DNA from: a virus
Taxonomy: Duplodnaviria > Caudoviricetes
DNA length: 64,000 nt
IMG/VR virus record: IMGVR_UViG_3300046490_000039
Location: 33,903-97,902 of that record
Reading direction: 5' to 3' (one strand)
The notes under the pieces are model-generated. The model was not told where the DNA came from, ran no database searches, and saw only the letters and a list, made by a program, of their open reading frames with translations. The translations under genes and the position numbers were made by a program. Shown here one piece after another: positions 1 through 64,000 of the stretch (positions within the stretch are counted from its first letter, which is position 1; every line of letters starts with the position of its first letter).

Positions 1-1
1 C

Positions 2-121
2 TTCCTCGCTCGGCGCTCTACGCTGTCGGTCGAAGAGATCGCAGACAAGTCGAAGCGCAAGGACTGGACCCTGACCGCTGAACAGACCGTAGAATTCGGC
101 TTTGCCGATGGATTGATCTAG
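2..121 (+). CDS. clpP: ClpP-like protease, C-terminal fragment (truncated by the window start)
   Basis: Frame 2 reads FLARRSTLSVEEIADKSKRKDWTLTAEQTVEFGFADGLI*, matching the ClpP C-terminal pattern R/KD-W-(L)-TAEEAxxxGxxD. Confidence 0.75.
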   Translation, partial: FLARRSTLSVEEIADKSKRKDWTLTAEQTVEFGFADGLI

Positions 122-129
122 GAGATCAC

Positions 130-552
130 ATGACCACGACCTACTATTCCGCTGACCAGTACGCCGGTCCGGTCGCCAGCTTCATGCAGGCGGCGGGCCA
201 AGCTGTGTCGGTTCCGCTCGACCGTGACACACCGTCCTCGGTAGTCGACCTCCGGCTCCGTCTCATGGACGAGGAACTCTCCGAGGTGTTTGAGGCGATC
301 AACCTGCACGATCCCGTGCTGGTCGCTCACGAGCTGGCCGACCTCCTGTACGTGGTGTTCGGCACGGCCGTCGCCTTCGGCATCCCGATCGACGAGGTGT
401 TCGCCGCCGTCGCTCGTGCCAACATGAGCAAGATCAACAGCGCCACGGGTGTCCCGTACGAGGTTGAGCTGGGCAAGGTCAAGAAGGGTCCGGACTACTA
501 CGACCCGACCGCTGATATCACCGAGATCATGCGGACTAAGCTGGTCGGGTAA
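130..552 (+). CDS. MazG-like / PRA-PH family NTP pyrophosphohydrolase
   Basis: LRLRLMDEELSE...HELADLLYV...ANMSK...GKVKKG; GGAG SD upstream. Confidence 0.85.
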   Translation: MTTTYYSADQYAGPVASFMQAAGQAVSVPLDRDTPSSVVDLRLRLMDEELSEVFEAINLHDPVLVAHELADLLYVVFGTAVAFGIPIDEVFAAVARANMSKINSATGVPYEVELGKVKKGPDYYDPTADITEIMRTKLVG

Positions 553-779
553 TGAGCAACGAGTACGACGACCTTCACAGGCGCATCTACCCCGGCACCA
601 GCACCGACCCGCACATGGTCCAAGCGTTGGCCGACATCCGTGCCCAATCGCTAGCTCTCGGCTGTCAGATCCTCAGCACCTTCTACGCCTCACGTGAGCG
701 CTCGCTGGCGCTGACTGCGCTGCAAGAGTCCGTCATGTGGGTCGCTGCCGCCGCCTCGCAAAGGGTACCGGTCGAGTGA
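552..779 (+). CDS. Acb2/Tad1 helical-hairpin family protein (putative nucleotide-signal sponge)
   Basis: SRERSLALTALQESVMW resembles the Tad1-type SRExxxALTxxEEAxMW helix. Confidence 0.6.
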   Translation: MSNEYDDLHRRIYPGTSTDPHMVQALADIRAQSLALGCQILSTFYASRERSLALTALQESVMWVAAAASQRVPVE

Positions 780-940
780 AGTACACGGTCCGGATCGAGT
801 GGCCCGACGAGCACGCCCTATCGACCCTGGTGGCGCACGACATCGCCCACAGCATCATCGACGGCAACCTCGTGATCCACTTCAAGAACGGACAGGACCT
901 CACGATCGAGTACGGGAACGTGCTGGAGATCGAACTCTGA
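776..940 (+). CDS. hypothetical protein
   Basis: GTGA overlap with the previous stop; phage-like codon usage. Confidence 0.6.
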   Translation: MKYTVRIEWPDEHALSTLVAHDIAHSIIDGNLVIHFKNGQDLTIEYGNVLEIEL

Positions 941-1116
941 TGGAATTCGACCCGACGAACCACTCGTGGGCAATGGTCCGCTACTACCTGGACTCACTGA
1001 CCTCCAGGAAAGAGCGTAGGGCTAGTCCACGGGTGGAAGCGCTCGATGACCTGATCCATCGGAACCTACGCCAAGAGCTTGCTACGATGATGTCTGACGA
1101 CGATGACGACTTCTAG
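940..1116 (+). CDS. hypothetical protein
   Basis: TGATG-coupled start; acidic C-terminus. Confidence 0.6.
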   Translation: MEFDPTNHSWAMVRYYLDSLTSRKERRASPRVEALDDLIHRNLRQELATMMSDDDDDF

Positions 1117-1291
1117 GGTGCACAAGATCCTCCGCAAGCGGGCGACCGCTGCAATGCTGGGCAACGAGTCTACCGTGAAGTTGCAGCCGAGTCAAGTCCT
1201 CATGCTGCTCGACATCATCGACGAGCTGGAGGCGCAGGCCGCTACCGGCAGAGAAATTCTGACCGAATCGCCCGCTCCCGCTGTACCATGA
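1103..1291 (+). CDS. hypothetical protein
   Basis: ORF tightly packed in the operon. Confidence 0.55.
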   Translation: MTTSRVHKILRKRATAAMLGNESTVKLQPSQVLMLLDIIDELEAQAATGREILTESPAPAVP

Positions 1292-1295
1292 GCGC

Positions 1296-2003
1296 ATGAC
1301 GATCTTGCAAAGCAACGAGGCCTTCGGCGGAGCGCCGACCCTGACCGATGTCCGCACGGCGGTCTGCATGCTGCTCGGGCAGAAGCGTAAGCGCCAAGAG
1401 GACTGCGCCTACATCTCCGACGATCTCGTGATCGTTGCCGATGGCATGGGCGGACAGGCTGACGGCGACAAGGCGTCCGCTCTCGCCGTCACTGCGACCG
1501 AGAAGTACCTCCACGCCGAGGTGCTAGGGCTGGACGCCACCGGCCAAGTCACGGCGGCCTTCATGGCGGCCAGTGACGCCGTACTTGGAATCAGCGAGGG
1601 TAGAACCCGGACGGCACCCGCCGCTACGATGCTCGTCGGTCTCCGTACCGGAGAGCACGAGATGGTGGTCGGGCACATCGGTGACTCACGGATCTACAGC
1701 TACTCCGCTGGGTCACTCATGCAGCTCACCACCGCCCACGAGAACTGGGATGGCTCGATCTCCCGGTACCTCGGATGGGGCAGTAACGGCTACCCCGACA
1801 CCTTCACCGTCATGTCCCCGGAAGGTGGCCGACTGATCCTCGCCACGGACGGCCTCTTCGGCATGATCTCCGACGAGCGGATCGCTTTGCTCTGCAAGAA
1901 CCACGAGAACGAAACGGCGCTCGATCTCGCCAAGGCGCTCGCCCACGACGCCAACGACGCTGGCGGGCACGACAACGTGACCGTGGCGGTGGTGGAGCTG
2001 TGA
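1296..2003 (+). CDS. PP2C/PPM-family Ser/Thr protein phosphatase
   Basis: QED, VADGMGG, HIGDSRIY, LATDGL and GGHDNVT motifs. Confidence 0.92.
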   Translation: MTILQSNEAFGGAPTLTDVRTAVCMLLGQKRKRQEDCAYISDDLVIVADGMGGQADGDKASALAVTATEKYLHAEVLGLDATGQVTAAFMAASDAVLGISEGRTRTAPAATMLVGLRTGEHEMVVGHIGDSRIYSYSAGSLMQLTTAHENWDGSISRYLGWGSNGYPDTFTVMSPEGGRLILATDGLFGMISDERIALLCKNHENETALDLAKALAHDANDAGGHDNVTVAVVEL

Positions 2004-2350
2004 AGGCCAAGGGCGTAGCACTCCGGGCGCTCCAGCAATTTGTGTACGGTCAAGACGACCGCATCTCCGCCCTGGAGGGGCGAATCGACGAGCTGGCCAA
2101 CACACTGACCTTTGCGCTGGCCCGCCTCTCTTCCGCCGAGGCCGAGCTGCTGAGGCACAAGAGCACGCCCGCCCCGTACACTTCACCGACCATCTGGCCG
2201 AACACCCCGTGGGTCTCCCCCACCATCTGGTCCAGCACCGGGCTGCCGCTCAACGTGTGCATCTTCGGCTCCAGCCCAGACTCACCGGAAGACCTTGCCC
2301 GCAGGGTGCAAGAGACCTACGTCCAAATCAAGCACCGAAGGAAGCCATGA
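2000..2350 (+). CDS. hypothetical coiled-coil protein
   Basis: GTGA overlap; heptad-rich N-terminal half. Confidence 0.6.
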   Translation: MKAKGVALRALQQFVYGQDDRISALEGRIDELANTLTFALARLSSAEAELLRHKSTPAPYTSPTIWPNTPWVSPTIWSSTGLPLNVCIFGSSPDSPEDLARRVQETYVQIKHRRKP

Positions 2351-2559
2351 AGCCTATCGACATCGCAGACGATCTGCGCCCGCTGATCGACCACATCAAC
2401 CGGGTCAACGGGTCCAACCTCGTGCTCACCGTGGCCGACAACGAGGTCCTCGTTGAGGAGCACGACGTACCGCTCGTGATCATCGAGAACGTGCACGACT
2501 CGATCGAGGCCCACACGGCCGTCTACAAGTCGCTCCACCTCTGGGGGCTGACGGTCTAG
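2347..2559 (+). CDS. hypothetical protein
   Basis: ATGA overlap; begins MKPIDIADD. Confidence 0.6.
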   Translation: MKPIDIADDLRPLIDHINRVNGSNLVLTVADNEVLVEEHDVPLVIIENVHDSIEAHTAVYKSLHLWGLTV

Positions 2560-2564
2560 GATCT

Positions 2565-2657
2565 CCAGGAAAGTTGCGTGCCGCAGTCTTGTGCAAGCAC
2601 GGCCAGCCCGTGAGCGAGAGTGGAAGCTGTGAACCTCTCGGCGCAACTTTCTTGGAA
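2565..2657. ncRNA. candidate small structured RNA or large hairpin element
   Basis: TCCAGGAAAGTTGCG pairs with CGCAACTTTCTTGGA, enclosing GCCG/CGGC and CGAGAG/CTCTCG hairpins. Confidence 0.4.
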
Positions 2658-2685
2658 ATAACCCTCTGACCAGGGGGTTTGTCGC

Positions 2686-2714
2686 TTGACATTCTGATCG
2701 GGAAGGCGCATAAT
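2686..2714 (+). promoter_or_regulatory. sigmaA-type promoter TTGACA-17-CATAAT
   Basis: Near-consensus; shares TTGACATTCTG...ATAATGAAGTT with the promoter at 15680. Confidence 0.8.
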
Positions 2715-2752
2715 GAAGTTGTGCCGCTGGGAAGCGTCACGGAGGACCTTGA

Positions 2753-3025
2753 CAACTGAAGAGCGATGCAGAGCGCACGGCCCCACGAGGTGCCCACGCA
2801 AGTACGACAATGAAGCGCCCTACGGCACATAAGCCCGGAGAGACACTACTCTTCTCTCCACGGTGAGCGGTGTTCAATGAAGGTGGTGGAGTCCGAACGG
2901 TAAGTGGAGCGAAGAGGGAGTCAGCGACGAAGCAAGTAGCGGAGGGTAACCCGGCGTGGCCACAATGGGGGAGAGGAAGCGAAAGCGATCGGCTTGCCGT
3001 GAGTTCTGCACTGCTCTTCAGGTTG
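2753..3025 (+). ncRNA. candidate large structured non-coding RNA
   Basis: No + strand ORF of 60 aa or more; 2753-2781 pairs with 2996-3025; internal hairpins; strong promoter just upstream. Confidence 0.55.
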
Positions 3026-3051
3026 ACTATGTGACACCCCTCTGCTAGTCT
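3023..3051 (+). promoter_or_regulatory. promoter TTGACT-17-TAGTCT for rIIA
   Basis: Consensus spacing upstream of 3089. Confidence 0.6.
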
Positions 3052-3088
3052 GATCTCGTACCGCCGACCGAAAGGCCCACCACCCACC

Positions 3089-4954
3089 ATGATCATCACC
3101 GAGAAGGTCTCCCCCAAGATCAACACCATTGAGGGCGAGAGCCAAGTGTTCCGTATCGCCACGAACGCCAAGGCGTTCCGTGTGCTGGTCGACGGCATTT
3201 ACTCGGACAAGATCGGCTCGATCGTCCGAGAGCTGCTGAGCAACGCCTGGGACGCACACGCTCGACGTGGCGACCTGGACCTGCCCTTTGAGGTCCGCCT
3301 CCCCAACGCCCTGAACCCGACCTTCTCGGTCCGTGACTACGGCTGCTCGATGGAGCACGAGTTCGTGCTGCGAAGCTACTCGACCCTGTTTGAGTCGAGC
3401 AAGGGTGACTCCAACACGGAGGTCGGTGCGTTCGGTCTGGGTGCCAAGTCGTTCCTGTCTTACACTGACGCCTGCACCCTGGTGTGCTGGCTCGACGGTG
3501 AGGTCCGCTCGTACTCGATCGCTCTCAACGATGACGCCGTGCCCGAGGTGAAGCTGGTGCACCGTGCACCGAGCGACGAGCCTCAGGGCGTGGAGGTCAC
3601 CTTCGCCGTAGCGCAGGGCGACTTCCAGTTGTTCCGTCGTGCCGCCGAGACCTGCTCCTACGGGTTCGACGTGCCGCCGAACTTCGTCGGCAACGAGATC
3701 ACCCCCCTGACCCCGGTGTTCACCGGCACCGGGTGGCGTGTCTACGACAGCCGGATCTCCAACATCGACTCGCAGGTGATCGTCCGTCAGGGCTGCGCCG
3801 TCTACCCGACGAACCGCTACAACTACAACACGAACCTCCCCCACAACTACGTGGTGGTCGTCGATGCGCCAATCGGCACCATCGGCGTGACCGCCAGCCG
3901 TGAGGCGCTCGCTCTCAGCCCCGAGCAGGGCGACCAGCTCCGCTACCGAGTGACGGCCGCCGTCCTGGAGCTGAACGGGCAGGTGCAGGAACAGTACCGT
4001 GCGCTCACCACCCCGATCGCCAAGGCCCGCTTCGCCTACGCCAACAGCTCGCTGCTCGGCCGTGGCGACTTCCCGACCTGGGTGAAGCTTCCGTTCTCGG
4101 TCAACAAGTGGGACGCCGGAGCGCTGGCACCGTACGACGTGTTCAACGTCTCGTACCTCGACAAGATCCTGGTCATCCACGATGACGGCACCCCGATCAA
4201 GCGCCGGACGCTTCGTCTCCGCTCGCTCGTGAAGCAGGGGCGCAAGAGCGTGTACCTGGTCACCAGCTCGGCTGAAGTGCAGAAGATCCGGACCCTACTC
4301 GACCTGAGCGCTGGCCAGGTCGTCAAGATCGAAGCCATCCCCGACGTGCACGTGAACCGCAGTGGCGGTGGCACGGCCGCACCGAAGAAGGTCGTCACGA
4401 ACGACGTGGTGTGGGCCAACAGTAATCGCCAGGCAGCGTGGGCCGGAGAGGTCCTCACCTGGAACCGCAGGACCGAGCACGTCGGCCGCTTCTACGGGGC
4501 TTCGCTGGGCTGGACCAACAACGTGATCCACGAGGCGTCGAACGGCAAGCCGATCCTGTACCTGACCGTGAACGAGATGACCGCCGCACTCAAGGCCGGT
4601 CGGATCACCGAGGACATGCGCCTCGACAACGTGATCAAGCGGGCGCTCGGTGCCGCCAAGATGGAGGACACGCTCTACTCCAACTTGGTCCACACGATGA
4701 TCGGCAACCGGACCTATCAGCAGTTCGTCCGAGACGAGATGGTGAAGCGGTCGGGCGTCTCCCTGAAGCAGGAATCGCTCCCGGCAGCCGAACTCTTCGG
4801 CCGGTTCTTTCCCGAGCGCAGCCACGCCATCAACAAGCGGGCCGAGGACACGGTGCAGAAGTTGGCCGGTCAGTTCCCGCTTCTCTTCGGCTACGACCGC
4901 AACGCCGCCGAGGCCTACATCAAGATGTGCGATAAGACTGGACAGAAGGTCTAG
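3089..4954 (+). CDS. rIIA: rIIA-like protein (GHKL/HSP90-like ATPase N-terminal domain)
   Basis: IYSDKIGSIVRELLSNAWDAH, VRDYG, SSK...VGAFGLGAKS; followed by an rIIB-like gene. Confidence 0.88.
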   Translation: MIITEKVSPKINTIEGESQVFRIATNAKAFRVLVDGIYSDKIGSIVRELLSNAWDAHARRGDLDLPFEVRLPNALNPTFSVRDYGCSMEHEFVLRSYSTLFESSKGDSNTEVGAFGLGAKSFLSYTDACTLVCWLDGEVRSYSIALNDDAVPEVKLVHRAPSDEPQGVEVTFAVAQGDFQLFRRAAETCSYGFDVPPNFVGNEITPLTPVFTGTGWRVYDSRISNIDSQVIVRQGCAVYPTNRYNYNTNLPHNYVVVVDAPIGTIGVTASREALALSPEQGDQLRYRVTAAVLELNGQVQEQYRALTTPIAKARFAYANSSLLGRGDFPTWVKLPFSVNKWDAGALAPYDVFNVSYLDKILVIHDDGTPIKRRTLRLRSLVKQGRKSVYLVTSSAEVQKIRTLLDLSAGQVVKIEAIPDVHVNRSGGGTAAPKKVVTNDVVWANSNRQAAWAGEVLTWNRRTEHVGRFYGASLGWTNNVIHEASNGKPILYLTVNEMTAALKAGRITEDMRLDNVIKRALGAAKMEDTLYSNLVHTMIGNRTYQQFVRDEMVKRSGVSLKQESLPAAELFGRFFPERSHAINKRAEDTVQKLAGQFPLLFGYDRNAAEAYIKMCDKTGQKV

Positions 4955-5006
4955 TCCCGTGCTACAATCAAACCGCAAGCCCAACCCGACCCAGGAGGTC
5001 ACCACC

Positions 5007-6086
5007 ATGTTCACTCCCTTCCCCTACAACCTCTCGGATACGAGCCTCACGTTCTACGTGGACGGCAAGCCGAATCAGGTCCTTCGGGACCACCCGTTCT
5101 TCGACGAGATCGTGGCCGCAGTAGAGGCCGGAGATCCCGAAGCCGTCGAGCTGGCCAAGCCCGCAGTCAAGATGGCCGCAGCCATCAACGGCGCTGTCAA
5201 CGACAGTGACGCAACCAAGTGGTTCCGTCGAGCAGCCGGTGAGATCAAGGTGACCGAGTGGGGCGTGACCTTCAACGGTCAGTCGCTCCACGGGCACGTG
5301 GTCGACCGTCTCATGGACGTGCTCAAGTCCGGCCTGAACATCGCACCGTGGGTGCACTTCGTCGGCAAGCTTCAGCGGAACCCGTCGAGCACGAGCCGTG
5401 ACGAGCTGTACCTGTGGCTGGAGAAGTCCGGCATGCCGATCACCCCTGACGGCGACTTCCTCGCCTACAAGCGGGTGCGCCCCAGCTACAAGGACATCCA
5501 CTCGGGCAAGTTCGACAACTCGGTCGGCAACGTCGTCGAGATGTCCCGCCTGGACGTGGACGACGATCGCCGTCGCACCTGCTCGGCCGGTCTCCACTTC
5601 TGCTCCAAGGACTACCTGCCCAACTTCAGCAGCAGCGGTGACAGTGACCACGTGATGGTCGTCAAGATCAACCCCGCCGACGTGGTGTCGATCCCCGCCG
5701 ACTACAACGACGCCAAGGGTCGCACCTGGCGCTACGAGGTGGTCGGTGAGATCAGCCTGGAGGATGCGGGCCTCAACGTGTGGGGTCCGGTCTCGTCCGA
5801 CTACGGCAATGACGATCCCTACGACTGGGATGACTGGAACTACGGTGACCCCGGTGATCTCGACGACACCCTCGACGATGATGATCCCGCCGACCGCCAG
5901 ACGATCGGTGAGGTGTTCGCCGCCTACGCCAAGAAGTTCGGCGTGACCGCCTCCAAGGAAGGCCCCGAGCGTGAGGTGCGCCTCCTGCGTGCACGCTACG
6001 TGCTCGGTGTCGGCCCGAGCGGCCTGGCCTCGTTCTCTGACCTCACGATCAGCGAGGCTGACGCACTCGTTACCGCCTGGAGCTAG
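5007..6086 (+). CDS. rIIB: rIIB-like protein
   Basis: NPS...ELYLWL...ITPDGDFLAYKRV...CSAGLHFCS...NPADVVSIP; AGGAGG SD. Confidence 0.9.
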   Translation: MFTPFPYNLSDTSLTFYVDGKPNQVLRDHPFFDEIVAAVEAGDPEAVELAKPAVKMAAAINGAVNDSDATKWFRRAAGEIKVTEWGVTFNGQSLHGHVVDRLMDVLKSGLNIAPWVHFVGKLQRNPSSTSRDELYLWLEKSGMPITPDGDFLAYKRVRPSYKDIHSGKFDNSVGNVVEMSRLDVDDDRRRTCSAGLHFCSKDYLPNFSSSGDSDHVMVVKINPADVVSIPADYNDAKGRTWRYEVVGEISLEDAGLNVWGPVSSDYGNDDPYDWDDWNYGDPGDLDDTLDDDDPADRQTIGEVFAAYAKKFGVTASKEGPEREVRLLRARYVLGVGPSGLASFSDLTISEADALVTAWS

Positions 6087-6097
6087 TCTTCAGGGAC

Positions 6098-6129
6098 GCC
6101 CGTACCAGGAGTGGTGGCCTGGTACGGGC
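6098..6129 (+). terminator. GC-rich hairpin after rIIB
   Basis: 12-bp stem GCCCGTACCAGG/CCTGGTACGGGC; no U-tract. Confidence 0.5.
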
Positions 6130-6237
6130 CTCGCGCAGTTTCCAGCAGCGGAAGCGGGAGAGGCTAGCACAACGACCAAGGGGAAGTGGAGCCGTAGGGG
6201 TTGTCATTGGATCGTAATGTCGCTAGGCTCTCTACCT

Positions 6238-6822
6238 ATGAATCTGAAGAAGTCTCTTGCCGCCGTCGCTCTCATGCTGACGGTCACCCTCTCGGCTTGC
6301 ACGCCCCAGCAGATTGCCTCGTACCTCTACCGCCCAACGGCAACCGCTGTAGCGTCCCCCAGCACTCGATCCCGCATCAATGGCCTCGTGTATAGCGAAG
6401 GGGACTCAGCGCCCGCCAGACAGGCGTACAGGGCCGTTGCAGCGGCTCGTGGATGGTCTGCTACTGCCATTCGGCAGTGGGAGCCGTTCGTCATCGCCGT
6501 AGCCGGTCGTGAATCGCACTACTGCTACAACGTGAAGCGTGGCGCAGTGCTCGCCCAGGCGCACGGTTGCGTGCTCGCTCGACAGGGCTGGGGTTCCGAC
6601 TCCGGCTTCGGTCAAGTGATCTACGTGAACTACTCGCCCAGCGCACCGCTCTGTACGATCGACCACCTGTGCAGCTCGCAGGCGATCGTCGGTACGCCGT
6701 GGAACTCGATGGTGGCGCTGGTAGCGTTGGTCGAGCGCAACGGGGCACACCCGTGGTGCTACACCTGGAGCCTGCAACACGGTGGTGTCTGCCTGCTCGC
6801 CCCCTGGGGCAAACCGAAATGA
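6238..6822 (+). CDS. secreted or lipoprotein lysozyme-like (lytic transglycosylase/Rpf-like) protein
   Basis: Signal peptide with LSAC lipobox; catalytic-type RES and DSGFGQ motifs; C-terminal PW. Confidence 0.65.
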   Translation: MNLKKSLAAVALMLTVTLSACTPQQIASYLYRPTATAVASPSTRSRINGLVYSEGDSAPARQAYRAVAAARGWSATAIRQWEPFVIAVAGRESHYCYNVKRGAVLAQAHGCVLARQGWGSDSGFGQVIYVNYSPSAPLCTIDHLCSSQAIVGTPWNSMVALVALVERNGAHPWCYTWSLQHGGVCLLAPWGKPK

Positions 6823-6823
6823 C

Positions 6824-6853
6824 TTGACAGACTGCACTGACCTGTAGTAGGGT
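6824..6853 (+). promoter_or_regulatory. promoter TTGACA-18-TAGGGT
   Basis: Actinobacterial sigmaA-like elements upstream of the SD-led gene at 6883. Confidence 0.65.
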
Positions 6854-6882
6854 TACACCCAAAGACCACGAAAGGACAACCC

Positions 6883-7104
6883 ATGGAACGGGAAGAGTAC
6901 GACTACCTGGAGCTGACGGATACCGCCAACAGCTCGTGGGAGGACGGCTACCAGACGGGGAAGGACGAGGTACTCGGCAGCTTGCTCGCTGAGGCTGAGA
7001 TCCTCCTCGTACAGATCGACACCGCCGACCTTCCCCCGGAAGTGGCGGAGCTGGTCGAGCTGATCCAGCGATGGGTCATCATCACCGAACGGGAGGAAGC
7101 ATGA
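6883..7104 (+). CDS. hypothetical acidic protein
   Basis: AAAGGA SD; ORF. Confidence 0.65.
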   Translation: MEREEYDYLELTDTANSSWEDGYQTGKDEVLGSLLAEAEILLVQIDTADLPPEVAELVELIQRWVIITEREEA

Positions 7105-7664
7105 CCCGCCCGGCCGTCGTCATCTGGGACGAGGACAACGTGCTCTTCCAGTGGACCCGCCAGTTCAACATCTTCACCGGCCACGATGCCGACGAGGTGT
7201 GGACCTCCTGGAGCCACTACAAGATGTGGGGCTGGACGACGCCCGAGTTTCTCGCTCGGCTGGAAGAGTTCTCCGACGCTGGCGGCTACGCTCAGGGCGA
7301 GCCACACTGGGACGGCATCATTGCGCTCGGTGGTCTCAACGCACACAAGCGCATCGGCAACGTCTCGATCACGGCCAAGCCGAACCAACGTGGGTTCGAC
7401 GACGCCGGTCATTGGCTCGGTTCGTTCGGGATCGTCATCCCCCGAATCATGTCCGACGACAAGACCATCCTGGCCAACGCCTACGGTGACAGCCGTCGAG
7501 TGTTCGGGATTGATGACAACGTGGATCACGTCGAGGCGATGCTCGCCGCTGGCATGGACGCCTACTTGCGGGACCAACCGTGGAACCGCTACGCCGAACA
7601 CCTGCCGAGAGTGGACGACGCTCTCGACTTCACTGCAATCGTCTACGACTACGTGGAAGGCTGA
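7101..7664 (+). CDS. HAD-superfamily 5'(3')-deoxyribonucleotidase-like protein
   Basis: WDEDNVL (DxD), ITAK, GIDDN, DQPWN. Confidence 0.8.
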   Translation: MTRPAVVIWDEDNVLFQWTRQFNIFTGHDADEVWTSWSHYKMWGWTTPEFLARLEEFSDAGGYAQGEPHWDGIIALGGLNAHKRIGNVSITAKPNQRGFDDAGHWLGSFGIVIPRIMSDDKTILANAYGDSRRVFGIDDNVDHVEAMLAAGMDAYLRDQPWNRYAEHLPRVDDALDFTAIVYDYVEG

Positions 7665-7668
7665 CACC

Positions 7669-7998
7669 ATGAGAAACCCATACCCCGCACACGGTACCCG
7701 TGCACGCACCCGAGCCTTCGGTTGCTCGTGCGTAGCGTGCTCCCGCCGAACCGGCGCAGTCGATGACAGCTACGAGCTACGGTGGCCGTACGCACCCCTA
7801 CAGAAGCACGTGGGGGCCGATCGGATGGAGTCGTGGTACGAGACTGACCAGATCAAGGACTGGCGTGCAGAGGGCCTCACTGACGCCGAGGCGGACCTCG
7901 TGGCCGTGCACTTCGGTGTGCTGCCCTACGAGATCTGGGGAGGCTATCTGGAAGCGGGCCTTGACTACAAGGACGTGAACCTTGCACGAGTGGACTGA
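7669..7998 (+). CDS. hypothetical protein with HGT...GCxCxxC motif and possible C-terminal HTH
   Basis: AHGTRARTRAFGCSCVAC; ADLVAVHFGVLPYEIW. Confidence 0.6.
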   Translation: MRNPYPAHGTRARTRAFGCSCVACSRRTGAVDDSYELRWPYAPLQKHVGADRMESWYETDQIKDWRAEGLTDAEADLVAVHFGVLPYEIWGGYLEAGLDYKDVNLARVD

Positions 7999-8329
7999 CG
8001 CAGAGAAGACCGTCATCTCCGAGCTGGAGAGCGATCTCGGCACCGCTGAAATGGGAGCGGTGCTCTCTGAGTGGGTAGCCGCCAACGTTCACCGAGTGTT
8101 CGCTGCGACCGCCGTGCTCGGTGCGTGGCGTTCGCAACTGCTGCTGCACGGTTACCCTGAGACGGTAGCTGACTCATCGCTCGCCCTGATCATGGACCGG
8201 CTCTGGCCATCCAAGAATTCGGGGCACGGGTTGCCGTTGGACGATCTTCTTGATAGAGTGTCCGATCAGGTCACGCGCATCATTCTGGACGACGCCGAGG
8301 ATTGGGACGACGATGAAACCGAAGATTGA
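7982..8329 (+). CDS. hypothetical protein
   Basis: ORF in operon; acidic tail. Confidence 0.55.
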   Translation: MHEWTDAEKTVISELESDLGTAEMGAVLSEWVAANVHRVFAATAVLGAWRSQLLLHGYPETVADSSLALIMDRLWPSKNSGHGLPLDDLLDRVSDQVTRIILDDAEDWDDDETED

Positions 8330-8567
8330 CAAGAGCCTCCCAAGTCCGCTAGAGGTTGGCATCCTCGTGCGCCTTCGCCCCGGCCACGCCGACAACGGTT
8401 CGTACGTGCTGATGGCCGTCGAGCCTGCGCCCGATGGATCGCTCAACATCTACGGTGGGGACGTGGACCCTAACGGGCACCGCCGCTACCGTGCCGTCAT
8501 GCCCGACCGTCTTCAGATCGAGGACCGCCGAGAGGTGCTGGCCAAGCGCAAACGGCAGGACGCATGA
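8313..8567 (+). CDS. hypothetical protein
   Basis: ATGA-coupled to polA. Confidence 0.55.
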   Translation: MKPKIDKSLPSPLEVGILVRLRPGHADNGSYVLMAVEPAPDGSLNIYGGDVDPNGHRRYRAVMPDRLQIEDRREVLAKRKRQDA

Positions 8568-10372
8568 AGTTCGACCCCACTCAAGTGTCGGTCGGGTTCG
8601 TCGAAACGCTCGACGACGCTAGCACCTTCTGGAGCTGGGTGCAAGCTGGCCACAAGGTGGTCGGCTTCGACATCGAGACCGATGGTCTCGACTGGTACGA
8701 CGGAAAGATCCGGCTCGTGCAGTTCGGTACCCTCACCGAGGGCTGGGCTATCCCGTACGACCAGTGGGCGGGACTGGTGCGCCAGACGCTCGACTACCTC
8801 AAGGAACAGGGCACGATCATCGTTGGCCACAACGTCGGCGGCTTCGACCTCACGTGGGCACGGCACCACACCGGCTTCATTCCCGACTGGTCGAAGGTCC
8901 ACGACACGATGATCGCCGCCGCCCTTCTCGACTCTGCCGGGAGTCGAGCGCTCAAGAACCTCTCCACGGTCTACGTGCACCCCGTGGCAGCGATGGGGCA
9001 GAAGGCGCTCAAGGAAGACATGAAGATGGGCGGATGGGACTGGGCCACCGTGCCCGTACGTCTCCCCTCCTACTGGACCTACGGCGTACTGGATACGATC
9101 CTGACCGTCAACCTCTTCCACACTCTGATGCCGCTGCTCGCTCAGTACGATCTCCTCCGGGCCTACGAGACCGAGCGCCACGTCGAGAAGATTCTGCACA
9201 ACGTGTCCTACGTTGGGATTCAGACGGACCTGGAGCACTGCCGCACGCAACGGGACACGCTACTCGCTCGGTGCGAGCAGATCCAAGAGCAGGTGCAGGC
9301 CGAGTACGGTCTCGACAACATCGGCTCAGGACCGCAGCTCGCACGGGCGTTTGAGGGTACGGGCGTGATCCTCACCGAGCGCACGCCATCCGGCAACGGG
9401 TGGTCGATGTCGGCCGACTCGCTGGAGATCATCGCAGCGCTGAACGGCGATCACCCACTCGTGAAGCTCGTGACCGAGTACCGCAAGGGCCAGAAGTACG
9501 CCAACACGTACTACGAGAACGTGCTCAAGTTCACCCGCTCGGACGGTCGGTGTCACCCGTCCTACCGGCAGGTGCAGGCCCGCACGCTCCGCATGTCCGC
9601 CAACGACCCGCCCATCCAGACCTGGCCACGAGTCAACAACGACGGTACCAACGCCGAGCCTCGCAACGCCTTTGTGGCATCGCCGGGCAAGTCGTACATC
9701 TCCGCCGACTTCAGTAACATCGAGGCTCGGGTGTTCGCCATCCTGGCCAACGACATCGGCATGCTGGAGGCGTTCATCAAGGGTATCGACCTGCACTGCT
9801 ACACGGGTGGGGTCATGTACGAGGGTGGCAAGATCCTGGACAAGCACGACCCCCGCCGACAGCTCTCAAAGTCCAGTCTCTTCCTCACCCTGTTCGGTGG
9901 GGGTGCGGGTAAGCTCGCCGTGACCGCTGGCATTTCGACCGACGAGGCCGAGCACACGCTGAAGCTGCTCAAGGCAGCCTTCCCGACGATTCCCGAATAC
10001 TCTCGGCAGATGCAACGGGAAGCTGGCGACATGGAGCTGGCCACTGGACGCTCCGGCGTTCGGCTCGCTGACGGGCGCATCCTCCGGATGGCCGAGGACG
10101 ACGATCGCTTCTACGCCTACGTCAACTACAGCGTGCAGGGCACCGCCCGCATGATCCTCGCACAGCGGCTCATCGCTCTCGACAACGCCGGTCTGGCCGA
10201 CATGATCGTGGCCGTGATCCATGATGAAGTAATCCTGGAGGTACCTGACGAGGATGTGGACGACGTGCGTGCTAAACTCAAGGACTACCTGGAGGACTAC
10301 GAGTCGTTTGGGATTCCGATCCTGGCCTCCGTTGGCCAGCCCGCTAAGCGCCTAGGAGAGGCAGACCACTGA
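8564..10372 (+). CDS. polA: DNA polymerase I (family A) with 3'-5' exonuclease
   Basis: FDIET, HN...FD and Y...D exonuclease motifs; DFSNIEAR (A), R...K...F...FG (B), IHDE (C). Confidence 0.95.
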   Translation: MKFDPTQVSVGFVETLDDASTFWSWVQAGHKVVGFDIETDGLDWYDGKIRLVQFGTLTEGWAIPYDQWAGLVRQTLDYLKEQGTIIVGHNVGGFDLTWARHHTGFIPDWSKVHDTMIAAALLDSAGSRALKNLSTVYVHPVAAMGQKALKEDMKMGGWDWATVPVRLPSYWTYGVLDTILTVNLFHTLMPLLAQYDLLRAYETERHVEKILHNVSYVGIQTDLEHCRTQRDTLLARCEQIQEQVQAEYGLDNIGSGPQLARAFEGTGVILTERTPSGNGWSMSADSLEIIAALNGDHPLVKLVTEYRKGQKYANTYYENVLKFTRSDGRCHPSYRQVQARTLRMSANDPPIQTWPRVNNDGTNAEPRNAFVASPGKSYISADFSNIEARVFAILANDIGMLEAFIKGIDLHCYTGGVMYEGGKILDKHDPRRQLSKSSLFLTLFGGGAGKLAVTAGISTDEAEHTLKLLKAAFPTIPEYSRQMQREAGDMELATGRSGVRLADGRILRMAEDDDRFYAYVNYSVQGTARMILAQRLIALDNAGLADMIVAVIHDEVILEVPDEDVDDVRAKLKDYLEDYESFGIPILASVGQPAKRLGEADH

Positions 10373-10713
10373 TGGACAGCATCCTGAACGTGAAAGTAGA
10401 AGACGTGGTGAAGTACACGGCGGGAAACGCTAGCTCGTTCTTCCGTCCGAAGGACCTCCCACCACACTACGATGATGATGATCCGTACGGCACGGTGGTG
10501 GAGGTGGGCAAGACGGTGATTCCCTCCGTGAAAGTGCGCTGGCTCCACGACAATAGTGAGACGTGGGTGTTCCGTTCCTCGCTCCAGATCTCTTCGGAGC
10601 GCAACCGTCAATCTGATCTCGGGTGGGCACGGTCCTACTACCGAGACCAGATCCGAGATGCTCAACGGCAGATAGAGTACGCCACCGATCGACTCAGGGA
10701 TCTGCCATGCTGA
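10372..10713 (+). CDS. hypothetical protein
   Basis: TGATG coupling. Confidence 0.6.
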   Translation: MDSILNVKVEDVVKYTAGNASSFFRPKDLPPHYDDDDPYGTVVEVGKTVIPSVKVRWLHDNSETWVFRSSLQISSERNRQSDLGWARSYYRDQIRDAQRQIEYATDRLRDLPC

Positions 10714-10904
10714 TGATCCAAGCCGACCCCTTCCCCGGCCGCTGCAAGAACCTGCGACCGGCAGGCTACGAGATGCTGCGCTGCCTTGAGTCCGAGCTAG
10801 TCCGTCACGTGTGCCGGTTTCCTGAACAGCCGATCAGGATTCAGGGCAGTGGCTCCATCACGACGACGCCCATGAGCGTGAAGCCCTGGGTGGTCCCGAA
10901 ATGA
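10707..10904 (+). CDS. hypothetical protein
   Basis: Overlapping start; Cys/His residues. Confidence 0.45.
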   Translation: MLMIQADPFPGRCKNLRPAGYEMLRCLESELVRHVCRFPEQPIRIQGSGSITTTPMSVKPWVVPK

Positions 10905-11323
10905 TCGTCGGCATCGACCCCGGCAAGGCGACCGGCGTGGCCGTCTGGATCGACGGGTACATTGACAGCGAGCTGACGGGCGAGTACACTCCCGCCGAGC
11001 TGTACCAATTTCTTGAAGAGTGGTCCGACGAGATCGAGCACGCCCAGGTCGAGTGGTTCACCATCTCCGCCCGCACGCTCAAGACCGACATCGACTACCA
11101 CGCCCTGCACCTGATCGGTGCCGTCCAGCTCATGTCGTGGAAGCACCACTTTCACCTCGGCTACACGAACCCCGGCGATGTCAAGGACCAGTTTCCTGAC
11201 AAGGCGCTGCGCCAAGCTGGTATGTGGCACACGTCCGACCACGCCCGAGATGCGCTCCGCCACCTCTGCTACTACCTCGTGCACGAGGGCGATCTCTCGC
11301 CCCGGTTGTTCCTCCTGGACTGA
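10901..11323 (+). CDS. RuvC-like Holliday junction resolvase
   Basis: IVGIDPGKATGVA...VEWF...DHARDALRH. Confidence 0.85.
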   Translation: MIVGIDPGKATGVAVWIDGYIDSELTGEYTPAELYQFLEEWSDEIEHAQVEWFTISARTLKTDIDYHALHLIGAVQLMSWKHHFHLGYTNPGDVKDQFPDKALRQAGMWHTSDHARDALRHLCYYLVHEGDLSPRLFLLD

Positions 11324-11376
11324 CCGAACCCTCCGAACCCCTGTTACCCTGGAGCTACATTGACCTGGAGAACCGT

Positions 11377-13155
11377 ATGGACCTGCTGGACGAGCTTATG
11401 AGCACGCCCCCGTTGACGATCGACTACAACCCGGAGACGCCCGACATCTTTCGACTCTACGGGGCCACCCAGGCCCACCAGATCGGTCTCCTGTCCGTCC
11501 CCGGCTGCTACTTCGCAGCGAAGGGTAAGAACTACTGGACCGTTCCGGTGCGCTACGCCCAGGTGGTGGCTGTCGGTGGGCAGTACCAACTCAACTGGAC
11601 CGACGCCGCTGTCGCACGCTTCACACCGATCATGGAGACCGTACAGGCCTGTGTGAGGCTTCGCAACGAGGGACTCACCCCGGAAGAGGAAGAGCACCTC
11701 AAGTCGCTCCTGTCTCGGTACGGCATCACCCCGAAGCAGGGGCAGGCGGCCTCCATGGTGCAGCTCGCTACGGCTGGCGGCGCATCGCTGTTCTCGGACA
11801 TGGGGTCCGGCAAGACCATCGTGGTAGCCGGAGCGCTGAAGCTTTACGGCATCAAGACCGCCCTCATCGTGTGCCCGCCGTCCGTCATCTACAACTGGCG
11901 CACCGAACTTCGACGGTTCGGCATCGAGGCGTGCGTCATCGACGGCACGCCCGCCCAGAAGCAGAAGATCATGGACAACCTCGACCTGGGGGTCACGCCC
12001 GTCGTCGTGTGCACCTACGGCACCGCCAAGAAACTGACGAGGCTCGCCCGCTATGGTGCGACGGCGCTGAAGCGCTGCAACGCCTGTGGCGGACACCACG
12101 ACATCCCCGAGGCAAAGTGCGAGGTGCACGAGCGGTTCCTGAACACGATCGACTGGGAGGCCGTCGTCATCGACGAGGCCCACCGCATCCGTGACCCTCA
12201 CACCGCCAACACCCGAGCGGTATGGCACCTCACCGAGGGTCGACCCTACCGTTGGTTTCTCACCGGCACGCCGATAGAATCGAACGCCAAGGAATTCTGG
12301 TCCGTGCTTCACGCCATGGACCCTATCGAGCACCCGTCATCGAGCAAGTTCCAGGACCGGTACCTCGATACCGTCGAGACGTTCTTCGGTGGCACCGAGA
12401 TCCGTGGACTGAAGCCCCACGCCAAGGCAGAGTTTGAGGCGATCACGCAGTGGCGCTGGAGGCGAGACCTGAAGGTTGGCATGCCGGAGACGGTCTACGA
12501 GGTTCGCACCACGCAGCTTCGTCCGGCAGCGCACAAGGCCTACAACCAGATGGAGCGTCAGCTCATGGCCGAGGTGGGCCTGGAAGGCTCGACCGACACC
12601 ACCGTCCTACTCGCCCAGAATCATATGGTCAAGTACGGCCGACTCATGCAGATGGCCAACGCCACGTGTGAGATCACGGCGACCGGCGACGTGATCATGG
12701 CCGACCCGAGCGACAAGCTGGACCTCTTCATGGACACGCTGGAGGACCATCCTGAGCCGATCATCGCATGGTTCGCTTCCCTGAAGCTACTGAAGCTCGC
12801 TACAGCCCGTCTCGACAAGGCAGGGGTACGGTACGTCGTAATTCACGGCGAGACCTCCCCTAAGGCACGAGAGGCGGCTGTGACGGCCTTCCAGAGCGGT
12901 GACGTTGATCTGATCCTACTCAATCCGGCTGCCGGTGGCGAGGGGATCACCCTCACCCGTGCCCGTGTCTCGATCTGGGTCATGCGTCCGGCGAGCAGCA
13001 TCCAGAACAGTCAGGCCGACGAGCGCAACAACCGCTACGGTGTCGAGCACGACGAGCTACTGGTCATCGACCTGATCGTGGAGGGAACCATCGAGGAACA
13101 AGCGCTAGATCGACTGGCCGAGAAGAAGGCCGCCAAGGCCGAGGTGGTAGGTTGA
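11377..13155 (+). CDS. SNF2-family helicase
   Basis: DMGSGKT, DEAHR, LTGTP, GGEGITL, QADER motifs. Confidence 0.92.
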   Translation: MDLLDELMSTPPLTIDYNPETPDIFRLYGATQAHQIGLLSVPGCYFAAKGKNYWTVPVRYAQVVAVGGQYQLNWTDAAVARFTPIMETVQACVRLRNEGLTPEEEEHLKSLLSRYGITPKQGQAASMVQLATAGGASLFSDMGSGKTIVVAGALKLYGIKTALIVCPPSVIYNWRTELRRFGIEACVIDGTPAQKQKIMDNLDLGVTPVVVCTYGTAKKLTRLARYGATALKRCNACGGHHDIPEAKCEVHERFLNTIDWEAVVIDEAHRIRDPHTANTRAVWHLTEGRPYRWFLTGTPIESNAKEFWSVLHAMDPIEHPSSSKFQDRYLDTVETFFGGTEIRGLKPHAKAEFEAITQWRWRRDLKVGMPETVYEVRTTQLRPAAHKAYNQMERQLMAEVGLEGSTDTTVLLAQNHMVKYGRLMQMANATCEITATGDVIMADPSDKLDLFMDTLEDHPEPIIAWFASLKLLKLATARLDKAGVRYVVIHGETSPKAREAAVTAFQSGDVDLILLNPAAGGEGITLTRARVSIWVMRPASSIQNSQADERNNRYGVEHDELLVIDLIVEGTIEEQALDRLAEKKAAKAEVVG

Positions 13156-14135
13156 GTCGCTACGCCGATGGCTCAGAGCGCTACTCCAACACGGAGATCG
13201 AAACGTGGAGGACCTGCCGACGAAAGTGGATGCTCACGTACTACCTCTCACTGACCAAGCGAGAGCGTGACGTACGCTTCCCGCTGGAGGTCGGCAACCT
13301 CGTGCACGGTGCCTTTGAGGTGTTCTACAAGAACGGCGGAATTCACGGCGAGAAGAGCCACGAGCTGGCTCACGCCTATCTCGTGGCGCAGCGTGCCGAG
13401 GACCTTGCCGAGTGCATCGGTGAGCACCACCCCACCATCGAGAAGGCGCACCGCACCGCCGACGCATGCCTCAACTCGTACGTGCACTGGCTCGACGAGA
13501 GTGGGGTCGACCTGAACCTGGAGATCATCGGCTCCGAGGACAAGATCGTCATGCCCGGACCGATCGAGGGCACCGAGCTGAACGGTCGCATTGACCTACT
13601 TGCCCGAGACACCCGCACTGGTGACATCGTGGTTATCGACCTGAAGCTGGTCTCGTCCATCACCGACAAGATCCGCATGCTCCATCTCGACACGCAATCG
13701 AAGACGTACGCCCTGCTCGCCCGAGAGAAGTACGGCAAGCCGGTGCGTGTCTCGTTCCGCATGGTCAAGATCAACCAGCGCTCCGCCAAGACCAAGGGTG
13801 ACCAAGAGGTTGAGTACACGATCCAGCTCAACGAGAAGCAGCTCGACGTGTACCAACAGCAGCTCGCCGGAATCATGTCCGACGTGCGCTCGGTCACGGT
13901 ACGGCTCAACGGTGGAGAGCACCACCAGACCGTCGCCTACCCGTCACCGAACGACTCGTGCTCGTGGAAGTGCAGCTTCTTCGCTGTGTGCCCGCTGCTC
14001 GATGACCCGCTCAGTGATGGCGAGTGGCTCCTGAACGACAACTACCGTCAGCGTTCACACGCCCGACCAGAATCGGCGGAGGATGCTAACATAGAGCAGT
14101 CCGAAGAGTCAAGTGACCCTGGGAGGTCAGAGTGA
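13152..14135 (+). CDS. PD-(D/E)XK (RecB/Cas4-like) exonuclease
   Basis: N-terminal C, G..VH, GRIDL...IDLK, Q..Y, C-terminal CSWKC...C. Confidence 0.85.
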   Translation: MSRYADGSERYSNTEIETWRTCRRKWMLTYYLSLTKRERDVRFPLEVGNLVHGAFEVFYKNGGIHGEKSHELAHAYLVAQRAEDLAECIGEHHPTIEKAHRTADACLNSYVHWLDESGVDLNLEIIGSEDKIVMPGPIEGTELNGRIDLLARDTRTGDIVVIDLKLVSSITDKIRMLHLDTQSKTYALLAREKYGKPVRVSFRMVKINQRSAKTKGDQEVEYTIQLNEKQLDVYQQQLAGIMSDVRSVTVRLNGGEHHQTVAYPSPNDSCSWKCSFFAVCPLLDDPLSDGEWLLNDNYRQRSHARPESAEDANIEQSEESSDPGRSE

Positions 14136-14854
14136 AAGTCAGTGTCAGCGCCATCATCCACGGTGAGCCGGGAAGTGGCAAGAGCTGGGCAGGCGCAACG
14201 TCGCCAGCTCCCCGCCTACTGCTCGACGCAGAGGGTGGTGGGCGATTCTGCCCACGCAACCACCCGATGGTCCAGTGGAACCCCCTCACCGAGGCCCCGC
14301 CCGAGTGGGACGGAAAGTGGCAGGCGTGTTTCGTGTCCGTGCAGGACTGGGCCACGTTCGACGCCGCTCACCAGTGGCTCGCCTCAGGGCAGCACCCGTT
14401 CCGATCGGTGGTGCTCGACTCGATGACCGAGTTGCAGAAGCGTCTCGTCGATGCCGTGTCCGGTATCGCTCAGCCGACGATGCAGCAGTGGGGCGAGGTG
14501 CTCCGTCGAATGGAGGACAAGGCCCGAGCCTTCCGAGATCTGGCCGTCCGTGAGGACAACCCGCTGGAGGCCGTCATCGCCATCTGCCTGTCGCACAAGC
14601 GTGACGAGCAAGTGCGCCCGTACGTGAAGGGTGCGCTGGAGCTGTCGCTCCCCGGCTTCTTCGACGTGGTGGCCTTCATGTATACCGACCAAGATGAAGC
14701 AACGGGTGTAATCTCACACCGTGGCCTCATCGCCCCGCTCAACGGGATCGTGGCGAAGGATCGTACCAACATGCTGATCCAGACCTACGGTCCCGCTCTC
14801 CCTGAAGTCAACGTCGTCGAGTGGCTCGACCTGATCCGTCCCCTGTTCCAGTAA
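14132..14854 (+). CDS. AAA ATPase (Sak4-like recombination protein)
   Basis: HGEPGSGKS, LDAEGG, VVLDSMTE, AKDR. Confidence 0.85.
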   Translation: MKVSVSAIIHGEPGSGKSWAGATSPAPRLLLDAEGGGRFCPRNHPMVQWNPLTEAPPEWDGKWQACFVSVQDWATFDAAHQWLASGQHPFRSVVLDSMTELQKRLVDAVSGIAQPTMQQWGEVLRRMEDKARAFRDLAVREDNPLEAVIAICLSHKRDEQVRPYVKGALELSLPGFFDVVAFMYTDQDEATGVISHRGLIAPLNGIVAKDRTNMLIQTYGPALPEVNVVEWLDLIRPLFQ

Positions 14855-14880
14855 CACAACCCCCAGAAGGAAACAATCCA

Positions 14881-15597
14881 ATGACAGCACTTACAAGTAT
14901 CCCCGGTCTCGCTGAGGCCCTCAAGGCAATCGACGCTGGGTCGCTCGATGGACAGGTGAACGAGGACGGCTCGATCCGTCAGACGTTCCCCGAACTGCCG
15001 ATGGACCAGGAGCTTCGGGTCGAGGTGGTCGACGCCTCGCTCAAGACCGCCAACAGCGGCTCGCTCGGCGTGCGCTACACGCTGGAGGTCGTCGAGCCTG
15101 CCGAGTTCAAGGGAGGCAAGATCTGGGATAGCGTCTACTTCACTGGACACGCTTTCCAGGGTGCACGACTCGCCCTGCTCCTGAAGGCGGCCGGTCACGG
15201 CGAGGACGCTACCGACCTGGAGGATGCCGTGACGAAGGTGATCGGCGGCCGTCTGGTCGTCGCCCTGAAGCCCGGCAACGATCCCCGGTACCCGGAGACC
15301 CGGTGGACCAACAACGATGTGGGGCAGAAGCTTCGCACCGGCCTCTCGGTCTTCAAGTCGAAGAGCGGGCCGGTCGGCGCTGGCGTCACGGCCGACGTGG
15401 CCGGGCTGATCGCCCAGAAGGCGGCAGTGCAGCCCCCTCAGGCTGCCCCTCAGACACCCCCACAAGCCCCTGTGACGCCCCCGACCGCTCAGGTGGACCC
15501 ACCGGCCCAGTCGGGCATCAGCGCCGCTCCTGCGGCCGTACAGCCGCCCGTGTCGATCCCTGGGGTCGGCGGCGGGATCAAGCTTCCCGGTACCTGA
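14881..15597 (+). CDS. single-stranded DNA-binding protein (DUF669-like), Pro/Ala-rich tail
   Basis: Position after exonuclease and Sak4; OB-like strand pattern. Confidence 0.6.
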   Translation: MTALTSIPGLAEALKAIDAGSLDGQVNEDGSIRQTFPELPMDQELRVEVVDASLKTANSGSLGVRYTLEVVEPAEFKGGKIWDSVYFTGHAFQGARLALLLKAAGHGEDATDLEDAVTKVIGGRLVVALKPGNDPRYPETRWTNNDVGQKLRTGLSVFKSKSGPVGAGVTADVAGLIAQKAAVQPPQAAPQTPPQAPVTPPTAQVDPPAQSGISAAPAAVQPPVSIPGVGGGIKLPGT

Positions 15598-15622
15598 GCC
15601 TCCGTCAGTACCGGTTGCGACT

Positions 15623-15666
15623 GGCTCGGCACCCCTCGGCACAAGCCACGGGGTGTCGGGCCTTTG
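15623..15666 (+). terminator. intrinsic terminator
   Basis: GGCTCGGCACCCC...GGGGTGTCGGGCC stem followed by TTTG. Confidence 0.6.
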
Positions 15667-15679
15667 TCGTTCTAGGGGG

Positions 15680-15708
15680 TTGACATTCTGGCCGGGGTGT
15701 GCGATAAT
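15680..15708 (+). promoter_or_regulatory. promoter TTGACA-17-GATAAT
   Basis: Consensus elements followed by GAAG, as in the other phage promoters. Confidence 0.8.
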
Positions 15709-15748
15709 GAAGTTCCTGGGGGAAGGACCCCCAGGAGAAGGGACCGGG

Positions 15749-16078
15749 ATGACCGAGGAATACGAGATCTGGACCGACCCGCTGGGCCGCCCCGCTCGCC
15801 TGGTTCCCGTTGGCCGCCCCGACGATGGCGATGAGCCGTGGTTCGCTGAAGGCCCCGGTCAACTGCCCCCATACGAGTACCGGGTCGAGGCAGTGCACAA
15901 CCCCCGCCTGGCGCTCCGTGAGGTTGTCCTTCCGCTGGCCCCCTGGACCGCTTACGACGCCATCTTCGACCGTCTGGTCGCTCGGGGCTGGAATCCTCCC
16001 CCCGCTACCGAAGAAGCCACCTGCGAGCACGGCCTCTCGGCTAGTCTCTGCGGCGGCCCGATGCACTGGTACGACTGA
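15749..16078 (+). CDS. hypothetical protein (C-terminal CEHGLSASLCGGPMHW)
   Basis: SD-led ORF after the promoter. Confidence 0.6.
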   Translation: MTEEYEIWTDPLGRPARLVPVGRPDDGDEPWFAEGPGQLPPYEYRVEAVHNPRLALREVVLPLAPWTAYDAIFDRLVARGWNPPPATEEATCEHGLSASLCGGPMHWYD

Positions 16079-16089
16079 AAGGACCCACG

Positions 16090-16278
16090 ATGGGACATCA
16101 AGAGGTGCTGAACTACCTGCTCACCGAGGCACGGCTGTCTGTGTTCTCCATGCGAGCCGAGATTCCCGACGACCATCCGTTACAGGGTGAGATCACCCTG
16201 GCGCTGAGCGCCCTGGAGACGCTCTACTACCGTACGGTGAGCGCCAACGAGATCTACAAGAGGAAGCTCCCGGACTAA
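16090..16278 (+). CDS. hypothetical protein
   Basis: AAAGGA SD. Confidence 0.6.
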   Translation: MGHQEVLNYLLTEARLSVFSMRAEIPDDHPLQGEITLALSALETLYYRTVSANEIYKRKLPD

Positions 16279-16514
16279 CCGAGGAGCAGGTCGATCTCTT
16301 CCTCGTTCAGGCGCTCGCCTGCGAGGAGTTTCGCCTTGGCCGAGGCCTTCACGACGTTCCGTGCGGCGTTGGCGTCCACGGTGCGCTGGTCGATCTCCGC
16401 CATCTTGGCGGCCCGAGCGGCCGTGTACTCTTCCTCTGAGATTTCATGGCACCCGGTCGGAATCGGCCCGCCGTCCACGTAGGCGACCGTGGTCCCGTTG
16501 CTCACGTAGCGCAT
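16275..16514 (-). CDS. small tail-fibre-associated protein
   Basis: Ends in KASAKAKLL...EEIDLL, typical of the small gene after a fibre gene. Confidence 0.55.
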   Translation of the reverse strand: MRYVSNGTTVAYVDGGPIPTGCHEISEEEYTAARAAKMAEIDQRTVDANAARNVVKASAKAKLLAGERLNEEEIDLLLG

Positions 16515-17107
16515 CAGGCAGCCGCTCCGCCGAAGATCACCAGCGAGCTAGTGAAGTCATACGACCAGGCAAAGTTGCCTCCAACGGCGGTCCAGAACAT
16601 GCGACTGTAGTAGCGCACCGTATCGTATGCAGCGAGGGAACCGAGGTACGTGAGGAAGGACCCATTGATGTACTGCAAGGGAGCGTTCGTGTCGATGGTG
16701 GCGGCTCTCTGGGTGAACATCTTGGCCACACCGGCATCCGTGTAGATGCGGGGGGAGATGGCGAGTTTCTCATCATCGTTCGTCGCTCCGCCCAGTGCAA
16801 GGTACCAGTCGAATCGCAGCATCCCCATGAGATGGACCGTGTACGCCTGGTTGTTCGTGACCGTGACACGACCGTCTACCGAGTGGGACTCGGCTGAGAT
16901 CTCACCGCTCCCCGTCAGACTGAAGTCGTGCGAATCGGACAGTGTGGCCGTGCCGTAGTTGCCGACGAACTTGGGGCGGGGGTGCACCTTCGGCACGCCG
17001 TCCACGCAATAGATTCGCTCACCGCTGGACTTGCTAGCCTCAGCGAGTCCCCAGCTCGATTCGGGAAGCCATCCGATGTTATCGGGGCAGTTACAGATGG
17101 GAGTCAA
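16514..17107 (-). CDS. putative minor tail / receptor-binding protein
   Basis: Beta-rich ORF at the distal end of the tail module; TTG start. Confidence 0.5.
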   Translation of the reverse strand: MTPICNCPDNIGWLPESSWGLAEASKSSGERIYCVDGVPKVHPRPKFVGNYGTATLSDSHDFSLTGSGEISAESHSVDGRVTVTNNQAYTVHLMGMLRFDWYLALGGATNDDEKLAISPRIYTDAGVAKMFTQRAATIDTNAPLQYINGSFLTYLGSLAAYDTVRYYSRMFWTAVGGNFAWSYDFTSSLVIFGGAAA

Positions 17108-17149
17108 ACCTGACCACCCACTTCAGTGAGGCAATGATAGACTGAACGC

Positions 17150-17962
17150 ATGAGTACATCATACCCCTCAACTCCGCTGCCGGTTGACCGGAAACGGTGG
17201 ATTGAGGCGGCGGATCTACTCAGCCACACGAACGTCACCTTAGTTGGCTGCTACCAGGAAAGCATCGAGTATTCCGACAAGGTGAGATTGTTTCCTGTTG
17301 TGGTCGTCCGTTGCGCTGAGCACGGAATCACGGAGGTACAGTTGGCGAATCTACGCAAGAATCAACACCCATGTCTCCCATGCTCGTACATTATTCGGGG
17401 GGTAGCGAAGCAACGAACCCACTCGACGCTAGCGAGAGTGCAGGATCTTCTACCCCTCGATCAGATCGAGCGTGACGTGACGGCCCGTCCCGGCCAGTGT
17501 CGAGTGCGAGGGGTTTGTCACCAGTGTGGGCAGCCGTTCGTCCGTGTCCGAGCCAAGGACATACTCAAGGGGCAGGGGCCGTGTGAGCGTTGCGGGAAGC
17601 AGCGAAGATGGTTAGCGCCGGTCCTGCGTGATCGAGAGCTGGGCGGCACAATGTGGGAGGAACCCTATACCGGTTACGTGACCCTACTACGAGACAATAC
17701 CCACGTCAAGTTTGGCATCGGACCACGGACGAGAGCGAGGGTCTACGGAGAGCCTCTTCTAGAGGTGCGTGGAAATCGGCTCGCTGTGTTGCTCTGGGAA
17801 CAAGAGTGCCTCAGGGAAACTACCCCCGCAGATCCCGATGTTGCACGGAGGCTCGTAGCGCACGGCGGGTACACCGAGGTGCGTCAGGACCCTATTGTGA
17901 TGGAGATCATCGCTCAGTGCGCCGCCGATCGGTACGGGCTGGAGATCACGAGCAGCAGGTGA
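17150..17962 (+). CDS. putative homing endonuclease (Zn ribbons plus GIY-YIG-like domain)
   Basis: CxxHG, CxxC pairs, GYV...VKFGI...EQ...GGYTE; opposite strand to its neighbours. Confidence 0.6.
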   Translation: MSTSYPSTPLPVDRKRWIEAADLLSHTNVTLVGCYQESIEYSDKVRLFPVVVVRCAEHGITEVQLANLRKNQHPCLPCSYIIRGVAKQRTHSTLARVQDLLPLDQIERDVTARPGQCRVRGVCHQCGQPFVRVRAKDILKGQGPCERCGKQRRWLAPVLRDRELGGTMWEEPYTGYVTLLRDNTHVKFGIGPRTRARVYGEPLLEVRGNRLAVLLWEQECLRETTPADPDVARRLVAHGGYTEVRQDPIVMEIIAQCAADRYGLEITSSR

Positions 17963-18407
17963 CCTCACCGATGTCGTTCACCCAGGCACGGGCCACCTTG
18001 TACTGCCCCTTCCCGTCCTGGCCCGAGATGGCGATGCGGTTCGGCCCGATGGCGTAAATGTTCGTCCACGGTGCCACGAGGCCCGGCCCCGTCTCAAACA
18101 CTGGGACCGTGGCGTTATAGGTGTAGACTTGATCGCCGTTGATCGAGAGGGCGTACGCTCCGGCCCCCCAGAGCAGGAAGTCCTTGACCCCTCCGGGGAA
18201 GTCACCGATGCCGGGTGCGGTACCGGTTGAGCATGAGTGGCCGTTGAGTTTGTCAATGCAGATGGCCCCAGTCCCGCCGCAGTGCGTGATCTGAATTCGC
18301 TCGGAAGCGGTGAGCGTGGCGTAGTCACCGCCGCACGCTAGGCACGGGCCAGCTTCGTCGTCGGTGGAGGACCATACAGGGTTCGTGTCAGTGATCGAGT
18401 TCGGCAC
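17946..18407 (-). CDS. Cys-rich virion protein (putative)
   Basis: Tail module position; own -10 element. Confidence 0.5.
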   Translation of the reverse strand: MPNSITDTNPVWSSTDDEAGPCLACGGDYATLTASERIQITHCGGTGAICIDKLNGHSCSTGTAPGIGDFPGGVKDFLLWGAGAYALSINGDQVYTYNATVPVFETGPGLVAPWTNIYAIGPNRIAISGQDGKGQYKVARAWVNDIGEVTCCS

Positions 18408-18444
18408 GGTACCAGTCTACCCCGGCCCCGACTAGACTGTCACC

Positions 18445-18654
18445 ATGAGCGTACGCAAGGGCGATGAGGATCTAGTCTTCATCATCAAGGATCTCCAGCG
18501 CAGGGTGGCCTCACTGGAGAATCAGACGGCCCGTACCCGCCGAAACGACGTGCGAGTGGGTGACCTGCTCATCTCGTGGGACACGACCATGAGTCAGATG
18601 ACGATGCGGAACCTGAAGACCCGTGGCCTTCCTGTCACGATCCACGTCCCGTAG
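18445..18654 (+). CDS. small coiled-coil tail protein
   Basis: IKDLQRRVASLE motif typical of proteins next to minor tail genes; leaderless start. Confidence 0.55.
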   Translation: MSVRKGDEDLVFIIKDLQRRVASLENQTARTRRNDVRVGDLLISWDTTMSQMTMRNLKTRGLPVTIHVP

Positions 18655-18655
18655 G

Positions 18656-19813
18656 CTAGACGATCTCGGTCGTGCCGACCGGGGACAGCGAGAGCGTGAC
18701 GGTCTCCTCTGCGCCCGACAGCGCCACCGAAACCGACTTGATTCGGACCGACGTATCTGATAGTCTCCGGCACCCATCCTCCAGGAGCACCTTTACGATG
18801 CCACCGGGGATCAGGTCCTCGTTGAAGATGACCGGCGCATCGTACGAGAGAGCGCCCTCGGAGATGTAGGCGTACGGCACGTGCAGGAGATCCCACCGAG
18901 ATTTGGCGTCCTGAGCGATCGGGTTCGGGTTGATTGTGGTGTCAACGTCGTCAAGGATGTTCGTGGTGTTGAGGATCTCTAGAAGACCGTACTGCCGCTG
19001 GTTGGCCGTGAGGAGGGTCGGTCCGATCGGTCCCGTTGTGGTCGGGTAGATGGCGATCTGCTCATCGTAGTAGCCGTCGTAGCCGCCCTGCCCACCGGCC
19101 GACACGAATCTGGTGCCCATCTTCGCTCCGGTCACCTTCACGGTGGGCGGGGTCTTGAAGTGCTTGTCGAGTAGGACCACGCCGGACCCAACGGGGTTGA
19201 CGACCTGCACGTTTCCACCCCAGAGGTGGCGGTTGACGACCGTGTAGTCGACGCCCGACTGCGAGAGGGTCCGCATCTCTTCACCACACGTGACGTAGCC
19301 ACCGCCCCACCGTTCTCCACCGGCCTTGTCGAAGGCGGGGTAATAGCGGTCGGTCACGGGGATGCCGGTCGGGTCCATGCTGAACGACATGCACCACGGG
19401 TCCTTGCAGTAGGCATGCTCCAGGAGCCACACATAGGCGTCTGAGAGGTCCGTAGAGGCCGCCTCGTAGGGAATGTCGGCCAACTCTACCAGACGACGGT
19501 CGGCCCACGCTAGGAGGTCTCTGGCGGTCACGGTGATCGTCTCGTCGCTCGGGTTGAACTCCATCTCGGAGATCGGCCCGACCCAGACCTGCTCATCGTT
19601 CCGGTAGAACGCAACTTCGTGCTGCCACGGATTCACCGTAGCGAGGCAGTCGCAGCACCCGACCGTGGCCGTGAAGCTGGCCTCGGAGATGTCGTTGAGC
19701 GTGCGGTTGAATGACAGCTCGGTCACCTCTTCGATCTCGCACACGAACGCACGAGCGCATCGTGTCTGGATCATCACCCGGTAGACCCCACACCCGAGAG
19801 TGTACGTGGCCAC
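18656..19813 (-). CDS. minor tail protein (baseplate hub-like)
   Basis: FNRTLNDISEA...PWQHEVAFYRN...VWVGPI; downstream of tape measure. Confidence 0.8.
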   Translation of the reverse strand: MATYTLGCGVYRVMIQTRCARAFVCEIEEVTELSFNRTLNDISEASFTATVGCCDCLATVNPWQHEVAFYRNDEQVWVGPISEMEFNPSDETITVTARDLLAWADRRLVELADIPYEAASTDLSDAYVWLLEHAYCKDPWCMSFSMDPTGIPVTDRYYPAFDKAGGERWGGGYVTCGEEMRTLSQSGVDYTVVNRHLWGGNVQVVNPVGSGVVLLDKHFKTPPTVKVTGAKMGTRFVSAGGQGGYDGYYDEQIAIYPTTTGPIGPTLLTANQRQYGLLEILNTTNILDDVDTTINPNPIAQDAKSRWDLLHVPYAYISEGALSYDAPVIFNEDLIPGGIVKVLLEDGCRRLSDTSVRIKSVSVALSGAEETVTLSLSPVGTTEIV

Positions 19814-22800
19814 TTAGACCTTCACCTTCGTGGTGAGTTTCTTCAGAATGGCGGCGGTCACCTTGTCGATATCGGACGAGCTGACGATGGTGAATTGAGC
19901 CGAAATGGCGGCCGCTTGCTTGTCGGTTAGCTTGTATCCGAGGATCTTGGCTGCGGCCAAGATGGCGTCGGTGATCGTCTTCTTGGTCTTCTCCTGCTCA
20001 CGATCGAAGCTGATATCACCGGCCGCCTTGTCTCGATTGGCGACGGCGGTCGAGAGCTGCTTCAGTGTGGCGGGGTCGGCAGCGAGAAGCTTCTTGACCT
20101 GACGTACGTCGGTGATCCCGTTCACTTCCAGCGCTGCGAGCGCAGCCTCGCTGAGGCCCCGCTTCTTGAGGGTCTCGATCCCGGTGTCGAGGTACTTGAT
20201 GTCGGCGGTCTGCTTGTTGGCGTTGGCGATGGCACGAGTGGTCGAGATAGCCTTCTCGTACTGCACGTGTTCCTTGATGCCAGCACGCCAGGCGTCGGCC
20301 GCCTGCTTGGCTGCGTCCATCGAGGACGTGACGGCCGCCTTGATAGCGTCGGCCGCTTGCTTCATCAGGTCGGCCAGCGTCGGGCCGGTCGAGCCACCAC
20401 CGCCACCACCGGAGGAGGCGGTCGTACCGCCGTAGACCTGCACAGGGACCGTGGTGTTCATTGCCAGCACGTCCTTCTGGGCCTGGGCCTGGGCGACCTG
20501 GTTGGCGTGTTGGGCTGCGCCGCCAGGGGCACCGCTCATGTCAACCTTTGAGTAATCACCTGTCTTCAGGGCCTCATTGAGTTTCGACATCTTGGCCGCA
20601 AGGGCGTTCAGATTCTGAATAGCGGCATCTACGTCAGCCGTTACCACGATGTTGATGGTGGGGTCAATCTTTCCCTGAAGCGCCAGGATATCCCAGAGCT
20701 GTTGCTTTGTGTAGCCATACTTGGCTGCGAGCACGCTGATAGTTCCAACGGCCGCCGTTTGGACACCAGCAATTGCCCGTGATTCAGCAGCGAGCTGGGC
20801 AGCAGAGGCGGCGGCCTTGATCTCAAGATCAGAGTAACTAGCGCCCTGCGTGTTGTTGAGATTCACCATCCGCTGGGTGGTCTCTGCCGCAGCGTTGGCA
20901 CCGGCCAGAACGGCGTAGTTCAGCTTGTCCTGTTCGGCCGTGTACTGGGCTACGGCGTCGTTCTTGTTCTCGTACGCCTTGGCGATCGACGCTACGGCCT
21001 TCTTCTCCCCCTCCAGGGTCGAGATCCTGTTGCCGAATTCCTTGGCCCGCCCGCCGAGGCGTGCATCACCTTCCGTCTTCGCTGCGTCGAAGGCCGAGTT
21101 GTAGGCGGTAGCCGACTTGACCGCCTGCTTCTGCACGGAATCGAGTTGCTCCCAGTTCGTGACAATACGGAGCAGATCCTCTTCGGTCAGCTTCGTAACC
21201 TGCTCCAGGGTCATTCCGTAGCGCTCGGCCCACTTCGTGATCTTGGCGGGATCGGTAATGGCCGCACCCTCCGCTGCCCCAGTCGTGTACCCACGTGTCG
21301 GTCCACGCTCAACTAGCCCCGTGCTAACTGCCACACCCTCCGGAAGCTTCGCCGCCACAGAGGCTAGCCTGGTGAGTGTCGGCCCCAACTCTGTGTCAAT
21401 CTTGTCCTGGATGGCCTTCAGCTCCGGGCCGTACATGGTCTGTTGGTCCTTGTAGACCCCCTCGGCCTTCTTTCTGGCAGCGTCCATGGCCATCTCTGGC
21501 GTAATGGCTCCGTCAGTGGCTACCTTTGCCAGTTCCAGGTTGTCCTGGTAATACTTGTCAATGAGTTTGTTCTTGTTGGTCCCATTGACGATATCCTCAA
21601 GGAGCTTCGCCTGATCCGTGAGCGTCTTCATGGCATCGGTGAATGAGCCACCGCTGTTGATAGCGTCAATTGCTCCCTTGACGAAGGCGTTTCCTGCGTC
21701 CAAACCCGATTGCTTCAGGGCCTCATTGAGTTTCTTCTTCTCGTCTTCGGCAGCGTTCTTGATTGCCATGAAAGCGCCTACTGCGCCACCAGCCACAGCA
21801 CCCCAGGGACCGCCGACCATTGCGCCCATACCGGCGTACTGAGCAACAGACCCAACGGACTTGGCCGTCTGATTGTCGCTGCTCGATAGGGCCATACCGC
21901 CCATCATCAGGGCGGCCCCACCCATGGATACCATGGACTTCAACTTGCTACTCTTGGCGGCAGTGGCAGCGGTCGCCGCTTCTGATGCACGGGCCGAGTT
22001 GATCTCGGCCTGAGCCAACGCTGCGAGTTCCTCGCCGGTTACGGCCGCCTGCATACCGAGTTGCTTCATGGCAGCGATGCGTACATAGTCCACCTCGGTA
22101 GCGGCCGTAGTTGCAGTGGCGGAGGCGGTCGTGGCCTTCGTGACCAGGCCCAGGCGGGCCACAAGCCCCACCCCTCCCGTCCCGCCAATACCCTCAGCGA
22201 TCTTCGTGAATGTGGTGGCGAACTGCATCAGGGCCAGAGGGGCCTTGAGGGCAAGGTAAGCGGCGAGCGCCTTCGCTACGAGGTCGAGCGCACCGGTCTT
22301 CTGGAGCGCCATCAGCACATCGGCCAGCGCTTGCAGCGTGACCGTGAAGACCGAGAGGCCAGACATGGCGGCAGCGCCAGACGCTTCAGCGAAGGCCTTG
22401 ATAGCGGGCTTCAGTGACTCATAGACCTTGCCGACGCCAGCGAGGGCGTTGGAGATGGCCCCCTCAACCTTTGGATCGCTCAGCTTGTTGGCAAAGTTCT
22501 GGATGCCCACTACGATGTCGTCGTAGATCGCCTTCAGCGCCGGAGCCTTCTGGAGCATGATGGTCACGGTGTCGGAGAGGACGGCCTTGGCACCGGAGAT
22601 CGTCTTCACGGCGTTGTCCATGGCGTGCGGGACCTTCTGGCCAGCAGCCTGAATGGCGGCCATCACCTGTTCGGCGCTGATCGACCCCTGCTCCTGCATC
22701 TTCTTGACTTCCTGGGTCGTCTTACCCAGGTACTCACCGAGCATCCTCGTGATGGGGATGAGCGACGACTGAAGCTGCATAGCGTCCTGGCCGGTCAGTC

Positions 22801-23383
22801 GACCGACCGTCTGGATCTGGGTCAACGTGAAGAGCACCCGGCTCAGGTTGTGTGTATCACCACCCACCGAGGCGATGACGTTACCGGTGTCCTTGAGCAG
22901 GGGGACAATCTTCTCAGAGGCGAGACCAACACCGAGCAACTGCTGTGAGTAGTTGACGAGTTCCTGCGTAACGAACGGAGAAACACGAGCGAATTCCTGG
23001 ATATCGGCCAGCAGTTTGTCGCCGGGCTTCTGGCCAATGATGGCGTTGAAACCAGCACGGGCCTGGGTGAGCTGGTCGAAGAGACCGGCGAGCTTGTTGA
23101 CGGTTCCCTCGACGCTGGCCTTGACGGCCCAGATCGCTCCAGTGAAGGCAGCGGCCTGCATGGCGGCCCGAGCGAACCCGCCGCCCACCTGCTCGTTGAT
23201 CGTGTTGCCGAGTTGGTCGGCCCCCTTCGATGCGTCCGAGAAGGCGTTGCCCATCTGCTTTCCAGCGTTGACTGAAGCAGCGGTCGCCTTGTCGAGGATG
23301 CTCTGAACGCCTGGACCGAACCGAGATCCGTCAGGGACAACGAGAACCTGCACCTCTCCGACGACATTGTTCCCAGCGGCCAT
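19814..23383 (-). CDS. tape measure protein
   Basis: 1189 aa, Ala-rich; FARVSPF...QLLGVG...QIQTVGRLTGQD tape-measure domain. Confidence 0.93.
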   Translation of the reverse strand: MAAGNNVVGEVQVLVVPDGSRFGPGVQSILDKATAASVNAGKQMGNAFSDASKGADQLGNTINEQVGGGFARAAMQAAAFTGAIWAVKASVEGTVNKLAGLFDQLTQARAGFNAIIGQKPGDKLLADIQEFARVSPFVTQELVNYSQQLLGVGLASEKIVPLLKDTGNVIASVGGDTHNLSRVLFTLTQIQTVGRLTGQDAMQLQSSLIPITRMLGEYLGKTTQEVKKMQEQGSISAEQVMAAIQAAGQKVPHAMDNAVKTISGAKAVLSDTVTIMLQKAPALKAIYDDIVVGIQNFANKLSDPKVEGAISNALAGVGKVYESLKPAIKAFAEASGAAAMSGLSVFTVTLQALADVLMALQKTGALDLVAKALAAYLALKAPLALMQFATTFTKIAEGIGGTGGVGLVARLGLVTKATTASATATTAATEVDYVRIAAMKQLGMQAAVTGEELAALAQAEINSARASEAATAATAAKSSKLKSMVSMGGAALMMGGMALSSSDNQTAKSVGSVAQYAGMGAMVGGPWGAVAGGAVGAFMAIKNAAEDEKKKLNEALKQSGLDAGNAFVKGAIDAINSGGSFTDAMKTLTDQAKLLEDIVNGTNKNKLIDKYYQDNLELAKVATDGAITPEMAMDAARKKAEGVYKDQQTMYGPELKAIQDKIDTELGPTLTRLASVAAKLPEGVAVSTGLVERGPTRGYTTGAAEGAAITDPAKITKWAERYGMTLEQVTKLTEEDLLRIVTNWEQLDSVQKQAVKSATAYNSAFDAAKTEGDARLGGRAKEFGNRISTLEGEKKAVASIAKAYENKNDAVAQYTAEQDKLNYAVLAGANAAAETTQRMVNLNNTQGASYSDLEIKAAASAAQLAAESRAIAGVQTAAVGTISVLAAKYGYTKQQLWDILALQGKIDPTINIVVTADVDAAIQNLNALAAKMSKLNEALKTGDYSKVDMSGAPGGAAQHANQVAQAQAQKDVLAMNTTVPVQVYGGTTASSGGGGGGSTGPTLADLMKQAADAIKAAVTSSMDAAKQAADAWRAGIKEHVQYEKAISTTRAIANANKQTADIKYLDTGIETLKKRGLSEAALAALEVNGITDVRQVKKLLAADPATLKQLSTAVANRDKAAGDISFDREQEKTKKTITDAILAAAKILGYKLTDKQAAAISAQFTIVSSSDIDKVTAAILKKLTTKVKV

Positions 23384-23441
23384 TCTCTAGGCAGTCTAGC
23401 ACGCTGAACCGTATCCAGCCTGAGGGTGCTAGGCTACTCCT

Positions 23442-23759
23442 ATGCGTGATGGCAGTCGTAACCTCTCCCACATCCTGATCTCTCGCCGTGACGAGGATCT
23501 GATCCCTGCGTTCACCATCGGGGACGTGGACTACCTGATCTTCCCCCGAGTCTCCGCTGAGTCGATCGTCAAGTTGACGACCGCCGAGAGCACGGTCACC
23601 GGCATGCGTGACTACATCCTGGCCAACCTCGCCAAGGAAGATCAGCGCACGACCTTCGCCAGCCTGATGAATGACATCGACGTGGAGGGCTTGGGTCTCA
23701 TCATCGAGGAGATCGTGGCCCGCACTACCCCTTTCGATTCGACGAAGCCCAACGGCTAG
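23442..23759 (+). CDS. tail assembly chaperone (gpG-like)
   Basis: Ends just after the slippery heptamer C CCT TTC; adjacent to the tape measure gene. Confidence 0.75.
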   Translation: MRDGSRNLSHILISRRDEDLIPAFTIGDVDYLIFPRVSAESIVKLTTAESTVTGMRDYILANLAKEDQRTTFASLMNDIDVEGLGLIIEEIVARTTPFDSTKPNG

Positions 23760-24124
23760 TCTTCGCAGCCGTCCAGTTCTGGCCCGAGATTGCGGGTGAC
23801 TACAACCGATCTTGTGGAGATCATCTCCAGTATCAGGACGCTGCAACCTTCCTCAATGTGGTCTATGCCTATTTCGTGGTCAACCCGAATGAGCTACGGT
23901 TCGATGTCCGAGATAGCTTTGAGGAGTTCGTCACCGGGATCTCCGAGATCAAGGGTGACGGCACCACCGACGACCGTCCGATCCAGGAACAGGCCCCCGC
24001 TCTCATGGACGAACTTGCCATGATGGAGGAGATGATGGGTGGCATCTCCCTTGAACCCAGTCCGCCGCTCGTGGAGATCGTGCCCGCTGAGCCTCCGCAG
24101 TACCCGTCCTTCCAGATAGACTAG
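23729..24124 (+). CDS. -1 frameshift extension of the tail assembly chaperone (gpGT-like)
   Basis: The -1 frame is open from the slip site (PFRFDEAQRLVFAAVQFWPEI...FLNVVYAY...) to 24124. Confidence 0.7.
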   Translation, partial: PFRFDEAQRLVFAAVQFWPEIAGDYNRSCGDHLQYQDAATFLNVVYAYFVVNPNELRFDVRDSFEEFVTGISEIKGDGTTDDRPIQEQAPALMDELAMMEEMMGGISLEPSPPLVEIVPAEPPQYPSFQID

Positions 24125-24129
24125 ATGCC

Positions 24130-26019
24130 ATGCCCGTAGGTGCCTGGGAACTTGAGTACGGTTGCACGACGATCGCTGACCCGAACCGGGTAGCACAGTA
24201 CGTTGCCAACGCACAGAATCCCAACTACTGCACGAATGGAATCAACTCCCTTGCACCGTACCCGCTCAAGTGGACTACGCTCAGGGTCAACTGTGGCTGT
24301 CCGGCTACCAACTGGTTCTCGGACACGCCCGGCGTCGACCCCACGGCACGCATCCCGTACACGTCCCCGGCGCTCGACTTTGCTCCGTGGTACACGCCCG
24401 ATCACCCCGAGTCCGCCCACTTCTGGGGCTGGATGGTCGAGCGGGTAGAGGACGTTGCCACCGCACCGATCACCAGAGCGGTCACGGAGCGGGTGAGCAG
24501 CTTCGGTGGGTCGGTCCTGGGTCCGCTCAGGAAGCGTGGTAGGGCGATGCGCTTCACCCTCATCGGGTTCGGTGCCTACGAGGCCGCCATGGACTACGGC
24601 TACCGGTGGCTCTCCGACAACCTCACGACCGAGGGCGCTGCCTGCGAGCTGTGCGACATGACCTTCCGGATCGCCTGCCCAGAGCTGGGCGCACACCCAA
24701 CCTACACCGAGTGGGACCAGGGCCGTTGGACCTTCAAGGATGTCGGGATTATCGACGGTCCTACGTACGAGGACCCCCCGAACCCCGACGCTCGTGGGTC
24801 TATCCGTAGGGTCTCGTTCACTATGGTGGCGTCGATCCCGTACGGGTTCAAGTGCCCAGAGTCGGTGCTACAGAATATGACATGGATACCGCAACTCTGG
24901 TCGGCAACGAGCGCCATTCCGTTCGCCCGATGGGACCTCTCTTCCCAGCCGTCCACGCTCCCTAACGAGATCGTCGGTAAGCCCGAGTGGAACCTTACCT
25001 TCTCGCTCACCGATGTCAATAGCGGGTGCGGCGGCTTCTCTGAGGCGTGGTATGACGTGACCCCCGGCACCGTCGCCGGGGAGGACAGCTATGGAGGGAC
25101 TGACCTCTGTAACGGGAAGATGGTGTTCACAGCACAGCTCCCTGACATCTCGACTGCGCCCTACATCTGCAACTGGTCGCAGGGCGGTGATACGTCCTTC
25201 ATGTTCGGTGCGTCCCTCACGGTCTGCGCCGCCAATGACTGGTCCGCCTCTCTGTTCCTGGGGAGGCTCAATGGGCTGGGGAACTACAGCTACTACGATC
25301 TCAGTCTCGGTGGCCCGGCTCATACACTCCCCACCACGTCGATCTCCCTGGAGCTGGACATGAATTCAGGAGCGGGAGCTGTGTACTTTGACGGGGTGCT
25401 CGTCCCCGCCATTCCCGTAAACTTCTTCTCCGACATTGTAGGAACCCCTGCCCCGTGCGCTCTGCCAATCATCCCCACGACGGCGGCCGTAGCCAACCTG
25501 AACTACAGCTCCAAGCCGGGCTTCACCATGGAGCTAGCTCGCAAGGCCGATTGCCCGCCGCTCGACTGGATCTGTGATGCGAACAGCGGGCGCACGTGCG
25601 TTTCCGCAACGTCAGATTACATTACCGGCGATACTACGATGGTCATCGAGGTACACGTGGGGCCTGCCGATGTCAACAACCTCACGATCAGCGTCACCCC
25701 AGATCCGTACGGGTACGTGTGCGGGACCGCTCCGCCCCACTACGTTGCACCCGACCCGTGCTATCAGCTCGTGATCCCGCACCTCCCGGCCAACTCCATT
25801 CTCCGCTATGACGGCACGCTCTCCAGCGTGACGATCAAGCTCCCTGGCCACGACTACGTGGACGCTTCTCCGTACCTCAACACGGACCTGGGACCGGCCA
25901 CGTTCCCGTCGATCACGAGCGGGCAATTCTGTGTGTGTATCGGCTCGGAGCGCTGCTCGTGGAACAGTGACGGCTCATGGGTCAACGTGTGGCTCGTGCA
26001 CCGAGAGCTTGGCATCTAG
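24130..26019 (+). CDS. distal/minor tail protein, paralog 1 (with internal insertion)
   Basis: APWY..D.PES..F.G motif of actinophage minor tail proteins; paralog of 26053. Confidence 0.75.
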   Translation: MPVGAWELEYGCTTIADPNRVAQYVANAQNPNYCTNGINSLAPYPLKWTTLRVNCGCPATNWFSDTPGVDPTARIPYTSPALDFAPWYTPDHPESAHFWGWMVERVEDVATAPITRAVTERVSSFGGSVLGPLRKRGRAMRFTLIGFGAYEAAMDYGYRWLSDNLTTEGAACELCDMTFRIACPELGAHPTYTEWDQGRWTFKDVGIIDGPTYEDPPNPDARGSIRRVSFTMVASIPYGFKCPESVLQNMTWIPQLWSATSAIPFARWDLSSQPSTLPNEIVGKPEWNLTFSLTDVNSGCGGFSEAWYDVTPGTVAGEDSYGGTDLCNGKMVFTAQLPDISTAPYICNWSQGGDTSFMFGASLTVCAANDWSASLFLGRLNGLGNYSYYDLSLGGPAHTLPTTSISLELDMNSGAGAVYFDGVLVPAIPVNFFSDIVGTPAPCALPIIPTTAAVANLNYSSKPGFTMELARKADCPPLDWICDANSGRTCVSATSDYITGDTTMVIEVHVGPADVNNLTISVTPDPYGYVCGTAPPHYVAPDPCYQLVIPHLPANSILRYDGTLSSVTIKLPGHDYVDASPYLNTDLGPATFPSITSGQFCVCIGSERCSWNSDGSWVNVWLVHRELGI

Positions 26020-26052
26020 CCGCCTCGTGAGCCACCGACTAGACTGGTCACT

Positions 26053-27306
26053 ATGCCCGTAGGTGCGTGGGAACTTGAGTATGGCTGCAACGTCATTGCC
26101 GACCCCAATCGGGTGTCGCAGTACGTTTCCAACGCTCAGGACCCAAACTACTGCGTGAATGGGATCAATCTCCTGAACCCTGTCACCCCGAAATGGTCCT
26201 ATCTCAATGTCGAGGCCGGGTGCGATGCCCTCCAATGGACCTTCGACGGTCCCGCTGGATCTCCGCAAGCCATCGCAGGCTACACGACCCCCGCCGTGGA
26301 CAAGGCCCCGTGGTACTCTAGCCTAGTGCCCGAGTCGGCGCACTTCTGGGGGTGGATGCTGGAGAGGGTGGAGGAGGTGAGCACCCCGCCGATCTCCCGT
26401 AAGGTGGTCGATCGGGTAGCTGAGTTCGGTGGCGCATCGCTCGGCAGGCTCCGCCGTCGTGGCCGCACCATGAAGTTCACGCTGATCGGGTTTGGATCAT
26501 ACGAGCTGGCGATGGACTACGGGTTCCGGTGGCTCACCGACCTGCTCACCAGCCAGGAGGCCGTGTGCGCCACCTGTGACATGACCTTCCGCACCTCGTG
26601 CCCGCCTATCTCCAACCCACCGTCCTACCAGGAGTGGGACACCGGACGTTGGACATTCAAGGACGTGGGGATCGTTGATGGTCCGCACTACGAGGACCCG
26701 CCGAACGGGGACATGGCCTGCAACATGCGCCGAGTGAGCTTCACGGTGGTCGCTCAGGTGCCGTACGCCTACAAGTGCCCCGTGCTGTGGGCTGACGCCG
26801 TGGCGTGGATTCCTACCCTCTGGGCCGATGGTGATCCGGGGTGCCCGCCGCTCGACTGGGTTTGTGCACCCACCACCTACAACACCGACTGCGTGAACGT
26901 CACGGGGTCCGGTACCTCAGTGGGCGAGGACGCTCTCGTGATCCAGGTACAGGCTGGATTCAGGGACATTCTCAACGTCACCATCAAGGTAACTCCCAAC
27001 CCATTCAATCTCAATTGTCTCGATCCATCCCTCCGCTATCCGTGCGATACAGTCGTCATTCCGATGCTACCGGCACGGTACAGGCTAAATTACGACGGAA
27101 CGAACCAGACCATCACCGTCACCAGGCCAGACGGCGTGGTGGAGGACGGCACTCCGTACATCTACTCTGGCTCGGACCCTCCGTCGTTCCCGGTGGTGCG
27201 TGGCAATAAGTTCTGTGTGTGCATCACTTCCGACCGGTGCTCGTGGAGCGGTGACGACGAGGCAGTGTGGTCGGTGTGGCTTGCCCACCGAGAGTTGGGC
27301 ATCTAG
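26053..27306 (+). CDS. distal/minor tail protein, paralog 2
   Basis: Same N-terminus (MPVGAWELEYGC) and C-terminus (HRELGI) as 24130. Confidence 0.75.
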   Translation: MPVGAWELEYGCNVIADPNRVSQYVSNAQDPNYCVNGINLLNPVTPKWSYLNVEAGCDALQWTFDGPAGSPQAIAGYTTPAVDKAPWYSSLVPESAHFWGWMLERVEEVSTPPISRKVVDRVAEFGGASLGRLRRRGRTMKFTLIGFGSYELAMDYGFRWLTDLLTSQEAVCATCDMTFRTSCPPISNPPSYQEWDTGRWTFKDVGIVDGPHYEDPPNGDMACNMRRVSFTVVAQVPYAYKCPVLWADAVAWIPTLWADGDPGCPPLDWVCAPTTYNTDCVNVTGSGTSVGEDALVIQVQAGFRDILNVTIKVTPNPFNLNCLDPSLRYPCDTVVIPMLPARYRLNYDGTNQTITVTRPDGVVEDGTPYIYSGSDPPSFPVVRGNKFCVCITSDRCSWSGDDEAVWSVWLAHRELGI

Positions 27307-27752
27307 CGCTTGAAGGTACGGACGGCCTTCTCGGTCGCCCGGCGCATGATGTTGTACGGAATCGTCTGACCGGGGTGGCTCACAGCTTTCACGACACGCC
27401 ATTGACCGTCCGTACGAGAACGGAACCGTAGGTACTTGGCCTTTCGGGCCTTGATCTCGTGCGGCCTAGAGCCGAACTCCAGAATGGCAGCGTACGGTGC
27501 CTTGTTGGCGACCACGTACTGGAATCCGCTGGCGTGGGTGTCAACCTTGACGGAGAAGCTCCGAGCATACCGGCCAGATCGAGGGGCGTCGGCGGGGTCT
27601 CTACGGCCTAGCTCGTTCTTGGCGATCTCCTCAGCGTTGGCGGCGATGTCGAGCGCTAGTCGACGTACCACGACACCGACAGGTCCACCAGGGGCACGTA
27701 CGATGCGGTCGATCTCATTCGGGTAGATGACACCCCTCGTGACTCCGGCCAC
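27303..27752 (-). CDS. HK97 gp10-like head-tail / tail completion protein
   Basis: RSGRYARS...PYAAILEFGSRPHEI...VSHPG. Confidence 0.8.
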   Translation of the reverse strand: MAGVTRGVIYPNEIDRIVRAPGGPVGVVVRRLALDIAANAEEIAKNELGRRDPADAPRSGRYARSFSVKVDTHASGFQYVVANKAPYAAILEFGSRPHEIKARKAKYLRFRSRTDGQWRVVKAVSHPGQTIPYNIMRRATEKAVRTFKR

Positions 27753-27754
27753 GA

Positions 27755-28009
27755 TCAGCCCCCGTCGAGCGGGAGGTCGAGCTGAGTAGGCTCTTCCACG
27801 GGGACGACCTTGGCCGTACCCCTGGACTTCGGCTGGAGGGCGTCGTACTCGGTCTGCGTCAGGAGCATCGTCCAGATCCCAGCGGAAATGAAGGCACGGG
27901 TCTTGGCGTTGTCATCAACCTCGGCCATCTGGCCAGGCTCCATACCGGCCGTCGTAATGTTGGCCCGGATCTTGACGGTCTTGCCACGGAAAGGGAGAGC
28001 GATCGGCAT
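27755..28009 (-). CDS. hypothetical virion-region protein
   Basis: ORF with leaderless -10. Confidence 0.6.
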   Translation of the reverse strand: MPIALPFRGKTVKIRANITTAGMEPGQMAEVDDNAKTRAFISAGIWTMLLTQTEYDALQPKSRGTAKVVPVEEPTQLDLPLDGG

Positions 28010-28013
28010 GGGA

Positions 28014-28538
28014 TCAGCTTACCCCGAGACGCACGGTTACGGTGAATTGAACCCCGCCGCAGCCGCCATCAGCGTACTCAACGGTGGGTCCGATCTGAAG
28101 AGGCGTGCACCCATCCACCTCATCAATCTGCCCATTGACCCACCGACACCAGAACCCATTGAATGTATCGTGCTGGATTGAGTACAGCTCTCGGCTGTAA
28201 TCGTTGATCTGGCTCGGCTCCAACGGCTCGCCGTTCTCGTCGATGTCGATGAAACACTGGCTCACTCGGATCGTCACGTCATAGAGCCAGAGCTGAGCGC
28301 AGCTCGCACGCTGCACGCCGCCGCCGCTCGGGATCGTACCGGAGGGGTCGGGTCGAAGACCGCCACCCCAGACAGCGATCTCAGGGCAACAGTCCTGGGG
28401 AGGGTCAGCCCATCCGATGATGCGCCGCCACGAGTTGACGGGGCGGGTAGCGGACAGCGAGAGGGCGACGGCGTGCTCCACACTCTCCAGTAGATTGAAC
28501 AGTGAGTCAGACTCAGGGTAGGGGGTGCGCTCGGTCAC
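28014..28538 (-). CDS. tail terminator-like protein
   Basis: P..DCC...GGCGG motifs; position next to the tail tube gene. Confidence 0.6.
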   Translation of the reverse strand: MTERTPYPESDSLFNLLESVEHAVALSLSATRPVNSWRRIIGWADPPQDCCPEIAVWGGGLRPDPSGTIPSGGGVQRASCAQLWLYDVTIRVSQCFIDIDENGEPLEPSQINDYSRELYSIQHDTFNGFWCRWVNGQIDEVDGCTPLQIGPTVEYADGGCGGVQFTVTVRLGVS

Positions 28539-28619
28539 GGTACTACCATCCTAACGCAAACGACCCCGCACTGGGCGAGGTCGAGAAGCGTGCCCCTAGA
28601 GGCAGATGGGGCCTGAGGA

Positions 28620-29330
28620 TCAGGCGGTGGGGCCAGTGGGCTGAACCGGGACCGGGATGGCGGTGTAGCCGCAGGCAAGCGTGGGCGGGCCAATCATGTC
28701 GAGGAACATATGCTCCGGGCTGGAGGTGTCGAGCGTGATGCCGACCGGCACGTCGTTGAAGGGGCCGTCGTTGAAGTGAGGGTTGCTCTCACCGAAGCCA
28801 TCGAGCGTGAGCGTGGCGATGGCGTTCTCAAACGTCACGGCGCTCAGGTTGAACGTGGCCTTCGGCCAGATGACACGGTGCCACTTGGCGTCGCCGTAGC
28901 CGCTCGCACCGAGGGCGGTGCAGGTGTTGTTGACGCCGACAGCCTTGGTCCAGATCTCGATCGAGCAGGGTGCCGGATCAGCAGCGCCGACGCCACGACG
29001 GCTGTAGCCGATGATGTCGGTACCGTCCGTGATGACCGAAGCGCCGGACAGAATCTCGACGAGGGCTGGGTCACGGGTGCAAAGTTCCAGGGCGAGGTTG
29101 ACACGCTTGATCTTGTCGGTGACCTTGGACGAAATGCAGACCTGACCGCAGCCGTTCTTGAGGAAGAACTCTTCACCCTGAGCGTACTCGGGGGTCGAGG
29201 CGATCTTCACAATGGCGCTGGTGGCAACTGCGTTGCTTACGCCAGCGACCGACTGGCAGGCGGAGTTGAGACGGGCGACCCGGATACCGCAGACCTGCGC
29301 TGAGCCGAAACAATTGACGGTACTGGACAT
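28620..29330 (-). CDS. major tail (tube) protein
   Basis: RVARLNSAC...GEE...KNGCGQVC...LELC..DP...IEIWT...GPF. Confidence 0.85.
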   Translation of the reverse strand: MSSTVNCFGSAQVCGIRVARLNSACQSVAGVSNAVATSAIVKIASTPEYAQGEEFFLKNGCGQVCISSKVTDKIKRVNLALELCTRDPALVEILSGASVITDGTDIIGYSRRGVGAADPAPCSIEIWTKAVGVNNTCTALGASGYGDAKWHRVIWPKATFNLSAVTFENAIATLTLDGFGESNPHFNDGPFNDVPVGITLDTSSPEHMFLDMIGPPTLACGYTAIPVPVQPTGPTA

Positions 29331-29408
29331 AAGGCAATCTTAGCGGCGAGGTATTCCCCCCGATGACGACACTCGGATGTCTGTGCTAAGCTCCGCCGAC
29401 TCGATCGG

Positions 29409-30164
29409 TCAGGTGTAGACCCTGTGCGCTCGGTTGCGCTGGAGGTCAGGCGACCATACGAATGAGGGGGACTGAAGCCGGGACGGATTGAGCGTCTTGA
29501 TCGCCAGGTCCACCGAGTAGATACCGGTCATGTTCTTGTCGAGCAGGTCAATCGACGATGCCACAGCGACCGACAGGCCACGCCGAGAGACGTTCGTGAC
29601 ACGCTCGGGCAGCTTGCAGGTCCCGGCGCATGCGTCGTTCAGAAGCTCGCAGGCGAGCGTACGGGTCGCACGCTCCAGGAGAGAGGGAACCTCGATCCCG
29701 TAGGTGACCTCCACCTCAAAGGTATAGGTGTCGGCATATGAGTCGTGGGGGCCACCAGAGGCCGCCCAGAGGTTCGTACAGGTCGGCCACGGGTCCTGAG
29801 GCCCCGAACGTACCAGGTAGTGGAATTCGTCGATGTGGAAGGCTGTGAGGTCCTGTGCGGCCCCCTCCATCCACACCTTGTCGAGCGACACGACGGGCCA
29901 GAGACCGAGGTCGATTCGGTCGACACCACAGGCGCAGAGAGGTCCGTTGCAGTTGCACGGTCGGCAAAGCCGGAGCGTGGCCTGGGTCACACCGAACTGT
30001 CGGCCGGTCCAGTAGTAGAGCAGGAGACTGGCGTCAGCGATGGCGTCGGTCAGTCGAACGTCCGCTTCCGTGAGTCCTTGCTCCTGCGCCACAGTGCAGC
30101 ACAGGAGGACGTTCTCCGGGGTGGTGAACGGTCCGCAGGGGAGAGAGTCGAGGAAGCTAGCCAT
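29409..30164 (-). CDS. head-to-tail adaptor
   Basis: AS..L..WTGRQFG...LACE...CKLPERVTNVSRRG...TGI..VD...NP. Confidence 0.85.
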   Translation of the reverse strand: MASFLDSLPCGPFTTPENVLLCCTVAQEQGLTEADVRLTDAIADASLLLYYWTGRQFGVTQATLRLCRPCNCNGPLCACGVDRIDLGLWPVVSLDKVWMEGAAQDLTAFHIDEFHYLVRSGPQDPWPTCTNLWAASGGPHDSYADTYTFEVEVTYGIEVPSLLERATRTLACELLNDACAGTCKLPERVTNVSRRGLSVAVASSIDLLDKNMTGIYSVDLAIKTLNPSRLQSPSFVWSPDLQRNRAHRVYT

Positions 30165-30178
30165 CGACCTTCAGCCTA

Positions 30179-30403
30179 CTAGGGCTGGGGGTCGGACTGC
30201 GCCAGGTACGCCTGGGCGTAGCGCTGGATCGCCGTGAAGACCGGGACGCCGATACCGGTTGCGAGAGCGGCGACGACGGCACCGGCAGTGACGCTACCAG
30301 CGACCACGAAACCGACGATCACGATAGCCGTAGCGGCGATGGCCTGGACGAGAGTGGCGACCACTCGCTTGCCAGCTTCCTTGAACGAGATGGGGGTACT
30401 CAT
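30179..30403 (-). CDS. holin-like membrane protein
   Basis: Two hydrophobic helices; KRVVATLVQA resembles the r1t-type ERAxxTFxQ. Confidence 0.6.
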   Translation of the reverse strand: MSTPISFKEAGKRVVATLVQAIAATAIVIVGFVVAGSVTAGAVVAALATGIGVPVFTAIQRYAQAYLAQSDPQP

Positions 30404-30412
30404 GGGTCCAGT

Positions 30413-31228
30413 CTACCAGACCCACTCGATGATGACGTAGCCCTTGCCCGTGTTGTAGCCATCCGTGTACGTGGAGAGTGTCCCGGTGCCGGGATCAATC
30501 CAGCCCGAACCGCCTCCGCCGCCCCCGGCGTAGTTACCACTGCCACCAGCGTCGGGCGCACCACCGCCACCATGCCAGCCGCCGCCGCCGCCTCCACCAG
30601 GGAAGGCAAAGAAGTTGGTCGTGTTGCCAGCGTTGCCGCCCTTACCGAGGAAGCCGGTGTCACCGTCTTCACCGCTCTTGATGCCGTAGCCATAAGTCGT
30701 ACCACCGATACCGGGAACGGACTGCGTTGCCCCGGTCGCCGTGTAGATAGTTGTACCGGCATTGCCCCCCGCATAGAGTCCACCGTCACCACCGACCGGA
30801 AACACTCCACCGGCACTAGCCCCAGCGCCTCCTCCTCCCGCAGCGACGATCAACGCATCCGAGACCGAACCGGACCCGGAGGGGCGAACCTGAGACGATC
30901 CACCACTACCGGTAACCTCGGTGCCGCTGCCGTACACGATATCGCCGTTACCGCCGTCAGGCCAGCCAGCGGAGGAATAGCCCGAGTTACCACCCACGTA
31001 CACGTCGAGGACGGAGCTGGGGGTAACCGTGAAGGTCCCCACGACCAGGCCGCCCTTTCCACCGTAGGTTGCTCTCGATCCAGCGGAACCGACCGCCGTG
31101 ATCGTCAGCGCCGACACGCTCGACGGCACCGTGAAGTGCTGCACCGCTCCCGTGTAGTCGAATCGTTTGATCGGTGGAACGTGGTAGCTAGAGGCGACGA
31201 TCCCGGAAGAAGTGCTAGGCAAGGTCAC
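30413..31228 (-). CDS. glycine-rich virion protein
   Basis: FDYTGAVQHFTVP, LIVAAGGGG, GGGGGGWHGGGG, GYVII. Confidence 0.75.
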   Translation of the reverse strand: MTLPSTSSGIVASSYHVPPIKRFDYTGAVQHFTVPSSVSALTITAVGSAGSRATYGGKGGLVVGTFTVTPSSVLDVYVGGNSGYSSAGWPDGGNGDIVYGSGTEVTGSGGSSQVRPSGSGSVSDALIVAAGGGGAGASAGGVFPVGGDGGLYAGGNAGTTIYTATGATQSVPGIGGTTYGYGIKSGEDGDTGFLGKGGNAGNTTNFFAFPGGGGGGGWHGGGGAPDAGGSGNYAGGGGGGSGWIDPGTGTLSTYTDGYNTGKGYVIIEWVW

Positions 31229-31796
31229 CCACGATGAGGTACGTCTCGCTCCCCATGTAGATGATCGAGATGGCCGAATACTGCGCCCGTGTCAGGAGGG
31301 AAGGGGTCGAGTGGAGTGTGGTACCCGAGGCCACGCACGTGACCTGTCCACCGCCGTTCTGTACGGCGTCAACACGCTGTCCTGTGGCCCAGCCGAGGCC
31401 GGACGGGATCGTGAGGTTGAGCGCCGACTCGCTCGTCATGGTCAGCATCTTGCCCACGTCCCCGGTCACCACCGAGTAGCTTGCCACATGATCGACGATC
31501 GTCTGAGCGTTGGTCCAGTCGCCCTGAGGACCGGTCGGACCAGTGGGTCCCATCGGACCGTCGACACCCTGAGGGATCGAGACCAGCTCACACGAGTTCG
31601 ACCCATTGATGACCGGCACCTTGTCGGTAGCGAACACGATGTCCCGCCCGTTGTCGGTGAATAGCCTTAGGCTAGCGCACATATCGACAGAGATAAGGTA
31701 CGGGTTAGCGGCGGCCCCGGTACCAGAAACGGTGACGGAGGCGTCGAGGGCCTGCACGGCGCACCGGCAATCAGACCCACAGGTAGAACAAGCCAT
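31215..31796 (-). CDS. virion fibre adaptor, paralog 1
   Basis: MACSTCGSDCRCAV...short collagen run...IVGDLA. Confidence 0.65.
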   Translation of the reverse strand: MACSTCGSDCRCAVQALDASVTVSGTGAAANPYLISVDMCASLRLFTDNGRDIVFATDKVPVINGSNSCELVSIPQGVDGPMGPTGPTGPQGDWTNAQTIVDHVASYSVVTGDVGKMLTMTSESALNLTIPSGLGWATGQRVDAVQNGGGQVTCVASGTTLHSTPSLLTRAQYSAISIIYMGSETYLIVGDLA

Positions 31797-31829
31797 GAGA
31801 CAATACTAGCCGGTGTCAGCCGGGGTCGC

Positions 31830-32624
31830 TCATGCCCATGCGTAGCTGTCCCACGCCGCTCTCTGCCCCGCCGTGAGCGGCCCGTGAATCAGTGCAATCC
31901 CTGACGGGTGAGGGTCCTGATCTACTTGGATGTAGGTCCTAGCCCATGGATAGGGGATTTCCGGAGGGGCTTCAATGGTGCCATTGTCGATATCAGCTAG
32001 TACGCCTTCAACGGCAAAGGGCGTGGGAAGGGCGGGGAGTTGCACCCCATTGATCCATATAGAGGAGCCGCCTTCTGGGTCAACGAGGTCCATGGTGATG
32101 ATGATGGTGTTAGACGTGGGGTCAAGCAGCGCCGGATCAAAGTCCCATTCAACGGCTCGGTTGACACCGGACCCGTCAAGGTGCAGCCAGCAGGATGCCA
32201 TGTCCGTTGTGAGGGTCACGTTCCACACGATCTCCCACCCAGCCCAGAGGTTGCCGTACAGTGACGTGTACCCATAACAGGTACCCGATCTTCCGAAGCC
32301 CATGGTGGGCACTTCACCGGACTTGGCCACGAGGGTCAGAGCGAGGCCGCCCTCGGACCAGGGGCCATCGAACTCGGCAGGGGTCGTGTATATATCGGGG
32401 AGCGACTGCCAAACGGGGGTGTCGAAGTGATCATTCGTGACGAGATCACCATCGGCCGTGTAGTCGGGCTTGTTAGGGCCTACGGTGTCGAATCCGATAC
32501 CTCCGTGACCGTGATTCGGGGCCGAGGTTGTGCCGTCAGTGAGGAAACGCCACTCTGCGAACGGGGTGTAGACCGGAGCCTCTAGCCATACAGCCGACGC
32601 CACGATGCTCGTCGGGATGGGCAT
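31830..32624 (-). CDS. virion protein, possibly lectin/LamG-like
   Basis: N-terminal SIVAS; beta-rich; SIWINGVQ. Confidence 0.5.
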   Translation of the reverse strand: MPIPTSIVASAVWLEAPVYTPFAEWRFLTDGTTSAPNHGHGGIGFDTVGPNKPDYTADGDLVTNDHFDTPVWQSLPDIYTTPAEFDGPWSEGGLALTLVAKSGEVPTMGFGRSGTCYGYTSLYGNLWAGWEIVWNVTLTTDMASCWLHLDGSGVNRAVEWDFDPALLDPTSNTIIITMDLVDPEGGSSIWINGVQLPALPTPFAVEGVLADIDNGTIEAPPEIPYPWARTYIQVDQDPHPSGIALIHGPLTAGQRAAWDSYAWA

Positions 32625-33172
32625 CAGGCGCTCAGGTCGCCAACGGCGAGGTAGGTGTCCGTTCCGATCACGATGACGCCAGCGGCGCTGTAGCGGTCCC
32701 GGAGATTCGGGCCGGGCGTAGCGAGAATTGTAGCGCCGCCGCTACCGACAACCGTGACCTGACCCACGCCGAGTTGAGCGAAGTCGATGTGCTGGCCTAC
32801 GGAGAGACCTAGACCGAGGGGGAACGTCAGGGTGATGGGAAGGGCGTTGTCGAGCGTGATCATCTTTCCGGCGTCACTCACGAGCACCACGTAGGAGTCG
32901 GTCTGCACGTTGATCGACTGGATGCTGTTCCAGCTATCCAGGGACGACGGGATCGAGACCAGCTCACAGCCGCCCGACCCGTTCAGCACCGGCACGAGGT
33001 CGGTAGCGAACACGAGTTCTCGGCTGTTGTTGGTCATCGCAGCGAGACTGGCGCAGATGTTAGCGCTTATCTGGTACGGCGCACCAGCCGATCCGGTACC
33101 GGCCACCGTGATCGTGGTGTTGCCAGCGACCACAGCACAGCGGCAGTCATTGGCGCAAGAGGAACAAGCCAT
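32624..33172 (-). CDS. virion fibre adaptor, paralog 2
   Basis: MACSSCANDCRCAV...AVGDLSA; clearly paralogous to 31215. Confidence 0.65.
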   Translation of the reverse strand: MACSSCANDCRCAVVAGNTTITVAGTGSAGAPYQISANICASLAAMTNNSRELVFATDLVPVLNGSGGCELVSIPSSLDSWNSIQSINVQTDSYVVLVSDAGKMITLDNALPITLTFPLGLGLSVGQHIDFAQLGVGQVTVVGSGGATILATPGPNLRDRYSAAGVIVIGTDTYLAVGDLSA

Positions 33173-33194
33173 ACGACAATCCTAGCGGAGAGGA

Positions 33195-33680
33195 TCAGGG
33201 TCCGGTGGGGCCTGTGATGGAGGAAGCCATCTCGTTCAATTTCGCAATGACCGTCTTCACGTCCATGGATTCGTCCTCAATGTGATGGGAGAGTTTCAGG
33301 TCGATTCCCTTCAATTCGTCCCCAGCCTGCTTGATATGGTCAATGAGTTTGGTACCGAGGTCGTGATGCGCTTCCCGTAGCTGTAGCTGTCCGGACCGAA
33401 GCTCATGCTGGTTGTCTTTGATCTTCTCTTGGTTCTCATGGAGCGCTGCCTGCCCTTTACCAAGCGCTCGGACCTGATCAATCAGCTTCGGCTCTCCGTC
33501 CTTTACGCCGTTCGTTGACCTACTGATCTGCCCGACCTCCACCGAGATGCCGGGGAGGTGCGCCTTCACCATGTTGGCCAGCCGGGCGACCATGACGATA
33601 GCGGCAGCGAGGGCCATGAAGACGAAGAAGATGCCCCAGTCGAGCAGTTCAGCAGCGAGAATTACTCCTAGTAGGACCAC
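33195..33680 (-). CDS. membrane-anchored coiled-coil protein
   Basis: N-terminal hydrophobic helix; coiled coil; ends TGPTGP. Confidence 0.6.
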   Translation of the reverse strand: MVLLGVILAAELLDWGIFFVFMALAAAIVMVARLANMVKAHLPGISVEVGQISRSTNGVKDGEPKLIDQVRALGKGQAALHENQEKIKDNQHELRSGQLQLREAHHDLGTKLIDHIKQAGDELKGIDLKLSHHIEDESMDVKTVIAKLNEMASSITGPTGP

Positions 33681-33727
33681 GATTGACCCTATTCTAGTTC
33701 AGATCTGGGTAGCTACTTACCAGTAAC

Positions 33728-34657
33728 TCAGGGTCCGGTGGGGCCGGTCGTGGCGGAATCGTCGCCCCAAACCGACTTGCGGTTGTCCACCTCAGCGGCG
33801 ATCACGGCGCACTGCGGGTTGAACGAGACCGACACGATGCGCTGAGCGGTCACGTGGATGTCGTTGGTCTGACGGTTGATCGCTTGCGGGGGAATCCCAA
33901 ACGGGTTCTCGGTGGTCTTCTCGACCTGGCCGGGGATGATCTCGATCGAGCCACGACGGACCTGCACTCGGCCGGTGGCGTAGATCCACTCGCTGCCCCA
34001 CGTCGGCGCTTCGCCGTTGGGGCCGGTGCCGGGGTACCCACGACCGGGGACGATGATGCTGTCCATGGGGGTGAGCCACACGTTGCCTTCACGGCGCACG
34101 AGGTTGGCACCGGCCAACTCCAGAAGGATCTTCGGACGAACGTGGATCAGGATGCGCTCGCCGGGGAGGTCGGTAGCGGCCGCCTGCTCGACTCGGGCGA
34201 GAGCATGCCACGGGGCGATGGCCGATGAGGTGACCGTGGTCTTCACGACGGCGGGGTCGAGAATGTACGGGTTGCCGGGAAGGGCGAGAGAGTTGAGCAT
34301 CAACTCATGCTCCAGCCAGTAGGCCTCGGATGCTAGCACGTTGCGGGATGCACGGCCAGGGAAATCTCGGGTCTTGCGGTTGAAGGTCGAGGACTGATCG
34401 GTGGCGTAGATGAAGAACGGGTTGACCTCTACCTGGTCAGGGGTCGAGGTAACATCCCCGTACTGACCCTCAGAGGGGCACACGGTGTCGACCGAGGCTC
34501 GATCGCAGGTCTCGGGGAAGTAGGCGTGGCCGCCTTCCCACCGTGGGGTGTCATTGTCGAGAACATCGGCGGCGGTGAGCAGCGATACCCGAGGCGGCAG
34601 AAGCGGCGGGGTAGGGACTGTGACATAGCCGGGAGCGGCGTTGTAGGGTGCGACCAT
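33728..34657 (-). CDS. major capsid pentamer-like protein
   Basis: RWEGG, PFFIYA, TPM...GRGY, WIYATG.V.VRRG, RQTND...AQR: pattern of the separate pentamer proteins of cluster-B-like actinophages. Confidence 0.7.
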   Translation of the reverse strand: MVAPYNAAPGYVTVPTPPLLPPRVSLLTAADVLDNDTPRWEGGHAYFPETCDRASVDTVCPSEGQYGDVTSTPDQVEVNPFFIYATDQSSTFNRKTRDFPGRASRNVLASEAYWLEHELMLNSLALPGNPYILDPAVVKTTVTSSAIAPWHALARVEQAAATDLPGERILIHVRPKILLELAGANLVRREGNVWLTPMDSIIVPGRGYPGTGPNGEAPTWGSEWIYATGRVQVRRGSIEIIPGQVEKTTENPFGIPPQAINRQTNDIHVTAQRIVSVSFNPQCAVIAAEVDNRKSVWGDDSATTGPTGP

Positions 34658-34708
34658 TTCAGGACCAGCTTAGCACCCCCCGCCAGGACGGGCTGAGTGA
34701 CTACCCGG

Positions 34709-34885
34709 CTACTGGTCCAGTGGCTCCCTGATCTGCTGACGGAGCTGTTCAATGATGACCACGTGCTTACGATTGATGGCCCGCTGTAGGCTGATCTGGT
34801 GCATGAGTTCCCCCAACATCTCAGCGTTGACGGCCTTCATCTCATTCAATAGATCCTCTACCGTTACTTGGGTGTCATCGCTCAT
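34709..34885 (-). CDS. hypothetical 58-aa coiled-coil protein
   Basis: MSDDTQVTVEDLL...; TAGGCT -10 six nt upstream. Confidence 0.55.
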   Translation of the reverse strand: MSDDTQVTVEDLLNEMKAVNAEMLGELMHQISLQRAINRKHVVIIEQLRQQIREPLDQ

Positions 34886-34928
34886 GGAGATAGCCTACCA
34901 TCGTGATCCAATAATCGGAAGGGCCTGA

Positions 34929-37403
34929 CTACCCGCAGTGGAGCGTGCACGGGACGACGTAGGAGCCATCCTCGCTCGTGCTGTGGCGGATGGTGCTGGT
35001 CACCTTGGCGATGGTGCTGGCTCGCATGACGTTATCGGCCTGCACTCGGCCGCACCCGTCGCCGTTGCTTTCGATGTAGTCACCACACTGCACAACCTCA
35101 CTCGCTGCGATGCGAACGAAGTATGCACCGAGGGACATGATATTGGCGTCATTGGGGTACATATCGGCGTCCTCGCCAAAGTCATTGTAGTCAATGAACA
35201 CACCGTAGACCGAGTTAGAGCCGGGCGTATCGCTTACCTTGAATCGGCACAGACGATCTTCCACCATGTCATCTCCCGGCCAGAAGCACAGCTCATCGAC
35301 CGTCTCCAGAACGGTTGCGAACGGAATGTCGAATCGCTCCACCCCCTCCTGCAACTGGGACCAGTGCATACCGGCGAAGGCGGCGACACTGACGACGCCC
35401 GCCGTGGTCATCGCCAGACCACCTTGAAGGGTGGCACCTGTCTGAATGGTGTACGGGTTGATGGTGCCGCCAGCGGCCGTCTGCGTGTTCGCCACGATGC
35501 ACGTCGCCGCACTACGGGAAACTGCGAAGAAGGTGCCCGAGGTGTACGACAGACCTGGGCTGCTGGTGGTGTTGTTCTGCGACACCGACACGCCGTTGGC
35601 GTAGAACGTGCCCGCCATCGTGATCGCACCGTCTGAGGTGAAGCGAGTGACACCGGCATTGGACCGTATGTAGAAGGCATCAGCGTCGATGTAAGCGCCG
35701 CCACCCGTCCTTGTTAGCCATTGCGAGTTAGGGCTACGGTCAACGTGGAAGTACGATGTTCCGGCTGCATTAGTTAGCCCTGTCGATGTAGCCATTGTGG
35801 CGCTGCCGTTGAGGGTCAGACCGGCGAAGGTCGGGGCTGCGCTTGTCGCCACGCTCTGTCCGATGGAAATGGTGGAGTCACCCGTCCCAACATTCACGCT
35901 GACGCCAGTGCCCGCCACAACAGATGTGACGCCATTGTTCGTCACCGTCAGCGCACCAGTGGGTGCCGACACGCCGATGCCTGTCCCAGCCGACACGGAC
36001 AGTACGCCAGAGTTGGAGACGGTTACTGCGCCGGTGCCTGCCGACACGCCGATACCCGAACCCGCCGCAGCCGACGTGACACCTGAGTTGGTGATGGTGA
36101 CAGCGCCGGAAGTTGCCGACAGGCTGATGCCCGTACCTGCCGCAGCCGATGTGACACCACACTTGTCAATCAGCAGCGCCGTGTCACTGGTACCAGTAGT
36201 CAGAGCGCCAGCACCGGCCACCCAAGTGACGGTAAAGTCTGCGTAATTGAAACCTCCACCCGTTAGAGTTACCGATGAAATTACGTAGATGTTGTAGCTG
36301 GCGCTGTTCGCTACAGCCTGAACCTTGATCCGGTCACCCGCTGCGGCATCGCTGTACCACCCAACCAAGACGGCTGTACCGTTGTTGCTCGGCGTGTAGT
36401 GGGCGTAGATGTGGGTGACATTTGATGCCGTAGCGTTGTTGAGTCGGACACAGCCGCTTGATGGTGGGGAAGCAGTAGCAACCTCATACGTCCAGAGATT
36501 GCTGCCAATGGGTCCGGTCGATCCTTGAGGACCGGTCGGACCGGTCACCGTCGAGGCAGCACCGACGCCGCCTTGCGGACCGGTGAACCCTTGCGAGCCA
36601 ACGCCGCCTTGTGGACCGGTGAAGCCCTGTGGGCCGACGCCGCCTTGTGGACCGGTGAAGCCTTGAGCGCCAGCGTTACCCTGAGGACCGGTCGGACCGG
36701 TCACTGTCGAGGCAGCTCCGGTCGAGCCGGTCGGACCGATCGGGCCGGTGAAGCCTTGCGAGCCAACGCCACCCTGAGGGCCGGTGAACCCTTGCGTCCC
36801 TTGAGGACCGGTCGGGCCGGTCACTGTCGAGGCAGCTCCGGTCGAGCCGGTCGGACCGATCGGGCCGGTGAAGCCCTGAGCGCCTTGCGTCCCTTGAGGA
36901 CCGGTCACCGTCGAGGCAGCTCCGGTCGAGCCGGTCGGGCCTGTGAAGCCTTGTGCGCCTTGCGCCCCTTGAGCGCCCTGAGGGCCGGTCGGGCCGGTGA
37001 AACCTTGAGCGCCCTGAGGACCTGTGAAGCCCTGTGGGCCGATCGGGCCAGTGACGGTCGAATCAGCTCCGGTCGAGCCGGTCGGTCCAGTGAAGCCTTG
37101 AGCGCCCTGGGCACCCGTGAAGCCTTGAGCACCCTGAGCGCCCTGCGGTCCCTGCGGTCCGGTGAAGCCCTGAGCGCCCTGAGCGCCTTGAGGGCCTGTA
37201 GCGCCGTCGACACCCTGATAGCCAGCGGGGCCGGTGGGACCTTGTGAACCGGTAGGGCCAAGTACCGTCGAGATGGGGCCGGTGGGGCCGGTCGGTCCGG
37301 GCGGGCCAACGCCGGGGATCTGCGTGACGACGAGATCGCCGGAGCGGTCGATCGTGATGATGACCGGTGGCTGCTCGTTGACAACGATGACGGGATCGCT
37401 CAC
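34929..37403 (-). CDS. collagen-like fibre protein with C-terminal chaperone/peptidase-like domain
   Basis: Long G-X-Y run, VTS..AG.GI repeats, C-terminal GD.I.S...G..QAD...T.AKVT...VPCTLHCG. Confidence 0.85.
36510..37310 (-). repeat. collagen G-X-Y repeat region ([18 protein letters not shown] units)
   Basis: Near-identical 9-45 bp repeat units. Confidence 0.9.
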
Positions 37404-37405
37404 GG

Positions 37406-37738
37406 CTACACCGTCACTTGTGCAACGACGTGTGCAATCCCACGAAGTCTAGTCACTCCACCGACCTGTTGCAAGTCCCAGTACAGCTCACCGGCCGGGA
37501 CGTGGGCCGAGTTAGCCGCCGACATGCTGAGGGTGAAGGCCGTGCCAACACCGGCCGTGAATGTAGCGGTCACTACAAGCGTGCCGAAGAGTTCGGACGT
37601 GGGATTCTGCCTACGGCGGACCTGGGCGATGTACGTGCCCGTCCAATCAACGGTCTCGACAATGAAGTGCAGTGAGATCGGATCTCCCTGCACCCACTCC
37701 AGTCCTAGCTCTTTCGCATCCTGAGAGATCAACGCCAC
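37406..37738 (-). CDS. fibre-attachment beta-sandwich protein
   Basis: QGD...WTG...AQVR...YWDLQ...RG.....QVT. Confidence 0.6.
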
Positions 37739-37772
37739 GGTGCACCTAGCTTAGCTCAGAAGGGCGGGAACG

Positions 37773-37806
37773 GAAGAGGGCCTCCGGCGAACCGGAGACC
37801 CTCCTC
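37773..37806 (-). terminator. hairpin after the major capsid gene
   Basis: GAGGAGGGTCTCCGG-TTCG-CCGGAGGCCCTCTTC. Confidence 0.7.
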
Positions 37807-37831
37807 GTTTCCCTTGGTAGCGGGACTAGGC

Positions 37832-39553
37832 TCAGGGAGCCGTGGGACCAGTCGGGCCAGCGCAGGTGCGGAGGGCCGAGGCGTCGGGAGCGCCAGCGCC
37901 GTTCGGGGTGATGTCCGAGACCACTGCGAGCGACTCGACGGCACCGACCTGAGCGACGGCCGAGAACTCTTCCATCCAGATCTGGTAGTCGTTCTGGCTG
38001 TTGAGGGTCGAGTCACGGACCAGGCCGAGGTCGAGCACGCCGTTGTCCAGGAAGATCCACTGACCTTCGGGGAACAGGAACCAGCGCACCTGGCACGGGT
38101 AGGTGTTCAGCACGCCACCGGCCACCGGGCCAGTGAGCTGTGCGTCCTGGGCGATGGTGTCCTGGGTCCAGATCGGGCTGACGCCACGGAGACGCAGCCA
38201 GTCTTCGATCTGGGCATCCGAGATGCTGTAGCGGTTGAGGCCGTCACCGGGGTGCTGGGCAGCGATGTCGTTCTTGAGGACCGACTTCAGCCAGAACGGA
38301 GCGACGAAGCGCAGGTTGACCGTACCGGCGATACGGTAGCGGGCACGGAAGCTGTCCACTGCGAAGCCGATCTGCTCCAGGGTGGAGAAGGCGGCACCGT
38401 AGGTCTGGTTGCCGTGCATGTGGGTCGAACCGGCGTTGATGGCCGACAGAAGCTCCTGCTCCTGGTAGCGAGCGAACTCGACTCGGCTGAGCTTCAGCCA
38501 GGCCTCGACCTGCTCGGGGTAGGTACGGCTGCCCATGTTGCCGAAGGTCAGACAGTTTGACACTGCCTGCACGACGGCGGTAGACTCCGTGCCACACGTG
38601 ACGTGGAGGCAGGGCTTCGGGGCGGTCGAGCCAGCGGGCGACTGATTCGTGTAGCCAGCCGCATCCTGAGCGGCCGTGGTCCGACGAGTCGAGCCACTGA
38701 GATCGCTCAGCTTGGGCGGGGTGACGAAGCGGATACCGCCACGGTCAGCCTTGAAGGACGGGAGGCCGTCACGCAGCGGACGTACGACATCGCCGTAGGT
38801 CTGGAGGTTGTACCAGGGCGTCAGGGGGGCGCAGAGACCACCCGAAGCGATGATCGCCTGGGTGCTCGTGACCGACTCGACACGGGAGGTGTTGACCACC
38901 ACGTCGTCACCGAGGATGCGATCCTCGGGGTACTCGGCCTCGATCGAGGCGACGAGGAAACGAGCGCCGCTCGTGACATCGGCCGCACGGGTGTCGGGGT
39001 GACGGTTGATGAGCGCCTTGGCGACATCGTTCCAGCCGGGAACTTCCTGGCCCGAACGGAAGCCACGCACGTCGGCGGCGATCTTGGCGAGGGGCTTCGA
39101 TGCGGAAGCGGTTACGGCGGGCTTGTCGCCCTGGAGACCGACCGGCGAGATGACGACCTCGGGCTGAACTTCAGCGGCGGCCTCTTCCTTCTCGGCGGCG
39201 TCTTCGGCGTCGGCTTCTGCGGCCTGCTTGGCCGGATCGCCCTTCTCGCCCTTCTTGAAGGGAACGAACTTGCCAGCGAAGGTCTCGCCCTGCACGTCCC
39301 CGATGAAGGCGTCGTCGGCAGCCAGCTCGACACGCTTGGCCATCTCGGCCCTGACTTCAGTCACGACCTCCTTGATGGCTGCGAGTTCCGCAACGTCGTC
39401 CGAGCTTGCGGCCGAGGCACGCTTCTCACGGTATTCAGCAACCAGGAGCGACTCAAACTTGACGATCTCGTCGTTGTCCAGAGCGCCTAGGTCGATCTCA
39501 AATTGCTCATCGCCTTCGGCGGTGGCGTCCAGGTCCTTGTCTTCCGTAGTCAT
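37832..39553 (-). CDS. major capsid (hexamer) protein with N-terminal scaffold-like region
   Basis: IASGGLCAP...RGGIRF...KPC...CLTFGN...YPE...LDLGLVRDSTLNSQNDY. Confidence 0.9.
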   Translation of the reverse strand: MTTEDKDLDATAEGDEQFEIDLGALDNDEIVKFESLLVAEYREKRASAASSDDVAELAAIKEVVTEVRAEMAKRVELAADDAFIGDVQGETFAGKFVPFKKGEKGDPAKQAAEADAEDAAEKEEAAAEVQPEVVISPVGLQGDKPAVTASASKPLAKIAADVRGFRSGQEVPGWNDVAKALINRHPDTRAADVTSGARFLVASIEAEYPEDRILGDDVVVNTSRVESVTSTQAIIASGGLCAPLTPWYNLQTYGDVVRPLRDGLPSFKADRGGIRFVTPPKLSDLSGSTRRTTAAQDAAGYTNQSPAGSTAPKPCLHVTCGTESTAVVQAVSNCLTFGNMGSRTYPEQVEAWLKLSRVEFARYQEQELLSAINAGSTHMHGNQTYGAAFSTLEQIGFAVDSFRARYRIAGTVNLRFVAPFWLKSVLKNDIAAQHPGDGLNRYSISDAQIEDWLRLRGVSPIWTQDTIAQDAQLTGPVAGGVLNTYPCQVRWFLFPEGQWIFLDNGVLDLGLVRDSTLNSQNDYQIWMEEFSAVAQVGAVESLAVVSDITPNGAGAPDASALRTCAGPTGPTAP

Positions 39554-39583
39554 AGATCCATTGTGCCAGAGACAGAATCACTC

Positions 39584-40051
39584 CTATGACACAATCGAAC
39601 TTCTACGGTGGTACCAGGATCTGGCATTGTCCTTAGCGCACTGACGACAGCGACGAGCAACTGATTGATGGTTATTGGGTGGAGGAACATACAGGTTAGT
39701 TCCAGAATACGGGTGCCCTTGCGGGCAGTGCGTCTTGATGGCGTTGAGCTGCCACGCCATTCCCTCCACATTCTCCGTGACGTTGACACGCTGCGTCACG
39801 GTCCTCAAGTGATTGATGTTGCAGCAGGATCGGTTGCGGCAGGTGTGATCAACTACGAGGTCCTTCGGGATGATGCCATGATGGTGCTCGTACACGAGAC
39901 GGTGGGCGGAGTGCTGAACGCCATCGACTTTCACCTGGATATAGCCTTTACCGTTAGGCACCTTTGGCGAAACTACGCACCCGGTAACGATGTGCGGCGG
40001 CCAGCTCTCCAGCTACTCAACAGCCCCCATTCCATGCGGTATCCTGACCAT
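39584..40051 (-). pseudogene. HNH endonuclease with an in-frame TAG at codon 13 (intact ORF 39584-39961)
   Basis: AHRLVY...DHTCRNRSCCNINHL...KTHCPQGH; leaderless ATG at 40051; TAG at 40015-40013. Confidence 0.65.
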
Positions 40052-40084
40052 CTCACAATTGTAGCGCTGGCGCTACAGATTCGG

Positions 40085-42256
40085 TCAGATCGGTGAGAGA
40101 ACGTCCAGGTCCATGAGCGACAACTGAATCTCGTACGCCATCGGCGTCGGGTCGTTGTCTTCCTTGCCCGAACCCTCGGGAAGGGTGGGCTTGCCAAGCG
40201 TGCGGTCGAGGAGGTTCTGCTCGTCGAGCGAGACACCCTTCAGGTATGCAGCGTACGACTGGACCTGCATCGAGATGCGGCTGCCCATCTGCGTCGTCTG
40301 ATTGGCGAGATCGTAGATGTCGCTGAACTTCTCATTGATTCCATTGAGGAAGTTCTGATCGAGATCTGTGGTCCATTCGATCGGACGGCCGTCACGGAAG
40401 GCAAAGCTATCGGCGGTCTTCTCGACCTTCTTCTTGGCCTTCTTGGCCTCTTCGATGCAGTCGGCGCAGTCGCCCACGCAGTCAGCGCAGGCCTCTTCGG
40501 TGTCGTCGCATCCGCAATCCTCTTCGACGGCGGAAGCGTTCACGGCCTCGGGCAGATCAGTGTCGCCCTCTTCCTTGTCCATGCTCTCGGCCCCCTCGAC
40601 CACGGACGCACGGAGCTGCCACGCCCACTTCTGGAACGTGTCGATTCGGTCGGCTACGAAGTTGGCCACACCCTGCTCGTCCGCACCGTTGGCGATGGCG
40701 AACGTCGCCTTGAGCGAACCGATCAGCTCCTCCAGCTTGGAGAGCAGAGCGGTGCCCATCGACTCGGGGGTCTCGCCGGGAATCGACTCGGTGATGGTGC
40801 GGAGCGCCATGAATTCATCGAGCGTGTACGGGGCCTCACCCTGAAGCTTGCGGATGTTCTCGGCGGTCGGGTCAATCGACTCGTAGAGATCGTCGTAGAT
40901 CTTGTTGAACAGCTCGTGGTAGGGCACGAAGTCGTCACCCTCCACGTTCCAGTGGAACCCGTGAGCCTGGTGGTACACCGTCACCGTGTTCGACAGTAGG
41001 ACCTTCAGTTGGTCGATCAGCTCTTGGGATGTTGCGGCTTCCACACTGGCTACAATACCAGCGGCAACGAGCGCCGTCTGAGCGCCAGCTACGATCGTGG
41101 AAGCGGCACGGGGTACGGGGAAGCCGGGGGTGTTGACGGCCAGTAGGCCGACCATCTCCAGCGAACCGTCGATGGCACGCCAGTCGCCGGACACGCCAGC
41201 GGCTCGGAGGTTGGCCACCTGTGCGTCGGTGGCGTCGGGAGCGATGACCCCAGCGAACCAGATACCGTGCTCGTCCTCTCCGGCCTTGACGTAGGCGGCA
41301 GCGAACCCGGTGTGGTCATAGTGTTCCTTGGCGGGCTGAGCGCCCATCTCCAGAGAGGCGTGTCCCGTGTTGGCGGTGATGCGGCCAACCGGCACGTGTG
41401 CACCCTCAGCGGTCAGCACCTCGCCCACGTTGAAGTAGGCGTAGTTCTTGTTGGATCGGGGCGGGGTGACGCAGCGGTCCTTGTAGCCGACGTGGCACGT
41501 ACCGAAGACGGCGGCGTGCCCGAAGACTCGCCCGTCGTCAGTGATCGTGAGCGGGGTGGGCCGGGCCAGGTTCGGATTCTTGAAGGCGGTGTCCGGTGGT
41601 GCCCAGCCTCGCTCGGCTGCGGCCGTGAGCGCCTTCTTGTCGTTGGCCTTCTCTTCGGCGTCCTCTTCGGCGGGGGTCTCGTTCGCCTCCTCGGCGGGGG
41701 TCTCGTCCTCATCGTTGACCTCGGTCACCTTCCCGGCAGCGAACTGCGAGTCCGTACCATCGACGGCGATCTTCGTGTCATCGAACGACGAGTGGAGCAA
41801 CGCCGTCACTCCTAGAATAGTTCCCCTCGTGAACAGGCGCTTCACGCCCTCTGGCACTTCACTCTCCGCAAACTCGGAAGCGATCACTCCACCGACATCC
41901 GCCGATACATGGGAGATGACCCCCTCCCGGATCAACTTACGAGCTTCCTGACCCTCTTCATCTGAGCTGAAGTATCCTCGCCCGTAGACGTTTCCCCCGT
42001 CCTTCCAGATGGAGCAGATTGCGCCTACAGCGCTGGCGGTCTTGTGCTGACCCTCTGCGGTATTCGTCCGATTCAGGGTCAGGGGAATGGGCAGCTCACG
42101 CCAGCTAATTGATCCCTCAGCAAACATACGACCGTCTACGGTCGGATGATGGCTTTCTCCAAAGGATTCTTGGGCGATGAGCATCACGAAACTGCCCGCT
42201 GAGGCCTCAGGTTCGTACACGAAAGTGGGGGTCTCTTCCCCAACGATATCGGACAT
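40085..42256 (-). CDS. capsid maturation protease fused to a Dps/ferritin domain
   Basis: DGR...LPIPL...VG...SADV; GRVFGHAA...CHVG...GEDEHGIWFAG...SGDWR...VNTPGFP; then HWNVEG...H...D..AE. Confidence 0.85.
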   Translation of the reverse strand: MSDIVGEETPTFVYEPEASAGSFVMLIAQESFGESHHPTVDGRMFAEGSISWRELPIPLTLNRTNTAEGQHKTASAVGAICSIWKDGGNVYGRGYFSSDEEGQEARKLIREGVISHVSADVGGVIASEFAESEVPEGVKRLFTRGTILGVTALLHSSFDDTKIAVDGTDSQFAAGKVTEVNDEDETPAEEANETPAEEDAEEKANDKKALTAAAERGWAPPDTAFKNPNLARPTPLTITDDGRVFGHAAVFGTCHVGYKDRCVTPPRSNKNYAYFNVGEVLTAEGAHVPVGRITANTGHASLEMGAQPAKEHYDHTGFAAAYVKAGEDEHGIWFAGVIAPDATDAQVANLRAAGVSGDWRAIDGSLEMVGLLAVNTPGFPVPRAASTIVAGAQTALVAAGIVASVEAATSQELIDQLKVLLSNTVTVYHQAHGFHWNVEGDDFVPYHELFNKIYDDLYESIDPTAENIRKLQGEAPYTLDEFMALRTITESIPGETPESMGTALLSKLEELIGSLKATFAIANGADEQGVANFVADRIDTFQKWAWQLRASVVEGAESMDKEEGDTDLPEAVNASAVEEDCGCDDTEEACADCVGDCADCIEEAKKAKKKVEKTADSFAFRDGRPIEWTTDLDQNFLNGINEKFSDIYDLANQTTQMGSRISMQVQSYAAYLKGVSLDEQNLLDRTLGKPTLPEGSGKEDNDPTPMAYEIQLSLMDLDVLSPI

Positions 42257-42323
42257 GCTCCTAGCGTAACTCCCTACCGGCTACCCGAACGATATCACGA
42301 CCTTCCATGGTATAATTGTTCCT

Positions 42324-42923
42324 ATGAGGGTGTGCACGATGTGTTATACGAACACAACCGAAACTCTACACGGCGTTGCCCGCTGCCTCGATTGCCGTGA
42401 GCGTCAACGGATGAAGGACCGGACTCAAGGCAAACGAGATCGGCGTGCCAGAGCGCCCTTGACGGCGCAGACCTGCTCGTGTGGTAACACCTTCAGGGGG
42501 AGGCCCGGTGAAATAACGGAGTGCTCGGCATGCCGCCACAGGCGGTATGGAAAGAATCCTTGTCCCGTATGTAACACGCCAAAGCTGAAGCGCTCCGACC
42601 GATGCCGGTCATGCTCCAACCAGAGGAAACGTGACGAATCCAAGGGCCGAGCCTCCCTAGTAACCAAGGCGGGATATCGGCTCACTTGGTCTCCCTCTTC
42701 GTCCTGTACCACCAGATCCGGTTACGCCTTTGAGCACCGAGTAGTCATGGAGACAGCACTCGGTCGCCCGCTTCTCTCGCATGAGAACGTACACCACATC
42801 AACGGAATTCGGGATGACAACCGCATCGAGAACCTGGAGCTATGGTCAAAGAGCCAGCCGTCAGGACAGAGAGTTGCGGACAAGATTGCGTGGTGCCAGG
42901 AATTTCTGGCCCTCTACCGGTAG
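42324..42923 (+). CDS. HNH homing endonuclease with Zn ribbons
   Basis: EHRVVM...[21 protein letters not shown]. Confidence 0.9.
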   Translation: MRVCTMCYTNTTETLHGVARCLDCRERQRMKDRTQGKRDRRARAPLTAQTCSCGNTFRGRPGEITECSACRHRRYGKNPCPVCNTPKLKRSDRCRSCSNQRKRDESKGRASLVTKAGYRLTWSPSSSCTTRSGYAFEHRVVMETALGRPLLSHENVHHINGIRDDNRIENLELWSKSQPSGQRVADKIAWCQEFLALYR

Positions 42924-42925
42924 GG

Positions 42926-44332
42926 CTACGGCTCACGGACGATTACGGCCGGGAGCGGTTCCCCCTTGGCCAGGGCGGCAGCGGCTCGGTGGTGACCGGA
43001 CAGGATGATGTGCCGACCGGCCTTGTCCACGTACACGATCGGGAAAGCGTTGGTCGGTGAGCTGTGATCGGCAGAGGTTCGTCCGGTGCGCCGATAGTTG
43101 TCGCCCATGTAGTAGTCCATGTGGGTACGCACAAGGTTCGGCTGTGTGGCGTGGAGCAATCGAGGGTCGACGGACTGAATCCGTGGGTGCTCTAGCGCTC
43201 TCCGGATCAGCTCACGGTCAATCGGCTTCTGGTTCTTGGATCGTGGTGCTCGGGGCCACGGGGTCGTGGTGGTCGTCTGGCTGTGCCCGAATACACCCTC
43301 GGTGCCCTTCCCCCACGAGCGCTCGATGGACTGCACCGAGAGGGGCGTCAGGGTTGCCTTGTGCGCCGACCACGCTGCGTCAGCGTGCCCGCCGCTGATC
43401 CACCGGCCGTTCTTATCCCTAGGCTCGTCACGCCGGTAGAACTCGGCCATGAGCAGCGCTACCATGTCCTCGCTTGTAGCCGAGAGGTCCTCGGCGTCCG
43501 TGCTCAGCATCTCGACCGGTGACTCGACCACTGGACTTGACGCCGAGGAGGTGATGGTGATAGGCTCTGGCGCTCCGAAGTTCGGGATGTAGGGGACGAC
43601 CACGCAGGCGCATCCCCAGTGATCTCCCGGTCTGTAGTAGTCACTACGAATCCAACGGTCCTGAGGGGAGATCTGGAGCGCACGGTCATGCCAGTCGGTG
43701 AACACGAGTCCGTCCATCTGGAGGTGCCCGTTGAAGGTACGCCGAACGGTCTCGCCGTAGAGCCACATCTTCTGGTCCGTGGTGATGTTGTTGGCGGAGA
43801 GCACGCTGTGGAGCGTCTGACCGCCCGTCAGGCCCGTGGCGAGGGGTACCTCTGGCGGAGCGCCACCACCGAGCACGCCCAGGATCGGACGCACGTCACC
43901 GAACTGCACCTCGTAGGCGACAGGCGGCTTCAGTCCTGTACCGGGCACGTAGTCGTTGGCAAAGAAGAACTCACCGAAGGTCGGGGTAGTGCCCGCCTGC
44001 TTGCCGATGAGCGCCTTGAACATCTCGACGAACGTGTTGCGGGAGCGCTCGATCGAGTCCTTGACAATCGGGAAATACTGTGATAGGGGCAGCACGTCGA
44101 GACCGAACCCGTCCATGAGAGCGTTCACGTCTTCCCAGAGACTCATGGCCAGCGCCATGTACTCGGCCTCCATCGAGTCCGTAATGAAGCTCGCCGGATC
44201 GAACGCCGATGCGGTGACAGCGAGCGACGAGAGGTGGGACTGCATCAGGTCACGGAGCGATGTCATCGCTTTCGACTCGATGCGAGACAGCTCGTACTCA
44301 GTTGGGTCTACGGTCTTGATGTCCAGGGCCAT
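42926..44332 (-). CDS. MuF-like minor head protein with C-terminal ParB/Srx-like domain
   Basis: W.YG...R.F..H..MDG...PGDHWGCAC; EPRDKNGRW; ATQP...ILSGHHRAAA. Confidence 0.75.
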   Translation of the reverse strand: MALDIKTVDPTEYELSRIESKAMTSLRDLMQSHLSSLAVTASAFDPASFITDSMEAEYMALAMSLWEDVNALMDGFGLDVLPLSQYFPIVKDSIERSRNTFVEMFKALIGKQAGTTPTFGEFFFANDYVPGTGLKPPVAYEVQFGDVRPILGVLGGGAPPEVPLATGLTGGQTLHSVLSANNITTDQKMWLYGETVRRTFNGHLQMDGLVFTDWHDRALQISPQDRWIRSDYYRPGDHWGCACVVVPYIPNFGAPEPITITSSASSPVVESPVEMLSTDAEDLSATSEDMVALLMAEFYRRDEPRDKNGRWISGGHADAAWSAHKATLTPLSVQSIERSWGKGTEGVFGHSQTTTTTPWPRAPRSKNQKPIDRELIRRALEHPRIQSVDPRLLHATQPNLVRTHMDYYMGDNYRRTGRTSADHSSPTNAFPIVYVDKAGRHIILSGHHRAAAALAKGEPLPAVIVREP

Positions 44333-44342
44333 TAGGTCTAGC

Positions 44343-45965
44343 CTACTTGGTCTTGGAGTCTTGCGGCTTCCCTGGCTGCGCTCGACGCTGCGTGGGCAGG
44401 ACCGGTGGTGCGGCCTTCGGCCCTTGAGGGGCCTGGCCACGAGGGCCGTTCACGGTAGCGGGACCGGGCGGCCTTCCGGGCTTCGCCTGTCCGGCCTCGG
44501 CAGAGAGCTTGGCCTCTTCGGCGGGGTCCTTCAACGGGGCGGAGCCGCCCAGCTTGCCGGGGTCGTTGGCGGGCGGCTCGCCCGAGATGGCCATCTTGGG
44601 GTCAGCCACCTTGACGCCGACACGCTTGGCGTATTCCTTGTCGCTCGGGGCGTCGTCGTCAGAGTAGCCGTTCTCACGACGGAGAGCGGCGTCCGAGAGC
44701 ACCAGGCGATCGTGAAGGCCCAGGGCCTTGTCGGCCTTGTCGGGCAGGACGACCAGCTCGCTAGCGTCATACCAGACAATGATGTCGTCCGGGCTGTCAA
44801 CGCCAGCTTCCTTGAGCGCAGCCTGCACCTGCTCGGGGGTCATCCGGTCGATGGCCTGACGTAGGTACGTGCGGGTCAGGGCGTCAGCGATAAGCTGGAT
44901 GGCGGGCTTGATGTGGGCCTCGTAGGTGTCTTCCTTGATGGCCCAGGCGGTCCAGTGTGTGGCCTCGCCCACGCCGAGCATGATCTCTTTCGGGATCTCC
45001 AGCGTGTGGGCGACCTGCTCGATGGCCGTCTGGATCGAGGCGTTAGAGGCGGCCGTGTCGAACGAGCGGGCCATCTCCTCGTACTTGATCTTGTTGACGA
45101 CATCAGCCGGACCAATGAGCACGAGCGGCACAACAGCGGACGGATGGTTCTCGTCCTGGAGCGGTGCCATCATCGACTCAGCGAGCGCCTGATAGAGCGG
45201 ATTGCTCTGCATGGCGTCGGGGTTATTGCCCTGATTCTGCCATGCCGGAGGGACCAACTCTTGGGGAAGTGCAAGAATTCCAGACCCAGCCAACCGGCTA
45301 CGAGCGATGGCTCGTTCAGCCTTGTTGAGGGTAACGATCTTCTCCAATAGTTCCATTGCGGGCCGGGTGCTGGAGTCCGCCAGCTCTGAATACTCGGGGT
45401 GTTCCTTCCAGATACGGATCGTGAGCGCACCGTCCGGGAGGTTGGCGGGTGCGGCACCGGGTAGGCGGCGGCGCATGAATCGGCCAGAGGTACCAGCCGT
45501 GATCAACTCGGAGATCGACACGGCGTCCCACGACTGTACGACCTCACCGGTCGGCATGCTCTCGGCAGCGCCGACGAGCCAGACCTCACCGCACAGGAAG
45601 ACGTTGCGACCGACCTGACGGAGCAAGCCACTCTGTCCGCCACGGGGTGAGCGGATGTTCTTGACGGCATCCGAGAACGCACCCTTCTCGATGACCTCGG
45701 GAGGTGTGTGCGGCGCATCGGACGGTGGGCGACGGGCGGCGACCAGGCGCATCTTGGAGAGCGCCGAGCCGACGTAGTTCGTGGCGTACCAGAGGTGCCC
45801 TTCTGCGTCGTAGAGGCGGAAGGCCTTGTGCTGCCACTGCTGGCGCTGCAAGGCGAGCTGGGCTGCGTCAGAGTACGTGGAGACCCTGTACGTGGCACCA
45901 GAGCCAGCCACAGACGACAGGATCATCGGAGGCTGCGGAGCGGGCTTCTTAGAGAACAGACCCAT
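44343..45965 (-). CDS. portal protein
   Basis: WQ..A..YD..G, GE.WL, RIW..HP...ADS, SRLAGSGIL..PQE, HW.AW, VWYDAS.L. Confidence 0.88.
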   Translation of the reverse strand: MGLFSKKPAPQPPMILSSVAGSGATYRVSTYSDAAQLALQRQQWQHKAFRLYDAEGHLWYATNYVGSALSKMRLVAARRPPSDAPHTPPEVIEKGAFSDAVKNIRSPRGGQSGLLRQVGRNVFLCGEVWLVGAAESMPTGEVVQSWDAVSISELITAGTSGRFMRRRLPGAAPANLPDGALTIRIWKEHPEYSELADSSTRPAMELLEKIVTLNKAERAIARSRLAGSGILALPQELVPPAWQNQGNNPDAMQSNPLYQALAESMMAPLQDENHPSAVVPLVLIGPADVVNKIKYEEMARSFDTAASNASIQTAIEQVAHTLEIPKEIMLGVGEATHWTAWAIKEDTYEAHIKPAIQLIADALTRTYLRQAIDRMTPEQVQAALKEAGVDSPDDIIVWYDASELVVLPDKADKALGLHDRLVLSDAALRRENGYSDDDAPSDKEYAKRVGVKVADPKMAISGEPPANDPGKLGGSAPLKDPAEEAKLSAEAGQAKPGRPPGPATVNGPRGQAPQGPKAAPPVLPTQRRAQPGKPQDSKTK

Positions 45966-45966
45966 C

Positions 45967-46125
45967 TCAGCTCACCGGCCCGTTCAGGCGGTACAGGAGC
46001 GCCTCGGCTTCACCCGAAGGCACGGCGATCAGGTCGGGGGTAGGGGTGATCCATTCCCAGATCGTGGGGAGTCCGTAACTAACAACGGGGGTGACGGGCT
46101 TGGACCCGCAAGACGCACATGCCAT
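45967..46125 (-). CDS. small MACxxC protein
   Basis: MACASCGSK...; TAGGCT upstream. Confidence 0.5.
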   Translation of the reverse strand: MACASCGSKPVTPVVSYGLPTIWEWITPTPDLIAVPSGEAEALLYRLNGPVS

Positions 46126-46144
46126 CGTGGTGCTCAGCCTACCA

Positions 46145-46537
46145 TCAGGCGTGCTTGGATAGGAACCCGGAGCCGATGCGGGCGGCGTGTAGGAAAGCCA
46201 GTCCAATGATGGCTGTCGGCCACACAAGGTACAGTCCGAATTGAGCAATGGCGATCCACCAGCTTAGGCAATAGGGACAATAGAGCAGCTCGCCCCAGAA
46301 GGTTCCCTTCTGCACGTACCAGACGCCACCGGAGTAGACGCTGTAGCCACGCTTCGGTCGCTCCGTCTGATCAGAGAACCCTTCGTGGGGCCACTTGAGC
46401 AGGAACCAACGACGGGCGCTCTCGGTGATTGAGTCACGAGAGGCAAGCCGCCACCATCCGTACACGCCTACGACGAAGATCAGAGCGAGGAACGGGTTGG
46501 CAATCAGGGCAGCGAGAGCAACGGGGATAGTCGTCAT
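46145..46537 (-). CDS. DUF1360-like membrane protein
   Basis: RL..RDSIT...R...ELLYCPYCLSWW. Confidence 0.7.
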   Translation of the reverse strand: MTTIPVALAALIANPFLALIFVVGVYGWWRLASRDSITESARRWFLLKWPHEGFSDQTERPKRGYSVYSGGVWYVQKGTFWGELLYCPYCLSWWIAIAQFGLYLVWPTAIIGLAFLHAARIGSGFLSKHA

Positions 46538-46914
46538 CAAGAGTCCACCGTATCATCGAAGTCGAGATCCGGTTCGTCCAGCGTGGCGGCGGCCTCGGTC
46601 CTGCGGCGCTCCTGGAGCCTCTTCCTACGGTCTCTGCGCTCCACCCTCCGGCGCTCGATGGGGGTCATCCCACCGTACATGCCGAAGCGGATGCGGTGCT
46701 CCATTGCGTACTCTAGGCACGGGTCCTTCATGGGACACACGGAGCATATGGACCGAGCCGCTTCGTAGAAGTCAGTGGTGTCGCCATAACTCTCAAACAC
46801 CGTCCCGTCATCGAAGACTTGCTCTCCCTCTTCGGTCTCAAAGTCTGGGAACCATAGAGAGATATCAGCCCCCTTGCATAGGGCCTGGTCGGTAGTGATC
46901 AGGAGAAGACTCAA
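46537..46914 (-). CDS. WhiB-family transcription factor
   Basis: ALC...WFP...ICSVCPMKDPCLEYA...GMYGGMTPIERR. Confidence 0.92.
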   Translation of the reverse strand: MSLLLITTDQALCKGADISLWFPDFETEEGEQVFDDGTVFESYGDTTDFYEAARSICSVCPMKDPCLEYAMEHRIRFGMYGGMTPIERRRVERRDRRKRLQERRRTEAAATLDEPDLDFDDTVDS

Positions 46915-47043
46915 GGTGATACAAGGCTACCAGCCTGATCACTTTGGCGGTTCAGACGGGAGTTGTCAGCTTCAACCAGGTGATACCGTCACTGAACGTG
47001 AACCACAGCCAGAGATAGATGCGAATACAGGCGGTCCGAAGCA

Positions 47044-47325
47044 TCAGAACTTGATCTTTCCGGAGTAGCTCGGATCGAACTCGTACGGCTTCTGACCGCC
47101 GCATCCGCACCCTTCCTGAGCGACGAGACGGAACGGCTCCGGGGAGTCGGCCGTGGTCACGTCCCACGCAGTGCCAGCCGTAGCGGTCTCTTCGATATCG
47201 AAGGTCTCGATCGGTTGGCCCGTCACGAAGTTCTTGACGACTACCTGCGTGGGTGTGACCTCTACGTTCACGTCACGATACTTTCGTGATCCGTGGACGA
47301 AGACAGCGGCTTTGCTCAGACTCAT
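47044..47325 (-). CDS. hypothetical protein (GCGCG motif)
   Basis: Leaderless ORF. Confidence 0.6.
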   Translation of the reverse strand: MSLSKAAVFVHGSRKYRDVNVEVTPTQVVVKNFVTGQPIETFDIEETATAGTAWDVTTADSPEPFRLVAQEGCGCGGQKPYEFDPSYSGKIKF

Positions 47326-47339
47326 GTGACGATCCTACC

Positions 47340-48125
47340 TCAGATAGTGATTCGACGGACCAGGACCAACACGCCACCCAGGAGCAGGACGATCGACGCC
47401 AGCGCCATGATGGGTGCTGTGTTCGATCCAGTTGCGGGGAGTGGTGCAGGAGTGGGCTTGTTGATGACGGTGGTCGTGGGAGGCAGCGTCGTGGTCGGCG
47501 GGTGCACCTGGGCCACGGTCGTCGTTGTCGTCACTTCCGGAACAGTTGTCGTCACTTCCGGAACGGTCGTGGTCGGCGGTTCGGTCGTGGTGACTTCCGG
47601 AACAGTTGTCGTCACTTCCGGAACGGTCGTGGTCGGCGGTTCGGTCGTGGTGACTTCCGGAACAGTTGTCGTCGTGACCTCATCCGCTACCGTCGTCGTG
47701 GTCTCGTCAACGACCGTGGTCGTTGGCTCATCGACGACCGTCGTAGTCGTGGTCTCGTCAACGACCGTGGTCGTCGTCACCGGTACGGTGGTCGTCGTCG
47801 GGGGGACGTGTCCAGGGCAGCTCTCGATACCGGGATCGCTTCCACCGATCTGCACCACGATCGAGTGATCGTGTGCGTCAGCGAAGGTGTCGCCCACCCG
47901 CACGGGATCGTGCACACCGGGACCCTTGATGCTGCTGTCGTCCACGTAGATCGGATTCTTGCCGTCCTTGAGACGCTCATCTTCGTGGGGCGTGCCGACG
48001 TACTTGCACACCCAGACCTTGTGGTCTTCCTTGTGCACCGACGTGGCACCTACTGGGACGGCCACCATGAGGGAGAACCCCATGACAATCGCCGTGAGTG
48101 GGAGGTACAGGCTACGCAATTTCAT
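47340..48125 (-). CDS. LPxTG cell-wall-anchored Thr/Pro-rich surface protein
   Basis: Signal peptide; VCKYVGTP domain; TTTVPEV repeats; LPATG + TM helix + RR. Confidence 0.85.
   Translation of the reverse strand: MKLRSLYLPLTAIVMGFSLMVAVPVGATSVHKEDHKVWVCKYVGTPHEDERLKDGKNPIYVDDSSIKGPGVHDPVRVGDTFADAHDHSIVVQIGGSDPGIESCPGHVPPTTTTVPVTTTTVVDETTTTTVVDEPTTTVVDETTTTVADEVTTTTVPEVTTTEPPTTTVPEVTTTVPEVTTTEPPTTTVPEVTTTVPEVTTTTTVAQVHPPTTTLPPTTTVINKPTPAPLPATGSNTAPIMALASIVLLLGGVLVLVRRITI
47530..47670. repeat. 60-bp tandem repeat inside the LPxTG gene
   Basis: Unit ACTTCCGGAACAGTTGTCGTCACTTCCGGAACGGTCGTGGTCGGCGGTTCGGTCGTGGTG, about 2.3 copies. Confidence 0.85.
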
Positions 48126-48212
48126 TAGGACATCCTAACACTAGGGAGGGGAGGGCTTCACGCTCTCTCTGCCTTCACGATACACCGGAAACCGAGAGAT
48201 GGCTACTTTCAA

Positions 48213-48286
48213 TGGAGGCGGAGACGAGAATCGAACTCGCATCGAAGACTTATGAGGACTCCAGGTTACCGTTACCCTACCCCGCT
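48213..48286 (-). tRNA. tRNA-Met(CAU), initiator-like 1:72 mismatch
   Basis: Cloverleaf, CTCATAA anticodon loop, TTCGATT T-loop, CCA end. Confidence 0.85.
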
Positions 48287-48361
48287 GGTGGTTACCGAAG
48301 GTGCCGCCCCCTCGACCTTCCGGGTTTCAACCGGACGCTCTACTGCCTGAGCTAGGTAACC
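48286..48361 (-). tRNA. tRNA-Phe(GAA)
   Basis: GGTTACC/GGTAACC acceptor, TTGAAAC loop, atypical T-loop GGCGGCA, CCA end. Confidence 0.85.
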
Positions 48362-48369
48362 AAGTACGG

Positions 48370-48540
48370 AAGGTGGCCGCCTGGAGAGCTACCCCAGACG
48401 GCCCCTGACGGTATCCGTTTACCGGTGGTCCGCTTCTGGACTCGGGTCAGGTGGACCACCTCAATTTCACCGAGTGCCCTACTTGACTTCAAGGGACAGA
48501 GCCATCCCGACTTGTAGCGATTACGGCTCGCTACGGCCCT
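48370..48540 (-). ncRNA. candidate structured RNA between the HNH gene and tRNA-Phe
   Basis: Run of hairpins; no minus-strand ORF in the track. Confidence 0.35.
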
Positions 48541-48543
48541 CTA

Positions 48544-49038
48544 CTAGTCAGCTTTCGCTAACAGACTTTCTGGAGCATACAGCTCCAAGATCTGTGTCGC
48601 CCACGCAATCTTGTCGGCAACTCGTTGACCTGACGGCTGGCTCTTTGACCATAGCTCCAGGTTCTCGATTCGATTGTCGTCCCGAATCCCATTGAGGTGG
48701 TGGACGTTCTCATGCGAAAGGAGTGATCTCCCTAAGTGCATTGCCATCACGTGGCGGTGCTCGTACACGTACGGATCGCTTGCCCGTGAGCGGTGCTCTG
48801 GGGCTACCAGGATGTCCACGTACCCATTACGTCGCAGTCGACGCTCTGGGGTTGCGGACTTCTTCACCCCTACTTGACTGGGCCGTGTAGCACAGTCAGA
48901 GCAGAGAGTGTAAGGTGCACCTACAGCGGAACCGCACTTCTCGCATGGATGTTTGTACCGGTGATACCGACAGCTCGGGCACGATGCGTGCCGTGATTTC
49001 GGCACAAACTCTACTCTGCACTCTCGGCATTTCTTCAT
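48544..49038 (-). CDS. HNH homing endonuclease
   Basis: EHRHVM...[21 protein letters not shown]. Confidence 0.9.
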
Positions 49039-49081
49039 GTCATCAGTCTAGTGGGGGTCCACCGTCCCGGACAATCACAAG

Positions 49082-49464
49082 TGGAGCTGGGGGGGTGACG
49101 CTCCCCCCGTCCAATCCTACCGTTTGGGGCTATCTACGTGAACTAGTCGCTCTCTCGGCTGCGACCGCCGCACTGCGTTTCCGGGACGACTACCTTGACC
49201 GGAGTAAGGGTTCTGAGGAAGTCCGTTCCTCGTCGGCCGCTATTGGGTTAGCACGGGTAGCGGACCCGTGGAGTCTCAGACGAGAACCAAGGTCGAAGCC
49301 ACGAGGGCTTCGTACTCGGTGTCGAGGGCCGCCATTGCGACGACGATCTCGGCCTCGGTAACGATGTCAGTTTCGGCATCTTTGGGTTGCACAGGGATAC
49401 ATGCCCCGTACCGCACGTTCACGCCAGCGTACCTCTCCGCAGACTGTCGAATCTACTCAGCCCC
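49082..49464 (-). ncRNA. ssrA: tmRNA
   Basis: 5' GGGGCTGA...ATTCGAC; 3' GAC...CAGCTCCA with G3-U; tag ORF 49377-49276 AETDIVTEAEIVVAMAALDTEYEALVASTLVLV*. Confidence 0.9.
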
Positions 49465-49509
49465 GTATTGGTACTTTACATCTCTCGGTTGTCAATGAGC
49501 TTGGGATTC

Positions 49510-49538
49510 AGTCTAGCACCGGATTGCTCCGATGTCAA
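49510..49538 (-). promoter_or_regulatory. promoter TTGACA-17-TAGACT for the tmRNA/tRNA unit
   Basis: Consensus spacing, 45 nt upstream of tmRNA. Confidence 0.75.
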
Positions 49539-49653
49539 CCTTTCGGAATCCAACCTTCGATGAGCTTGTCGATGAAGGCGTCTTGCTCTTCCTCGCTGAG
49601 ATCGTTCCAGTTGGCCGGAACCTCAACGGGGTCCTGCCCCTTTCGCTTCTCGC

Positions 49654-50232
49654 TCATGCCGACACCTTAGCACGGAACCACACGCCTTGGACAAGATCTG
49701 CCGAGGCGGTCACTGTGCGGTCTCCACCGGTACCGCCCGTGTTGATGATGGTGAAGTTGTGTAGGCGGGCCATCGAGATCTGGTCGTTCTTGCGGGCAAA
49801 CTTCTCAGCGGCGGCCCTCTTGTTGGGTGGGAACACGATGGTCACGTTGACCTCCAGCTTGCCGTCAGCGGGGTTGTGCCAGCCTCCAATGGCCACCTTG
49901 GTACCGTGGGGCGGGGTGGTGCCCAGCGCCGCTCCTATGCGATCACGGACCAGTGCACGGAGCCGTGGGTTGACTGAACCGTCCGGCATGTAGGCGTCCT
50001 TGGCGTCGATCAGCTTGTCCGACCCCTTGATGGCAACGGCGAACCCCTTGGAGATCGGCTTCAGGTGGGTCGACATGGTGAAGCCAGAGTCCGGCTCGTG
50101 CAGGTCCTTGCCGAGACCGGCCATCCCCTTGCGGGACATGGACGGACCACCAGCGCTGCCGCCGCTACCGCCGCTGTTCGGCGGTCGGCAGGCTGCGCTA
50201 TGACAGGCGAAGACGGCAGCGTTGACGATCAC
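49654..50232 (-). CDS. hypothetical protein with CHSAACRPP tag
   Basis: FACHSAACRPPNSGGSGGS; SGFT...IGGW...DQISM domain. Confidence 0.7.
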   Translation of the reverse strand: MIVNAAVFACHSAACRPPNSGGSGGSAGGPSMSRKGMAGLGKDLHEPDSGFTMSTHLKPISKGFAVAIKGSDKLIDAKDAYMPDGSVNPRLRALVRDRIGAALGTTPPHGTKVAIGGWHNPADGKLEVNVTIVFPPNKRAAAEKFARKNDQISMARLHNFTIINTGGTGGDRTVTASADLVQGVWFRAKVSA

Positions 50233-50241
50233 AGGGATAGT

Positions 50242-52233
50242 CTAGCGGACCGGACACGCACCCCCGATCGAGCACGCCAGCTCCTCGTTGCCCGTATCGC
50301 CGGATACTAGTAGGGCCTCAGCCTTGAGAGAGTGATACTCGCCCTCGGTGAGGGGGACGTATGGGGACTGCGGCCGAGAGGCGGTCGGGAAGACCGTCAT
50401 ACCCTTCACCTCAGGGAGCCACCTACGAACAGCGGCCCACAGCTCGGGGAGGGTGACGGTCGTCGGGTCGAATGAAGCGGTGAAGCTCACGGCGTTGCCG
50501 TCTCGTCCGCCACAGAATTCCTTAGTGACGGCGGCGAGCACTGCGAACTGCTCGGAGATGGTTACCTCGTCGATCTGCTGCACCACGTCGAGCGGGTACT
50601 TCTCCACGAGCGGATCGGCCACGGGGTAGCTCACCACCCACGTGTTCTCGGCGTAGATGCACGGCTCGACCACGAGACCGTTGTTGCGAGCGGCCTCGAT
50701 CCGAGGATCACCGGTCGTGTAGCGGACGTTGCGGACGTACCACCGAGCGAGGATGGCGTGGGCACCGGGCTGTGTGCCACGGAGCTGAGCGATCGTGCCG
50801 TTGGGGGCGATGGCCGTGACCTTGATGCAGCGGGAGATCCCCAGCTCGTCACAGTAGGCGTCGGCCTCTTGACGGCACACCTCACGGTACCGACGTAGAA
50901 ACAGCCGGAGCGTGTCGTTGGTAGCGATGTCACGGTAGCGGACCCCGTGAGCGGCGGCCCACTCCTGGAGACCGAGGAAGCCCACGCCGATGCGGCGGTT
51001 GCGTTCCTCGATGGTGGCGGTAGGCTCGATCTTGATACTCGTGAGCGTCTGCCGGATCAGGAACCTGGTCATGTAGCGGAAGGCCTGCTCCGCTCCGGCG
51101 TGATCGGTACCGAACAGGCCGATGTCCACGCTGCCGATGTTGCAGCTCTCGCCCTCCTCCAGAGCAATCTCCCCGCACGGATTGGTCGAGCGCACGTCAC
51201 CACGCTCACCCACCGCCGAGAGCGCCACGTTGTAGAAGCCCGGCTCACCGTTGCGGTACATGCCGATGACGACCTGCTCAAAGATCTCCTGGGCCACGTT
51301 GTCACCACGCTGAATCCCGTCAAGGAACGCCTGGTCCACCTCCACCGAGATGTTCGTGGTCCAGTGCTTCATCGGGTCTTCCTTGGCGTGAATGAAGCGG
51401 ATGATGTCCGGGTCCCGCCAGTGCATGATGCTCATGCGAGCGGAGCGCCGAGCGCCACCAGCGACCACGGCGGAGGCGATGGCGTGGTCACACTCCATGG
51501 CGTCCATTCCAGAGAGCGGACGGCCAACGGCAGACCGGAGCACCGTGGCGATGCCGACGATGGACGACACGAGCGGGGCCGGGCCGGAAGCGGTCCCGCC
51601 GAAAGTCAGGATCGGCGCACCGTGCGGGCGCACGAGGGAGACGTTGATCGCCACGCTCGTGAAGAGGGGGAAGGTGGCGGCGTCGAAGAGTGCGCCCCAG
51701 GCCTCGACCCAGCCCTCACGTGAGTCCTGCACGTACTCGCCGTAGACGGACCCCTCGTTGAAGAACTCACCGGCCGCCCGCTTCACGTCCTCGTAGTCGG
51801 GGTGCGACGGGTCACAGGTGATGGAAAGGTTGAACGGGTGTACGGGTCCGGCCTTGGCCAGGTACTCTTGCGAGTAGTTGGCACCGACCCCGCCACCGAG
51901 CAGGAGCATGCTCCCCATGAACTCAAAGTGGTCAGCGAGTCTAGCAGTGAAGGGTGCCCGAAAGCAATTCCTACGAGCCTCTCCGGGGATGTCCGCCACG
52001 CCGGTCACCCAGAGATGGCGGCCAGCGGGGAGCAGAGCGAACCGATCCATGAGAGCGATGATCTCACGGCGCTCCACCTCATCGGTGTACTGATCGAGCA
52101 CGGCGTTCCCCTGCACCACTCGACGAACGGTGTCCTTCCAGTCCTCGTGCTTTCCGTCGATGACTCGTGAGTAGGTGCGGCGATAGACATCCTCGCCAAT
52201 GGGTCCGAAGTGTGTAGGGTCGTTGGTATTCAT
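50242..52233 (-). CDS. nrdJ: class II (adenosylcobalamin-dependent) ribonucleotide reductase
   Basis: RTYSR, PAGRHLW, NC, GGGVG, FGGTASGP, RRSA, TNPCGEI, RRIGVG, APNGT, C-terminal CSIGGAC. Confidence 0.93.
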   Translation of the reverse strand: MNTNDPTHFGPIGEDVYRRTYSRVIDGKHEDWKDTVRRVVQGNAVLDQYTDEVERREIIALMDRFALLPAGRHLWVTGVADIPGEARRNCFRAPFTARLADHFEFMGSMLLLGGGVGANYSQEYLAKAGPVHPFNLSITCDPSHPDYEDVKRAAGEFFNEGSVYGEYVQDSREGWVEAWGALFDAATFPLFTSVAINVSLVRPHGAPILTFGGTASGPAPLVSSIVGIATVLRSAVGRPLSGMDAMECDHAIASAVVAGGARRSARMSIMHWRDPDIIRFIHAKEDPMKHWTTNISVEVDQAFLDGIQRGDNVAQEIFEQVVIGMYRNGEPGFYNVALSAVGERGDVRSTNPCGEIALEEGESCNIGSVDIGLFGTDHAGAEQAFRYMTRFLIRQTLTSIKIEPTATIEERNRRIGVGFLGLQEWAAAHGVRYRDIATNDTLRLFLRRYREVCRQEADAYCDELGISRCIKVTAIAPNGTIAQLRGTQPGAHAILARWYVRNVRYTTGDPRIEAARNNGLVVEPCIYAENTWVVSYPVADPLVEKYPLDVVQQIDEVTISEQFAVLAAVTKEFCGGRDGNAVSFTASFDPTTVTLPELWAAVRRWLPEVKGMTVFPTASRPQSPYVPLTEGEYHSLKAEALLVSGDTGNEELACSIGGACPVR

Positions 52234-52395
52234 AGATCTAGTTCCCTTGTGCTGAGATGCGAAGGACGACCCCCGGAGGGGTCGCCCTGTCACGTCGCTA
52301 GTGCTCGGTGGCGGTCACCGAGTCTGCGCCTGTCAGCGGGTTGTGTGTCCATCCTACCCTGGTCGGGCCGGTTCGGACACCCGCTATGTAGATCC

Positions 52396-52722
52396 CTAGG
52401 CCGCCCTGCGGACGGTGCTCGGGGCGCTCTTCTTGGCCCGCTCCATCAGCGGAACAACCCATTTCCCGGTGCGTACCAGGTGGGCCTCGGCCTCCATGCG
52501 CTTCCGTACCATGGCACGGCTTCTGCCTACTCCCGCTCGGGTGAGGGCCTTGGTCCGGCCGGTGCTGTGCGGGATACCGACAACGGCCATCTTGCCAGCG
52601 CTCGGGATGGCACGAGCACGGAAACTCATCCCACTACCGCTACCGCCAGACCCGCCACTCTTCGGCGGTCGGCATGCGGCCGAATGGCAGGCGAAGATCT
52701 CGGCGGAGACGGAGAGAATCAC
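52396..52722 (-). CDS. basic hypothetical protein with CHSAACRPP tag
   Basis: EIFACHSAACRPPKSGGSGGS followed by an Arg/Lys-rich region. Confidence 0.65.
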   Translation of the reverse strand: MILSVSAEIFACHSAACRPPKSGGSGGSGSGMSFRARAIPSAGKMAVVGIPHSTGRTKALTRAGVGRSRAMVRKRMEAEAHLVRTGKWVVPLMERAKKSAPSTVRRAA

Positions 52723-53024
52723 TTGATCCCCTTCGTGAGCTGCGGTCCGGTCACGTGCTTGTGAGCCTTCTGGGCCTGAGCGAGTCGAGCGAGCACGGCC
52801 GGATTGTGGGCCTGTCCGGCGTTGAGTACGTTGACCCGGCCCTTCTTGCGGAAGTGGAGACGGCTGTTGGAGATGGCAGCGGCCTTGCTCTTGTCATAGC
52901 CCTTCGACCTGAGGATGTCGTACAGGTGAGGCCACTTGAGGGAGGTCGAGCGCCCGTACTTACCCTTCGGGGGACCGGCAGCGGTCAACACCTCAGGGTC
53001 GAACGACACGACGATGATGGTCAC
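52719..53024 (-). CDS. basic hypothetical protein
   Basis: SLK...LYDILRSKGYDKSKAAAISN. Confidence 0.65.
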   Translation of the reverse strand: MTIIVVSFDPEVLTAAGPPKGKYGRSTSLKWPHLYDILRSKGYDKSKAAAISNSRLHFRKKGRVNVLNAGQAHNPAVLARLAQAQKAHKHVTGPQLTKGIK

Positions 53025-53362
53025 TTCTTGGCCTTGGCGTAGACAGCGGCCACGGTGGACGGTACGGCCGTCACGGTGTCGTAGGCGGCGAGTACGGCCG
53101 GGCTGGCCGTGATCACGGGGTGGGACGGAGCGGGGGCCGGGGCGGCGCTGGAGGTCATGTGCACCTTGATGCCGAGGGACTTGGCACGGTTGAGGATGTG
53201 CCCAACGATCTGAGCGTACGGGGCCTTGCCCTGGTGGCGGCGACGGACGGCCGCTCGTAGCTCCCGCTTGTTGCGGATCGGATAGGACCCATTCGGGAGA
53301 GCGAGTCCGCCCTTTGCCGCAACCGCACGAGCGGCCTTTGAGTACATGGGACCAGATGCCAT
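53021..53362 (-). CDS. basic head-region protein with ALPxGSYPI motif
   Basis: ALPNGSYPIRN..EL.AA...HI..RAK.LG. Confidence 0.65.
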   Translation of the reverse strand: MASGPMYSKAARAVAAKGGLALPNGSYPIRNKRELRAAVRRRHQGKAPYAQIVGHILNRAKSLGIKVHMTSSAAPAPAPSHPVITASPAVLAAYDTVTAVPSTVAAVYAKAKK

Positions 53363-53390
53363 GTGCCTATCGTAGTTCGGCCGGTGGGGG

Positions 53391-54725
53391 TCAGCGGATC
53401 ACTGAAGGGAGGTTCGGCAGGCCAACGGGGGTGAAGAACTCTGCGATCCCACCGCCGAGCATGAGTTTCGTGAAAGCATGGACATATGCGTCGAGTCGGT
53501 CGGGGCTGGCGTTGCCGGGGACCCACTGCACCATCTGGTCCTCAAGGGCATCGAAGCCCGTGCCGATGTGGTGGATGCGACCCTGCTCTGCGAGCGCTGC
53601 GATCGGCTCAGCCCGGAGCATCTTGCCCCTGGCGCTGTAGACCTTCTTGACCGGGACCTTGGAGTCGATGGTGTGGATCGTGTTGACCACGAGATCATAC
53701 CCCTGATTCACCTCGGCCACAACCTGATTCGCCTGATTCTCGTGGTACTGATTGACGACCTGGGTCGCCCAGGCATCGGGGGACGGACGGAGTAGGGAGG
53801 CGTCCCGGAACAGATATCCGTGCCCGTCCCGCCCACGACCGGCCACGATGATCCCGCACTCGGTGGCCCGCTCGGTGGACTGGCTCATGTTGGGGTCAAC
53901 GCCCACGACGATCTCGGCCATGTCCTCCAGCCCCACGGTCCCGATCTCGACTCGGTTGGACTCGATCTTGACACGCTTCCACAGGGCACCGGGTTCCTCC
54001 AGGATCAGCTCTGCGTACAGCTCTTGGCGACCCATCGTCGTGCCCTCGTACCGGGCACGGAGAGAGTTGAGGGTCGACTCGGCCAGGTTGGCGGCGTTGT
54101 CGAAGGTCGAGCCGGTGGTGATGCGAACTCGATCAGGCTCGGTGCGAGAACGATTCACCAGCTCGATGATCAGCGGGGTTGGCTTGGGTGTAGTGGTCAC
54201 TACCATTCGGGGGTTGCGTCCGAGACGCATGCCGAGCAGCGCCATGTCAAAGGTCGACTGTGACTCTTGGAAGGCGCACAGCTCGTCGAGCCAGAGGTAG
54301 TGCGACTGAAAGCCACGAAGCTTCTCCGGGTCGCCACCGGAGAACGTGAAGGCCATGGAGCCGTTCTTGAGGCGGAGCTGGCCCAGCGATCGGTTGTACT
54401 TCTGCACCAGCTCCGGGTTGATCACCGAGAGCAGGCCCGACTCACCCTCCACGCAGATGTCACGGGCAGCGCCGATGGTCTGCCCGATGATGCCGACACG
54501 GATGCCAGGCTCAGCGAGCATGCGTTCCTTCATGTACTCAGCTCCCGTACGGCTCTTGCCGAAGCCACGGCCAGCGAGCAATAGCCATATATCCCAGTCC
54601 CCTGCGGGGGGCAATTGATTCGGTCGTGCCCAGTTGCGCCAGTTGAATTTCAGCTCGTTCGTGAACGAGATCTTCTGGTCCAGGCTCCACGTTTCCCACT
54701 CAGGGGGTAGGGATAGATCGGACAT
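53391..54725 (-). CDS. terminase large subunit
   Basis: AGRGFGKSR, WLDEL, TTTP, VGVDP, AEVNQG, SPDRLDA. Confidence 0.95.
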   Translation of the reverse strand: MSDLSLPPEWETWSLDQKISFTNELKFNWRNWARPNQLPPAGDWDIWLLLAGRGFGKSRTGAEYMKERMLAEPGIRVGIIGQTIGAARDICVEGESGLLSVINPELVQKYNRSLGQLRLKNGSMAFTFSGGDPEKLRGFQSHYLWLDELCAFQESQSTFDMALLGMRLGRNPRMVVTTTPKPTPLIIELVNRSRTEPDRVRITTGSTFDNAANLAESTLNSLRARYEGTTMGRQELYAELILEEPGALWKRVKIESNRVEIGTVGLEDMAEIVVGVDPNMSQSTERATECGIIVAGRGRDGHGYLFRDASLLRPSPDAWATQVVNQYHENQANQVVAEVNQGYDLVVNTIHTIDSKVPVKKVYSARGKMLRAEPIAALAEQGRIHHIGTGFDALEDQMVQWVPGNASPDRLDAYVHAFTKLMLGGGIAEFFTPVGLPNLPSVIR

Positions 54726-54770
54726 TGGTAGCCTTTACGCTACCACAGATTGTAGGCAGCCGTCTTGAGA

Positions 54771-54905
54771 CTACCCCTGCTTGAGAGTGCTGAGGATGTA
54801 TTCGTACTGATCCTCTTCACCCTGCTCGTATTCATTGCGAAGTTCCTCCGCCGTAGGCTCTTGGCCCGTGATGACAGGAATCTTCAGCGGTTCGGTGTTC
54901 TTCAT
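54771..54905 (-). CDS. 44-aa acidic protein
   Basis: GGAG SD overlapping the end of the upstream gene; MKNTEPLKIP... Confidence 0.5.
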   Translation of the reverse strand: MKNTEPLKIPVITGQEPTAEELRNEYEQGEEDQYEYILSTLKQG

Positions 54906-54910
54906 CGGTG

Positions 54911-56713
54911 TCACTCCTTTACTCGGTGCTTGGCTGCGGCCCCAGATTGCTCGTAGTAGTACCGCTTCGCTTCCAGTGCTTTGCCTTCATTGTAGAGGCG
55001 CTCCAGCTCTGCCATCTTCTCGGGGTTCTTGATGAAGTCCCCCTTCGCTTTCTCGGGAACAAGATACCGTTCCATCTCCCAAAGAACTGATTGAGCCGAT
55101 CGTGGGAGGGCTTCCGGAGAGACTCCGAGCTTCTGAGCGAGGTACGGGATCATCGCCTGAAGGGCGGCCTGATTGGCCGGATACCCACGAGCGAACCCGA
55201 CCTCAGTTGTGGAAGTGAAGTACGGTTTAGCCGATGTGGCGTTCAGGGGGAGGCCAACCGAGGCGCTGAAGAAGTGAGTGTCAGCGGTGATCGCTCTTTG
55301 CGCTGTATCGTTCGGGTAGGCAATGTTCATGTAGAACGCTCGGACCTTGGATTGACCTGAGACGTTGGCAGAAATGACCTTGGACATTTCCTCAACACTG
55401 GCCCCATTCTTGTCGGCCTTGGCGATCTTGATGGCCTTCAGCATGTTGGAGTTGCTTTGGATGATGGCCTTACCACTGTCCAGCCTCTTGTCGTACGACC
55501 CGTCCGGATGCGGGATAAGGCTGATCCCCTTAGACCCGTTGAACTGAGTATCGCCCTGCAACACCATTACGGCGAGTTTGTCCGGTAGATCATTGAACCT
55601 CTTACCGACCATCATCTTCTGGTACGAGGCGAGAGTTTCGGGTCTCTCCGCTTCAGCGATGGCCTTGTCTACCTCAGTGAGATCTTGACCGTCTTTCTTG
55701 AGAGCGTCACGCTTTGACTGAAGGGCACGAACCGCACGATACTGAGCGTACTGAGCGTGGGTGTCCGTCATCTCCGGATTCTTGCCCACGTAGTCACACA
55801 CCTGCTTACCATTGTGCAGATTGGACTCCCAGGCGGCTGAAGGACTCAAGGCGGCGAGAACCGCAGCGGCCGTCTCGTGATGATTGAGGCCAGCATCGGT
55901 AGCCATTAGATGAGATTCTGTGTTGGCTACATCATACCAGTGAGCAGCGGACTGAGCCATTTCCGGCGTGTACCCGGCCTCTATCGCCATATCGACCGTG
56001 GCCTTCAGATGGTCAATGGTAACTTGCACCGCCTCTTCGGGGGTAGTAACGTGCTGCCCGCCAGGCACGGCAGTCTGGAAATGCTCAACGAGTTGCTGGC
56101 GGCCCGTGGGCGTCAGCCCGTCGATGCCAAAGTCTCTGGTGCCGACCGTGCCTTTGCCTTTCGATCCCCGAGACACCTCAATCTCTCCGCCCGTCGCCCC
56201 TCTCGTCTGGCCTTTGGAGGACCCACCCGTTCCGCCAGAGGTAGGCGGTCGGCAGCTCGCATCATGGCACTCAAACTCGTCAACCTCCGTAAACTCTCCT
56301 AGAGCGAAGGTCTCGACGGGTCCACCCGCCGTCAGCGGTGGTGTGGCCCGCTTCTGTTCACGCCGCCACGCCTGCTTGTACGCTTGCTGGTAGTCCTCAC
56401 GCCGCCACGCCTGCTTGTACGCTTGCTGGTAGTCCTCACGATCCTCGTACGGGGAATCACCTCCCCATCCTATGCGGGCCATTTCTGATGTCGTATGCTG
56501 GCCCCACTTCTTCCCTCCCCCCGTGTCGCTACCGCCAGAGCCGCCTGAGGAAGTAGGACGACAAGCGGCGCTATGGCAGGCGAACTCGTCAACCTCTGTG
56601 AAGAGACCGGTAGTGATTGTCTCCAATCGCAGGAACGTCCCGCCAGTGAGCAGCTCTTCCTCTTCGACCATGAGAGGTCGAGCAGGTGACAACGATGCGA
56701 CGACGGTACTCAC
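54911..56713 (-). CDS. tagged protein with HhH DNA-glycosylase-like domain
   Basis: Two CHxAxCRP tags; HWY...AALSP...W.SN...KVRAFYMNI..P...TADTH...QSVLW. Confidence 0.6.
   Translation of the reverse strand: MSTVVASLSPARPLMVEEEELLTGGTFLRLETITTGLFTEVDEFACHSAACRPTSSGGSGGSDTGGGKKWGQHTTSEMARIGWGGDSPYEDREDYQQAYKQAWRREDYQQAYKQAWRREQKRATPPLTAGGPVETFALGEFTEVDEFECHDASCRPPTSGGTGGSSKGQTRGATGGEIEVSRGSKGKGTVGTRDFGIDGLTPTGRQQLVEHFQTAVPGGQHVTTPEEAVQVTIDHLKATVDMAIEAGYTPEMAQSAAHWYDVANTESHLMATDAGLNHHETAAAVLAALSPSAAWESNLHNGKQVCDYVGKNPEMTDTHAQYAQYRAVRALQSKRDALKKDGQDLTEVDKAIAEAERPETLASYQKMMVGKRFNDLPDKLAVMVLQGDTQFNGSKGISLIPHPDGSYDKRLDSGKAIIQSNSNMLKAIKIAKADKNGASVEEMSKVISANVSGQSKVRAFYMNIAYPNDTAQRAITADTHFFSASVGLPLNATSAKPYFTSTTEVGFARGYPANQAALQAMIPYLAQKLGVSPEALPRSAQSVLWEMERYLVPEKAKGDFIKNPEKMAELERLYNEGKALEAKRYYYEQSGAAAKHRVKE
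56358..56440. repeat. perfect 39-bp tandem duplication
   Basis: TCACGCCGCCACGCCTGCTTGTACGCTTGCTGGTAGTCC x2 (REDYQQAYKQAWR x2). Confidence 0.95.
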
Positions 56714-56722
56714 GGGGCCAGC

Positions 56723-57268
56723 TTAGCTGCCGTCGAGGAGCTGATCCGCCAAGTTGAGGGTCGCCCGTGCCAGATCGTCCATCGTGCCGTCGTTCTCCAG
56801 CACGAGGTCGGCCAGCTCGATCACGTCCCGCATGCCGACCTCGGACTCGTGGCCGTTGACCGGCCCGAAACCGGGGCGGTGAACCCACACGAGCACGTCG
56901 ATCCCCTGCATCTCGTTCAGGAACCGCACCCCGGTGGTCACCACACGGTCGTGTAGGGCCGCCTGCTGCGCTGCACGGTGCACCCAGGTGTCTTCGTCCA
57001 CCGAGCGCCACACGTCGGTCCCGTAGCGCTGTAGCAGCTCCCGGAAGTCCGTCGATGCGGCCTTGAGATCGTCGTACCCGAATACCTCCAGCCAGTCGTT
57101 GAGGCGCTGCGTCTGACCGGAGTCGATCTGGACAAGCGGGTTGAGGATCTTCATGTCACGTAGCAGGGCATCGCTCATGTTGACCTTGACGAAGCCACGG
57201 TGCTCGACGAGCGCCGATGCGGCAACGTCTTTCCCCGAGCCTGCGAACCCAGTGAATCCGATCCTCAT
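56723..57268 (-). CDS. deoxynucleoside monophosphate kinase
   Basis: GFAGSGKD...RELLQRYGTD...VRFLNE...HESE...NDGT. Confidence 0.9.
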   Translation of the reverse strand: MRIGFTGFAGSGKDVAASALVEHRGFVKVNMSDALLRDMKILNPLVQIDSGQTQRLNDWLEVFGYDDLKAASTDFRELLQRYGTDVWRSVDEDTWVHRAAQQAALHDRVVTTGVRFLNEMQGIDVLVWVHRPGFGPVNGHESEVGMRDVIELADLVLENDGTMDDLARATLNLADQLLDGS

Positions 57269-57447
57269 TCTGTTCCTCTCTCAGGTCTCTTGATCCACAC
57301 CGAGTGGAGTGGAGCGCTACACCCCTCACAGGTGTTGTCGTGAATTGTCTCCCGCCACAGGGCACGGAGTCGAGTGGCGCAGCCAATGCACGATGGCACC
57401 CACTTTCCATTCCAGAGGGCTTCGCCCGCTGCGTCGTCCCACATCAA
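57265..57447 (-). CDS. small Zn-finger protein
   Basis: Two CxxC motifs; overlaps both neighbours. Confidence 0.55.
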   Translation of the reverse strand: MMWDDAAGEALWNGKWVPSCIGCATRLRALWRETIHDNTCEGCSAPLHSVWIKRPERGTE

Positions 57448-58493
57448 TCCTTCTCCCTTAGCAGATAGGAATTGCTGATGGCCTTGAAGCTCACCCGTGG
57501 TCCCTCGTCATTCGATCGTATCACGATCCCCTCACGACGGTTCTTGGTCCCCGTGTAGTAGCCCTCGGCCATAGCGAGCAGGTCGTCCTGGTCGTAATTG
57601 AAGGCGGTGCCCGTCTCGACCAGCTCGACGGTGTGGAATCCTAGCTCCAGCGCCGCCTCGTCAATCTCGTCGAAGGACCAGTACCGATTGACGTAGCGGT
57701 CGTAGACGTTGAACACGAGGCATCGGTGCTCGTTTAGCCCGAGCGGATTCTTCTGGATTCCCGGACCGACCAGCTCACCCTGCACGGCGAGGTTCGGCAC
57801 GGCCTCCACCATCCGGCGAAGCGGCTCAGCCGCACGGTAGTACGCCGAGTCGGGGTTGGGCTTCAGTCGGTAGTTACGAGACGCCACCTTGAACTCACCC
57901 TCGTGCATCGCACACGTCATCGAGGCTCCGTCCGCCTTGACGGTGATGTAGTAAGGCCTACCGGCTAGAGCGCCGAGATAGTAGGACGGATCTGACTGCA
58001 CTCGCTCCTCATCGGTCTTCGACACACCGTCGAAGAACTGCCCGGCGATGTCGGCTGATCCGACCGGGAGAGGCGGGTCGTACTTCTTGACGCCCATGAT
58101 CTCGGTCACGTCCAGGCCCTCCATGGTCTCGCCAATCTCGCTCGGAATCCAGAGGAACCCATCGAGCAGGGTGACGGCCGTCAGCGGGAACAGGATGCCC
58201 TGGCTGATCTGCCCACGGAGCTTGATCGTACGGATGCGGTAGTTGTTGGGCCGCTGGTCAGCGAACCTCCAGAGGAACTGATATTCCTCGGTGTCAGGTG
58301 GAACCGAGTCGATCTCCAGGTAGACTGCGAGGTCACCGACCTGGAAGTCTCCCTTCTTGACAACGACGTGCCAACCGAGTACACTCGCTCGCTCGATGGC
58401 GTCGGCACCCTCGATGGGGTCGAGTGCCAGGATGCGTTGGATCGAGGCAAGCTTGCGCCCGGACTCGCTGTTGGTCTCTCCGAACTCACTCAT
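57444..58493 (-). CDS. RNA ligase, DRB0094/Rnl2-like family
   Basis: RKLAS...ADAIE...EIDS...KLRGQISQG...KTDEERVQ...KADGAS...QGELVG...REGIV...FKAIS. Confidence 0.92.
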   Translation of the reverse strand: MSEFGETNSESGRKLASIQRILALDPIEGADAIERASVLGWHVVVKKGDFQVGDLAVYLEIDSVPPDTEEYQFLWRFADQRPNNYRIRTIKLRGQISQGILFPLTAVTLLDGFLWIPSEIGETMEGLDVTEIMGVKKYDPPLPVGSADIAGQFFDGVSKTDEERVQSDPSYYLGALAGRPYYITVKADGASMTCAMHEGEFKVASRNYRLKPNPDSAYYRAAEPLRRMVEAVPNLAVQGELVGPGIQKNPLGLNEHRCLVFNVYDRYVNRYWSFDEIDEAALELGFHTVELVETGTAFNYDQDDLLAMAEGYYTGTKNRREGIVIRSNDEGPRVSFKAISNSYLLREKD

Positions 58494-59580
58494 CGTCTTG
58501 CACCGCCATGATCGGGTCGATCCCGGCCGGATAGCTCTTGGCTGCCTGCACCCAGGCGTCGTCCCTACGACCGTCCAGGATCAGGAACGCCAGCCCTCGG
58601 ACCGTGGGGTCGAGCGCCTCGCTGAAGGCCTTGGCGATGTCCCGACGCTCGGTCAGGTCAGATACCGCAGTGACAGCCCGCTCAGCTTCCTCGCAGAGGC
58701 CCCTGGAGTGGCTCAGGATCGCCTCCACGACAGTTTGGGTAGCCGAATCCATCTCGTCGGGGATCTGGTCCAGGAACGCCTCCCAGAGGCCCTCTCCGTC
58801 TTCAGACGTGAGACTGCCGAGGTACGCCTCGTGGATGCGTCGGGGGGTCAGGTGCGTCATCATCTTGTGCAGTTTCAGGTACCAGTCGAACTTGACCTTG
58901 AGACGGTGCGCCGGAGCGTTCTCACGAGGAAACACGATGACGAACCCCTCACGGTTCTCGCCATTGGTCGGATCGGAACAGATCGTGGTGAGGTAGTCGA
59001 GCCGGAGGCCGGTCCGATCGGTGGCGGTCTCGCCCGCCCAGCCCGTGTCGCTGGCTACGTCCTCCGGGTGGGTCCAGTCCTTGCCGCTCTCGACCTCGAC
59101 CTCACCCAGCAGCACGAGACCACGGAAGGCGTTGTAGTCGACGACGACACGGTTGAACCCGAAGACCCCCTCAAACAGCGTGGTGGTGCCGTACTTCGGT
59201 CGCCACCCGTTCAGGTACGGAAGGGCCGCCGAAACGTGAGGCGTGTCGAAGGACCCCTTGGTCCACACGAGCAGCTCCCCGTCGAACTCGGTGACGTGGA
59301 TCAGAGTGCCGTCCACCTTGTCGAAGACAGCGTAGAAGTCCTCGTCGGGCAGGGAAGCGATCGGGTCACCGGCAGCGAAGAACTTGGGGAAGCCACGACC
59401 GATCACCCGCCCGTCATCATGCGTCACGAGGCCACGAGCGCCCGTGGTCACCTCGTCCCAGGCCCGCTCGTACTGAGCCTTGCGGGTGTAGCACCAGACC
59501 GTCAGCGGTAGCGTCGAGTGGCGAGACCCGTGCACCAGGCCTTGCTCCTGGTACTTCAGCAGCTTTGCGTTCGTGATCAC
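58486..59580 (-). CDS. T4 Rnl1-like RNA ligase
   Basis: RGL...FPKFF...KVDGT...TKGSF...EGFV...KVKF..Y. Confidence 0.9.
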   Translation of the reverse strand: MITNAKLLKYQEQGLVHGSRHSTLPLTVWCYTRKAQYERAWDEVTTGARGLVTHDDGRVIGRGFPKFFAAGDPIASLPDEDFYAVFDKVDGTLIHVTEFDGELLVWTKGSFDTPHVSAALPYLNGWRPKYGTTTLFEGVFGFNRVVVDYNAFRGLVLLGEVEVESGKDWTHPEDVASDTGWAGETATDRTGLRLDYLTTICSDPTNGENREGFVIVFPRENAPAHRLKVKFDWYLKLHKMMTHLTPRRIHEAYLGSLTSEDGEGLWEAFLDQIPDEMDSATQTVVEAILSHSRGLCEEAERAVTAVSDLTERRDIAKAFSEALDPTVRGLAFLILDGRRDDAWVQAAKSYPAGIDPIMAVQDDE

Positions 59581-59984
59581 GACTTTCCCTTGTCCATTCT
59601 CCGGATGACCTCTTCACCCACCGGGTGCTCTCGTGCGGCGTCTCGCTCGATGCAGACCTCGATCGGTACGTCAAGAAACGATACCTCATGGTACTGCGTT
59701 CCGGCCGATTCGGCCAGCTTCTTCCAGGCCTTGCGGTACTTGGCTCGCAGGTTCGTGTCCGAGACGATCACGGTCATACCGAACCCGAGCGCTGTACGAA
59801 CACGGTCCTGAGCGATGCGGGTCACCTCGACCTCACGGGTGAAGTTCTGGGTCGAGCCGGTCAGCTCCTCTCGGATCATGTCTCGCTCGACGATGAGCGG
59901 ACGACCGGGGGTCGAGCGTTGGAAGTCCTTGGCCCACGTGGTCTTGCCAGAGCCGGGCGGTCCGATAGTCACGTACAGGGTCAC
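59577..59984 (-). CDS. polynucleotide kinase (AAA_33-type kinase domain only)
   Basis: GPPGSGKTTWA...RD.IR...DTN...CIERD..R..V...VI..M. Confidence 0.85.
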   Translation of the reverse strand: MTLYVTIGPPGSGKTTWAKDFQRSTPGRPLIVERDMIREELTGSTQNFTREVEVTRIAQDRVRTALGFGMTVIVSDTNLRAKYRKAWKKLAESAGTQYHEVSFLDVPIEVCIERDAAREHPVGEEVIRRMDKGKS

Positions 59985-60157
59985 AGCCAGCTCCACGTCC
60001 CAACGGTGTTGCCGTTGGAGTCACGCAGGCGGCCGGTATCGGGCAGGCTGATGAACTCGTGATCGAGTCTGTGGGCCATATCCCGTAGGATGTCGGCCAG
60101 CTCGTCGGCGTTGTCCACGAAGGCGGCGTTGTCGGTGTTGATCGTGAGGGTGAACAT
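59981..60157 (-). CDS. phage hypothetical protein
   Basis: I.TDNAAF...E...IL...DSNGNTVG; GTGA coupling to the kinase. Confidence 0.65.
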   Translation of the reverse strand: MFTLTINTDNAAFVDNADELADILRDMAHRLDHEFISLPDTGRLRDSNGNTVGTWSWL

Positions 60158-60163
60158 GGCGGC

Positions 60164-60625
60164 TCAGCCTAGCAGCCAGACTCGATCGCTGCACATTGTG
60201 GCCATGGTGGCCCCAATGAGCGCACCGAACTTTGCGGCGGTAAGTGTCGTTGACCCTGACATCTGCCAGGCGGTGGTCATCTCGGAGAGGAAGGCGTCCG
60301 AAGAGACCGTGGTCTTAGCGATCGAGCACACGGAGTACCCGAGGCTACTCATCGTTTCCTTGGAGATCCCGGCCAGGTCCGGAAAGCCCCCGGATGTCAG
60401 CGCCTTCTGCACGCCAGCGTACTCGGAGTCCGACAGCACCCCATCGGCCGTGGTGTCCACGGAGGGGACGATGACGGCGGGAGCGGGGGCCGTGGTCGTG
60501 GCGTCGGGAACGGTGGAGACCGGTGCCCCGGTGGTTGTAGGGGCCGGTGAGCTGCCACCGAGCCTGACGGTGCACGCACTGAACGCTAGGGCGCACAGCG
60601 TGGTGGCGAGCATGGTCTTCTTCAT
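60164..60625 (-). CDS. lipoprotein (DUF732-like)
   Basis: MKK...FSAC lipobox; P/T linker; LG..VC...C. Confidence 0.7.
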   Translation of the reverse strand: MKKTMLATTLCALAFSACTVRLGGSSPAPTTTGAPVSTVPDATTTAPAPAVIVPSVDTTADGVLSDSEYAGVQKALTSGGFPDLAGISKETMSSLGYSVCSIAKTTVSSDAFLSEMTTAWQMSGSTTLTAAKFGALIGATMATMCSDRVWLLG

Positions 60626-60648
60626 GGTGTTGCCTCTCTTGTTGGGGG

Positions 60649-61230
60649 TCACTTCAGGCCCACCTTGATACATTCGGGGCCGAGACCGTCCGAGATGCTC
60701 TGGGGAGTGGTGAGCGTGCGGCCACAGCGGGCGCAGTGCTTGGCGACAAGGGCTGCGTCCGGATCGGCCAGGAGAGCGGCCGTGAAGGCGAGCAGCTCGG
60801 TGGCGTCAGCGTAGCGCTTCCAGGGGCGAACCGTGGCCCCGTCGAGGAAGCCGAAGCCCTTGTAGTCGGAGTCGTTGTCCGGGCCGTTCAGGAAGCTGAT
60901 GACAACCTTGCCGGGTGCGAACTCGGCGTCACTCGCCTGGCGCTCGACCTTGAAGGTGCGGCGACCGTTGGGCGTGACGACCGTGTAGACGCCGGGGTGG
61001 ACGTGGAAGGTGACCGGAGCCGGATCGGCGGCCGGGGCGGGCGCAGCGGCCTTGAGGCCCTTGAGCGTGTGCATCGCACGGTCGATCGAATTGGAGGCGT
61101 CGGCCACAGTGCGGTTCGGGAACGCCTCAACGGCGACCGGAGCGAACTCTGCAAAGGCGGGGTTCAGCTCGACGATCTCGCCTACGAGGCGGGTGTAGAG
61201 GCGGATCTGGGCTTGGGTGGCGGTCTTCAT
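60649..61230 (-). CDS. DUF6011-like Zn-finger protein
   Basis: GPDN..DY...CARCGRTLT.P.S...GLGPEC. Confidence 0.75.
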   Translation of the reverse strand: MKTATQAQIRLYTRLVGEIVELNPAFAEFAPVAVEAFPNRTVADASNSIDRAMHTLKGLKAAAPAPAADPAPVTFHVHPGVYTVVTPNGRRTFKVERQASDAEFAPGKVVISFLNGPDNDSDYKGFGFLDGATVRPWKRYADATELLAFTAALLADPDAALVAKHCARCGRTLTTPQSISDGLGPECIKVGLK

Positions 61231-61257
61231 GGTGGGCATCCCTTCGGTCACGTCTTC

Positions 61258-61286
61258 ATTATCGCACGAGCTGCGCCGGATGTCAA
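61258..61286 (-). promoter_or_regulatory. promoter TTGACA-17-GATAAT
   Basis: Consensus followed by GAAG. Confidence 0.8.
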
Positions 61287-61292
61287 GGGCTT

Positions 61293-62855
61293 TCACTTGA
61301 TCACCCAGCCCAGATCGTCGAGGCCCTTGCGGACATCGTTGCGGCTGCCGAAACCGCCGAGGATGTGAACGTGGCTCCAGTCGCCGTCGAAGCGGTGGCC
61401 ACGACCGACCGACTGGATGACGGCGGCCCGAGTGTCCTCGACCCACTTGGCGTAGTCGCTGTTCTTCGGGGCGTTCTGGGGGACTCGACTCACGATGACC
61501 GTGCGGAGCAGATCGCCGGGGAGGTTGACGCCCGTGCCAGCGCCCGAGACGCAGCCGACGATCAGGTGGTTCTTCGGGTCGGCCTTGTAGATCTCGATCG
61601 CCTTGGTCCGGTCCGTACCGGCGTAGTAATGAAGGGCGGCCCTAGCCACGTCGGCGGGAAGCTGAGCGACCACTGCGTTCAGGTCGTCCTTGCTCACGAA
61701 GAGGGCGAGCGTGGCCCCACCGTTGCGGAACGCCTTGGTGACCTTGGCCGCCGTGTATTTCGCCCAGGCCTTGTGCTCGGCCGGGTTGTACTTTCCGAAC
61801 TTCCAGGCGGGGGCGGTGGTGTCCACGAAGACCGTCGAGGCCGACACGTCCAGGCCCTCCAGGTTCTTGACCGTGGCGTCGAGGCCGAGGGCCTTGACGT
61901 TGCGGTCGCTGAGGGTGGCCGACATGGCGATGACACGGTGGGGAGCGAAGACGGCCGTGAGATCTACCGGGATCGTCAGGACGACCTTGAACTCGTCGGC
62001 GCTGAAAGCGACCTTGCGGCCTTCGGCAGCGGCAAGCTTGCGGTGGGCGAGGAACCGGCGAGCCTTCTTGACGTTCGGGTGGGTGTCGTCGTCGGCCCAG
62101 TCGAAGACCACGCTGAGAGCCTCTGCGAGACCGGCCGAGGCGGCCGCCCCGTCCTCGCCCTTGATCGTGATCTGCGAGCCGAGCACCTCAGCGATGGGGT
62201 CCACGTCGGCGTGCGCCTCGTCGAGCACGATGACCGGCTTGACGATGCTGGCGGCCCACTTGACCCCGCCACCGAGGGCCAGGCCCAGCATGGTAGCGTT
62301 CGTGATCACGATGTCGGCCTCGGCGGCGTCGTTGCGGGCCTGCCAGAGCGGGCAGCTCGACGCCTTGAAGGGGCACTCATCGCAGGGGGTCTTGAACGAG
62401 TCGTCATCGTCTTCGTCCTTCTCGACCGAGAGGGAGAGGACCGTGTGAGCCTTGTAGGCCTTCTGCTCAAGGCCAGCGCCGATGAAGGTGCCGGTCTCGA
62501 CGACGTGGGCCTTCTGGGCGACCGTGAGGCCAGCGAGATCCGGACTGGCGCTCTTGCACCAGTAGTGGCCCTTGCCGACCAGCGTGACGATCGAAGCGCC
62601 CGTCGCCTCTTCCCACTCGGGGATCTCAGCGGCGTACTGGGCGACGAGACCGTTGGAGTGCATGCCGATGATCCCGCCACCGGCCGCCAGCGAGGCGGCG
62701 ATAGCGAGAGCGGACTTGCCAACACCCGTGGGGGCGCAGAGCGCAACGTGGCGGTCGCCAGCGTCGATGGCCTTGGCAGCCTCAACCTGACCGCTACGGG
62801 CGGTGCGGCCCTGGGCGGCGAGCAGGTTGTGGAGGGCGTCGAGAGTGGTGGTCAC
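61293..62855 (-). CDS. DinG/XPD-like helicase
   Basis: R.GQ, APTGVGKS, GKGHYWC, Cys cluster, DEAH, MSATL, GVNLPG, QSVGRGHR. Confidence 0.85.
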   Translation of the reverse strand: MTTTLDALHNLLAAQGRTARSGQVEAAKAIDAGDRHVALCAPTGVGKSALAIAASLAAGGGIIGMHSNGLVAQYAAEIPEWEEATGASIVTLVGKGHYWCKSASPDLAGLTVAQKAHVVETGTFIGAGLEQKAYKAHTVLSLSVEKDEDDDDSFKTPCDECPFKASSCPLWQARNDAAEADIVITNATMLGLALGGGVKWAASIVKPVIVLDEAHADVDPIAEVLGSQITIKGEDGAAASAGLAEALSVVFDWADDDTHPNVKKARRFLAHRKLAAAEGRKVAFSADEFKVVLTIPVDLTAVFAPHRVIAMSATLSDRNVKALGLDATVKNLEGLDVSASTVFVDTTAPAWKFGKYNPAEHKAWAKYTAAKVTKAFRNGGATLALFVSKDDLNAVVAQLPADVARAALHYYAGTDRTKAIEIYKADPKNHLIVGCVSGAGTGVNLPGDLLRTVIVSRVPQNAPKNSDYAKWVEDTRAAVIQSVGRGHRFDGDWSHVHILGGFGSRNDVRKGLDDLGWVIK

Positions 62856-62880
62856 GGGTGTCCTTTCCGGGTACATCTTC

Positions 62881-62909
62881 AGTATGACAGGTCGGACCGC
62901 CCCTGTCAA
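62881..62909 (-). promoter_or_regulatory. promoter TTGACA-17-CATACT
   Basis: Consensus followed by GAAG. Confidence 0.75.
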
Positions 62910-63568
62910 GTACCGTGACCAGCGTCTTTGTGAGAAAGGACCCACGAAACGACCTCACCCCACCGTGTGGGGAGCAGACTGTTGGCGTCAACGCCCACGT
63001 CGAACTGCCTCAGACCGTCGCCATGCACTCGGCCCTGGTTGCCGTGGCTGTGCCCGTGCACGTGGAGCTGCCCACGATCCTCCAGCATGAGTTTCGTAAA
63101 GCGTCCCTCCTCGGACTCGTGGTCCGGAGTACCGGCGAGCGGGAGATGGCCGTAGGTCACCTTCACGTCCTCGATGTCCCAGACATCACCGAGCCATCCC
63201 TCCGGGGGGAGGGACCATCCGGCGTCCTGAAAGAGTTTGCGCTGTGCAGCGATCTTGTCGATGTCATAGCGGGCGGTGGGCGGAATACGCCAGAGACCGG
63301 TGTCGTGGTTGCCGGGGGCGATGATCGCCTTGCGTCCGTTGAGCCGTGCGGTCTTCGGAATGTTCTCGTGGCGTTGTCCCATGGCGAGATCGCCCAGGTA
63401 CCACACCTCGTCGTCGTAACCCACGACGCTGTTCCAACGGTCGATCAGGGCATCATCGTGCTCGTCGATCGTGGCATCGTCGGGAAGTGCGAGGATGTCA
63501 ATCCGCTCGGGCTGGTACTTGAGGATGTTCTTGTGGCCGATATGGAGGTCTGCGGCGATCCAGATCAT
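62906..63568 (-). CDS. calcineurin-like metallophosphoesterase
   Basis: DLHIGH, LGD, GNHD, HGHSH, DVGVD. Confidence 0.92.
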   Translation of the reverse strand: MIWIAADLHIGHKNILKYQPERIDILALPDDATIDEHDDALIDRWNSVVGYDDEVWYLGDLAMGQRHENIPKTARLNGRKAIIAPGNHDTGLWRIPPTARYDIDKIAAQRKLFQDAGWSLPPEGWLGDVWDIEDVKVTYGHLPLAGTPDHESEEGRFTKLMLEDRGQLHVHGHSHGNQGRVHGDGLRQFDVGVDANSLLPTRWGEVVSWVLSHKDAGHGT

Positions 63569-63765
63569 TCGGTCGGTTCGTCCTTTGCTTTCAGGCCTTC
63601 GGCGTAGGCGGCCCGGATCTCGTCAGCGAGCCGGTCCTGAAGGGCGGGAATCTCGATGCGTCCGGCCGCTTCGCAGCGGCGCTTGTGTTCGGCGTTGGCC
63701 AGCGCCACGAGACGTTCGGTCTCGGCACGCTGGGCGGGGGTGAGGGGGTCGTAGCGATCGGTCAT
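63565..63765 (-). CDS. hypothetical protein
   Basis: AGGAG SD; ATGA coupling. Confidence 0.55.
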   Translation of the reverse strand: MTDRYDPLTPAQRAETERLVALANAEHKRRCEAAGRIEIPALQDRLADEIRAAYAEGLKAKDEPTE

Positions 63766-63778
63766 GGTGGTCTCCTGT

Positions 63779-63997
63779 TCAGCGGTCGATATGCACGTCG
63801 GTCGCATTGTAGCGCCAGGCGTCTTTCTTGGTCAAGTGATACTGGTCACAGTCGGGGCAGAGGTACCCTCGCTTGGCGAAGCACGGGTCAGCGATGGTCC
63901 CGTTGGTCCAGCGCTCCATTAGGAGATCGAGCGCACGCTTGGCGGCTCGGGCGTCAGCGTACTGGCGCTTGCCGGTCGGGCAGGATGAGAAACTCAC
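63779..63997 (-). CDS. small Zn-binding phage protein
   Basis: CPTGKRQY...YLCPDCDQYHLT. Confidence 0.6.
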   Translation of the reverse strand: MSFSSCPTGKRQYADARAAKRALDLLMERWTNGTIADPCFAKRGYLCPDCDQYHLTKKDAWRYNATDVHIDR

Positions 63998-64000
63998 GAG

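What the first reader, a model, noticed from the sequence alone, without database searches (positions are those of the whole stretch)
2686..3025. Unidentified ~270-nt structured RNA with its own strong promoter and a processing stalk
Seen: this gap has no + strand ORF of 60 aa or more and follows a TTGACA-17-CATAAT promoter. CAACTGAAGAGCGATGCAGAGCGCACGGC (2753-2781) pairs with GCCGTGAGTTCTGCACTGCTCTTCAGGTTG (2996-3025). Inside are CCCCA/TGGGG, GTGCC/GGCAC, GGAGAGA/TCTCTCC, a GC-GAAA-GC tetraloop, and crossing complements (CCACGC/GCGTGG, CACTAC/GTGGTG) that suggest pseudoknots. The leader TTGACAACTGA matches TTGACAACCGA in the tmRNA/tRNA leader, which also opens a closing stalk. I cannot assign it to tRNA, RNase P, SRP or a known ribozyme. 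Inference: a processed, stable phage ncRNA that may be a new class.
Basis: partly seen in the sequence, partly recalled or inferred. Interest (0 to 1): 0.8.

Follow-up and report, generated by a model that had tools for sequence, protein, structure and literature searches.

The report
New self-pairing RNA family in actinophages
The gap upstream of rIIA encodes a folded RNA of about 270 bases from a large phage RNA family that no database lists, also present in about 200 sequenced mycobacteriophages, with a hairpin loop built to pair with a second copy of itself; its function is unknown.

Summary
A near-consensus promoter (2686-2714) is followed by a 26-bp closing stalk (2756-2781 with 2996-3021) that encloses 214 nt, and no + strand ORF reaches 60 aa. 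No Rfam family matches, even at E-values up to 10.

The element is not an orphan. I collected about 45 distinct homologues from uncultivated actinophage-like contigs. A further copy is shared by about 200 cluster C1 mycobacteriophages (Bxz1 type), where it is unannotated or covered by a hypothetical ORF.

Four helices covary strongly. G.U pairs outnumber A.C mismatches 55 to 14, which puts the RNA on the promoter strand.

The terminal loop carries an eight-base self-complementary word (2956-2963). At least seven different words occur at that position across the family. Nearly all are self-complementary, and one is so only through G.U pairs. I infer a kissing-loop homodimer.

In five loci the RNA lies directly upstream of tRNA or tmRNA genes on the same strand. 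The start of the stalk resembles a leader motif of an actinobacterial rRNA operon.

Expression, processing and function could not be tested. The scan had noted this same stretch once before, not other DNA. Best reading: a new family of stable, self-associating phage RNAs.

The parts
2663..2683 (+). Short G+C-rich hairpin with a T-rich tail just before the promoter. It probably ends the upstream operon.
   Evidence: Read from the sequence. Conserved in L005 and L006. The strict terminator scan did not call it.
2686..2714 (+). Promoter of the RNA: -35 hexamer 2686-2691, 17-nt spacer, -10 hexamer 2709-2714. The start is predicted near 2720-2722.
   Evidence: 11 of 12 consensus matches. It is one of four copies of the same promoter block in this phage; the other three precede protein genes. 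The start site is inferred.
2749..2763 (+). Leader motif at the base of the stalk, resembling a motif in an actinobacterial rRNA-operon leader (BoxA-like reading).
   Evidence: Present at the start of P1 in about half of the family members. It also lies before the window's tmRNA-like gene. A similar motif lies 190 nt upstream of 16S rRNA in an actinobacterial MAG. Binding of Nus factors is inferred, not tested.
2753..2781 (+). P1, 5' strand of the closing stalk.
   Evidence: Inverted repeat. Conserved, with one compensatory change, in L005 and L006. Every family member has a stalk here, and the stalk sequences are unrelated between members.
2786..2794 (+). Conserved 5' junction motif. Four positions are invariant or nearly so across 16 members.
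   Evidence: Alignment A3. Its pairing partner is unresolved.
2814..2819 (+). P4, 5' strand. It is followed by the core strand 2820-2825, which in this copy is the shorter variant of the family's most conserved block.
   Evidence: P4 shows changes on both sides at 7 of 7 pairs across 27 members. In the window, 2816-2819 pair with 2882-2885.
2837..2859 (+). P5, the variable hairpin: 2837-2843 pairs with 2853-2859.
   Evidence: Position and pairing match family helix P5, which shows changes on both sides at 6 of 6 pairs. Its length varies from about 10 nt to over 130 nt between members.
2875..2887 (+). Second conserved core strand (2875-2881), followed by the 3' strand of P4 (2882-2887).
2907..2913 (+). 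Invariant purine-rich motif, probably presented in a loop.
   Evidence: Invariant columns in A3 and present in all members listed. Its local structure differs between subgroups and is unresolved.
2939..2949 (+). P7 5' strand (2939-2940, weak in this copy) and the 5' strand of an internal loop resembling loop E of bacterial 5S rRNA (2941-2949).
   Evidence: P7 covaries at 3 of 3 pairs. The loop-E resemblance comes from my own knowledge of the 5S motif and was not tested.
2950..2969 (+). P8 hairpin: 2950-2953 pairs with 2966-2969 and closes a 12-nt loop (2954-2965).
   Evidence: At two pairs of P8, C-G and G-C alternate 20/15 and 21/15 among 36 members.
2956..2963 (+). Eight-base self-complementary word in the P8 loop, the inferred kissing-loop dimerisation site.
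   Evidence: 98.6% of cells are self-paired across 36 members, and three of four positions change on both sides. Seven self-complementary words occur at this position. L013 and L202 differ at 7 of 269 positions, and four of those are the centre of this word, which stays self-complementary. The self-duplex energy is -14.5 kcal/mol.
2970..2986 (+). 3' strand of the loop-E-like internal loop (2970-2978), then either the P7 3' strand (2979-2980) or a small GNRA-capped hairpin (2979-2986).
   Evidence: The two readings exclude each other in this copy and I could not decide between them.
2996..3025 (+). P1, 3' strand of the closing stalk.
3023..3051 (+). Second promoter-like site serving rIIA. Its -35 overlaps the end of the stalk, and its -10 is of the relaxed type common in this phage.
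   Evidence: Read from the sequence. Conserved in L005. In L006 it is duplicated on both sides of an inserted 45-aa ORF. The strict scan does not call it.

Best explanation
I read its biogenesis as follows. Host RNA polymerase transcribes it early from one of the phage's four near-identical strong promoters. The transcript opens with an rRNA-operon-like leader motif, which may make the polymerase resistant to Rho. The 5' and 3' flanks pair into a long stalk, as they do around rRNA, and a double-strand-specific RNase probably cuts there to release a stable RNA with paired ends. The mature RNA has a conserved core bracketed by helix P4, a variable hairpin P5, and an arm made of P7, a loop-E-like internal loop and P8. 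The P8 loop exposes an eight-base self-complementary word, so two copies should join loop to loop into a homodimer. I expect the dimer to act in trans, most likely by binding a host or phage factor of translation or RNA metabolism, because relatives place the gene in the same transcription unit as tRNA and tmRNA genes. Shown here: family membership, the helices, the RNA strand, and self-complementarity of the loop. Inferred: transcription start, antitermination, processing, dimerisation in vivo, and the target.
For: Homologues lie at the same place upstream of rIIA in L005 and L006. Further homologues come from viral, metagenome and genome collections, and nhmmer confirms them at E-values from 1e-57 down to about 1e-5. 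About 200 cluster C1 mycobacteriophage records carry a copy.

Covariation in P4 and P5: 13 of 13 pairs change on both sides. 89% of cells are paired, against 57% in shuffles and about 40% when the partners are slid, and 0 of 500 shuffles reach the observed score. Covariation in P7, P8 and the loop word: 90.6% paired against 67.6%, again 0 of 500. P1 stalks exist in most members with unrelated sequences.

G.U pairs outnumber A.C mismatches 55 to 14, which fits only the promoter strand. One loop word is self-complementary only through G.U pairs, in three independent members. L013 and L202 swapped the four central bases of the word, and none of their other three differences is a matching change elsewhere.

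Promoter-like sites lie upstream of three of the four copies scanned, and none of the four has a terminator after the RNA. The RNA lies upstream of tRNA or tmRNA genes on the same strand in L026, L175, L189, L197 and L199. A motif like the leader lies upstream of 16S rRNA in an actinobacterial genome.
Against: A discrete stable transcript is therefore unproven. In many members an ORF starts only 10-50 nt after the RNA, which fits a 5' leader as well as an excised RNA. The window copy is a variant subtype in which the family's most conserved core block is shortened, so results from the main type transfer to it only by homology. The junction between P1 and the core is unresolved, and automatic consensus folding of the whole RNA failed. 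The leader-motif comparison rests on a single rRNA operon, and the motif's count in the window is at chance level. No partner protein is conserved next to the RNA.
Confidence: 0.6

Rival explanations
1. It is a cis-acting 5' cassette, not a trans-acting RNA. In this reading a portable unit of promoter, leader motif and folded RNA modifies the polymerase that transcribes it (processive antitermination, as with lambda nut, HK022 put or EAR elements), or it stabilises the downstream message. Whatever lies downstream (rIIA/rIIB, tRNA arrays, tmRNA, assorted ORFs) is then expressed efficiently.
For: The RNA always sits directly after a promoter-like site and on the same strand as the next genes. 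None of the four copies scanned has a terminator after it. ORFs begin 10-50 nt downstream in many loci, and these ORFs are unrelated to one another, as expected for a portable cassette. The leader motif resembles one from an rRNA operon.
Against: Known antitermination RNAs are small, and a 12-nt leader motif is enough for the rRNA-type mechanism. A 220-450 nt conserved fold with a closing stalk and a covarying self-complementary loop is hard to explain by a purely cis function. In the window, rIIA has its own promoter-like site after the stalk.
Confidence: 0.2
2. It is a highly diverged member of a known stable RNA class (RNase P RNA, 6S/Ms1-like polymerase-binding RNA, Y RNA, or a 5S-like ribosomal mimic) that current covariance models cannot recognise.
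For: It has a closing stem formed by the two ends. It has an internal loop resembling loop E of 5S rRNA (my reading). It is linked to tRNA and tmRNA genes. Bxz1-type phages do encode a Ro/TROVE protein.
Against: No Rfam hit appears at E-values up to 10 on short inputs with lax filters, for three different family members. The TROVE gene is absent from the window's own genome and from four of five other carrier genomes, and in the fifth it lies about 100 kb away. The fold is branched and is not the 6S rod. I could find no pairing equivalent to RNase P helix P4.
Confidence: 0.1
3. It is a DNA-level element: a miniature inverted-repeat transposable element, or a protein-binding palindrome cluster whose terminal inverted repeats mimic a stalk.
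For: It has 26-nt terminal inverted repeats. It contains an internal perfect palindrome. It is absent from more distant rIIA loci, where protein genes fill the space.
Against: Each genome has a single copy. Internal helices keep pairing through compensatory changes. G.U pairs exceed A.C mismatches four to one on one strand only. One 'palindrome' is self-complementary only as RNA. A promoter-like site lies upstream of three of the four copies scanned.
Confidence: 0.03
4. It encodes a small protein. Candidates are the 54-aa ORF at 2870-3034, or the ORF annotated as gp66 in Bxz1.
For: Short ORFs exist. Annotators called ORFs over this region in many mycobacteriophage records.
Against: Insertions and deletions between close relatives are not multiples of three. 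The ORFs are not conserved between family members. The pattern of conservation follows base pairing, not codons. Gene callers left the homologous gaps in L005 and L006 empty.
Confidence: 0.02

Closest known systems
ROOL and GOLLD RNAs (large 'ornate' RNAs of phages and prophages)
   Same: They are phage-encoded, often next to tRNA genes, highly structured, of unknown function, and assemble into homo-oligomers through loop-loop contacts. The preprint 10.1101/2024.12.08.627333, listed, reports such assemblies; the tRNA linkage is from my own knowledge.
   Different: No sequence or model similarity was found; the Rfam models for both are in the library searched. This RNA is much smaller: 212-296 nt from stalk to stalk in 16 members, and over 400 nt in the Bxz1 type. 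It occurs in phages of Actinobacteria. Only one self-complementary interface was identified, which predicts a dimer and not a cage.
Stable RNAs 'species 1' and 'species 2' of the phage T4 tRNA region (own knowledge)
   Same: They are phage-encoded stable RNAs of unknown function that are co-transcribed with tRNAs and cut out of a precursor.
   Different: The T4 RNAs are shorter, are not known to self-associate, and have no detectable similarity to this family.
Bacterial rRNA operon leader with BoxA and an RNase III processing stalk
   Same: A leader motif sits at the start of a long helix formed by the sequences flanking the mature RNA. A similar motif lies upstream of 16S rRNA in an actinobacterial genome.
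   Different: The product is not rRNA. Nus-factor binding and RNase III cleavage are untested. Only about half of the family carries the motif.
HIV-1 dimerisation initiation site and similar kissing-loop dimers
   Same: A hairpin loop presents a self-complementary word flanked by purines. Natural variants switch between different self-complementary words.
   Different: The word here has eight bases, not six. The context is unrelated: a DNA phage transcript, not a retroviral genome.
phi29 packaging RNA (pRNA)
   Same: It is a phage RNA that multimerises by intermolecular loop-loop pairing (PMC4201828, listed).
   Different: pRNA loops pair with a different loop on the neighbouring molecule and so build a ring. 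Here one loop pairs with itself. pRNA belongs to small protein-primed podoviruses, and there is no similarity in sequence or fold.

Membership tests
Any Rfam 15 family | Covariance-model score at or above the family's gathering threshold | tested here: not met
   The whole window at gathering threshold gives only two tRNAs elsewhere. Searches at E-values up to 10 on 651 nt of the window, up to 1 on six homologous loci, and up to 10 on 361 nt of L204 give only noise hits far below threshold.
tRNA / tmRNA | Cloverleaf or tRNA-like domain detected by ARAGORN or Rfam | tested here: not met
   Nothing is called in 2500-3150.
Bacterial Y RNA (YrlA type) | A Ro/TROVE protein gene in the same genome, usually nearby | tested here: not met
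   TROVE is absent from the window's genome and from four of five other carrier genomes. In the Bxz1-type genome it lies about 100 kb from the RNA.
Bacterial Y RNA (YrlA type) | A tRNA-like domain and a match to the Rfam model | tested here: not met
6S RNA / Ms1-like RNA | A long, mostly double-stranded rod with a central open bubble; a match to the Rfam 6S models | tested here: not met
   The covariation-supported fold is branched (P4, P5, P7 and P8 inside P1). No model hit. RNA polymerase binding is not testable here.
RNase P RNA | Conserved regions CR-I to CR-V with the long-range helix P4; a model match | tested here: not met
   No hit to any RNase P model. By inspection I found no complementary strand for a P4-like helix.
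ROOL / GOLLD class of self-assembling phage RNAs (functional kind, not a homology family) | Encoded by phages or prophages | tested here: met
   All carriers are viral contigs or phage genomes. Only one of 185,579 species genomes scanned held a true copy, and that copy is identical to a viral contig.
ROOL / GOLLD class of self-assembling phage RNAs (functional kind, not a homology family) | Frequent position next to tRNA genes | tested here: met
   Five of 35 loci scanned have tRNA or tmRNA genes directly downstream on the same strand. This is not so in the window itself.
ROOL / GOLLD class of self-assembling phage RNAs (functional kind, not a homology family) | Homo-oligomerisation through intermolecular loop contacts | tested here: inconclusive
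   A self-complementary loop word is maintained by covariation, which predicts a dimer.
ROOL / GOLLD class of self-assembling phage RNAs (functional kind, not a homology family) | Sequence or model homology to ROOL or GOLLD; size of about 580-800 nt | tested here: not met
   No Rfam hit. Stalk-to-stalk length is 212-296 nt in 16 members.
rRNA-type leader and processing stalk | A BoxA-like motif in the leader and a long helix formed by the 5' and 3' flanks | tested here: met
   The motif lies at 2749-2763 and in about half of the members. A like motif lies upstream of 16S rRNA in L221. The stalk is documented. The comparison rests on a single rRNA operon.
rRNA-type leader and processing stalk | Nus-factor loading and RNase III cleavage | not testable with these tools
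   This needs in vivo end mapping and binding assays.

The most novel reading that the evidence does not exclude
This is a new functional class of phage RNA: an RNA made like rRNA (strong early promoter, antitermination-type leader, processing stalk) that forms a specific homodimer through a loop word each phage lineage can re-code. The dimer would act in trans on the host's translation or RNA-surveillance machinery, for example as a decoy or scaffold that uses its 5S-like loop-E module and conserved core. Re-coding of the loop word would keep co-infecting relatives from forming mixed dimers.
Probability: 0.3. Interest if true: 0.88.

Novelty: new variant of a known kind. Interest (0 to 1): 0.76.

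Why it matters
Few large structured RNA families remain undescribed, and each one found so far has opened new biology. This one has no Rfam entry, and I found no paper on it in seven full-text searches.

It is present in about 200 fully sequenced cluster C1 mycobacteriophages that grow on the laboratory strain Mycobacterium smegmatis mc2 155. Its expression, dimerisation and knockout phenotype can therefore be tested at once.

The covarying self-complementary loop is an unusually clean natural case of selection for RNA-RNA self-association. That ties it to the recent finding that phage-linked ornate RNAs assemble into multimers.

The work also corrects annotation. ORFs called over this region, such as gp66 of Bxz1, are probably not genes.

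The rRNA-like leader and stalk suggest how phages of Actinobacteria produce stable RNAs such as this one and their tmRNAs.

Tried and rejected
- Searching phage genomes with the window's 531-nt gap by BLAST found nothing. Back-translated rIIA patterns also found nothing in viral contigs. Homologues came from the rIIA protein search plus contig look-ups, and then from short conserved RNA words.
- The hits of one stalk-derived pattern were all chance matches, apart from weak partial nhmmer scores. One viral scan was wasted on a pattern I mis-specified.
- More distant rIIA relatives (P0004, P0008) have protein genes where the RNA would sit, so the RNA is not tied to rIIA.
- Automatic consensus folding of full-length MAFFT alignments failed outside the conserved anchors. 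I therefore tested helices on anchored sub-alignments. The junction between P1 and the core, the helix around the purine-rich motif, and any pseudoknots remain unresolved.
- The Y RNA idea was rejected on the absence of TROVE.
- There is no conserved neighbouring protein. Downstream ORFs are unrelated to one another, and only one has a weak Pfam hit.
- I looked for an intramolecular partner of the loop word. None covaries with it, and the L013/L202 pair shows no second compensating change.
That step was left out. The 16S-23S spacer in L222 had no clear copy of the motif.
- Seven literature searches found no description of this RNA.

Full report
**Observation.** The window is part of a 97.9-kb high-G+C virus record. 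Between a 116-aa ORF ending at 2559 and rIIA (3089-4954) lies a 529-nt gap in which no + strand ORF reaches 60 aa. The consensus scan finds one promoter-like site, at 2686-2714, with 11 of 12 matches and a 17-nt spacer, against 0.1 sites expected. The repeat finder reports arms 2756-2781 and 2996-3021, which are 26 nt long, 85% complementary and 214 nt apart. Folding energy alone is unremarkable: z = -2.1 on the + strand and -3.2 on the - strand. Rfam gives nothing here at the gathering threshold or at E-values up to 10, and ARAGORN gives nothing. Whether they mean anything had to come from relatives.

**Relatives.** BLAST of the gap against cultured phages found nothing. The rIIA protein has full-length relatives in metagenome assemblies. 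The two closest, at 64-65% identity, carry a similar gap upstream of rIIA (L005, L006). The three gaps align, with the promoter, the stalk and several inner blocks conserved. Relatives at about 50% identity have protein genes in that position.

An 18-base conserved inner word then recovered four more homologues from viral contigs. It also recovered about 15 from metagenomes and one from 185,579 species genomes, the last being identical to a viral contig. These shared a second, longer conserved block. Scanning viral contigs for that block gave 31 further loci, and nhmmer matched all of them at E-values of 2e-4 or better. Most lie on contigs of 35-160 kb. Two of these are Bxz1-type mycobacteriophage genomes. 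BLAST with them shows the element in 203 cluster C1 records, between gp65 and gp67 of Bxz1. There it is either unannotated or overlapped by the hypothetical gene gp66. Rfam has no match for these copies either.

**Structure.** Full-length automatic folding failed because the variable parts misalign. I therefore tested helices on sub-alignments anchored on invariant blocks.

In 27 sequences, helix P4 brackets the conserved core and P5 is the variable hairpin inside it. All 13 of their pairs change on both sides. 89% of cells are paired, against 57% in shuffles and 35-43% when the partners are slid, and 0 of 500 shuffles reach the observed score.

In 36 sequences, P7 and P8 behave the same way. 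At two pairs of P8, C-G and G-C alternate about 20 to 15. Between P7 and P8 lies a symmetric purine-rich internal loop that I read as a loop-E-type motif. That reading is from my own knowledge and was not tested.

A closing stalk P1 is found in most members. Its sequences are unrelated between members, and its duplex energy has a median z of -3.3 against shuffled partners. Over all tested pairs, G.U occurs 55 times and A.C 14 times, so the RNA is read from the promoter strand.

The window copy, together with L170, L175, L160 and L023, belongs to a subtype in which the main conserved core block is shortened. Its P4 (2816-2819/2882-2885), P5 (2837-2843/2853-2859) and P8 (2950-2953/2966-2969) are in place.

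**The loop.** The P8 loop holds an eight-base word, at 2956-2963 in the window, that is its own reverse complement. Treated as four pairs, it is 98.6% paired across 36 sequences, and three of the four positions change on both sides. Seven different eight-base words occur at this position. All seven are self-complementary, and one is so only if G.U pairs count, in three independent members. A few members carry six-base self-complementary words instead.

L013 and L202 differ at only 7 of 269 positions. Four of those are the centre of this word, which stays self-complementary. None of the other three differences, two neighbouring bases far upstream and one single base, is a matching change elsewhere. 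The partner of the loop must therefore be another copy of the same loop. The window's word has a self-duplex energy of -14.5 kcal/mol. I conclude that the RNA is selected to form a loop-loop homodimer. This is an inference from sequence.

**Making the RNA.** The promoter block is one of four near-identical copies in this phage, and the other three are followed by ribosome-binding sites and start codons. This is therefore an ordinary strong promoter of the phage, probably early. The scan also finds promoter-like sites upstream of the Bxz1-type copy and of L166, but not of L184. None of the four copies scanned has an intrinsic terminator after the RNA.

In about half of the members, P1 starts with a conserved leader motif. 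The same motif precedes the window's tmRNA-like gene. A close match lies 190 nt upstream of 16S rRNA in an actinobacterial MAG. Together with the long stalk, this is the layout of an rRNA operon, with an antitermination-type leader and a processing helix. It rests on one rRNA operon. The count of the motif in the window is at chance level, and a wider test could not be run.

After the stalk, the window has a second, weaker promoter-like site (3023-3051) for rIIA. It is conserved in L005, and in L006 it is duplicated around an inserted small ORF.

**Context and function.** In L026, L175, L189, L197 and L199 the RNA lies directly upstream of tRNA or tmRNA genes on the same strand; L175 has an array of 23 tRNAs. 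Elsewhere unrelated ORFs follow, often within 10-50 nt. No protein gene is a constant neighbour. A Ro/TROVE gene is present only in the Bxz1 type, far from the RNA.

The best-supported picture is a stable RNA excised at its stalk that dimerises and acts in trans, probably on translation or RNA metabolism. In kind it resembles the tRNA-linked, self-assembling ROOL and GOLLD RNAs and the unexplained stable RNAs of the T4 tRNA region, without being related to them. The main rival is a cis-acting promoter-proximal cassette that provides antitermination or message stabilisation. The tight spacing to downstream ORFs favours that rival, but it does not explain the dimerisation loop. The DNA-element and small-protein readings are contradicted by the strand-specific wobble pairs, the single copy per genome and indels that break the reading frame.

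**Limits.** No expression data could be examined. The function is unknown. The junction region and any tertiary contacts are unresolved. The window copy is a variant subtype.

Noticed in passing
window 49075-49463, - strand: A tmRNA-like gene that both ARAGORN and Rfam miss, even at E-values up to 1. Its ends look like tmRNA ends. It aligns block by block with the tmRNA that both programs call in L026, and it carries a similar, unusually long tag reading frame of about 30 codons. The same leader motif as at the RNA stalk precedes it (49485-49495).
   Followed up: partly
window 2561-2659, + strand: A second conserved structured stretch upstream of the RNA's promoter. 18-nt arms (2561-2578 and 2642-2659) enclose 63 nt. 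It is conserved in L005 but mostly absent from L006. Its function is unknown; it may be the 3' end of the upstream operon.
   Followed up: no
G000 contig positions about 25310, 26009 and 31540 (loci L002-L004) and window 2682-2732: Four copies of one promoter block share an identical extended -10 region. Three of them are followed by ribosome-binding sites and start codons. This is probably the phage's set of strong early promoters.
   Followed up: partly
L006 2726-2975: In this relative, a 45-aa ORF with its own copy of the rIIA promoter-like site is inserted between the RNA and rIIA, so the promoter-like site is duplicated on both sides of the insert.
   Followed up: no
L217 (Bxz1, NC_004687) 4297-4686: The annotated gene gp66 overlaps roughly the last 200 nt of the Bxz1 copy of the RNA. 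Many sister genomes annotate one to three hypothetical ORFs here and others annotate none. These ORF calls are probably artefacts.
   Followed up: partly
window 48213-48361, - strand: Rfam calls two adjacent tRNA genes, but ARAGORN calls only one of them (tRNA-Met). The second has an atypical T arm.
   Followed up: no
L005 577-810 and L006 348-575; the window ORF 552-779 is probably the equivalent: The early region upstream of the RNA encodes a small protein with a precomputed Acb2/Tad1-hairpin Pfam hit (a family of sponges for anti-defence signalling molecules). MazG-like, ClpP-like and PP2C-like genes lie alongside it. I did not check this for the window's own ORF.
   Followed up: no
L160 1102-2712 and L208 1313-2953, - strand: Two family members share a protein of about 540 aa with no Pfam match (42% identity), located 350-410 nt downstream of the RNA. 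It is the only related pair among the 20 neighbouring proteins compared.
   Followed up: no

Follow-up and report, generated by a model that had tools for sequence, protein, structure and literature searches.

We found that an uncultured, actinophage-like virus carries a Dps (mini-ferritin) domain inside the polyprotein that matures its head. Phages of its clade probably infect Actinomycetota of fresh water or soil. The gene occupies positions 40085–42256 of the window (the whole stretch of viral DNA that was analysed, 64,000 nucleotides) and, like every feature described below, lies on the minus strand. Its continuous open reading frame of 723 aa runs through protease, middle domain, Dps, linker, C module and tail, and its product is best explained as a "beads-on-a-string" head-maturation polyprotein. 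An earlier reading of the sequence alone (the preliminary description) had placed the Dps within the capsid maturation protease, and it does sit in the head-maturation polyprotein, whose gene has portal/MuF-like genes on one side and the major capsid gene on the other. The portal protein (44343–45965) matches PHROG 776 at E 3.7e-93. The major capsid protein (37832–39553; PHROG 777, E 2e-76) is 573 aa long, with a long N-terminal extension and a junction motif, AVTASA, at aa 146–151.

The Dps domain spans aa 410–557 (40586–41029), as placed by Pfam, PHROG, AlphaFold2 and Foldseek. Pfam Ferritin (PF00210) matches aa 414–550 (window 40607–41017) at E 1.5e-15, scoring 57.8 bits against a cut-off of 24.5; PHROG 3636, a Dps-type "DNA binding protein" family, matches aa 409–551, and among solved structures B. 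anthracis Dlp-1 (1JI5) is the closest in sequence, at E 9e-18. AlphaFold2 modelled aa 405–565 with a mean pLDDT of 96.1 and a pTM of 0.90. The predicted fold is a four-helix bundle whose long crossover loop contains the short BC helix typical of Dps; the helices occupy residues 6–33, 39–66, 75–81, 93–120 and 124–159 of the 161-aa model. In a Foldseek search of the PDB the top matches were all Dps proteins (TM 0.8–0.93, rmsd 1.2–3.2 Å). Both the completeness of the domain and its ferritin fold were thus correctly anticipated in the preliminary description.

The ferroxidase residues named there (HW, a second H 12 residues later, and D-x-x-x-E) are likewise in place. H435–W436 lie at 40949–40954, H447, 12 residues past H435, at 40916–40918, and D462 and E466 at 40871–40873 and 40859–40861, so that the D-x3-E motif spans 40859–40873. 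None of the four ligands (H, H, D and E) varies among 93 long relatives and 50 short ones (alignments A1, A2 and A3), which argues for selection on the chemistry and not on the fold alone. The Trp next to the ferroxidase His does not vary in A1 or A3 and hardly varies in A2. Sequence and model together confirm that this segment of the polyprotein is a genuine, complete Dps with a predicted intact ferroxidase centre. A Dps ferroxidase site exists only between two subunits, and dimerisation of the domain is therefore implied.

The Dps core is acidic (pI 4.5), as are its flanking linkers (pI 4.0–4.2). No Lys/Arg-rich flexible tail of the E. coli Dps type was found directly at the domain; the sole basic run nearby, KKAKKKVEK (aa 604–612), lies ~50 residues downstream. 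Because the domain and both linkers are acidic and no Lys-rich tail adjoins the domain, protection through direct DNA binding is unlikely, and the proposal that this Dps protects DNA is weakened to that extent.

Upstream of the Dps, PHROG head-maturation protease families (859/18402/21470, the actinophage-type capsid maturation protease) cover aa 33–423 at E 3e-90 to 2e-54, and homologues of the capsid maturation protease occur in 873 phage records. The N-terminal lobe (aa 30–165; 41762–42169) probably adopts an HK97/S78-type serine protease fold, as suggested by invariant residues and weak Pfam matches. H71 (42044–42046) and S118 (41903–41905), each invariant in alignments A4 and A6, may by analogy form the catalytic dyad, a conserved His and Ser ~47–50 residues apart being expected of HK97/S78-type prohead serine proteases. 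Against Pfam S77 the polyprotein scored 14.4 bits, below the cut-off of 27 and so outside S78/S77 by that measure, and weak S78 matches appeared in the relatives P0009 and P0013. When the polyprotein profile was compared with PDB sequences, Dps alone was matched, and no protease structure.

An acidic linker follows (aa 166–215; 41612–41761; pI 4.05), predicted to be disordered (pLDDT <50 over aa 167–213), with a junction motif, LTAAA, at its end (41615–41629). It leads into a beta-rich, conserved middle domain (aa 216–395; 41072–41611; PHROG 18402 and 29860) that is 76–86% identical in the nearest homologues. This domain contains SGDWR and NTPGFP, and the stretch "SGDWR...VNTPGFP", previously taken for the protease, has to be reassigned to it; the catalytic lobe is probably aa 30–165. 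With a mean pLDDT of 54.6 the full-length AlphaFold2 model inspires little confidence and was used only to place domain and linker boundaries; in it, disordered linkers appear on both sides of the Dps domain.

The protease body ends in LVAAG (aa 396–400; 41057–41071), a conserved candidate cleavage site. It is invariant in A4 and conserved in A6, where two distant members have LIASG and one has LIAAG. In the polyprotein it forms part of LVAAG/IVAS (aa 396–404), just upstream of the Dps, and by sequence it marks the upstream edge of a cassette slot. The junction-motif class to which LVAAG belongs is 4–20× over-represented relative to shuffles in the protease family, and within the window five of its seven matches among 16 ORFs fall in the MuF-like, protease and capsid proteins. 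On the far side of the Dps lies an acidic, Cys-rich linker (aa 558–612; 40421–40585) with six Cys followed by KKAKKK, disordered in the full-length model. It contains DCGC (40508–40519) and VNASA (aa 572–576; 40529–40543). DCGC-type motifs are kept in homologues with and without Dps. The nearest relatives do not conserve VNASA. The suggestion that the domain is bracketed by putative cleavage motifs thus has partial support, from the conserved LVAAG on the upstream side, and falters on the downstream side; release of a discrete product of ~16–20 kDa is therefore only a possibility. An internal start at GTG405, nested within the gene, was also considered and rejected, there being no Shine-Dalgarno sequence upstream of it. 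The 319-aa P0029 was rejected as a protein starting at that codon, since the end of its contig, 38 nt upstream, cuts it.

The linker is followed by a helical, scaffold-like C module (aa 613–690; 40187–40420; helices at aa 628–656 and 663–687) with the motif F-x-F-x-x-G-x-P-x-x-W-T-T-D-L-D... This module is optional in relatives: P0002, P0175 and P0178 have it, and P0044, P0272 and P0187 do not. The polyprotein closes with a tail (aa 691–723; 40088–40186) ending LSLMDLDVLSPI, a candidate capsid-binding (targeting) peptide with a low-confidence predicted helix at aa 705–715. However the parts before it are arranged, every architecture in the close clade retains this LLDLD-type C-terminus. Actinomycetia phage DSL-LC01 encodes the C-terminal module of related polyproteins, including this tail, as a gene of its own, an arrangement that fits a scaffold-like role. 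A tblastn search of 50,697 phage records with the C-terminal 173 aa returned no match for the C module or the tail.

Comparison with close relatives revealed that the Dps comes and goes as a unit. The closest homologues of the protease, 76–81% identical, are co-linear with it and lack exactly the ~150-aa Dps block: in P0178, P0181, P0183, P0184 and P0186, which have this identity in the middle domain, no Dps stands between LVAAGxV and the DCGC linker. In these proteins the slot is still framed by LVAAG on one side and the Cys-rich linker on the other, and the LLDLD tail still closes the chain. Conversely, P0044 and P0272 have the Dps and the tail and lack the C module. So clean an absence of ~150 aa from close homologues identifies the Dps as an optional cassette in a cargo slot, and the swappable domain that the preliminary description suggested looking for at this position in homologous proteases does exist.

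Related Dps domains recur in many unrelated phage head proteases and also as free-standing phage genes. The PHROGs that most often accompany the Dps in the 93 long relatives are head-maturation proteases (phrog_80 in 33, phrog_859-type in 10) together with major or minor head families. With partner domains classified by single-pass phmmer (jackhmmer drifted, one seed hitting 158 proteins), the Dps precedes or follows the protease depending on the lineage, and the genomic position of the fused forms examined is always the head module. Other enzymes ride in related polyproteins as well, namely polynucleotide kinase, 2'-5' RNA ligase-like domains and a methyltransferase. Fusion is not the commoner state: the idea that most relatives are fused was rejected, since 71 of the 80 best IMG/VR loci encode proteins of at most 220 aa, and full-length clustering at 50% identity makes fused architectures look more numerous than they are. 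Most close IMG/VR relatives are free-standing genes of 144–190 aa. Some of the free-standing copies sit among auxiliary genes (thioredoxin, Hsp20, WhiB) and not among head genes; others directly follow a protease or stand between terminase and portal. The clade therefore also functions outside polyproteins. In the collection of 50,697 phage records, megablast with the gene gave no match, no cultured phage had a Dps-protease fusion, and the tblastn matches to the Dps part were all free-standing Dps genes, from phages of Aeromonas, Clostridium and Staphylococcus.

The domain shares with cellular Dps proteins (B. anthracis Dlp-1 1JI5, P. aeruginosa 8FF9, Listeria innocua 1QGH) the fold, the BC helix, the intersubunit ligands and the Trp. 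It differs from them in being only 20–30% identical, acidic, devoid of a basic DNA-binding tail and embedded in a 723-aa viral polyprotein. As a viral Dps it resembles Escherichia phage SU10 CDS67 and the proteins of Proteus phage Privateer, Bacillus phage G (gp346), Lactobacillus phage Semele and the "Gratiaviridae", and those of SU10 and phage G match its model structurally at TM 0.75–0.80. Free-standing phage Dps proteins, however, are encoded by separate genes of ~150–240 aa, mostly outside the head module, and are 17–22% identical to the polyprotein Dps; those of SU10, Privateer and phage G have been detected by mass spectrometry in purified virions, the one precedent for Dps as a physical component of phage particles. 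In the literature such proteins are known and are read as DNA-binding or oxidative-stress helpers, whereas we found no description of a Dps fused into a head protease. The same kind of fusion is present in three UniProt proteins of uncultured Caudovirales, A0A6J7WPK9 (763 aa), A0A6J5N5R9 (679 aa) and A0A6J5RFH1 (622 aa), whose Dps part is 42–47% identical and superposes at TM 0.84–0.89. They bear the automatic annotations "Prohead protease" or "DNA-binding protein Dps" and nothing further, and we found no papers in the literature that discuss them.

Two kinds of known system offer a frame for such a protein. Short peptides, or fusions to a core component, are known to bring cargo into a procapsid, where the head protease may trim it; examples are the capsid-targeting sequence of T4 IPIII, the N-terminal signal of P1 DarB and the tail at the C-terminus of the HK97 protease. 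The LLDLD-type C-terminus resembles all of these in being a short, conserved peptide kept whatever the cargo. Unlike in these systems, the cargo here would be an iron enzyme and a covalent part of a protease-scaffold chain. In encapsulin systems such as Myxococcus xanthus EncA with EncB/C, and in the IMEF systems, a C-terminal peptide draws an iron oxidase of the ferritin superfamily into a shell of HK97 fold. An encapsulin shell gene is accompanied by no portal, terminase or tail genes. The present locus is flanked by portal, MuF-like, capsid and tail-fibre genes and belongs to a real tailed phage; its cargo would be Dps and not EncFtn/Flp, and the shell must also hold about 100 kb of DNA. 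We propose that the Dps polyprotein works like an encapsulin system without being an encapsulin.

The reading we favour, and consider fairly probable, is that the prohead takes up the Dps as cargo, which then sequesters iron inside it. The chain would be laid out as a serine-protease lobe and middle domain, LVAAG, a variable slot, the Cys-rich linker, a helical scaffold-like module and the conserved tail. Because it has a protease body and a tail that relatives always keep, the whole polyprotein would be co-assembled inside the procapsid, the Dps being carried along. Within the shell the Dps domains may pair and probably reach 12-mers, which would tolerate the flanking chains since both Dps termini point outwards. 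They would then use O2 or H2O2 to oxidise Fe(II), storing the iron as mineral, to the possible benefit of the phage in that the Fenton catalyst is thereby removed from the future compartment of the genome. The protease may cut junctions of the LVAAG type and so free the Dps domain. Several points speak against the cargo reading: VNASA is poorly kept, the collection of 50,697 records has no cultured phage with the fusion, most close relatives are free-standing, and the full-length model is a weak one. Size is a further objection, since once the DNA is packaged a 9-nm dodecamer could neither exit through the capsid pores nor pass the tail. A broader claim, which we put forward tentatively and hold to be rather doubtful, is that tailed phages of many uncultured lineages have capsids that act as natural iron compartments loaded with Dps, with several mineralised Dps cages per head.

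Other explanations must be set against the cargo reading. An artefact or dead insert (chimerism in the assembly, an overlooked stop or frameshift, or a recent acquisition in decay) was worth considering for a metagenome-assembled contig estimated to be 88% complete. It is extremely improbable, however: both Dps junctions are present in a 99%-identical strain from a different sample, the same architecture recurs at 57–86% identity in several other samples, the frame of the Dps-carrying ORF has no stops, the ligands are conserved, and the GC content of the Dps stretch (0.59–0.65) does not depart from its flanks. These independent contigs exclude the misassembly against which the preliminary description had warned. 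An unlikely but more serious contender is that the Dps, whole or after cleavage, is a cytoplasmic helper co-expressed with the late genes, lowering free iron and peroxide in the infected cell while DNA is replicated and packaged. Free-standing phage Dps is usually credited with this role, published readings of it are of this kind, and the many free-standing close relatives, some beside thioredoxin, Hsp20 and WhiB, favour such a helper; yet it leaves unexplained both the repeated fusion specifically to head proteases or scaffolds and the kept C-terminal tail. Prohead proteases are normally active only within the assembled shell, so release of the Dps would occur there.

Two further possibilities also start from the head, and we give little weight to either. 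The Dps might be packed in the head and injected with the DNA, blunting oxidative or iron-dependent damage or defence at entry, much as T4 IPIII and P1 DarB are capsid-targeted proteins that enter the cell; the kinase, ligase-like and methyltransferase enzymes of related polyproteins would make sense in the next host. An assembled dodecamer is nevertheless far wider than the portal and tail channel, so that passage would require a monomer or unfolding, whereas conservation of the site between subunits implies a dimer as the minimum. Equally improbable in our estimate is a structural hub, in which a self-assembling Dps 12-mer gathers the protease or scaffold chains and serves to nucleate the procapsid core or set its size, while iron chemistry is secondary. 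The external Dps termini, the engineered Dps fusions that fold and assemble (PDB chimeras) and the position of the slot between protease body and scaffold-like part suit such a hub, but close relatives assemble heads without the cassette, and a purely structural role would not need ferroxidase ligands that are invariant in about 140 relatives.

Phage Dps has so far been read as a cytoplasmic stress helper; the polyprotein Dps points instead to the head interior, beside the packaged genome. If the cargo reading is true, it would represent natural loading of an enzyme into a phage capsid by means of a modular slot and a tail, a design rule for cargo delivery, and would link phage heads functionally to ferritin-loaded encapsulins, with which they have the capsid fold in common. 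Virion-borne iron would be directly testable in natural strains with and without the cassette, its presence or absence among 76–86%-identical proteases providing ready-made controls. If these capsids are indeed Dps-loaded iron compartments, virions would constitute a hidden iron pool and a viral counterpart, possibly an evolutionary precursor, of ferritin-loaded encapsulins.

The Dps (mini-ferritin) domain lies in a 723-aa polyprotein (40085-42256, minus strand) within a head-morphogenesis module; the window is taken from an IMG/VR viral contig of 97.9 kb (bases 33903-97902), whose estimated completeness is 88%. The minus strand carries, in order, the portal gene (44343-45965; PHROG 776), a 504-aa gene (42926-44440) that is MuF-like by position only and for which no PHROG family reaches E 1e-4, the polyprotein gene, the major capsid gene (37832-39553; PHROG 777), and a collagen-like fibre gene. 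One HNH endonuclease gene (42324-42923, plus strand; PHROG 20891) separates the MuF-like and protease genes, and another (39584-39961, minus strand) separates the protease and capsid genes. The latter is missing from a 99%-identical strain of another sample (L091:1121-1130) as a clean ~331-bp indel, and looks like a mobile homing-endonuclease insertion. In 873 phage records, nearly all from actinophages (Mycobacterium, Gordonia, Microbacterium, Arthrobacter), a homologue of the N-terminal 412 aa of the polyprotein carries the annotation capsid maturation protease, with identities of at most 45%.

The polyprotein begins with a lobe (aa 30-165) containing invariant H71 and S118, which we label catalytic only as an inference because its Pfam S77/S78 matches are weak. 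An acidic disordered linker (aa 166-215) ending in LTAAA leads into a conserved beta-rich domain (aa 216-395) that contains SGDWR and NTPGFP; the preliminary description had taken this region for the protease. Then follow the conserved LVAAG (aa 396-400), Dps (aa 410-557), an acidic linker (aa 558-612; 40421-40585, minus strand) with six cysteines (DCGC..C..C...C..C) and then KKAKKK, a helical hairpin, here called the C module (aa 613-690), and a tail (aa 691-723) terminating in LSLMDLDVLSPI. The Cys cluster is a possible metal site. DCGCGC/EDCGC motifs are kept in homologous proteases both with and without Dps, and 19 of 117 long Dps-carrying proteins have at least two CxC/CxxC motifs no more than 100 aa away from Dps.

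A complete Dps domain with its ferroxidase residues had been proposed, and the comparisons bear this out. The Pfam Ferritin profile scores 57.8 bits over aa 414-550 (cut-off 24.5), Dps PHROG 3636 covers aa 409-551, and the top matches in a PDB sequence search are all Dps (Dlp-1 1JI5 at 9e-18, B. brevis Dps, P. aeruginosa Dps 8FF9). AlphaFold2, given aa 405-565 and an alignment of 50 relatives, predicted a four-helix bundle with a short BC helix at pLDDT 96.1, for which the top Foldseek structures are exclusively Dps (TM 0.8-0.93). In a low-confidence full-length model, Dps is the sole confident block, between disordered flanks (aa 375-408 and 554-632). The ferroxidase ligands H435, H447, D462 and E466 are present, with W436 adjoining the first His. 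In known Dps the ferroxidase site is split, each of two subunits giving half; conservation of all four ligands of this intersubunit site thus implies that the domain still pairs.

Misassembly, raised in the preliminary description, is ruled out as the source of the fusion. L091, a ~99% identical locus from a different JGI sample, contains the capsid gene and both junctions of the domain, LVAAGIVAS-to-Dps and Dps-to-C-terminus. The same architecture recurs in other samples in P0002 (733 aa), P0175 (729 aa, on a 97.8-kb contig), P0176, P0177, P0031, P0179 and P0185, whose middle domains are 76-86% identical, and Dps and its flanks are similar in GC content.

We next aligned 18 of the proteins of similar length that a search with the middle domain had found. 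Five of them (P0178, P0181, P0183, P0184, P0186), 513-546 aa long and 76-81% identical, run co-linear with the window protein except that exactly the Dps block is missing: LVAAGxV directly joins the DCGC linker, followed by the C module and tail. The comparison answers a check proposed in the preliminary description, a search for domains swapped at this position. P0044 and P0272 (573-582 aa) have Dps and no C module, and P0187 (444 aa) has neither. All eight terminate alike in an LLDLD-type tail. With Dps present or absent at one site and the tail always kept, Dps is an optional cassette for a defined slot; the constant element is the tail. The C-terminal module of sister-clade polyproteins exists in Actinomycetia phage DSL-LC01 as a gene of its own (183 aa), located after the protease; its product shares the ...LLRLLT tail of P0009, which supports a scaffold-like function of the sequence downstream of the slot. 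This cultured freshwater actinophage also encodes an annotated high-potential iron-sulfur protein just upstream of its protease genes (L008:305-1039), and its 851-aa protease (L008:2865-5420) ends in a C..C....C....C motif also found in P0057; these would be another metal-related module of head polyproteins. Taken together, the Dps cassette is real, intact and strictly conserved, and is placed in a cargo slot of a capsid protease-scaffold polyprotein.

The preliminary description had Dps bracketed by LVAAG/IVAS and VNASA, similar to a putative cleavage motif. Each of 14 polyproteins of the window's protease type has 2-10 copies of the pattern [LIVM][LIVMT]A[ASC][GAS], against 0.2-0.6 in shuffles, and the pattern marks module junctions in the giant ones. 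Among 16 large window ORFs it has seven matches: one in the MuF-like protein, two in the protease, two in the capsid protein, and two in other ORFs, single each and at or near chance. The N-terminal extension of the major capsid protein, ~150 aa long, closes with AVTASA (aa 146-151), a motif common to the protease and MuF-like protein. The position is that expected for the end of an N-terminal scaffold domain, and maturation cleavage there is likely. These matches support the idea of a cleavage code, short of proof. VNASA downstream of Dps is not conserved among the closest relatives, so Dps may stay joined to the linker and C module.

A HMMER scan with the Dps domain over 1.84 billion cluster representatives returned 3785 matches, 86 at E 1e-30 or better. 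Of the 150 top-ranking matches, 93 have a length of 340 aa or more, a count of fused architectures that full-length clustering inflates; the H, H, D and E ligands are invariant across these 93, Dps varies in position, and one carries two in tandem (P0030, 777 aa; aa 40-182 and 198-347, then 430 aa without a recognised family). Their further PHROGs come mostly from head-maturation proteases (phrog_80, 33 proteins; the window's type, 10), major-head (17) and minor head families. In the window's protease type, Dps is mostly C-terminal to the protease and ahead of it in P0003, P0126 and P0051. Every fused gene examined in context lies within a head module. Across IMG/VR, 259 contigs encode a relative, and 71 of the 80 best loci encode proteins of at most 220 aa; some of these short genes directly follow a protease (L006) or lie between terminase and portal (L053), and others (L007, L074) are among auxiliary genes. 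On a tree of 232 Dps domains, the fused and short forms must have interchanged at least 29 times (8 forced by well-supported branches alone), with at least two origins in the window's protease type; fusion and fission were therefore repeated events.

In the full-text literature searched, mostly outside subscription journals, we found no mention of a Dps-head protease fusion; the phage Dps discussed there is always a free-standing auxiliary gene (PMC8008677, PMC6669764). A BFVD search with the window Dps model matched SU10 CDS67 and phage G gp346, as well as UniProt entries from uncultured Caudovirales (622-763 aa, automatically annotated 'Prohead protease' or 'Dps') that contain this domain. 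Mass spectrometry of purified particles detected Dps in SU10 (CDS67; PMC4281155), a Dps-family protein in Privateer (PMC7881722) and ferritin-like gp346 in phage G (PMC12484599), a precedent for virion-associated phage Dps. The closest mechanistic analogues of the polyprotein are the capsid-targeting systems of T4 IPIII and P1 DarB (PMC9024508) and ferritin-loaded encapsulins; unlike an encapsulin, the window locus has portal and tail genes and is therefore not one.

Given the acidic character of the domain and the sequences beside it, DNA binding as in E. coli Dps is unlikely; the conserved feature would be iron oxidation and sequestration. Loading of Dps into the capsid is probable, and we infer its release, its oligomer state, its catalysis and how the phage would benefit. 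Modules resembling polynucleotide kinase or 2'-5' RNA ligase, and RNA ligase or DNA methyltransferase modules, are found in head-protease polyproteins that bear Dps or are homologues of the window protease (P0039, P0079, P0289 and others), including some of the 93 long relatives. The domain content of these head-protease chains suggests a general cargo-carrying role.

What the first reader, a model, noticed from the sequence alone, without database searches (positions are those of the whole stretch)
49654..56713. Portable 'F-A-C-H-S-A-A-C-R-P-P-x-S-G-G-S-G-G-S' tag on unrelated head-region proteins: candidate capsid-cargo loading system
Seen: the same ~19-aa peptide occurs four times in three proteins whose downstream domains share no visible similarity. 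These are 50232 (VFACHSAACRPPNSGGSGGS), 52722 (IFACHSAACRPPKSGGSGGS) and 56713 twice (EFACHSAACRPTSSGGSGGS and EFECHDASCRPPTSGGTGGS). The codons differ between copies, so conservation is at the protein level. Each copy lies near the N-terminus and is followed by a flexible linker and a different payload: a small domain, a basic region, or an HhH-glycosylase-like domain. The MuF protein has an analogous EFYRRDEPRDKNGRW junction. Established: T4 uses a capsid-targeting sequence, removed by the prohead protease, to package internal proteins. Inference: this C-H-x-x-x-C tag (Zn-binding or disulfide) is a packaging signal for proteins carried in the head and injected with the DNA.
Basis: partly seen in the sequence, partly recalled or inferred. 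Interest (0 to 1): 0.88.

Follow-up and report, generated by a model that had tools for sequence, protein, structure and literature searches.

The report
Two-cysteine leader peptide on phage cargo proteins
An uncultured ~100-kb phage of actinobacteria puts the same 19-residue two-cysteine peptide in front of many unrelated, mostly toxin-like proteins; indirect evidence says this marks proteins that are loaded into the phage head, but no experiment has tested it.

Summary
The four copies lie exactly where stated. Five more lie in the same 97.9-kb genome outside the window. A profile of the nine copies finds 334 protein clusters, all metagenomic, none in cultured phages or in 185,579 cellular genomes.

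The peptide is A-C-x4-C-[RA]-P-P…G-G-S. The His is not conserved. It leads each module: at residues 1-35 of small proteins, and every ~250-300 residues in giants with up to seven copies.

Payloads include PemK/MazF, Zeta, GNAT, ADP-ribosyltransferases, RelA/SpoT, DUF3626 and DUF7178.

Head loading is partly supported, by indirect evidence only:
- Tagged genes occupy fixed slots around terminase, ribonucleotide reductase and the head protease, with payloads swapped between relatives.
- One relative has a tagged cassette inside the MuF-like head protein; another fuses the protease to a tagged protein.
- Internal modules are preceded by h-T-A-[SA], the motif at the capsid protein's scaffold border.
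- A second leader (F-Y-N…D-x2-G-R-[WF]) substitutes for it.
- Payloads almost lack cysteine, like the tape measure.

The candidate cut lies upstream, so the tag probably stays on the cargo, unlike T4.

This scan had already noted the same tag on the cassette at the other end of this genome.

The parts
54911..56713 (-). 600-aa tagged protein with two tag copies, a short duplicated spacer module, then a DUF7178 payload. It occupies slot A, between the dNMP kinase and terminase genes.
   Evidence: Homologs with one tag: P0141, P0066, P0159. In relatives the same slot holds other payloads behind the tag.
56528..56584 (-). Tag copy 1 (residues 44-62 of the 600-aa protein)
56219..56275 (-). Tag copy 2 (residues 147-165; Glu in place of Ala before the first Cys)
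52396..52722 (-). 108-aa tagged protein with a 79-residue, very basic, Cys-free payload (pI 12). It occupies slot B, and its start overlaps the stop of the DUF7218 gene.
52639..52695 (-). Tag copy 3
49654..50232 (-). 192-aa tagged protein with a ~110-residue alpha/beta payload of unknown function that recurs as a module in other tagged polyproteins. It occupies slot C, directly after the ribonucleotide reductase gene.
   Evidence: The same payload (54% identity) carries the other leader in G003.
50155..50211 (-). Tag copy 4
49699..49713 (-). V-T-A-S-A, a candidate head-protease site 18 residues before the C-terminus of the 192-aa protein
42926..44332 (-). MuF-like head protein with a ParB-like C-terminal domain. 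Its Pfam Phage_Mu_F match is only sub-threshold.
   Evidence: 13.9 bits, cut-off 29.6. It lies directly after the portal gene. Its ortholog in L036 carries an inserted tagged cassette.
43400..43444 (-). Second leader or junction motif (E-F-Y…R-D-x2-G-R-W) between the MuF-like body and the ParB-like domain
   Evidence: interchangeability shown
44204..44218 (-). V-T-A-S-A in the MuF-like protein. This is the exact point where the L036 ortholog has the tagged cassette inserted.
39101..39115 (-). V-T-A-S-A in the major head protein, at the border between the acidic N-terminal ~145 residues and the conserved capsid body
   Evidence: Orthologs in L005 and L031 have I-T-A-S-A at the same place.
40085..42256 (-). 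Head maturation protease with an inserted ferritin-like (Dps) domain and an acidic Cys-rich tail
41615..41629 (-). L-T-A-A-A just before the protease catalytic domain; a candidate self-processing site
40457..40516 (-). Cys cluster in the protease tail, starting with the C-G-C (mostly D-C-G-C) that is present in all eight tag-positive relatives
53391..54725 (-). Large terminase, the anchor of the conserved slots
52719..53024 (-). DUF7218 protein, directly upstream of the 108-aa tagged gene. It is fused upstream of two tags in P0014.

Best explanation
The peptide is a lineage-specific, modular N-terminal leader. It consists of a Cys-x4-Cys loop, Pro-Pro and a Gly-rich hinge. It most likely marks otherwise unrelated proteins for incorporation into the prohead of a clade of ~100-kb uncultured actinophages. 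The cargo is mostly toxin-like or host-modifying enzymes, plus small basic proteins. Cargo is made either as single tagged proteins or as strings of [leader-payload] modules. Inside the prohead, the head maturation protease would cut the strings at h-T-A-[SA] sites that lie 7-9 residues before each leader. Each mature cargo would therefore keep its leader. The Cys-free cargo would then leave through the tail with the DNA. Shown: the motif, its modular placement, its distribution, the payload repertoire, the gene positions, the fusions, and the motif statistics. Inferred: encapsidation, cleavage, ejection, and the leader's binding partner.
For: 1. Family and placement. 334 clusters match at E<=1e-3. 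In the best 150 proteins there are 271 copies. Single copies sit at residues 1-35, and multiple copies are spaced ~250-300 residues apart. A leader at the very N-terminus of one-domain proteins cannot be just an inter-domain linker.
2. Payloads. They are the repertoire of polyvalent and MuF-toxin proteins: DUF3626, PemK/MazF, GNAT, DRAT/ART/PARP, Zeta, RelA_SpoT, ART-PolyVal, topoisomerase IB, DUF7178.
3. Position. In every relative with a recognisable terminase, tagged genes lie within 7 kb of it. There are five recurrent slots, including one immediately after the head protease stop codon (L005, L029, L031). Payloads in one slot differ between relatives while the tag persists.
4. Natural fusions. 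In L036 a tag-plus-payload cassette is inserted in the MuF-like protein between two h-T-A-[SA]-A motifs, where the window protein has one such motif and no insert. In L044 the protease is fused in frame to a tagged basic protein.
5. Candidate protease site. T-A-S occurs within 14 residues upstream of 46 of 196 internal tags, of 0 of 133 N-terminal tags, and in 1.4% of background windows, with the Thr mostly at -9. In this genome [VIL]-T-A-[SA]-[AGI] occurs 6 times (shuffle mean 2.0). Five of the six are in the major head protein, the MuF-like protein, the protease and two tagged proteins.
6. Interchangeable second leader. It appears at equivalent places in 13 of 171 tag proteins. In G003 it precedes the same payload family, and it also occurs at an N-terminus.
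7. Cysteine exclusion. 658 of 736 Cys in 95,190 residues of tag proteins lie in tags. Non-tag Cys is 0.08%, against 0.91% in 15 annotated window proteins. The tape measure has 0 of 1189.
8. Promoter-like element. The first gene of each tagged group has the same TAnnnT element 6-7 nt before the start codon as the MuF-like and protease genes.
Against: There is no protein-level evidence of any kind; all members are metagenomic. The largest tag arrays, including the five extra copies of this genome, lie in an island away from the head genes. The 'head module' here is interrupted by ribonucleotide reductase, WhiB and HNH genes, so adjacency could simply reflect permissive insertion sites. All tag-bearing contigs belong to one clade, so co-occurrence with any head feature is not independent evidence. 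The cleavage motif was partly defined on the data used to count it, and some sublineages have other sequences upstream of the tag (H-x-H-E-G-E, C-E-H-G). AlphaFold2 gives the tag no confident structure (pLDDT 26-32; fusion model pLDDT 48.5). Toxin-like enzymes could also act inside the producing cell.
Confidence: 0.55

Rival explanations
1. The peptide is a cassette-boundary or 'pre-toxin' module of a phage polymorphic toxin system whose products act inside the infected cell, for example in host takeover, exclusion of other phages, or kin competition after lysis. On this view the leader serves a shared partner such as a chaperone, an inhibitor or a metal, and has nothing to do with the capsid.
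For: Payload swapping occurs behind a constant leader at fixed loci, as in polymorphic toxin loci. Large arrays lie in an island far from the head genes. The payloads are classical toxins.
Against: Synonymous sites are scrambled, so the DNA is not a recombination handle. There are fusions to the MuF-like protein and to the head protease. A motif is shared with the capsid scaffold border. A slot lies directly after the protease gene. Cys exclusion is unexplained for purely cytoplasmic enzymes.
Confidence: 0.2
2. The peptide is only a processing element: a recognition exosite that lets the head protease, or another protease, separate the modules. Entry into the head would depend on something else, or would not occur at all.
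For: h-T-A-[SA] is enriched at a fixed distance before internal tags only. Modules are flanked by two such sites in L036.
Against: About 40% of copies (133 of 329) are at the extreme N-terminus of single-payload proteins, which have nothing to be separated from. Several sublineages keep the tag but lack the T-A-S motif.
Confidence: 0.15
3. The peptide is a self-contained structural knuckle (an intramolecular disulfide loop or zinc knuckle) that merely stabilises or caps the N-terminus of small domains, with no sorting role.
For: The two Cys are invariant and are followed by a rigid Pro-Pro. 19 of 329 copies have an extra [HC]-x-[HC] pair at -9/-7, giving four ligands.
Against: 94% of copies have only two ligands. 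The tag is separated from every payload by a Gly-rich hinge and is predicted disordered. It is exchangeable with a Cys-free leader. One cap would not be expected to suit dozens of unrelated folds.
Confidence: 0.07

Closest known systems
T4 capsid targeting sequence (CTS) of internal proteins IPI-III and Alt (reviewed in PMC9026906)
   Same: A short N-terminal peptide is shared by otherwise divergent, fast-evolving proteins. In T4 it is sufficient to load foreign proteins into the head for injection. The cargo includes small basic proteins and an ADP-ribosyltransferase.
   Different: There is no sequence similarity. The T4 CTS is ~10 residues, has no Cys, and is removed by gp21. Here the candidate cut is upstream, so the leader would be retained. 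Here modules are also concatenated into polyproteins. The function here is untested.
MuF polymorphic toxins of temperate phages (Jamet et al. 2017, PMC5576092; Apk2 domains, PMC12226406)
   Same: Variable toxin domains, including RelA/SpoT-type enzymes, are attached to a constant phage head-associated part.
   Different: There the constant part is the ~300-residue MuF domain itself, in prophages of Firmicutes and Proteobacteria. Here it is a 19-residue peptide. None of the 150 best tag proteins has a Pfam MuF domain, and no prophage copy was found.
Polyvalent proteins of phages and conjugative elements (Iyer et al. 2017, PMC5512222)
   Same: Strings of 2-15 effector domains (ART, ParB, GNAT, nucleases) are predicted to be packaged and injected. 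The domain families are the same.
   Different: That work proposes processing by zincin-like metallopeptidase domains, and a search of its text finds no 'cysteine' or 'linker'. Here every module has its own leader, no such peptidase was seen among the payload families, and the same modules also exist as free-standing genes.
Propeptide-bearing ejection proteins of giant phages (SPN3US/phiKZ; PMC7411985, PMC10052503) and the P1 Dar system (PMC12810830)
   Same: Many head-internal proteins are cut by the prohead protease at a short consensus and ejected into the host.
   Different: The protease family, motif and phage lineage are different, and no shared portable leader peptide was taken from those papers' abstracts.
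Encapsulin cargo-loading peptides and the C-terminal tail of the HK97 protease (own knowledge, not checked here)
   Same: A short terminal peptide docks cargo to the interior of an HK97-fold shell.
   Different: Those peptides are usually C-terminal and have no Cys pair. Binding to the shell has not been examined here.

Membership tests
T4-type capsid targeting sequence | Short N-terminal peptide shared by divergent head-internal proteins | tested here: met
   The tag lies at residues 1-35 of single-payload proteins, and the payloads are unrelated. That these proteins are head-internal is itself only inferred.
T4-type capsid targeting sequence | Peptide is sufficient to encapsidate a foreign protein | not testable with these tools
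   Needs a reporter fusion in a procapsid-producing system.
T4-type capsid targeting sequence | Peptide is removed by the prohead protease after loading | tested here: not met
   No conserved motif follows the tag. The only conserved candidate site, h-T-A-[SA], lies upstream of it. This rests on sequence inference only.
MuF polymorphic toxins | N-terminal Phage_Mu_F domain fused to a C-terminal toxin | tested here: not met
   No PF04233 match among the 150 best tag proteins. The window's own MuF-like protein scores 13.9 bits against a cut-off of 29.6. One relative has a cassette inserted in the MuF-like protein.
MuF polymorphic toxins | Encoded by temperate phages or prophages | tested here: not met
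   No confirmed tag in one genome for each of 185,579 species. All sources are metagenomes.
MuF polymorphic toxins | Polymorphic C-terminal toxin domains | tested here: met
Polyvalent proteins | Two to fifteen effector domains in one polypeptide of a phage with a portal-terminase system | tested here: met
   Relatives have 5-7 modules. In the window the 600-aa protein has two leaders. Portal and terminase are present.
Polyvalent proteins | Zincin-like metallopeptidase domain for processing | tested here: inconclusive
   None appears among the Pfam families tallied, but most modules have no Pfam match.
Zinc knuckle / zinc ribbon | Four conserved Cys/His ligands in one short element | tested here: not met
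   Only two Cys are invariant, and the residue after the first Cys is H/Y/R/K. A full four-ligand set is present in 19 of 329 copies.
Bacterial lipoprotein signal (lipobox) | Hydrophobic signal peptide ending in L-[AS]-[GA]-C | tested here: not met
   There is no hydrophobic h-region. Glu is frequent at -3, and tags occur internally.

The most novel reading that the evidence does not exclude
The leader is a half metal site. Its two thiolates would pair with the conserved C-G-C (mostly D-C-G-C) in the acidic tail of the head maturation protease, or with the C-x-C of the MuF-like protein, to form an intermolecular four-Cys zinc or iron 'clasp'. The clasp would tether any tagged protein to the protease as it enters the prohead. 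This would be a metal-bridged, programmable cargo-loading mechanism not known for any virus. It would fit the ferritin-like domain inserted next to that Cys cluster, the near-total exclusion of other cysteines from cargo, and the minority of tags that carry their own second ligand pair.
Probability: 0.12. Interest if true: 0.85.

Novelty: new variant of a known kind. Interest (0 to 1): 0.7.

Why it matters
If the leader really sorts proteins into the head, it would be a second, independent capsid-targeting code, in HK97-fold actinophages, after the T4 CTS. It would be portable enough to sit on dozens of enzyme families, and it would come with a readable processing site and an alternative leader. 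That would make the injected-effector arsenal of an uncultured phage clade directly listable from sequence. It would link MuF toxins, polyvalent proteins and T4 internal proteins as versions of one strategy. It would also offer a short tag for loading foreign proteins into actinophage capsids. The practical annotation point holds whatever the function: gene callers can start these genes downstream of the leader, as in the Atlas record for the 192-aa protein, so the tag is easily missed.

Tried and rejected
- A tblastn of a 31-residue tag against 50,697 phage records gave no match. A query this short has low sensitivity, so this is weak evidence of absence. The closest cultured capsid relative examined, Gordonia phage GMA2, has no tag.
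A 45-residue profile worked.
- AlphaFold2 of the 192-aa protein (mean pLDDT 44.5) and of the natural protease-tag fusion (48.5) were too poor for fold search or for judging a Cys cluster, so no fold search was run.
- A sequence-profile search of solved structures with the DUF7178 payload found nothing meaningful. The 'HhH glycosylase' idea is therefore unsupported.
- The ESM Atlas gave only viral hypothetical clusters for the 192-aa payload, plus weak fold resemblance to nucleoside deoxyribosyltransferase-like proteins. This is a lead only.
- The C-terminal half of the MuF-like protein has no match in cultured phages.
- Considered and rejected: a lipobox (no signal peptide; internal copies); an intein or autoproteolytic A|C junction (no folded domain follows, only a Gly hinge); a DNA-level repeat or recombination site (synonymous sites differ); and a programmed frameshift joining protease and tagged gene (the upstream alternative frame looks non-coding).
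- The link between the protease C-G-C and tag presence holds: 8 of 8 tag-positive records have it, and 5 of 5 resolvable complete tag-negative genomes lack it. It is confounded by shared ancestry and is not used as support.
Full report
WHAT THE WINDOW IS

The window is bases 33903-97902 of a 97.9-kb virus record. The record has 62% G+C and one tRNA-Met.

The region of the finding is read on the minus strand. In transcription order it encodes:
- a dNMP kinase-like protein;
- a 600-aa protein;
- the large terminase (Pfam Terminase_6N and 6C);
- two small proteins, one of them DUF7218;
- a 108-aa protein;
- a class II ribonucleotide reductase;
- a 192-aa protein;
- an HNH endonuclease;
- a WhiB-like protein;
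- the portal (phrog_776, E 3.7e-93);
- a MuF-like protein;
- a head maturation protease with an inserted ferritin-like domain (phrog_18402, E 1.7e-54; Pfam Ferritin, E 1.5e-15);
- the major head protein (phrog_777, E 2e-76)
.

The nearest cultured capsid relatives are phages of Arthrobacter, Gordonia and Mycobacterium, at 35-41% identity. The host is therefore most likely an actinobacterium.

THE OBSERVATION

The four peptides are present exactly as quoted, at 56528-56584, 56219-56275, 52639-52695 and 50155-50211. The rest of the genome holds five more copies. They lie in four adjacent genes at genome 3652-7339, in front of RelA/SpoT-like, ParB-like, GNAT-like and other payloads.

Nothing else in six frames of the genome matches the full motif.

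Codons differ at 52 of 93 identical-residue pairs among the window copies. Selection therefore acts on the peptide, not on the DNA. The nine payload segments are mutually unrelated.

THE FAMILY

A 31-column profile of the nine copies was run against 1.84 billion representative proteins. It found 334 proteins at E<=1e-3 and 49 at E<=1e-10.

In the best 150 there are 271 copies:
- Proteins with one copy carry it at residues 1-35.
- Proteins of 1,400-2,250 residues carry five to seven copies, spaced about 250-300 residues apart.

Two forms exist: C-R-P-P-x-S-G-G-x-G-G-S, and the one-residue-shorter C-A-P-P-P-x-G-x-G-G-S. The invariant positions are Ala-1, both Cys, Pro-Pro and the Gly-Gly-Ser. 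The residue after the first Cys is His in only 60% of copies.

All sources are metagenomes. The longest contigs are 87-113 kb. A pattern scan of one genome for each of 185,579 prokaryote species gave no confirmed copy. Of 81 viral records with a related head protease, only the five closest carry tags. None of 15 complete genomes with more distant proteases does. The tag is thus an invention of one clade of ~100-kb phages.

PAYLOADS

Pfam families found behind tags are:
- DUF3626, PemK/MazF, GNAT acetyltransferases;
- DRAT, ADPrib_exo_Tox, ART-PolyVal, PARP and Arr ADP-ribosyltransferases;
- Zeta toxin, L5 gp82, poly(A) polymerase-type nucleotidyltransferase, topoisomerase IB;
- RelA_SpoT, DUF7178 and DUF7218
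.

This is the repertoire of polyvalent proteins and MuF toxins (PMC5512222, PMC5576092). No Phage_Mu_F domain is among them.

The three window proteins:
- The 600-aa payload is DUF7178 plus a conserved C-terminal region. Single-tag homologs are P0141, P0066 and P0159.
- The 192-aa payload is a ~110-residue module that recurs inside other tagged polyproteins.
- The 108-aa payload is a Cys-free basic peptide of pI 12.

GENOMIC CONTEXT

Tagged genes recur in five slots:
- A: between the dNMP kinase and the terminase (six contigs).
- B: between the terminase/DUF7218 genes and the reductase (up to six tags in L030).
- C: directly after the reductase.
- D: starting at the stop codon of the head protease, before the capsid gene (L005, L029, L031).
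- E: an island before a serine recombinase, with 6-10 tags in L012, L013 and L015. This is the place of the five extra copies in this genome.

In slots A-C the relatives match the window proteins only over the tag, so payloads have been exchanged behind a constant leader. The island, however, shows that linkage to head genes is not absolute.

LINKS TO THE HEAD INTERIOR

(i) Cassette in the MuF-like protein. In L036 the ortholog of the MuF-like protein (51% identity) contains an inserted cassette. The cassette sits immediately after an A-L-T-A-S motif. It consists of the Cys tag plus about 190 residues and ends with A-L-T-A-A. The window protein has A-V-T-A-S-A at that point and no insert.

(ii) Fusion to the protease. 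In L044 the head protease continues in frame into the slot-D tagged basic protein.

(iii) Shared upstream motif.
- T-A-S lies within 14 residues upstream of 46 of 196 internal tags and of none of 133 N-terminal tags. The background rate is 1.4%. The Thr is mostly at -9.
- N-terminal leaders of the same type begin M-S-L-I-E-L-A-C where internal ones read T-A-S-A-L-I-E-L-A-C. A cut after T-A would therefore give every module the same N-terminus.
- The same pentapeptide V-T-A-S-A occurs in the window's major head protein, at the border between its acidic N-terminal ~145 residues and the part that aligns with cultured capsid proteins. It also occurs in the MuF-like protein and near the end of the 192-aa tagged protein. 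A related L-T-A-A-A lies just before the protease catalytic domain.
- The pattern [VIL]-T-A-[SA]-[AGI] occurs six times in the proteome, against 2.0 expected from shuffling. Five of the six are in these head or tagged proteins.
- I read this as the recognition site of the head protease. That is inference: the scissile bond is unknown, and the pattern was partly derived from the same data.

(iv) Cysteine exclusion. 658 of 736 Cys in 95,190 residues of tag proteins are the tag cysteines. Non-tag Cys is 0.08%, against 0.91% in 15 annotated proteins of the window. The tape measure, a protein expected to leave through the tail, has none in 1,189 residues. This fits proteins that must stay unfolded-competent for passage, or a chemistry in which stray thiols would interfere.

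(v) Promoter-like element. The first gene of each tagged group shares a TAnnnT element 6-7 nt before the start codon with the MuF-like and protease genes.

A SECOND, INTERCHANGEABLE LEADER

- The motif [FY]-N-P-x-Q-P-R-D-x2-G-[RK]-W occurs in 13 of 171 tag proteins, at module starts or near the N-terminus.
- In P0102 it stands where three homologs have the Cys tag.
- In the complete relative G003, a variant F-Y-N-K-N-H-D-x2-G-R-F precedes every module of two polyproteins. One of these modules is the 192-aa-type payload (54% identity to the window protein). The variant also opens one of the two proteins at residue 4.

The same cargo can thus carry either leader.

WHAT THE CYSTEINES DO

This is unresolved.
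- Only two ligands are invariant.
- 19 of 329 tags add an [HC]-x-[HC] pair at -9 or -7, against a background of 0.6%. This hints at metal binding, with the second ligand pair usually supplied in trans.
- The protease tail carries a C-G-C (mostly D-C-G-C) in all eight tag-positive records. It is absent from the five complete tag-negative genomes whose tails I could read. These are one clade, so this is a lead, not evidence.
- AlphaFold2 models were uninformative.

COMPARISON WITH THE KNOWN

Functionally the closest precedent is the T4 capsid targeting sequence (PMC9026906). There is no sequence relationship. The tag is probably retained rather than removed. Modules are also strung into polyproteins.

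It is not a MuF toxin: there is no MuF domain and no prophage copy. It is a distinctive version of the polyvalent-protein theme in which each module has its own leader. A text search of the three papers on MuF toxins and polyvalent proteins found no mention of such a cysteine leader, and a library search for 'polyvalent protein' plus 'actinobacteriophage' returned no paper.

This scan had already noted the tag on the cassette at the other end of this genome (e1-5938951). My work agrees with that note. It adds the slots, the fusions, the site statistics, the second leader and the cysteine exclusion.

VERDICT

The cargo-loading reading is the best available explanation (about 0.55) but rests wholly on comparative inference. 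It is a new variant of a known kind.

Noticed in passing
L116 (Mycobacterium phage Sebata NC_041993.1, record 54071-57167): Two adjacent genes lie next to the head fiber gene: gp106 (DUF7178, E 8.3e-15, homolog of the window's 600-aa payload) and gp107 (54% identical to a DUF3626-like module of G003). They share their own ~18-residue N-terminal peptide (I-[VT]-[TS]-A-R-E-Q-x-E-M-L-x-P-W-x-R-E). The peptide is found only twice in that genome. This may be a cultured analogue of a lineage-specific leader.
   Followed up: partly
L009 51-3258 (G003, complete 106-kb relative): Two polyproteins have every module preceded by F-Y-N-K-N-H-D-x2-G-[RK]-F instead of the Cys tag. The modules include PemK, DUF3626-like, ParB-like and the window's 192-aa-type payload.
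   Followed up: yes
window 19814-23383: The 1,189-residue tape measure protein contains no cysteine at all, and it carries a V-T-A-A-I motif 15 residues from its C-terminus.
   Followed up: no
window 40457-40516: The head protease ends in an acidic tail with six Cys in 20 residues, directly after the inserted ferritin-like (Dps) domain. Relatives without the Dps insert keep only a C-G-C (mostly D-C-G-C).
   Followed up: partly
window 56363-56440: There is a perfect tandem duplication of a 13-residue unit (R-E-D-Y-Q-Q-A-Y-K-Q-A-W-R) between the two tags of the 600-aa protein. The ~14 residues upstream of each tag are also duplicated, which suggests a recent internal duplication of the leader.
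   Followed up: no
window 50137-50232: The ESM Atlas record for the 192-aa protein starts at Met32, downstream of the tag. Automatic gene calls can therefore cut the leader off.
   Followed up: no
window 56720-56735, 50239-50253, 44339-44354, 42263-42276, 49045-49060: A TAnnnT hexamer lies 6-7 nt before the start codon, with no Shine-Dalgarno sequence. It occurs at tagged genes, the MuF-like gene, the protease gene and the HNH gene. It looks like a leaderless promoter class.
   Followed up: partly
L005 1137-1571, L029 296-766, L031 9983-10648: The slot-D tagged proteins share a conserved basic C-terminus (…T-R-x-E-A-R-R-S-R-G-G-x-D-x-P-V-A-A-S). They sit between the protease gene and a set of glycosyltransferase genes that precede the capsid gene. 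In the window this slot is occupied by an HNH endonuclease (39584-39961).
   Followed up: no
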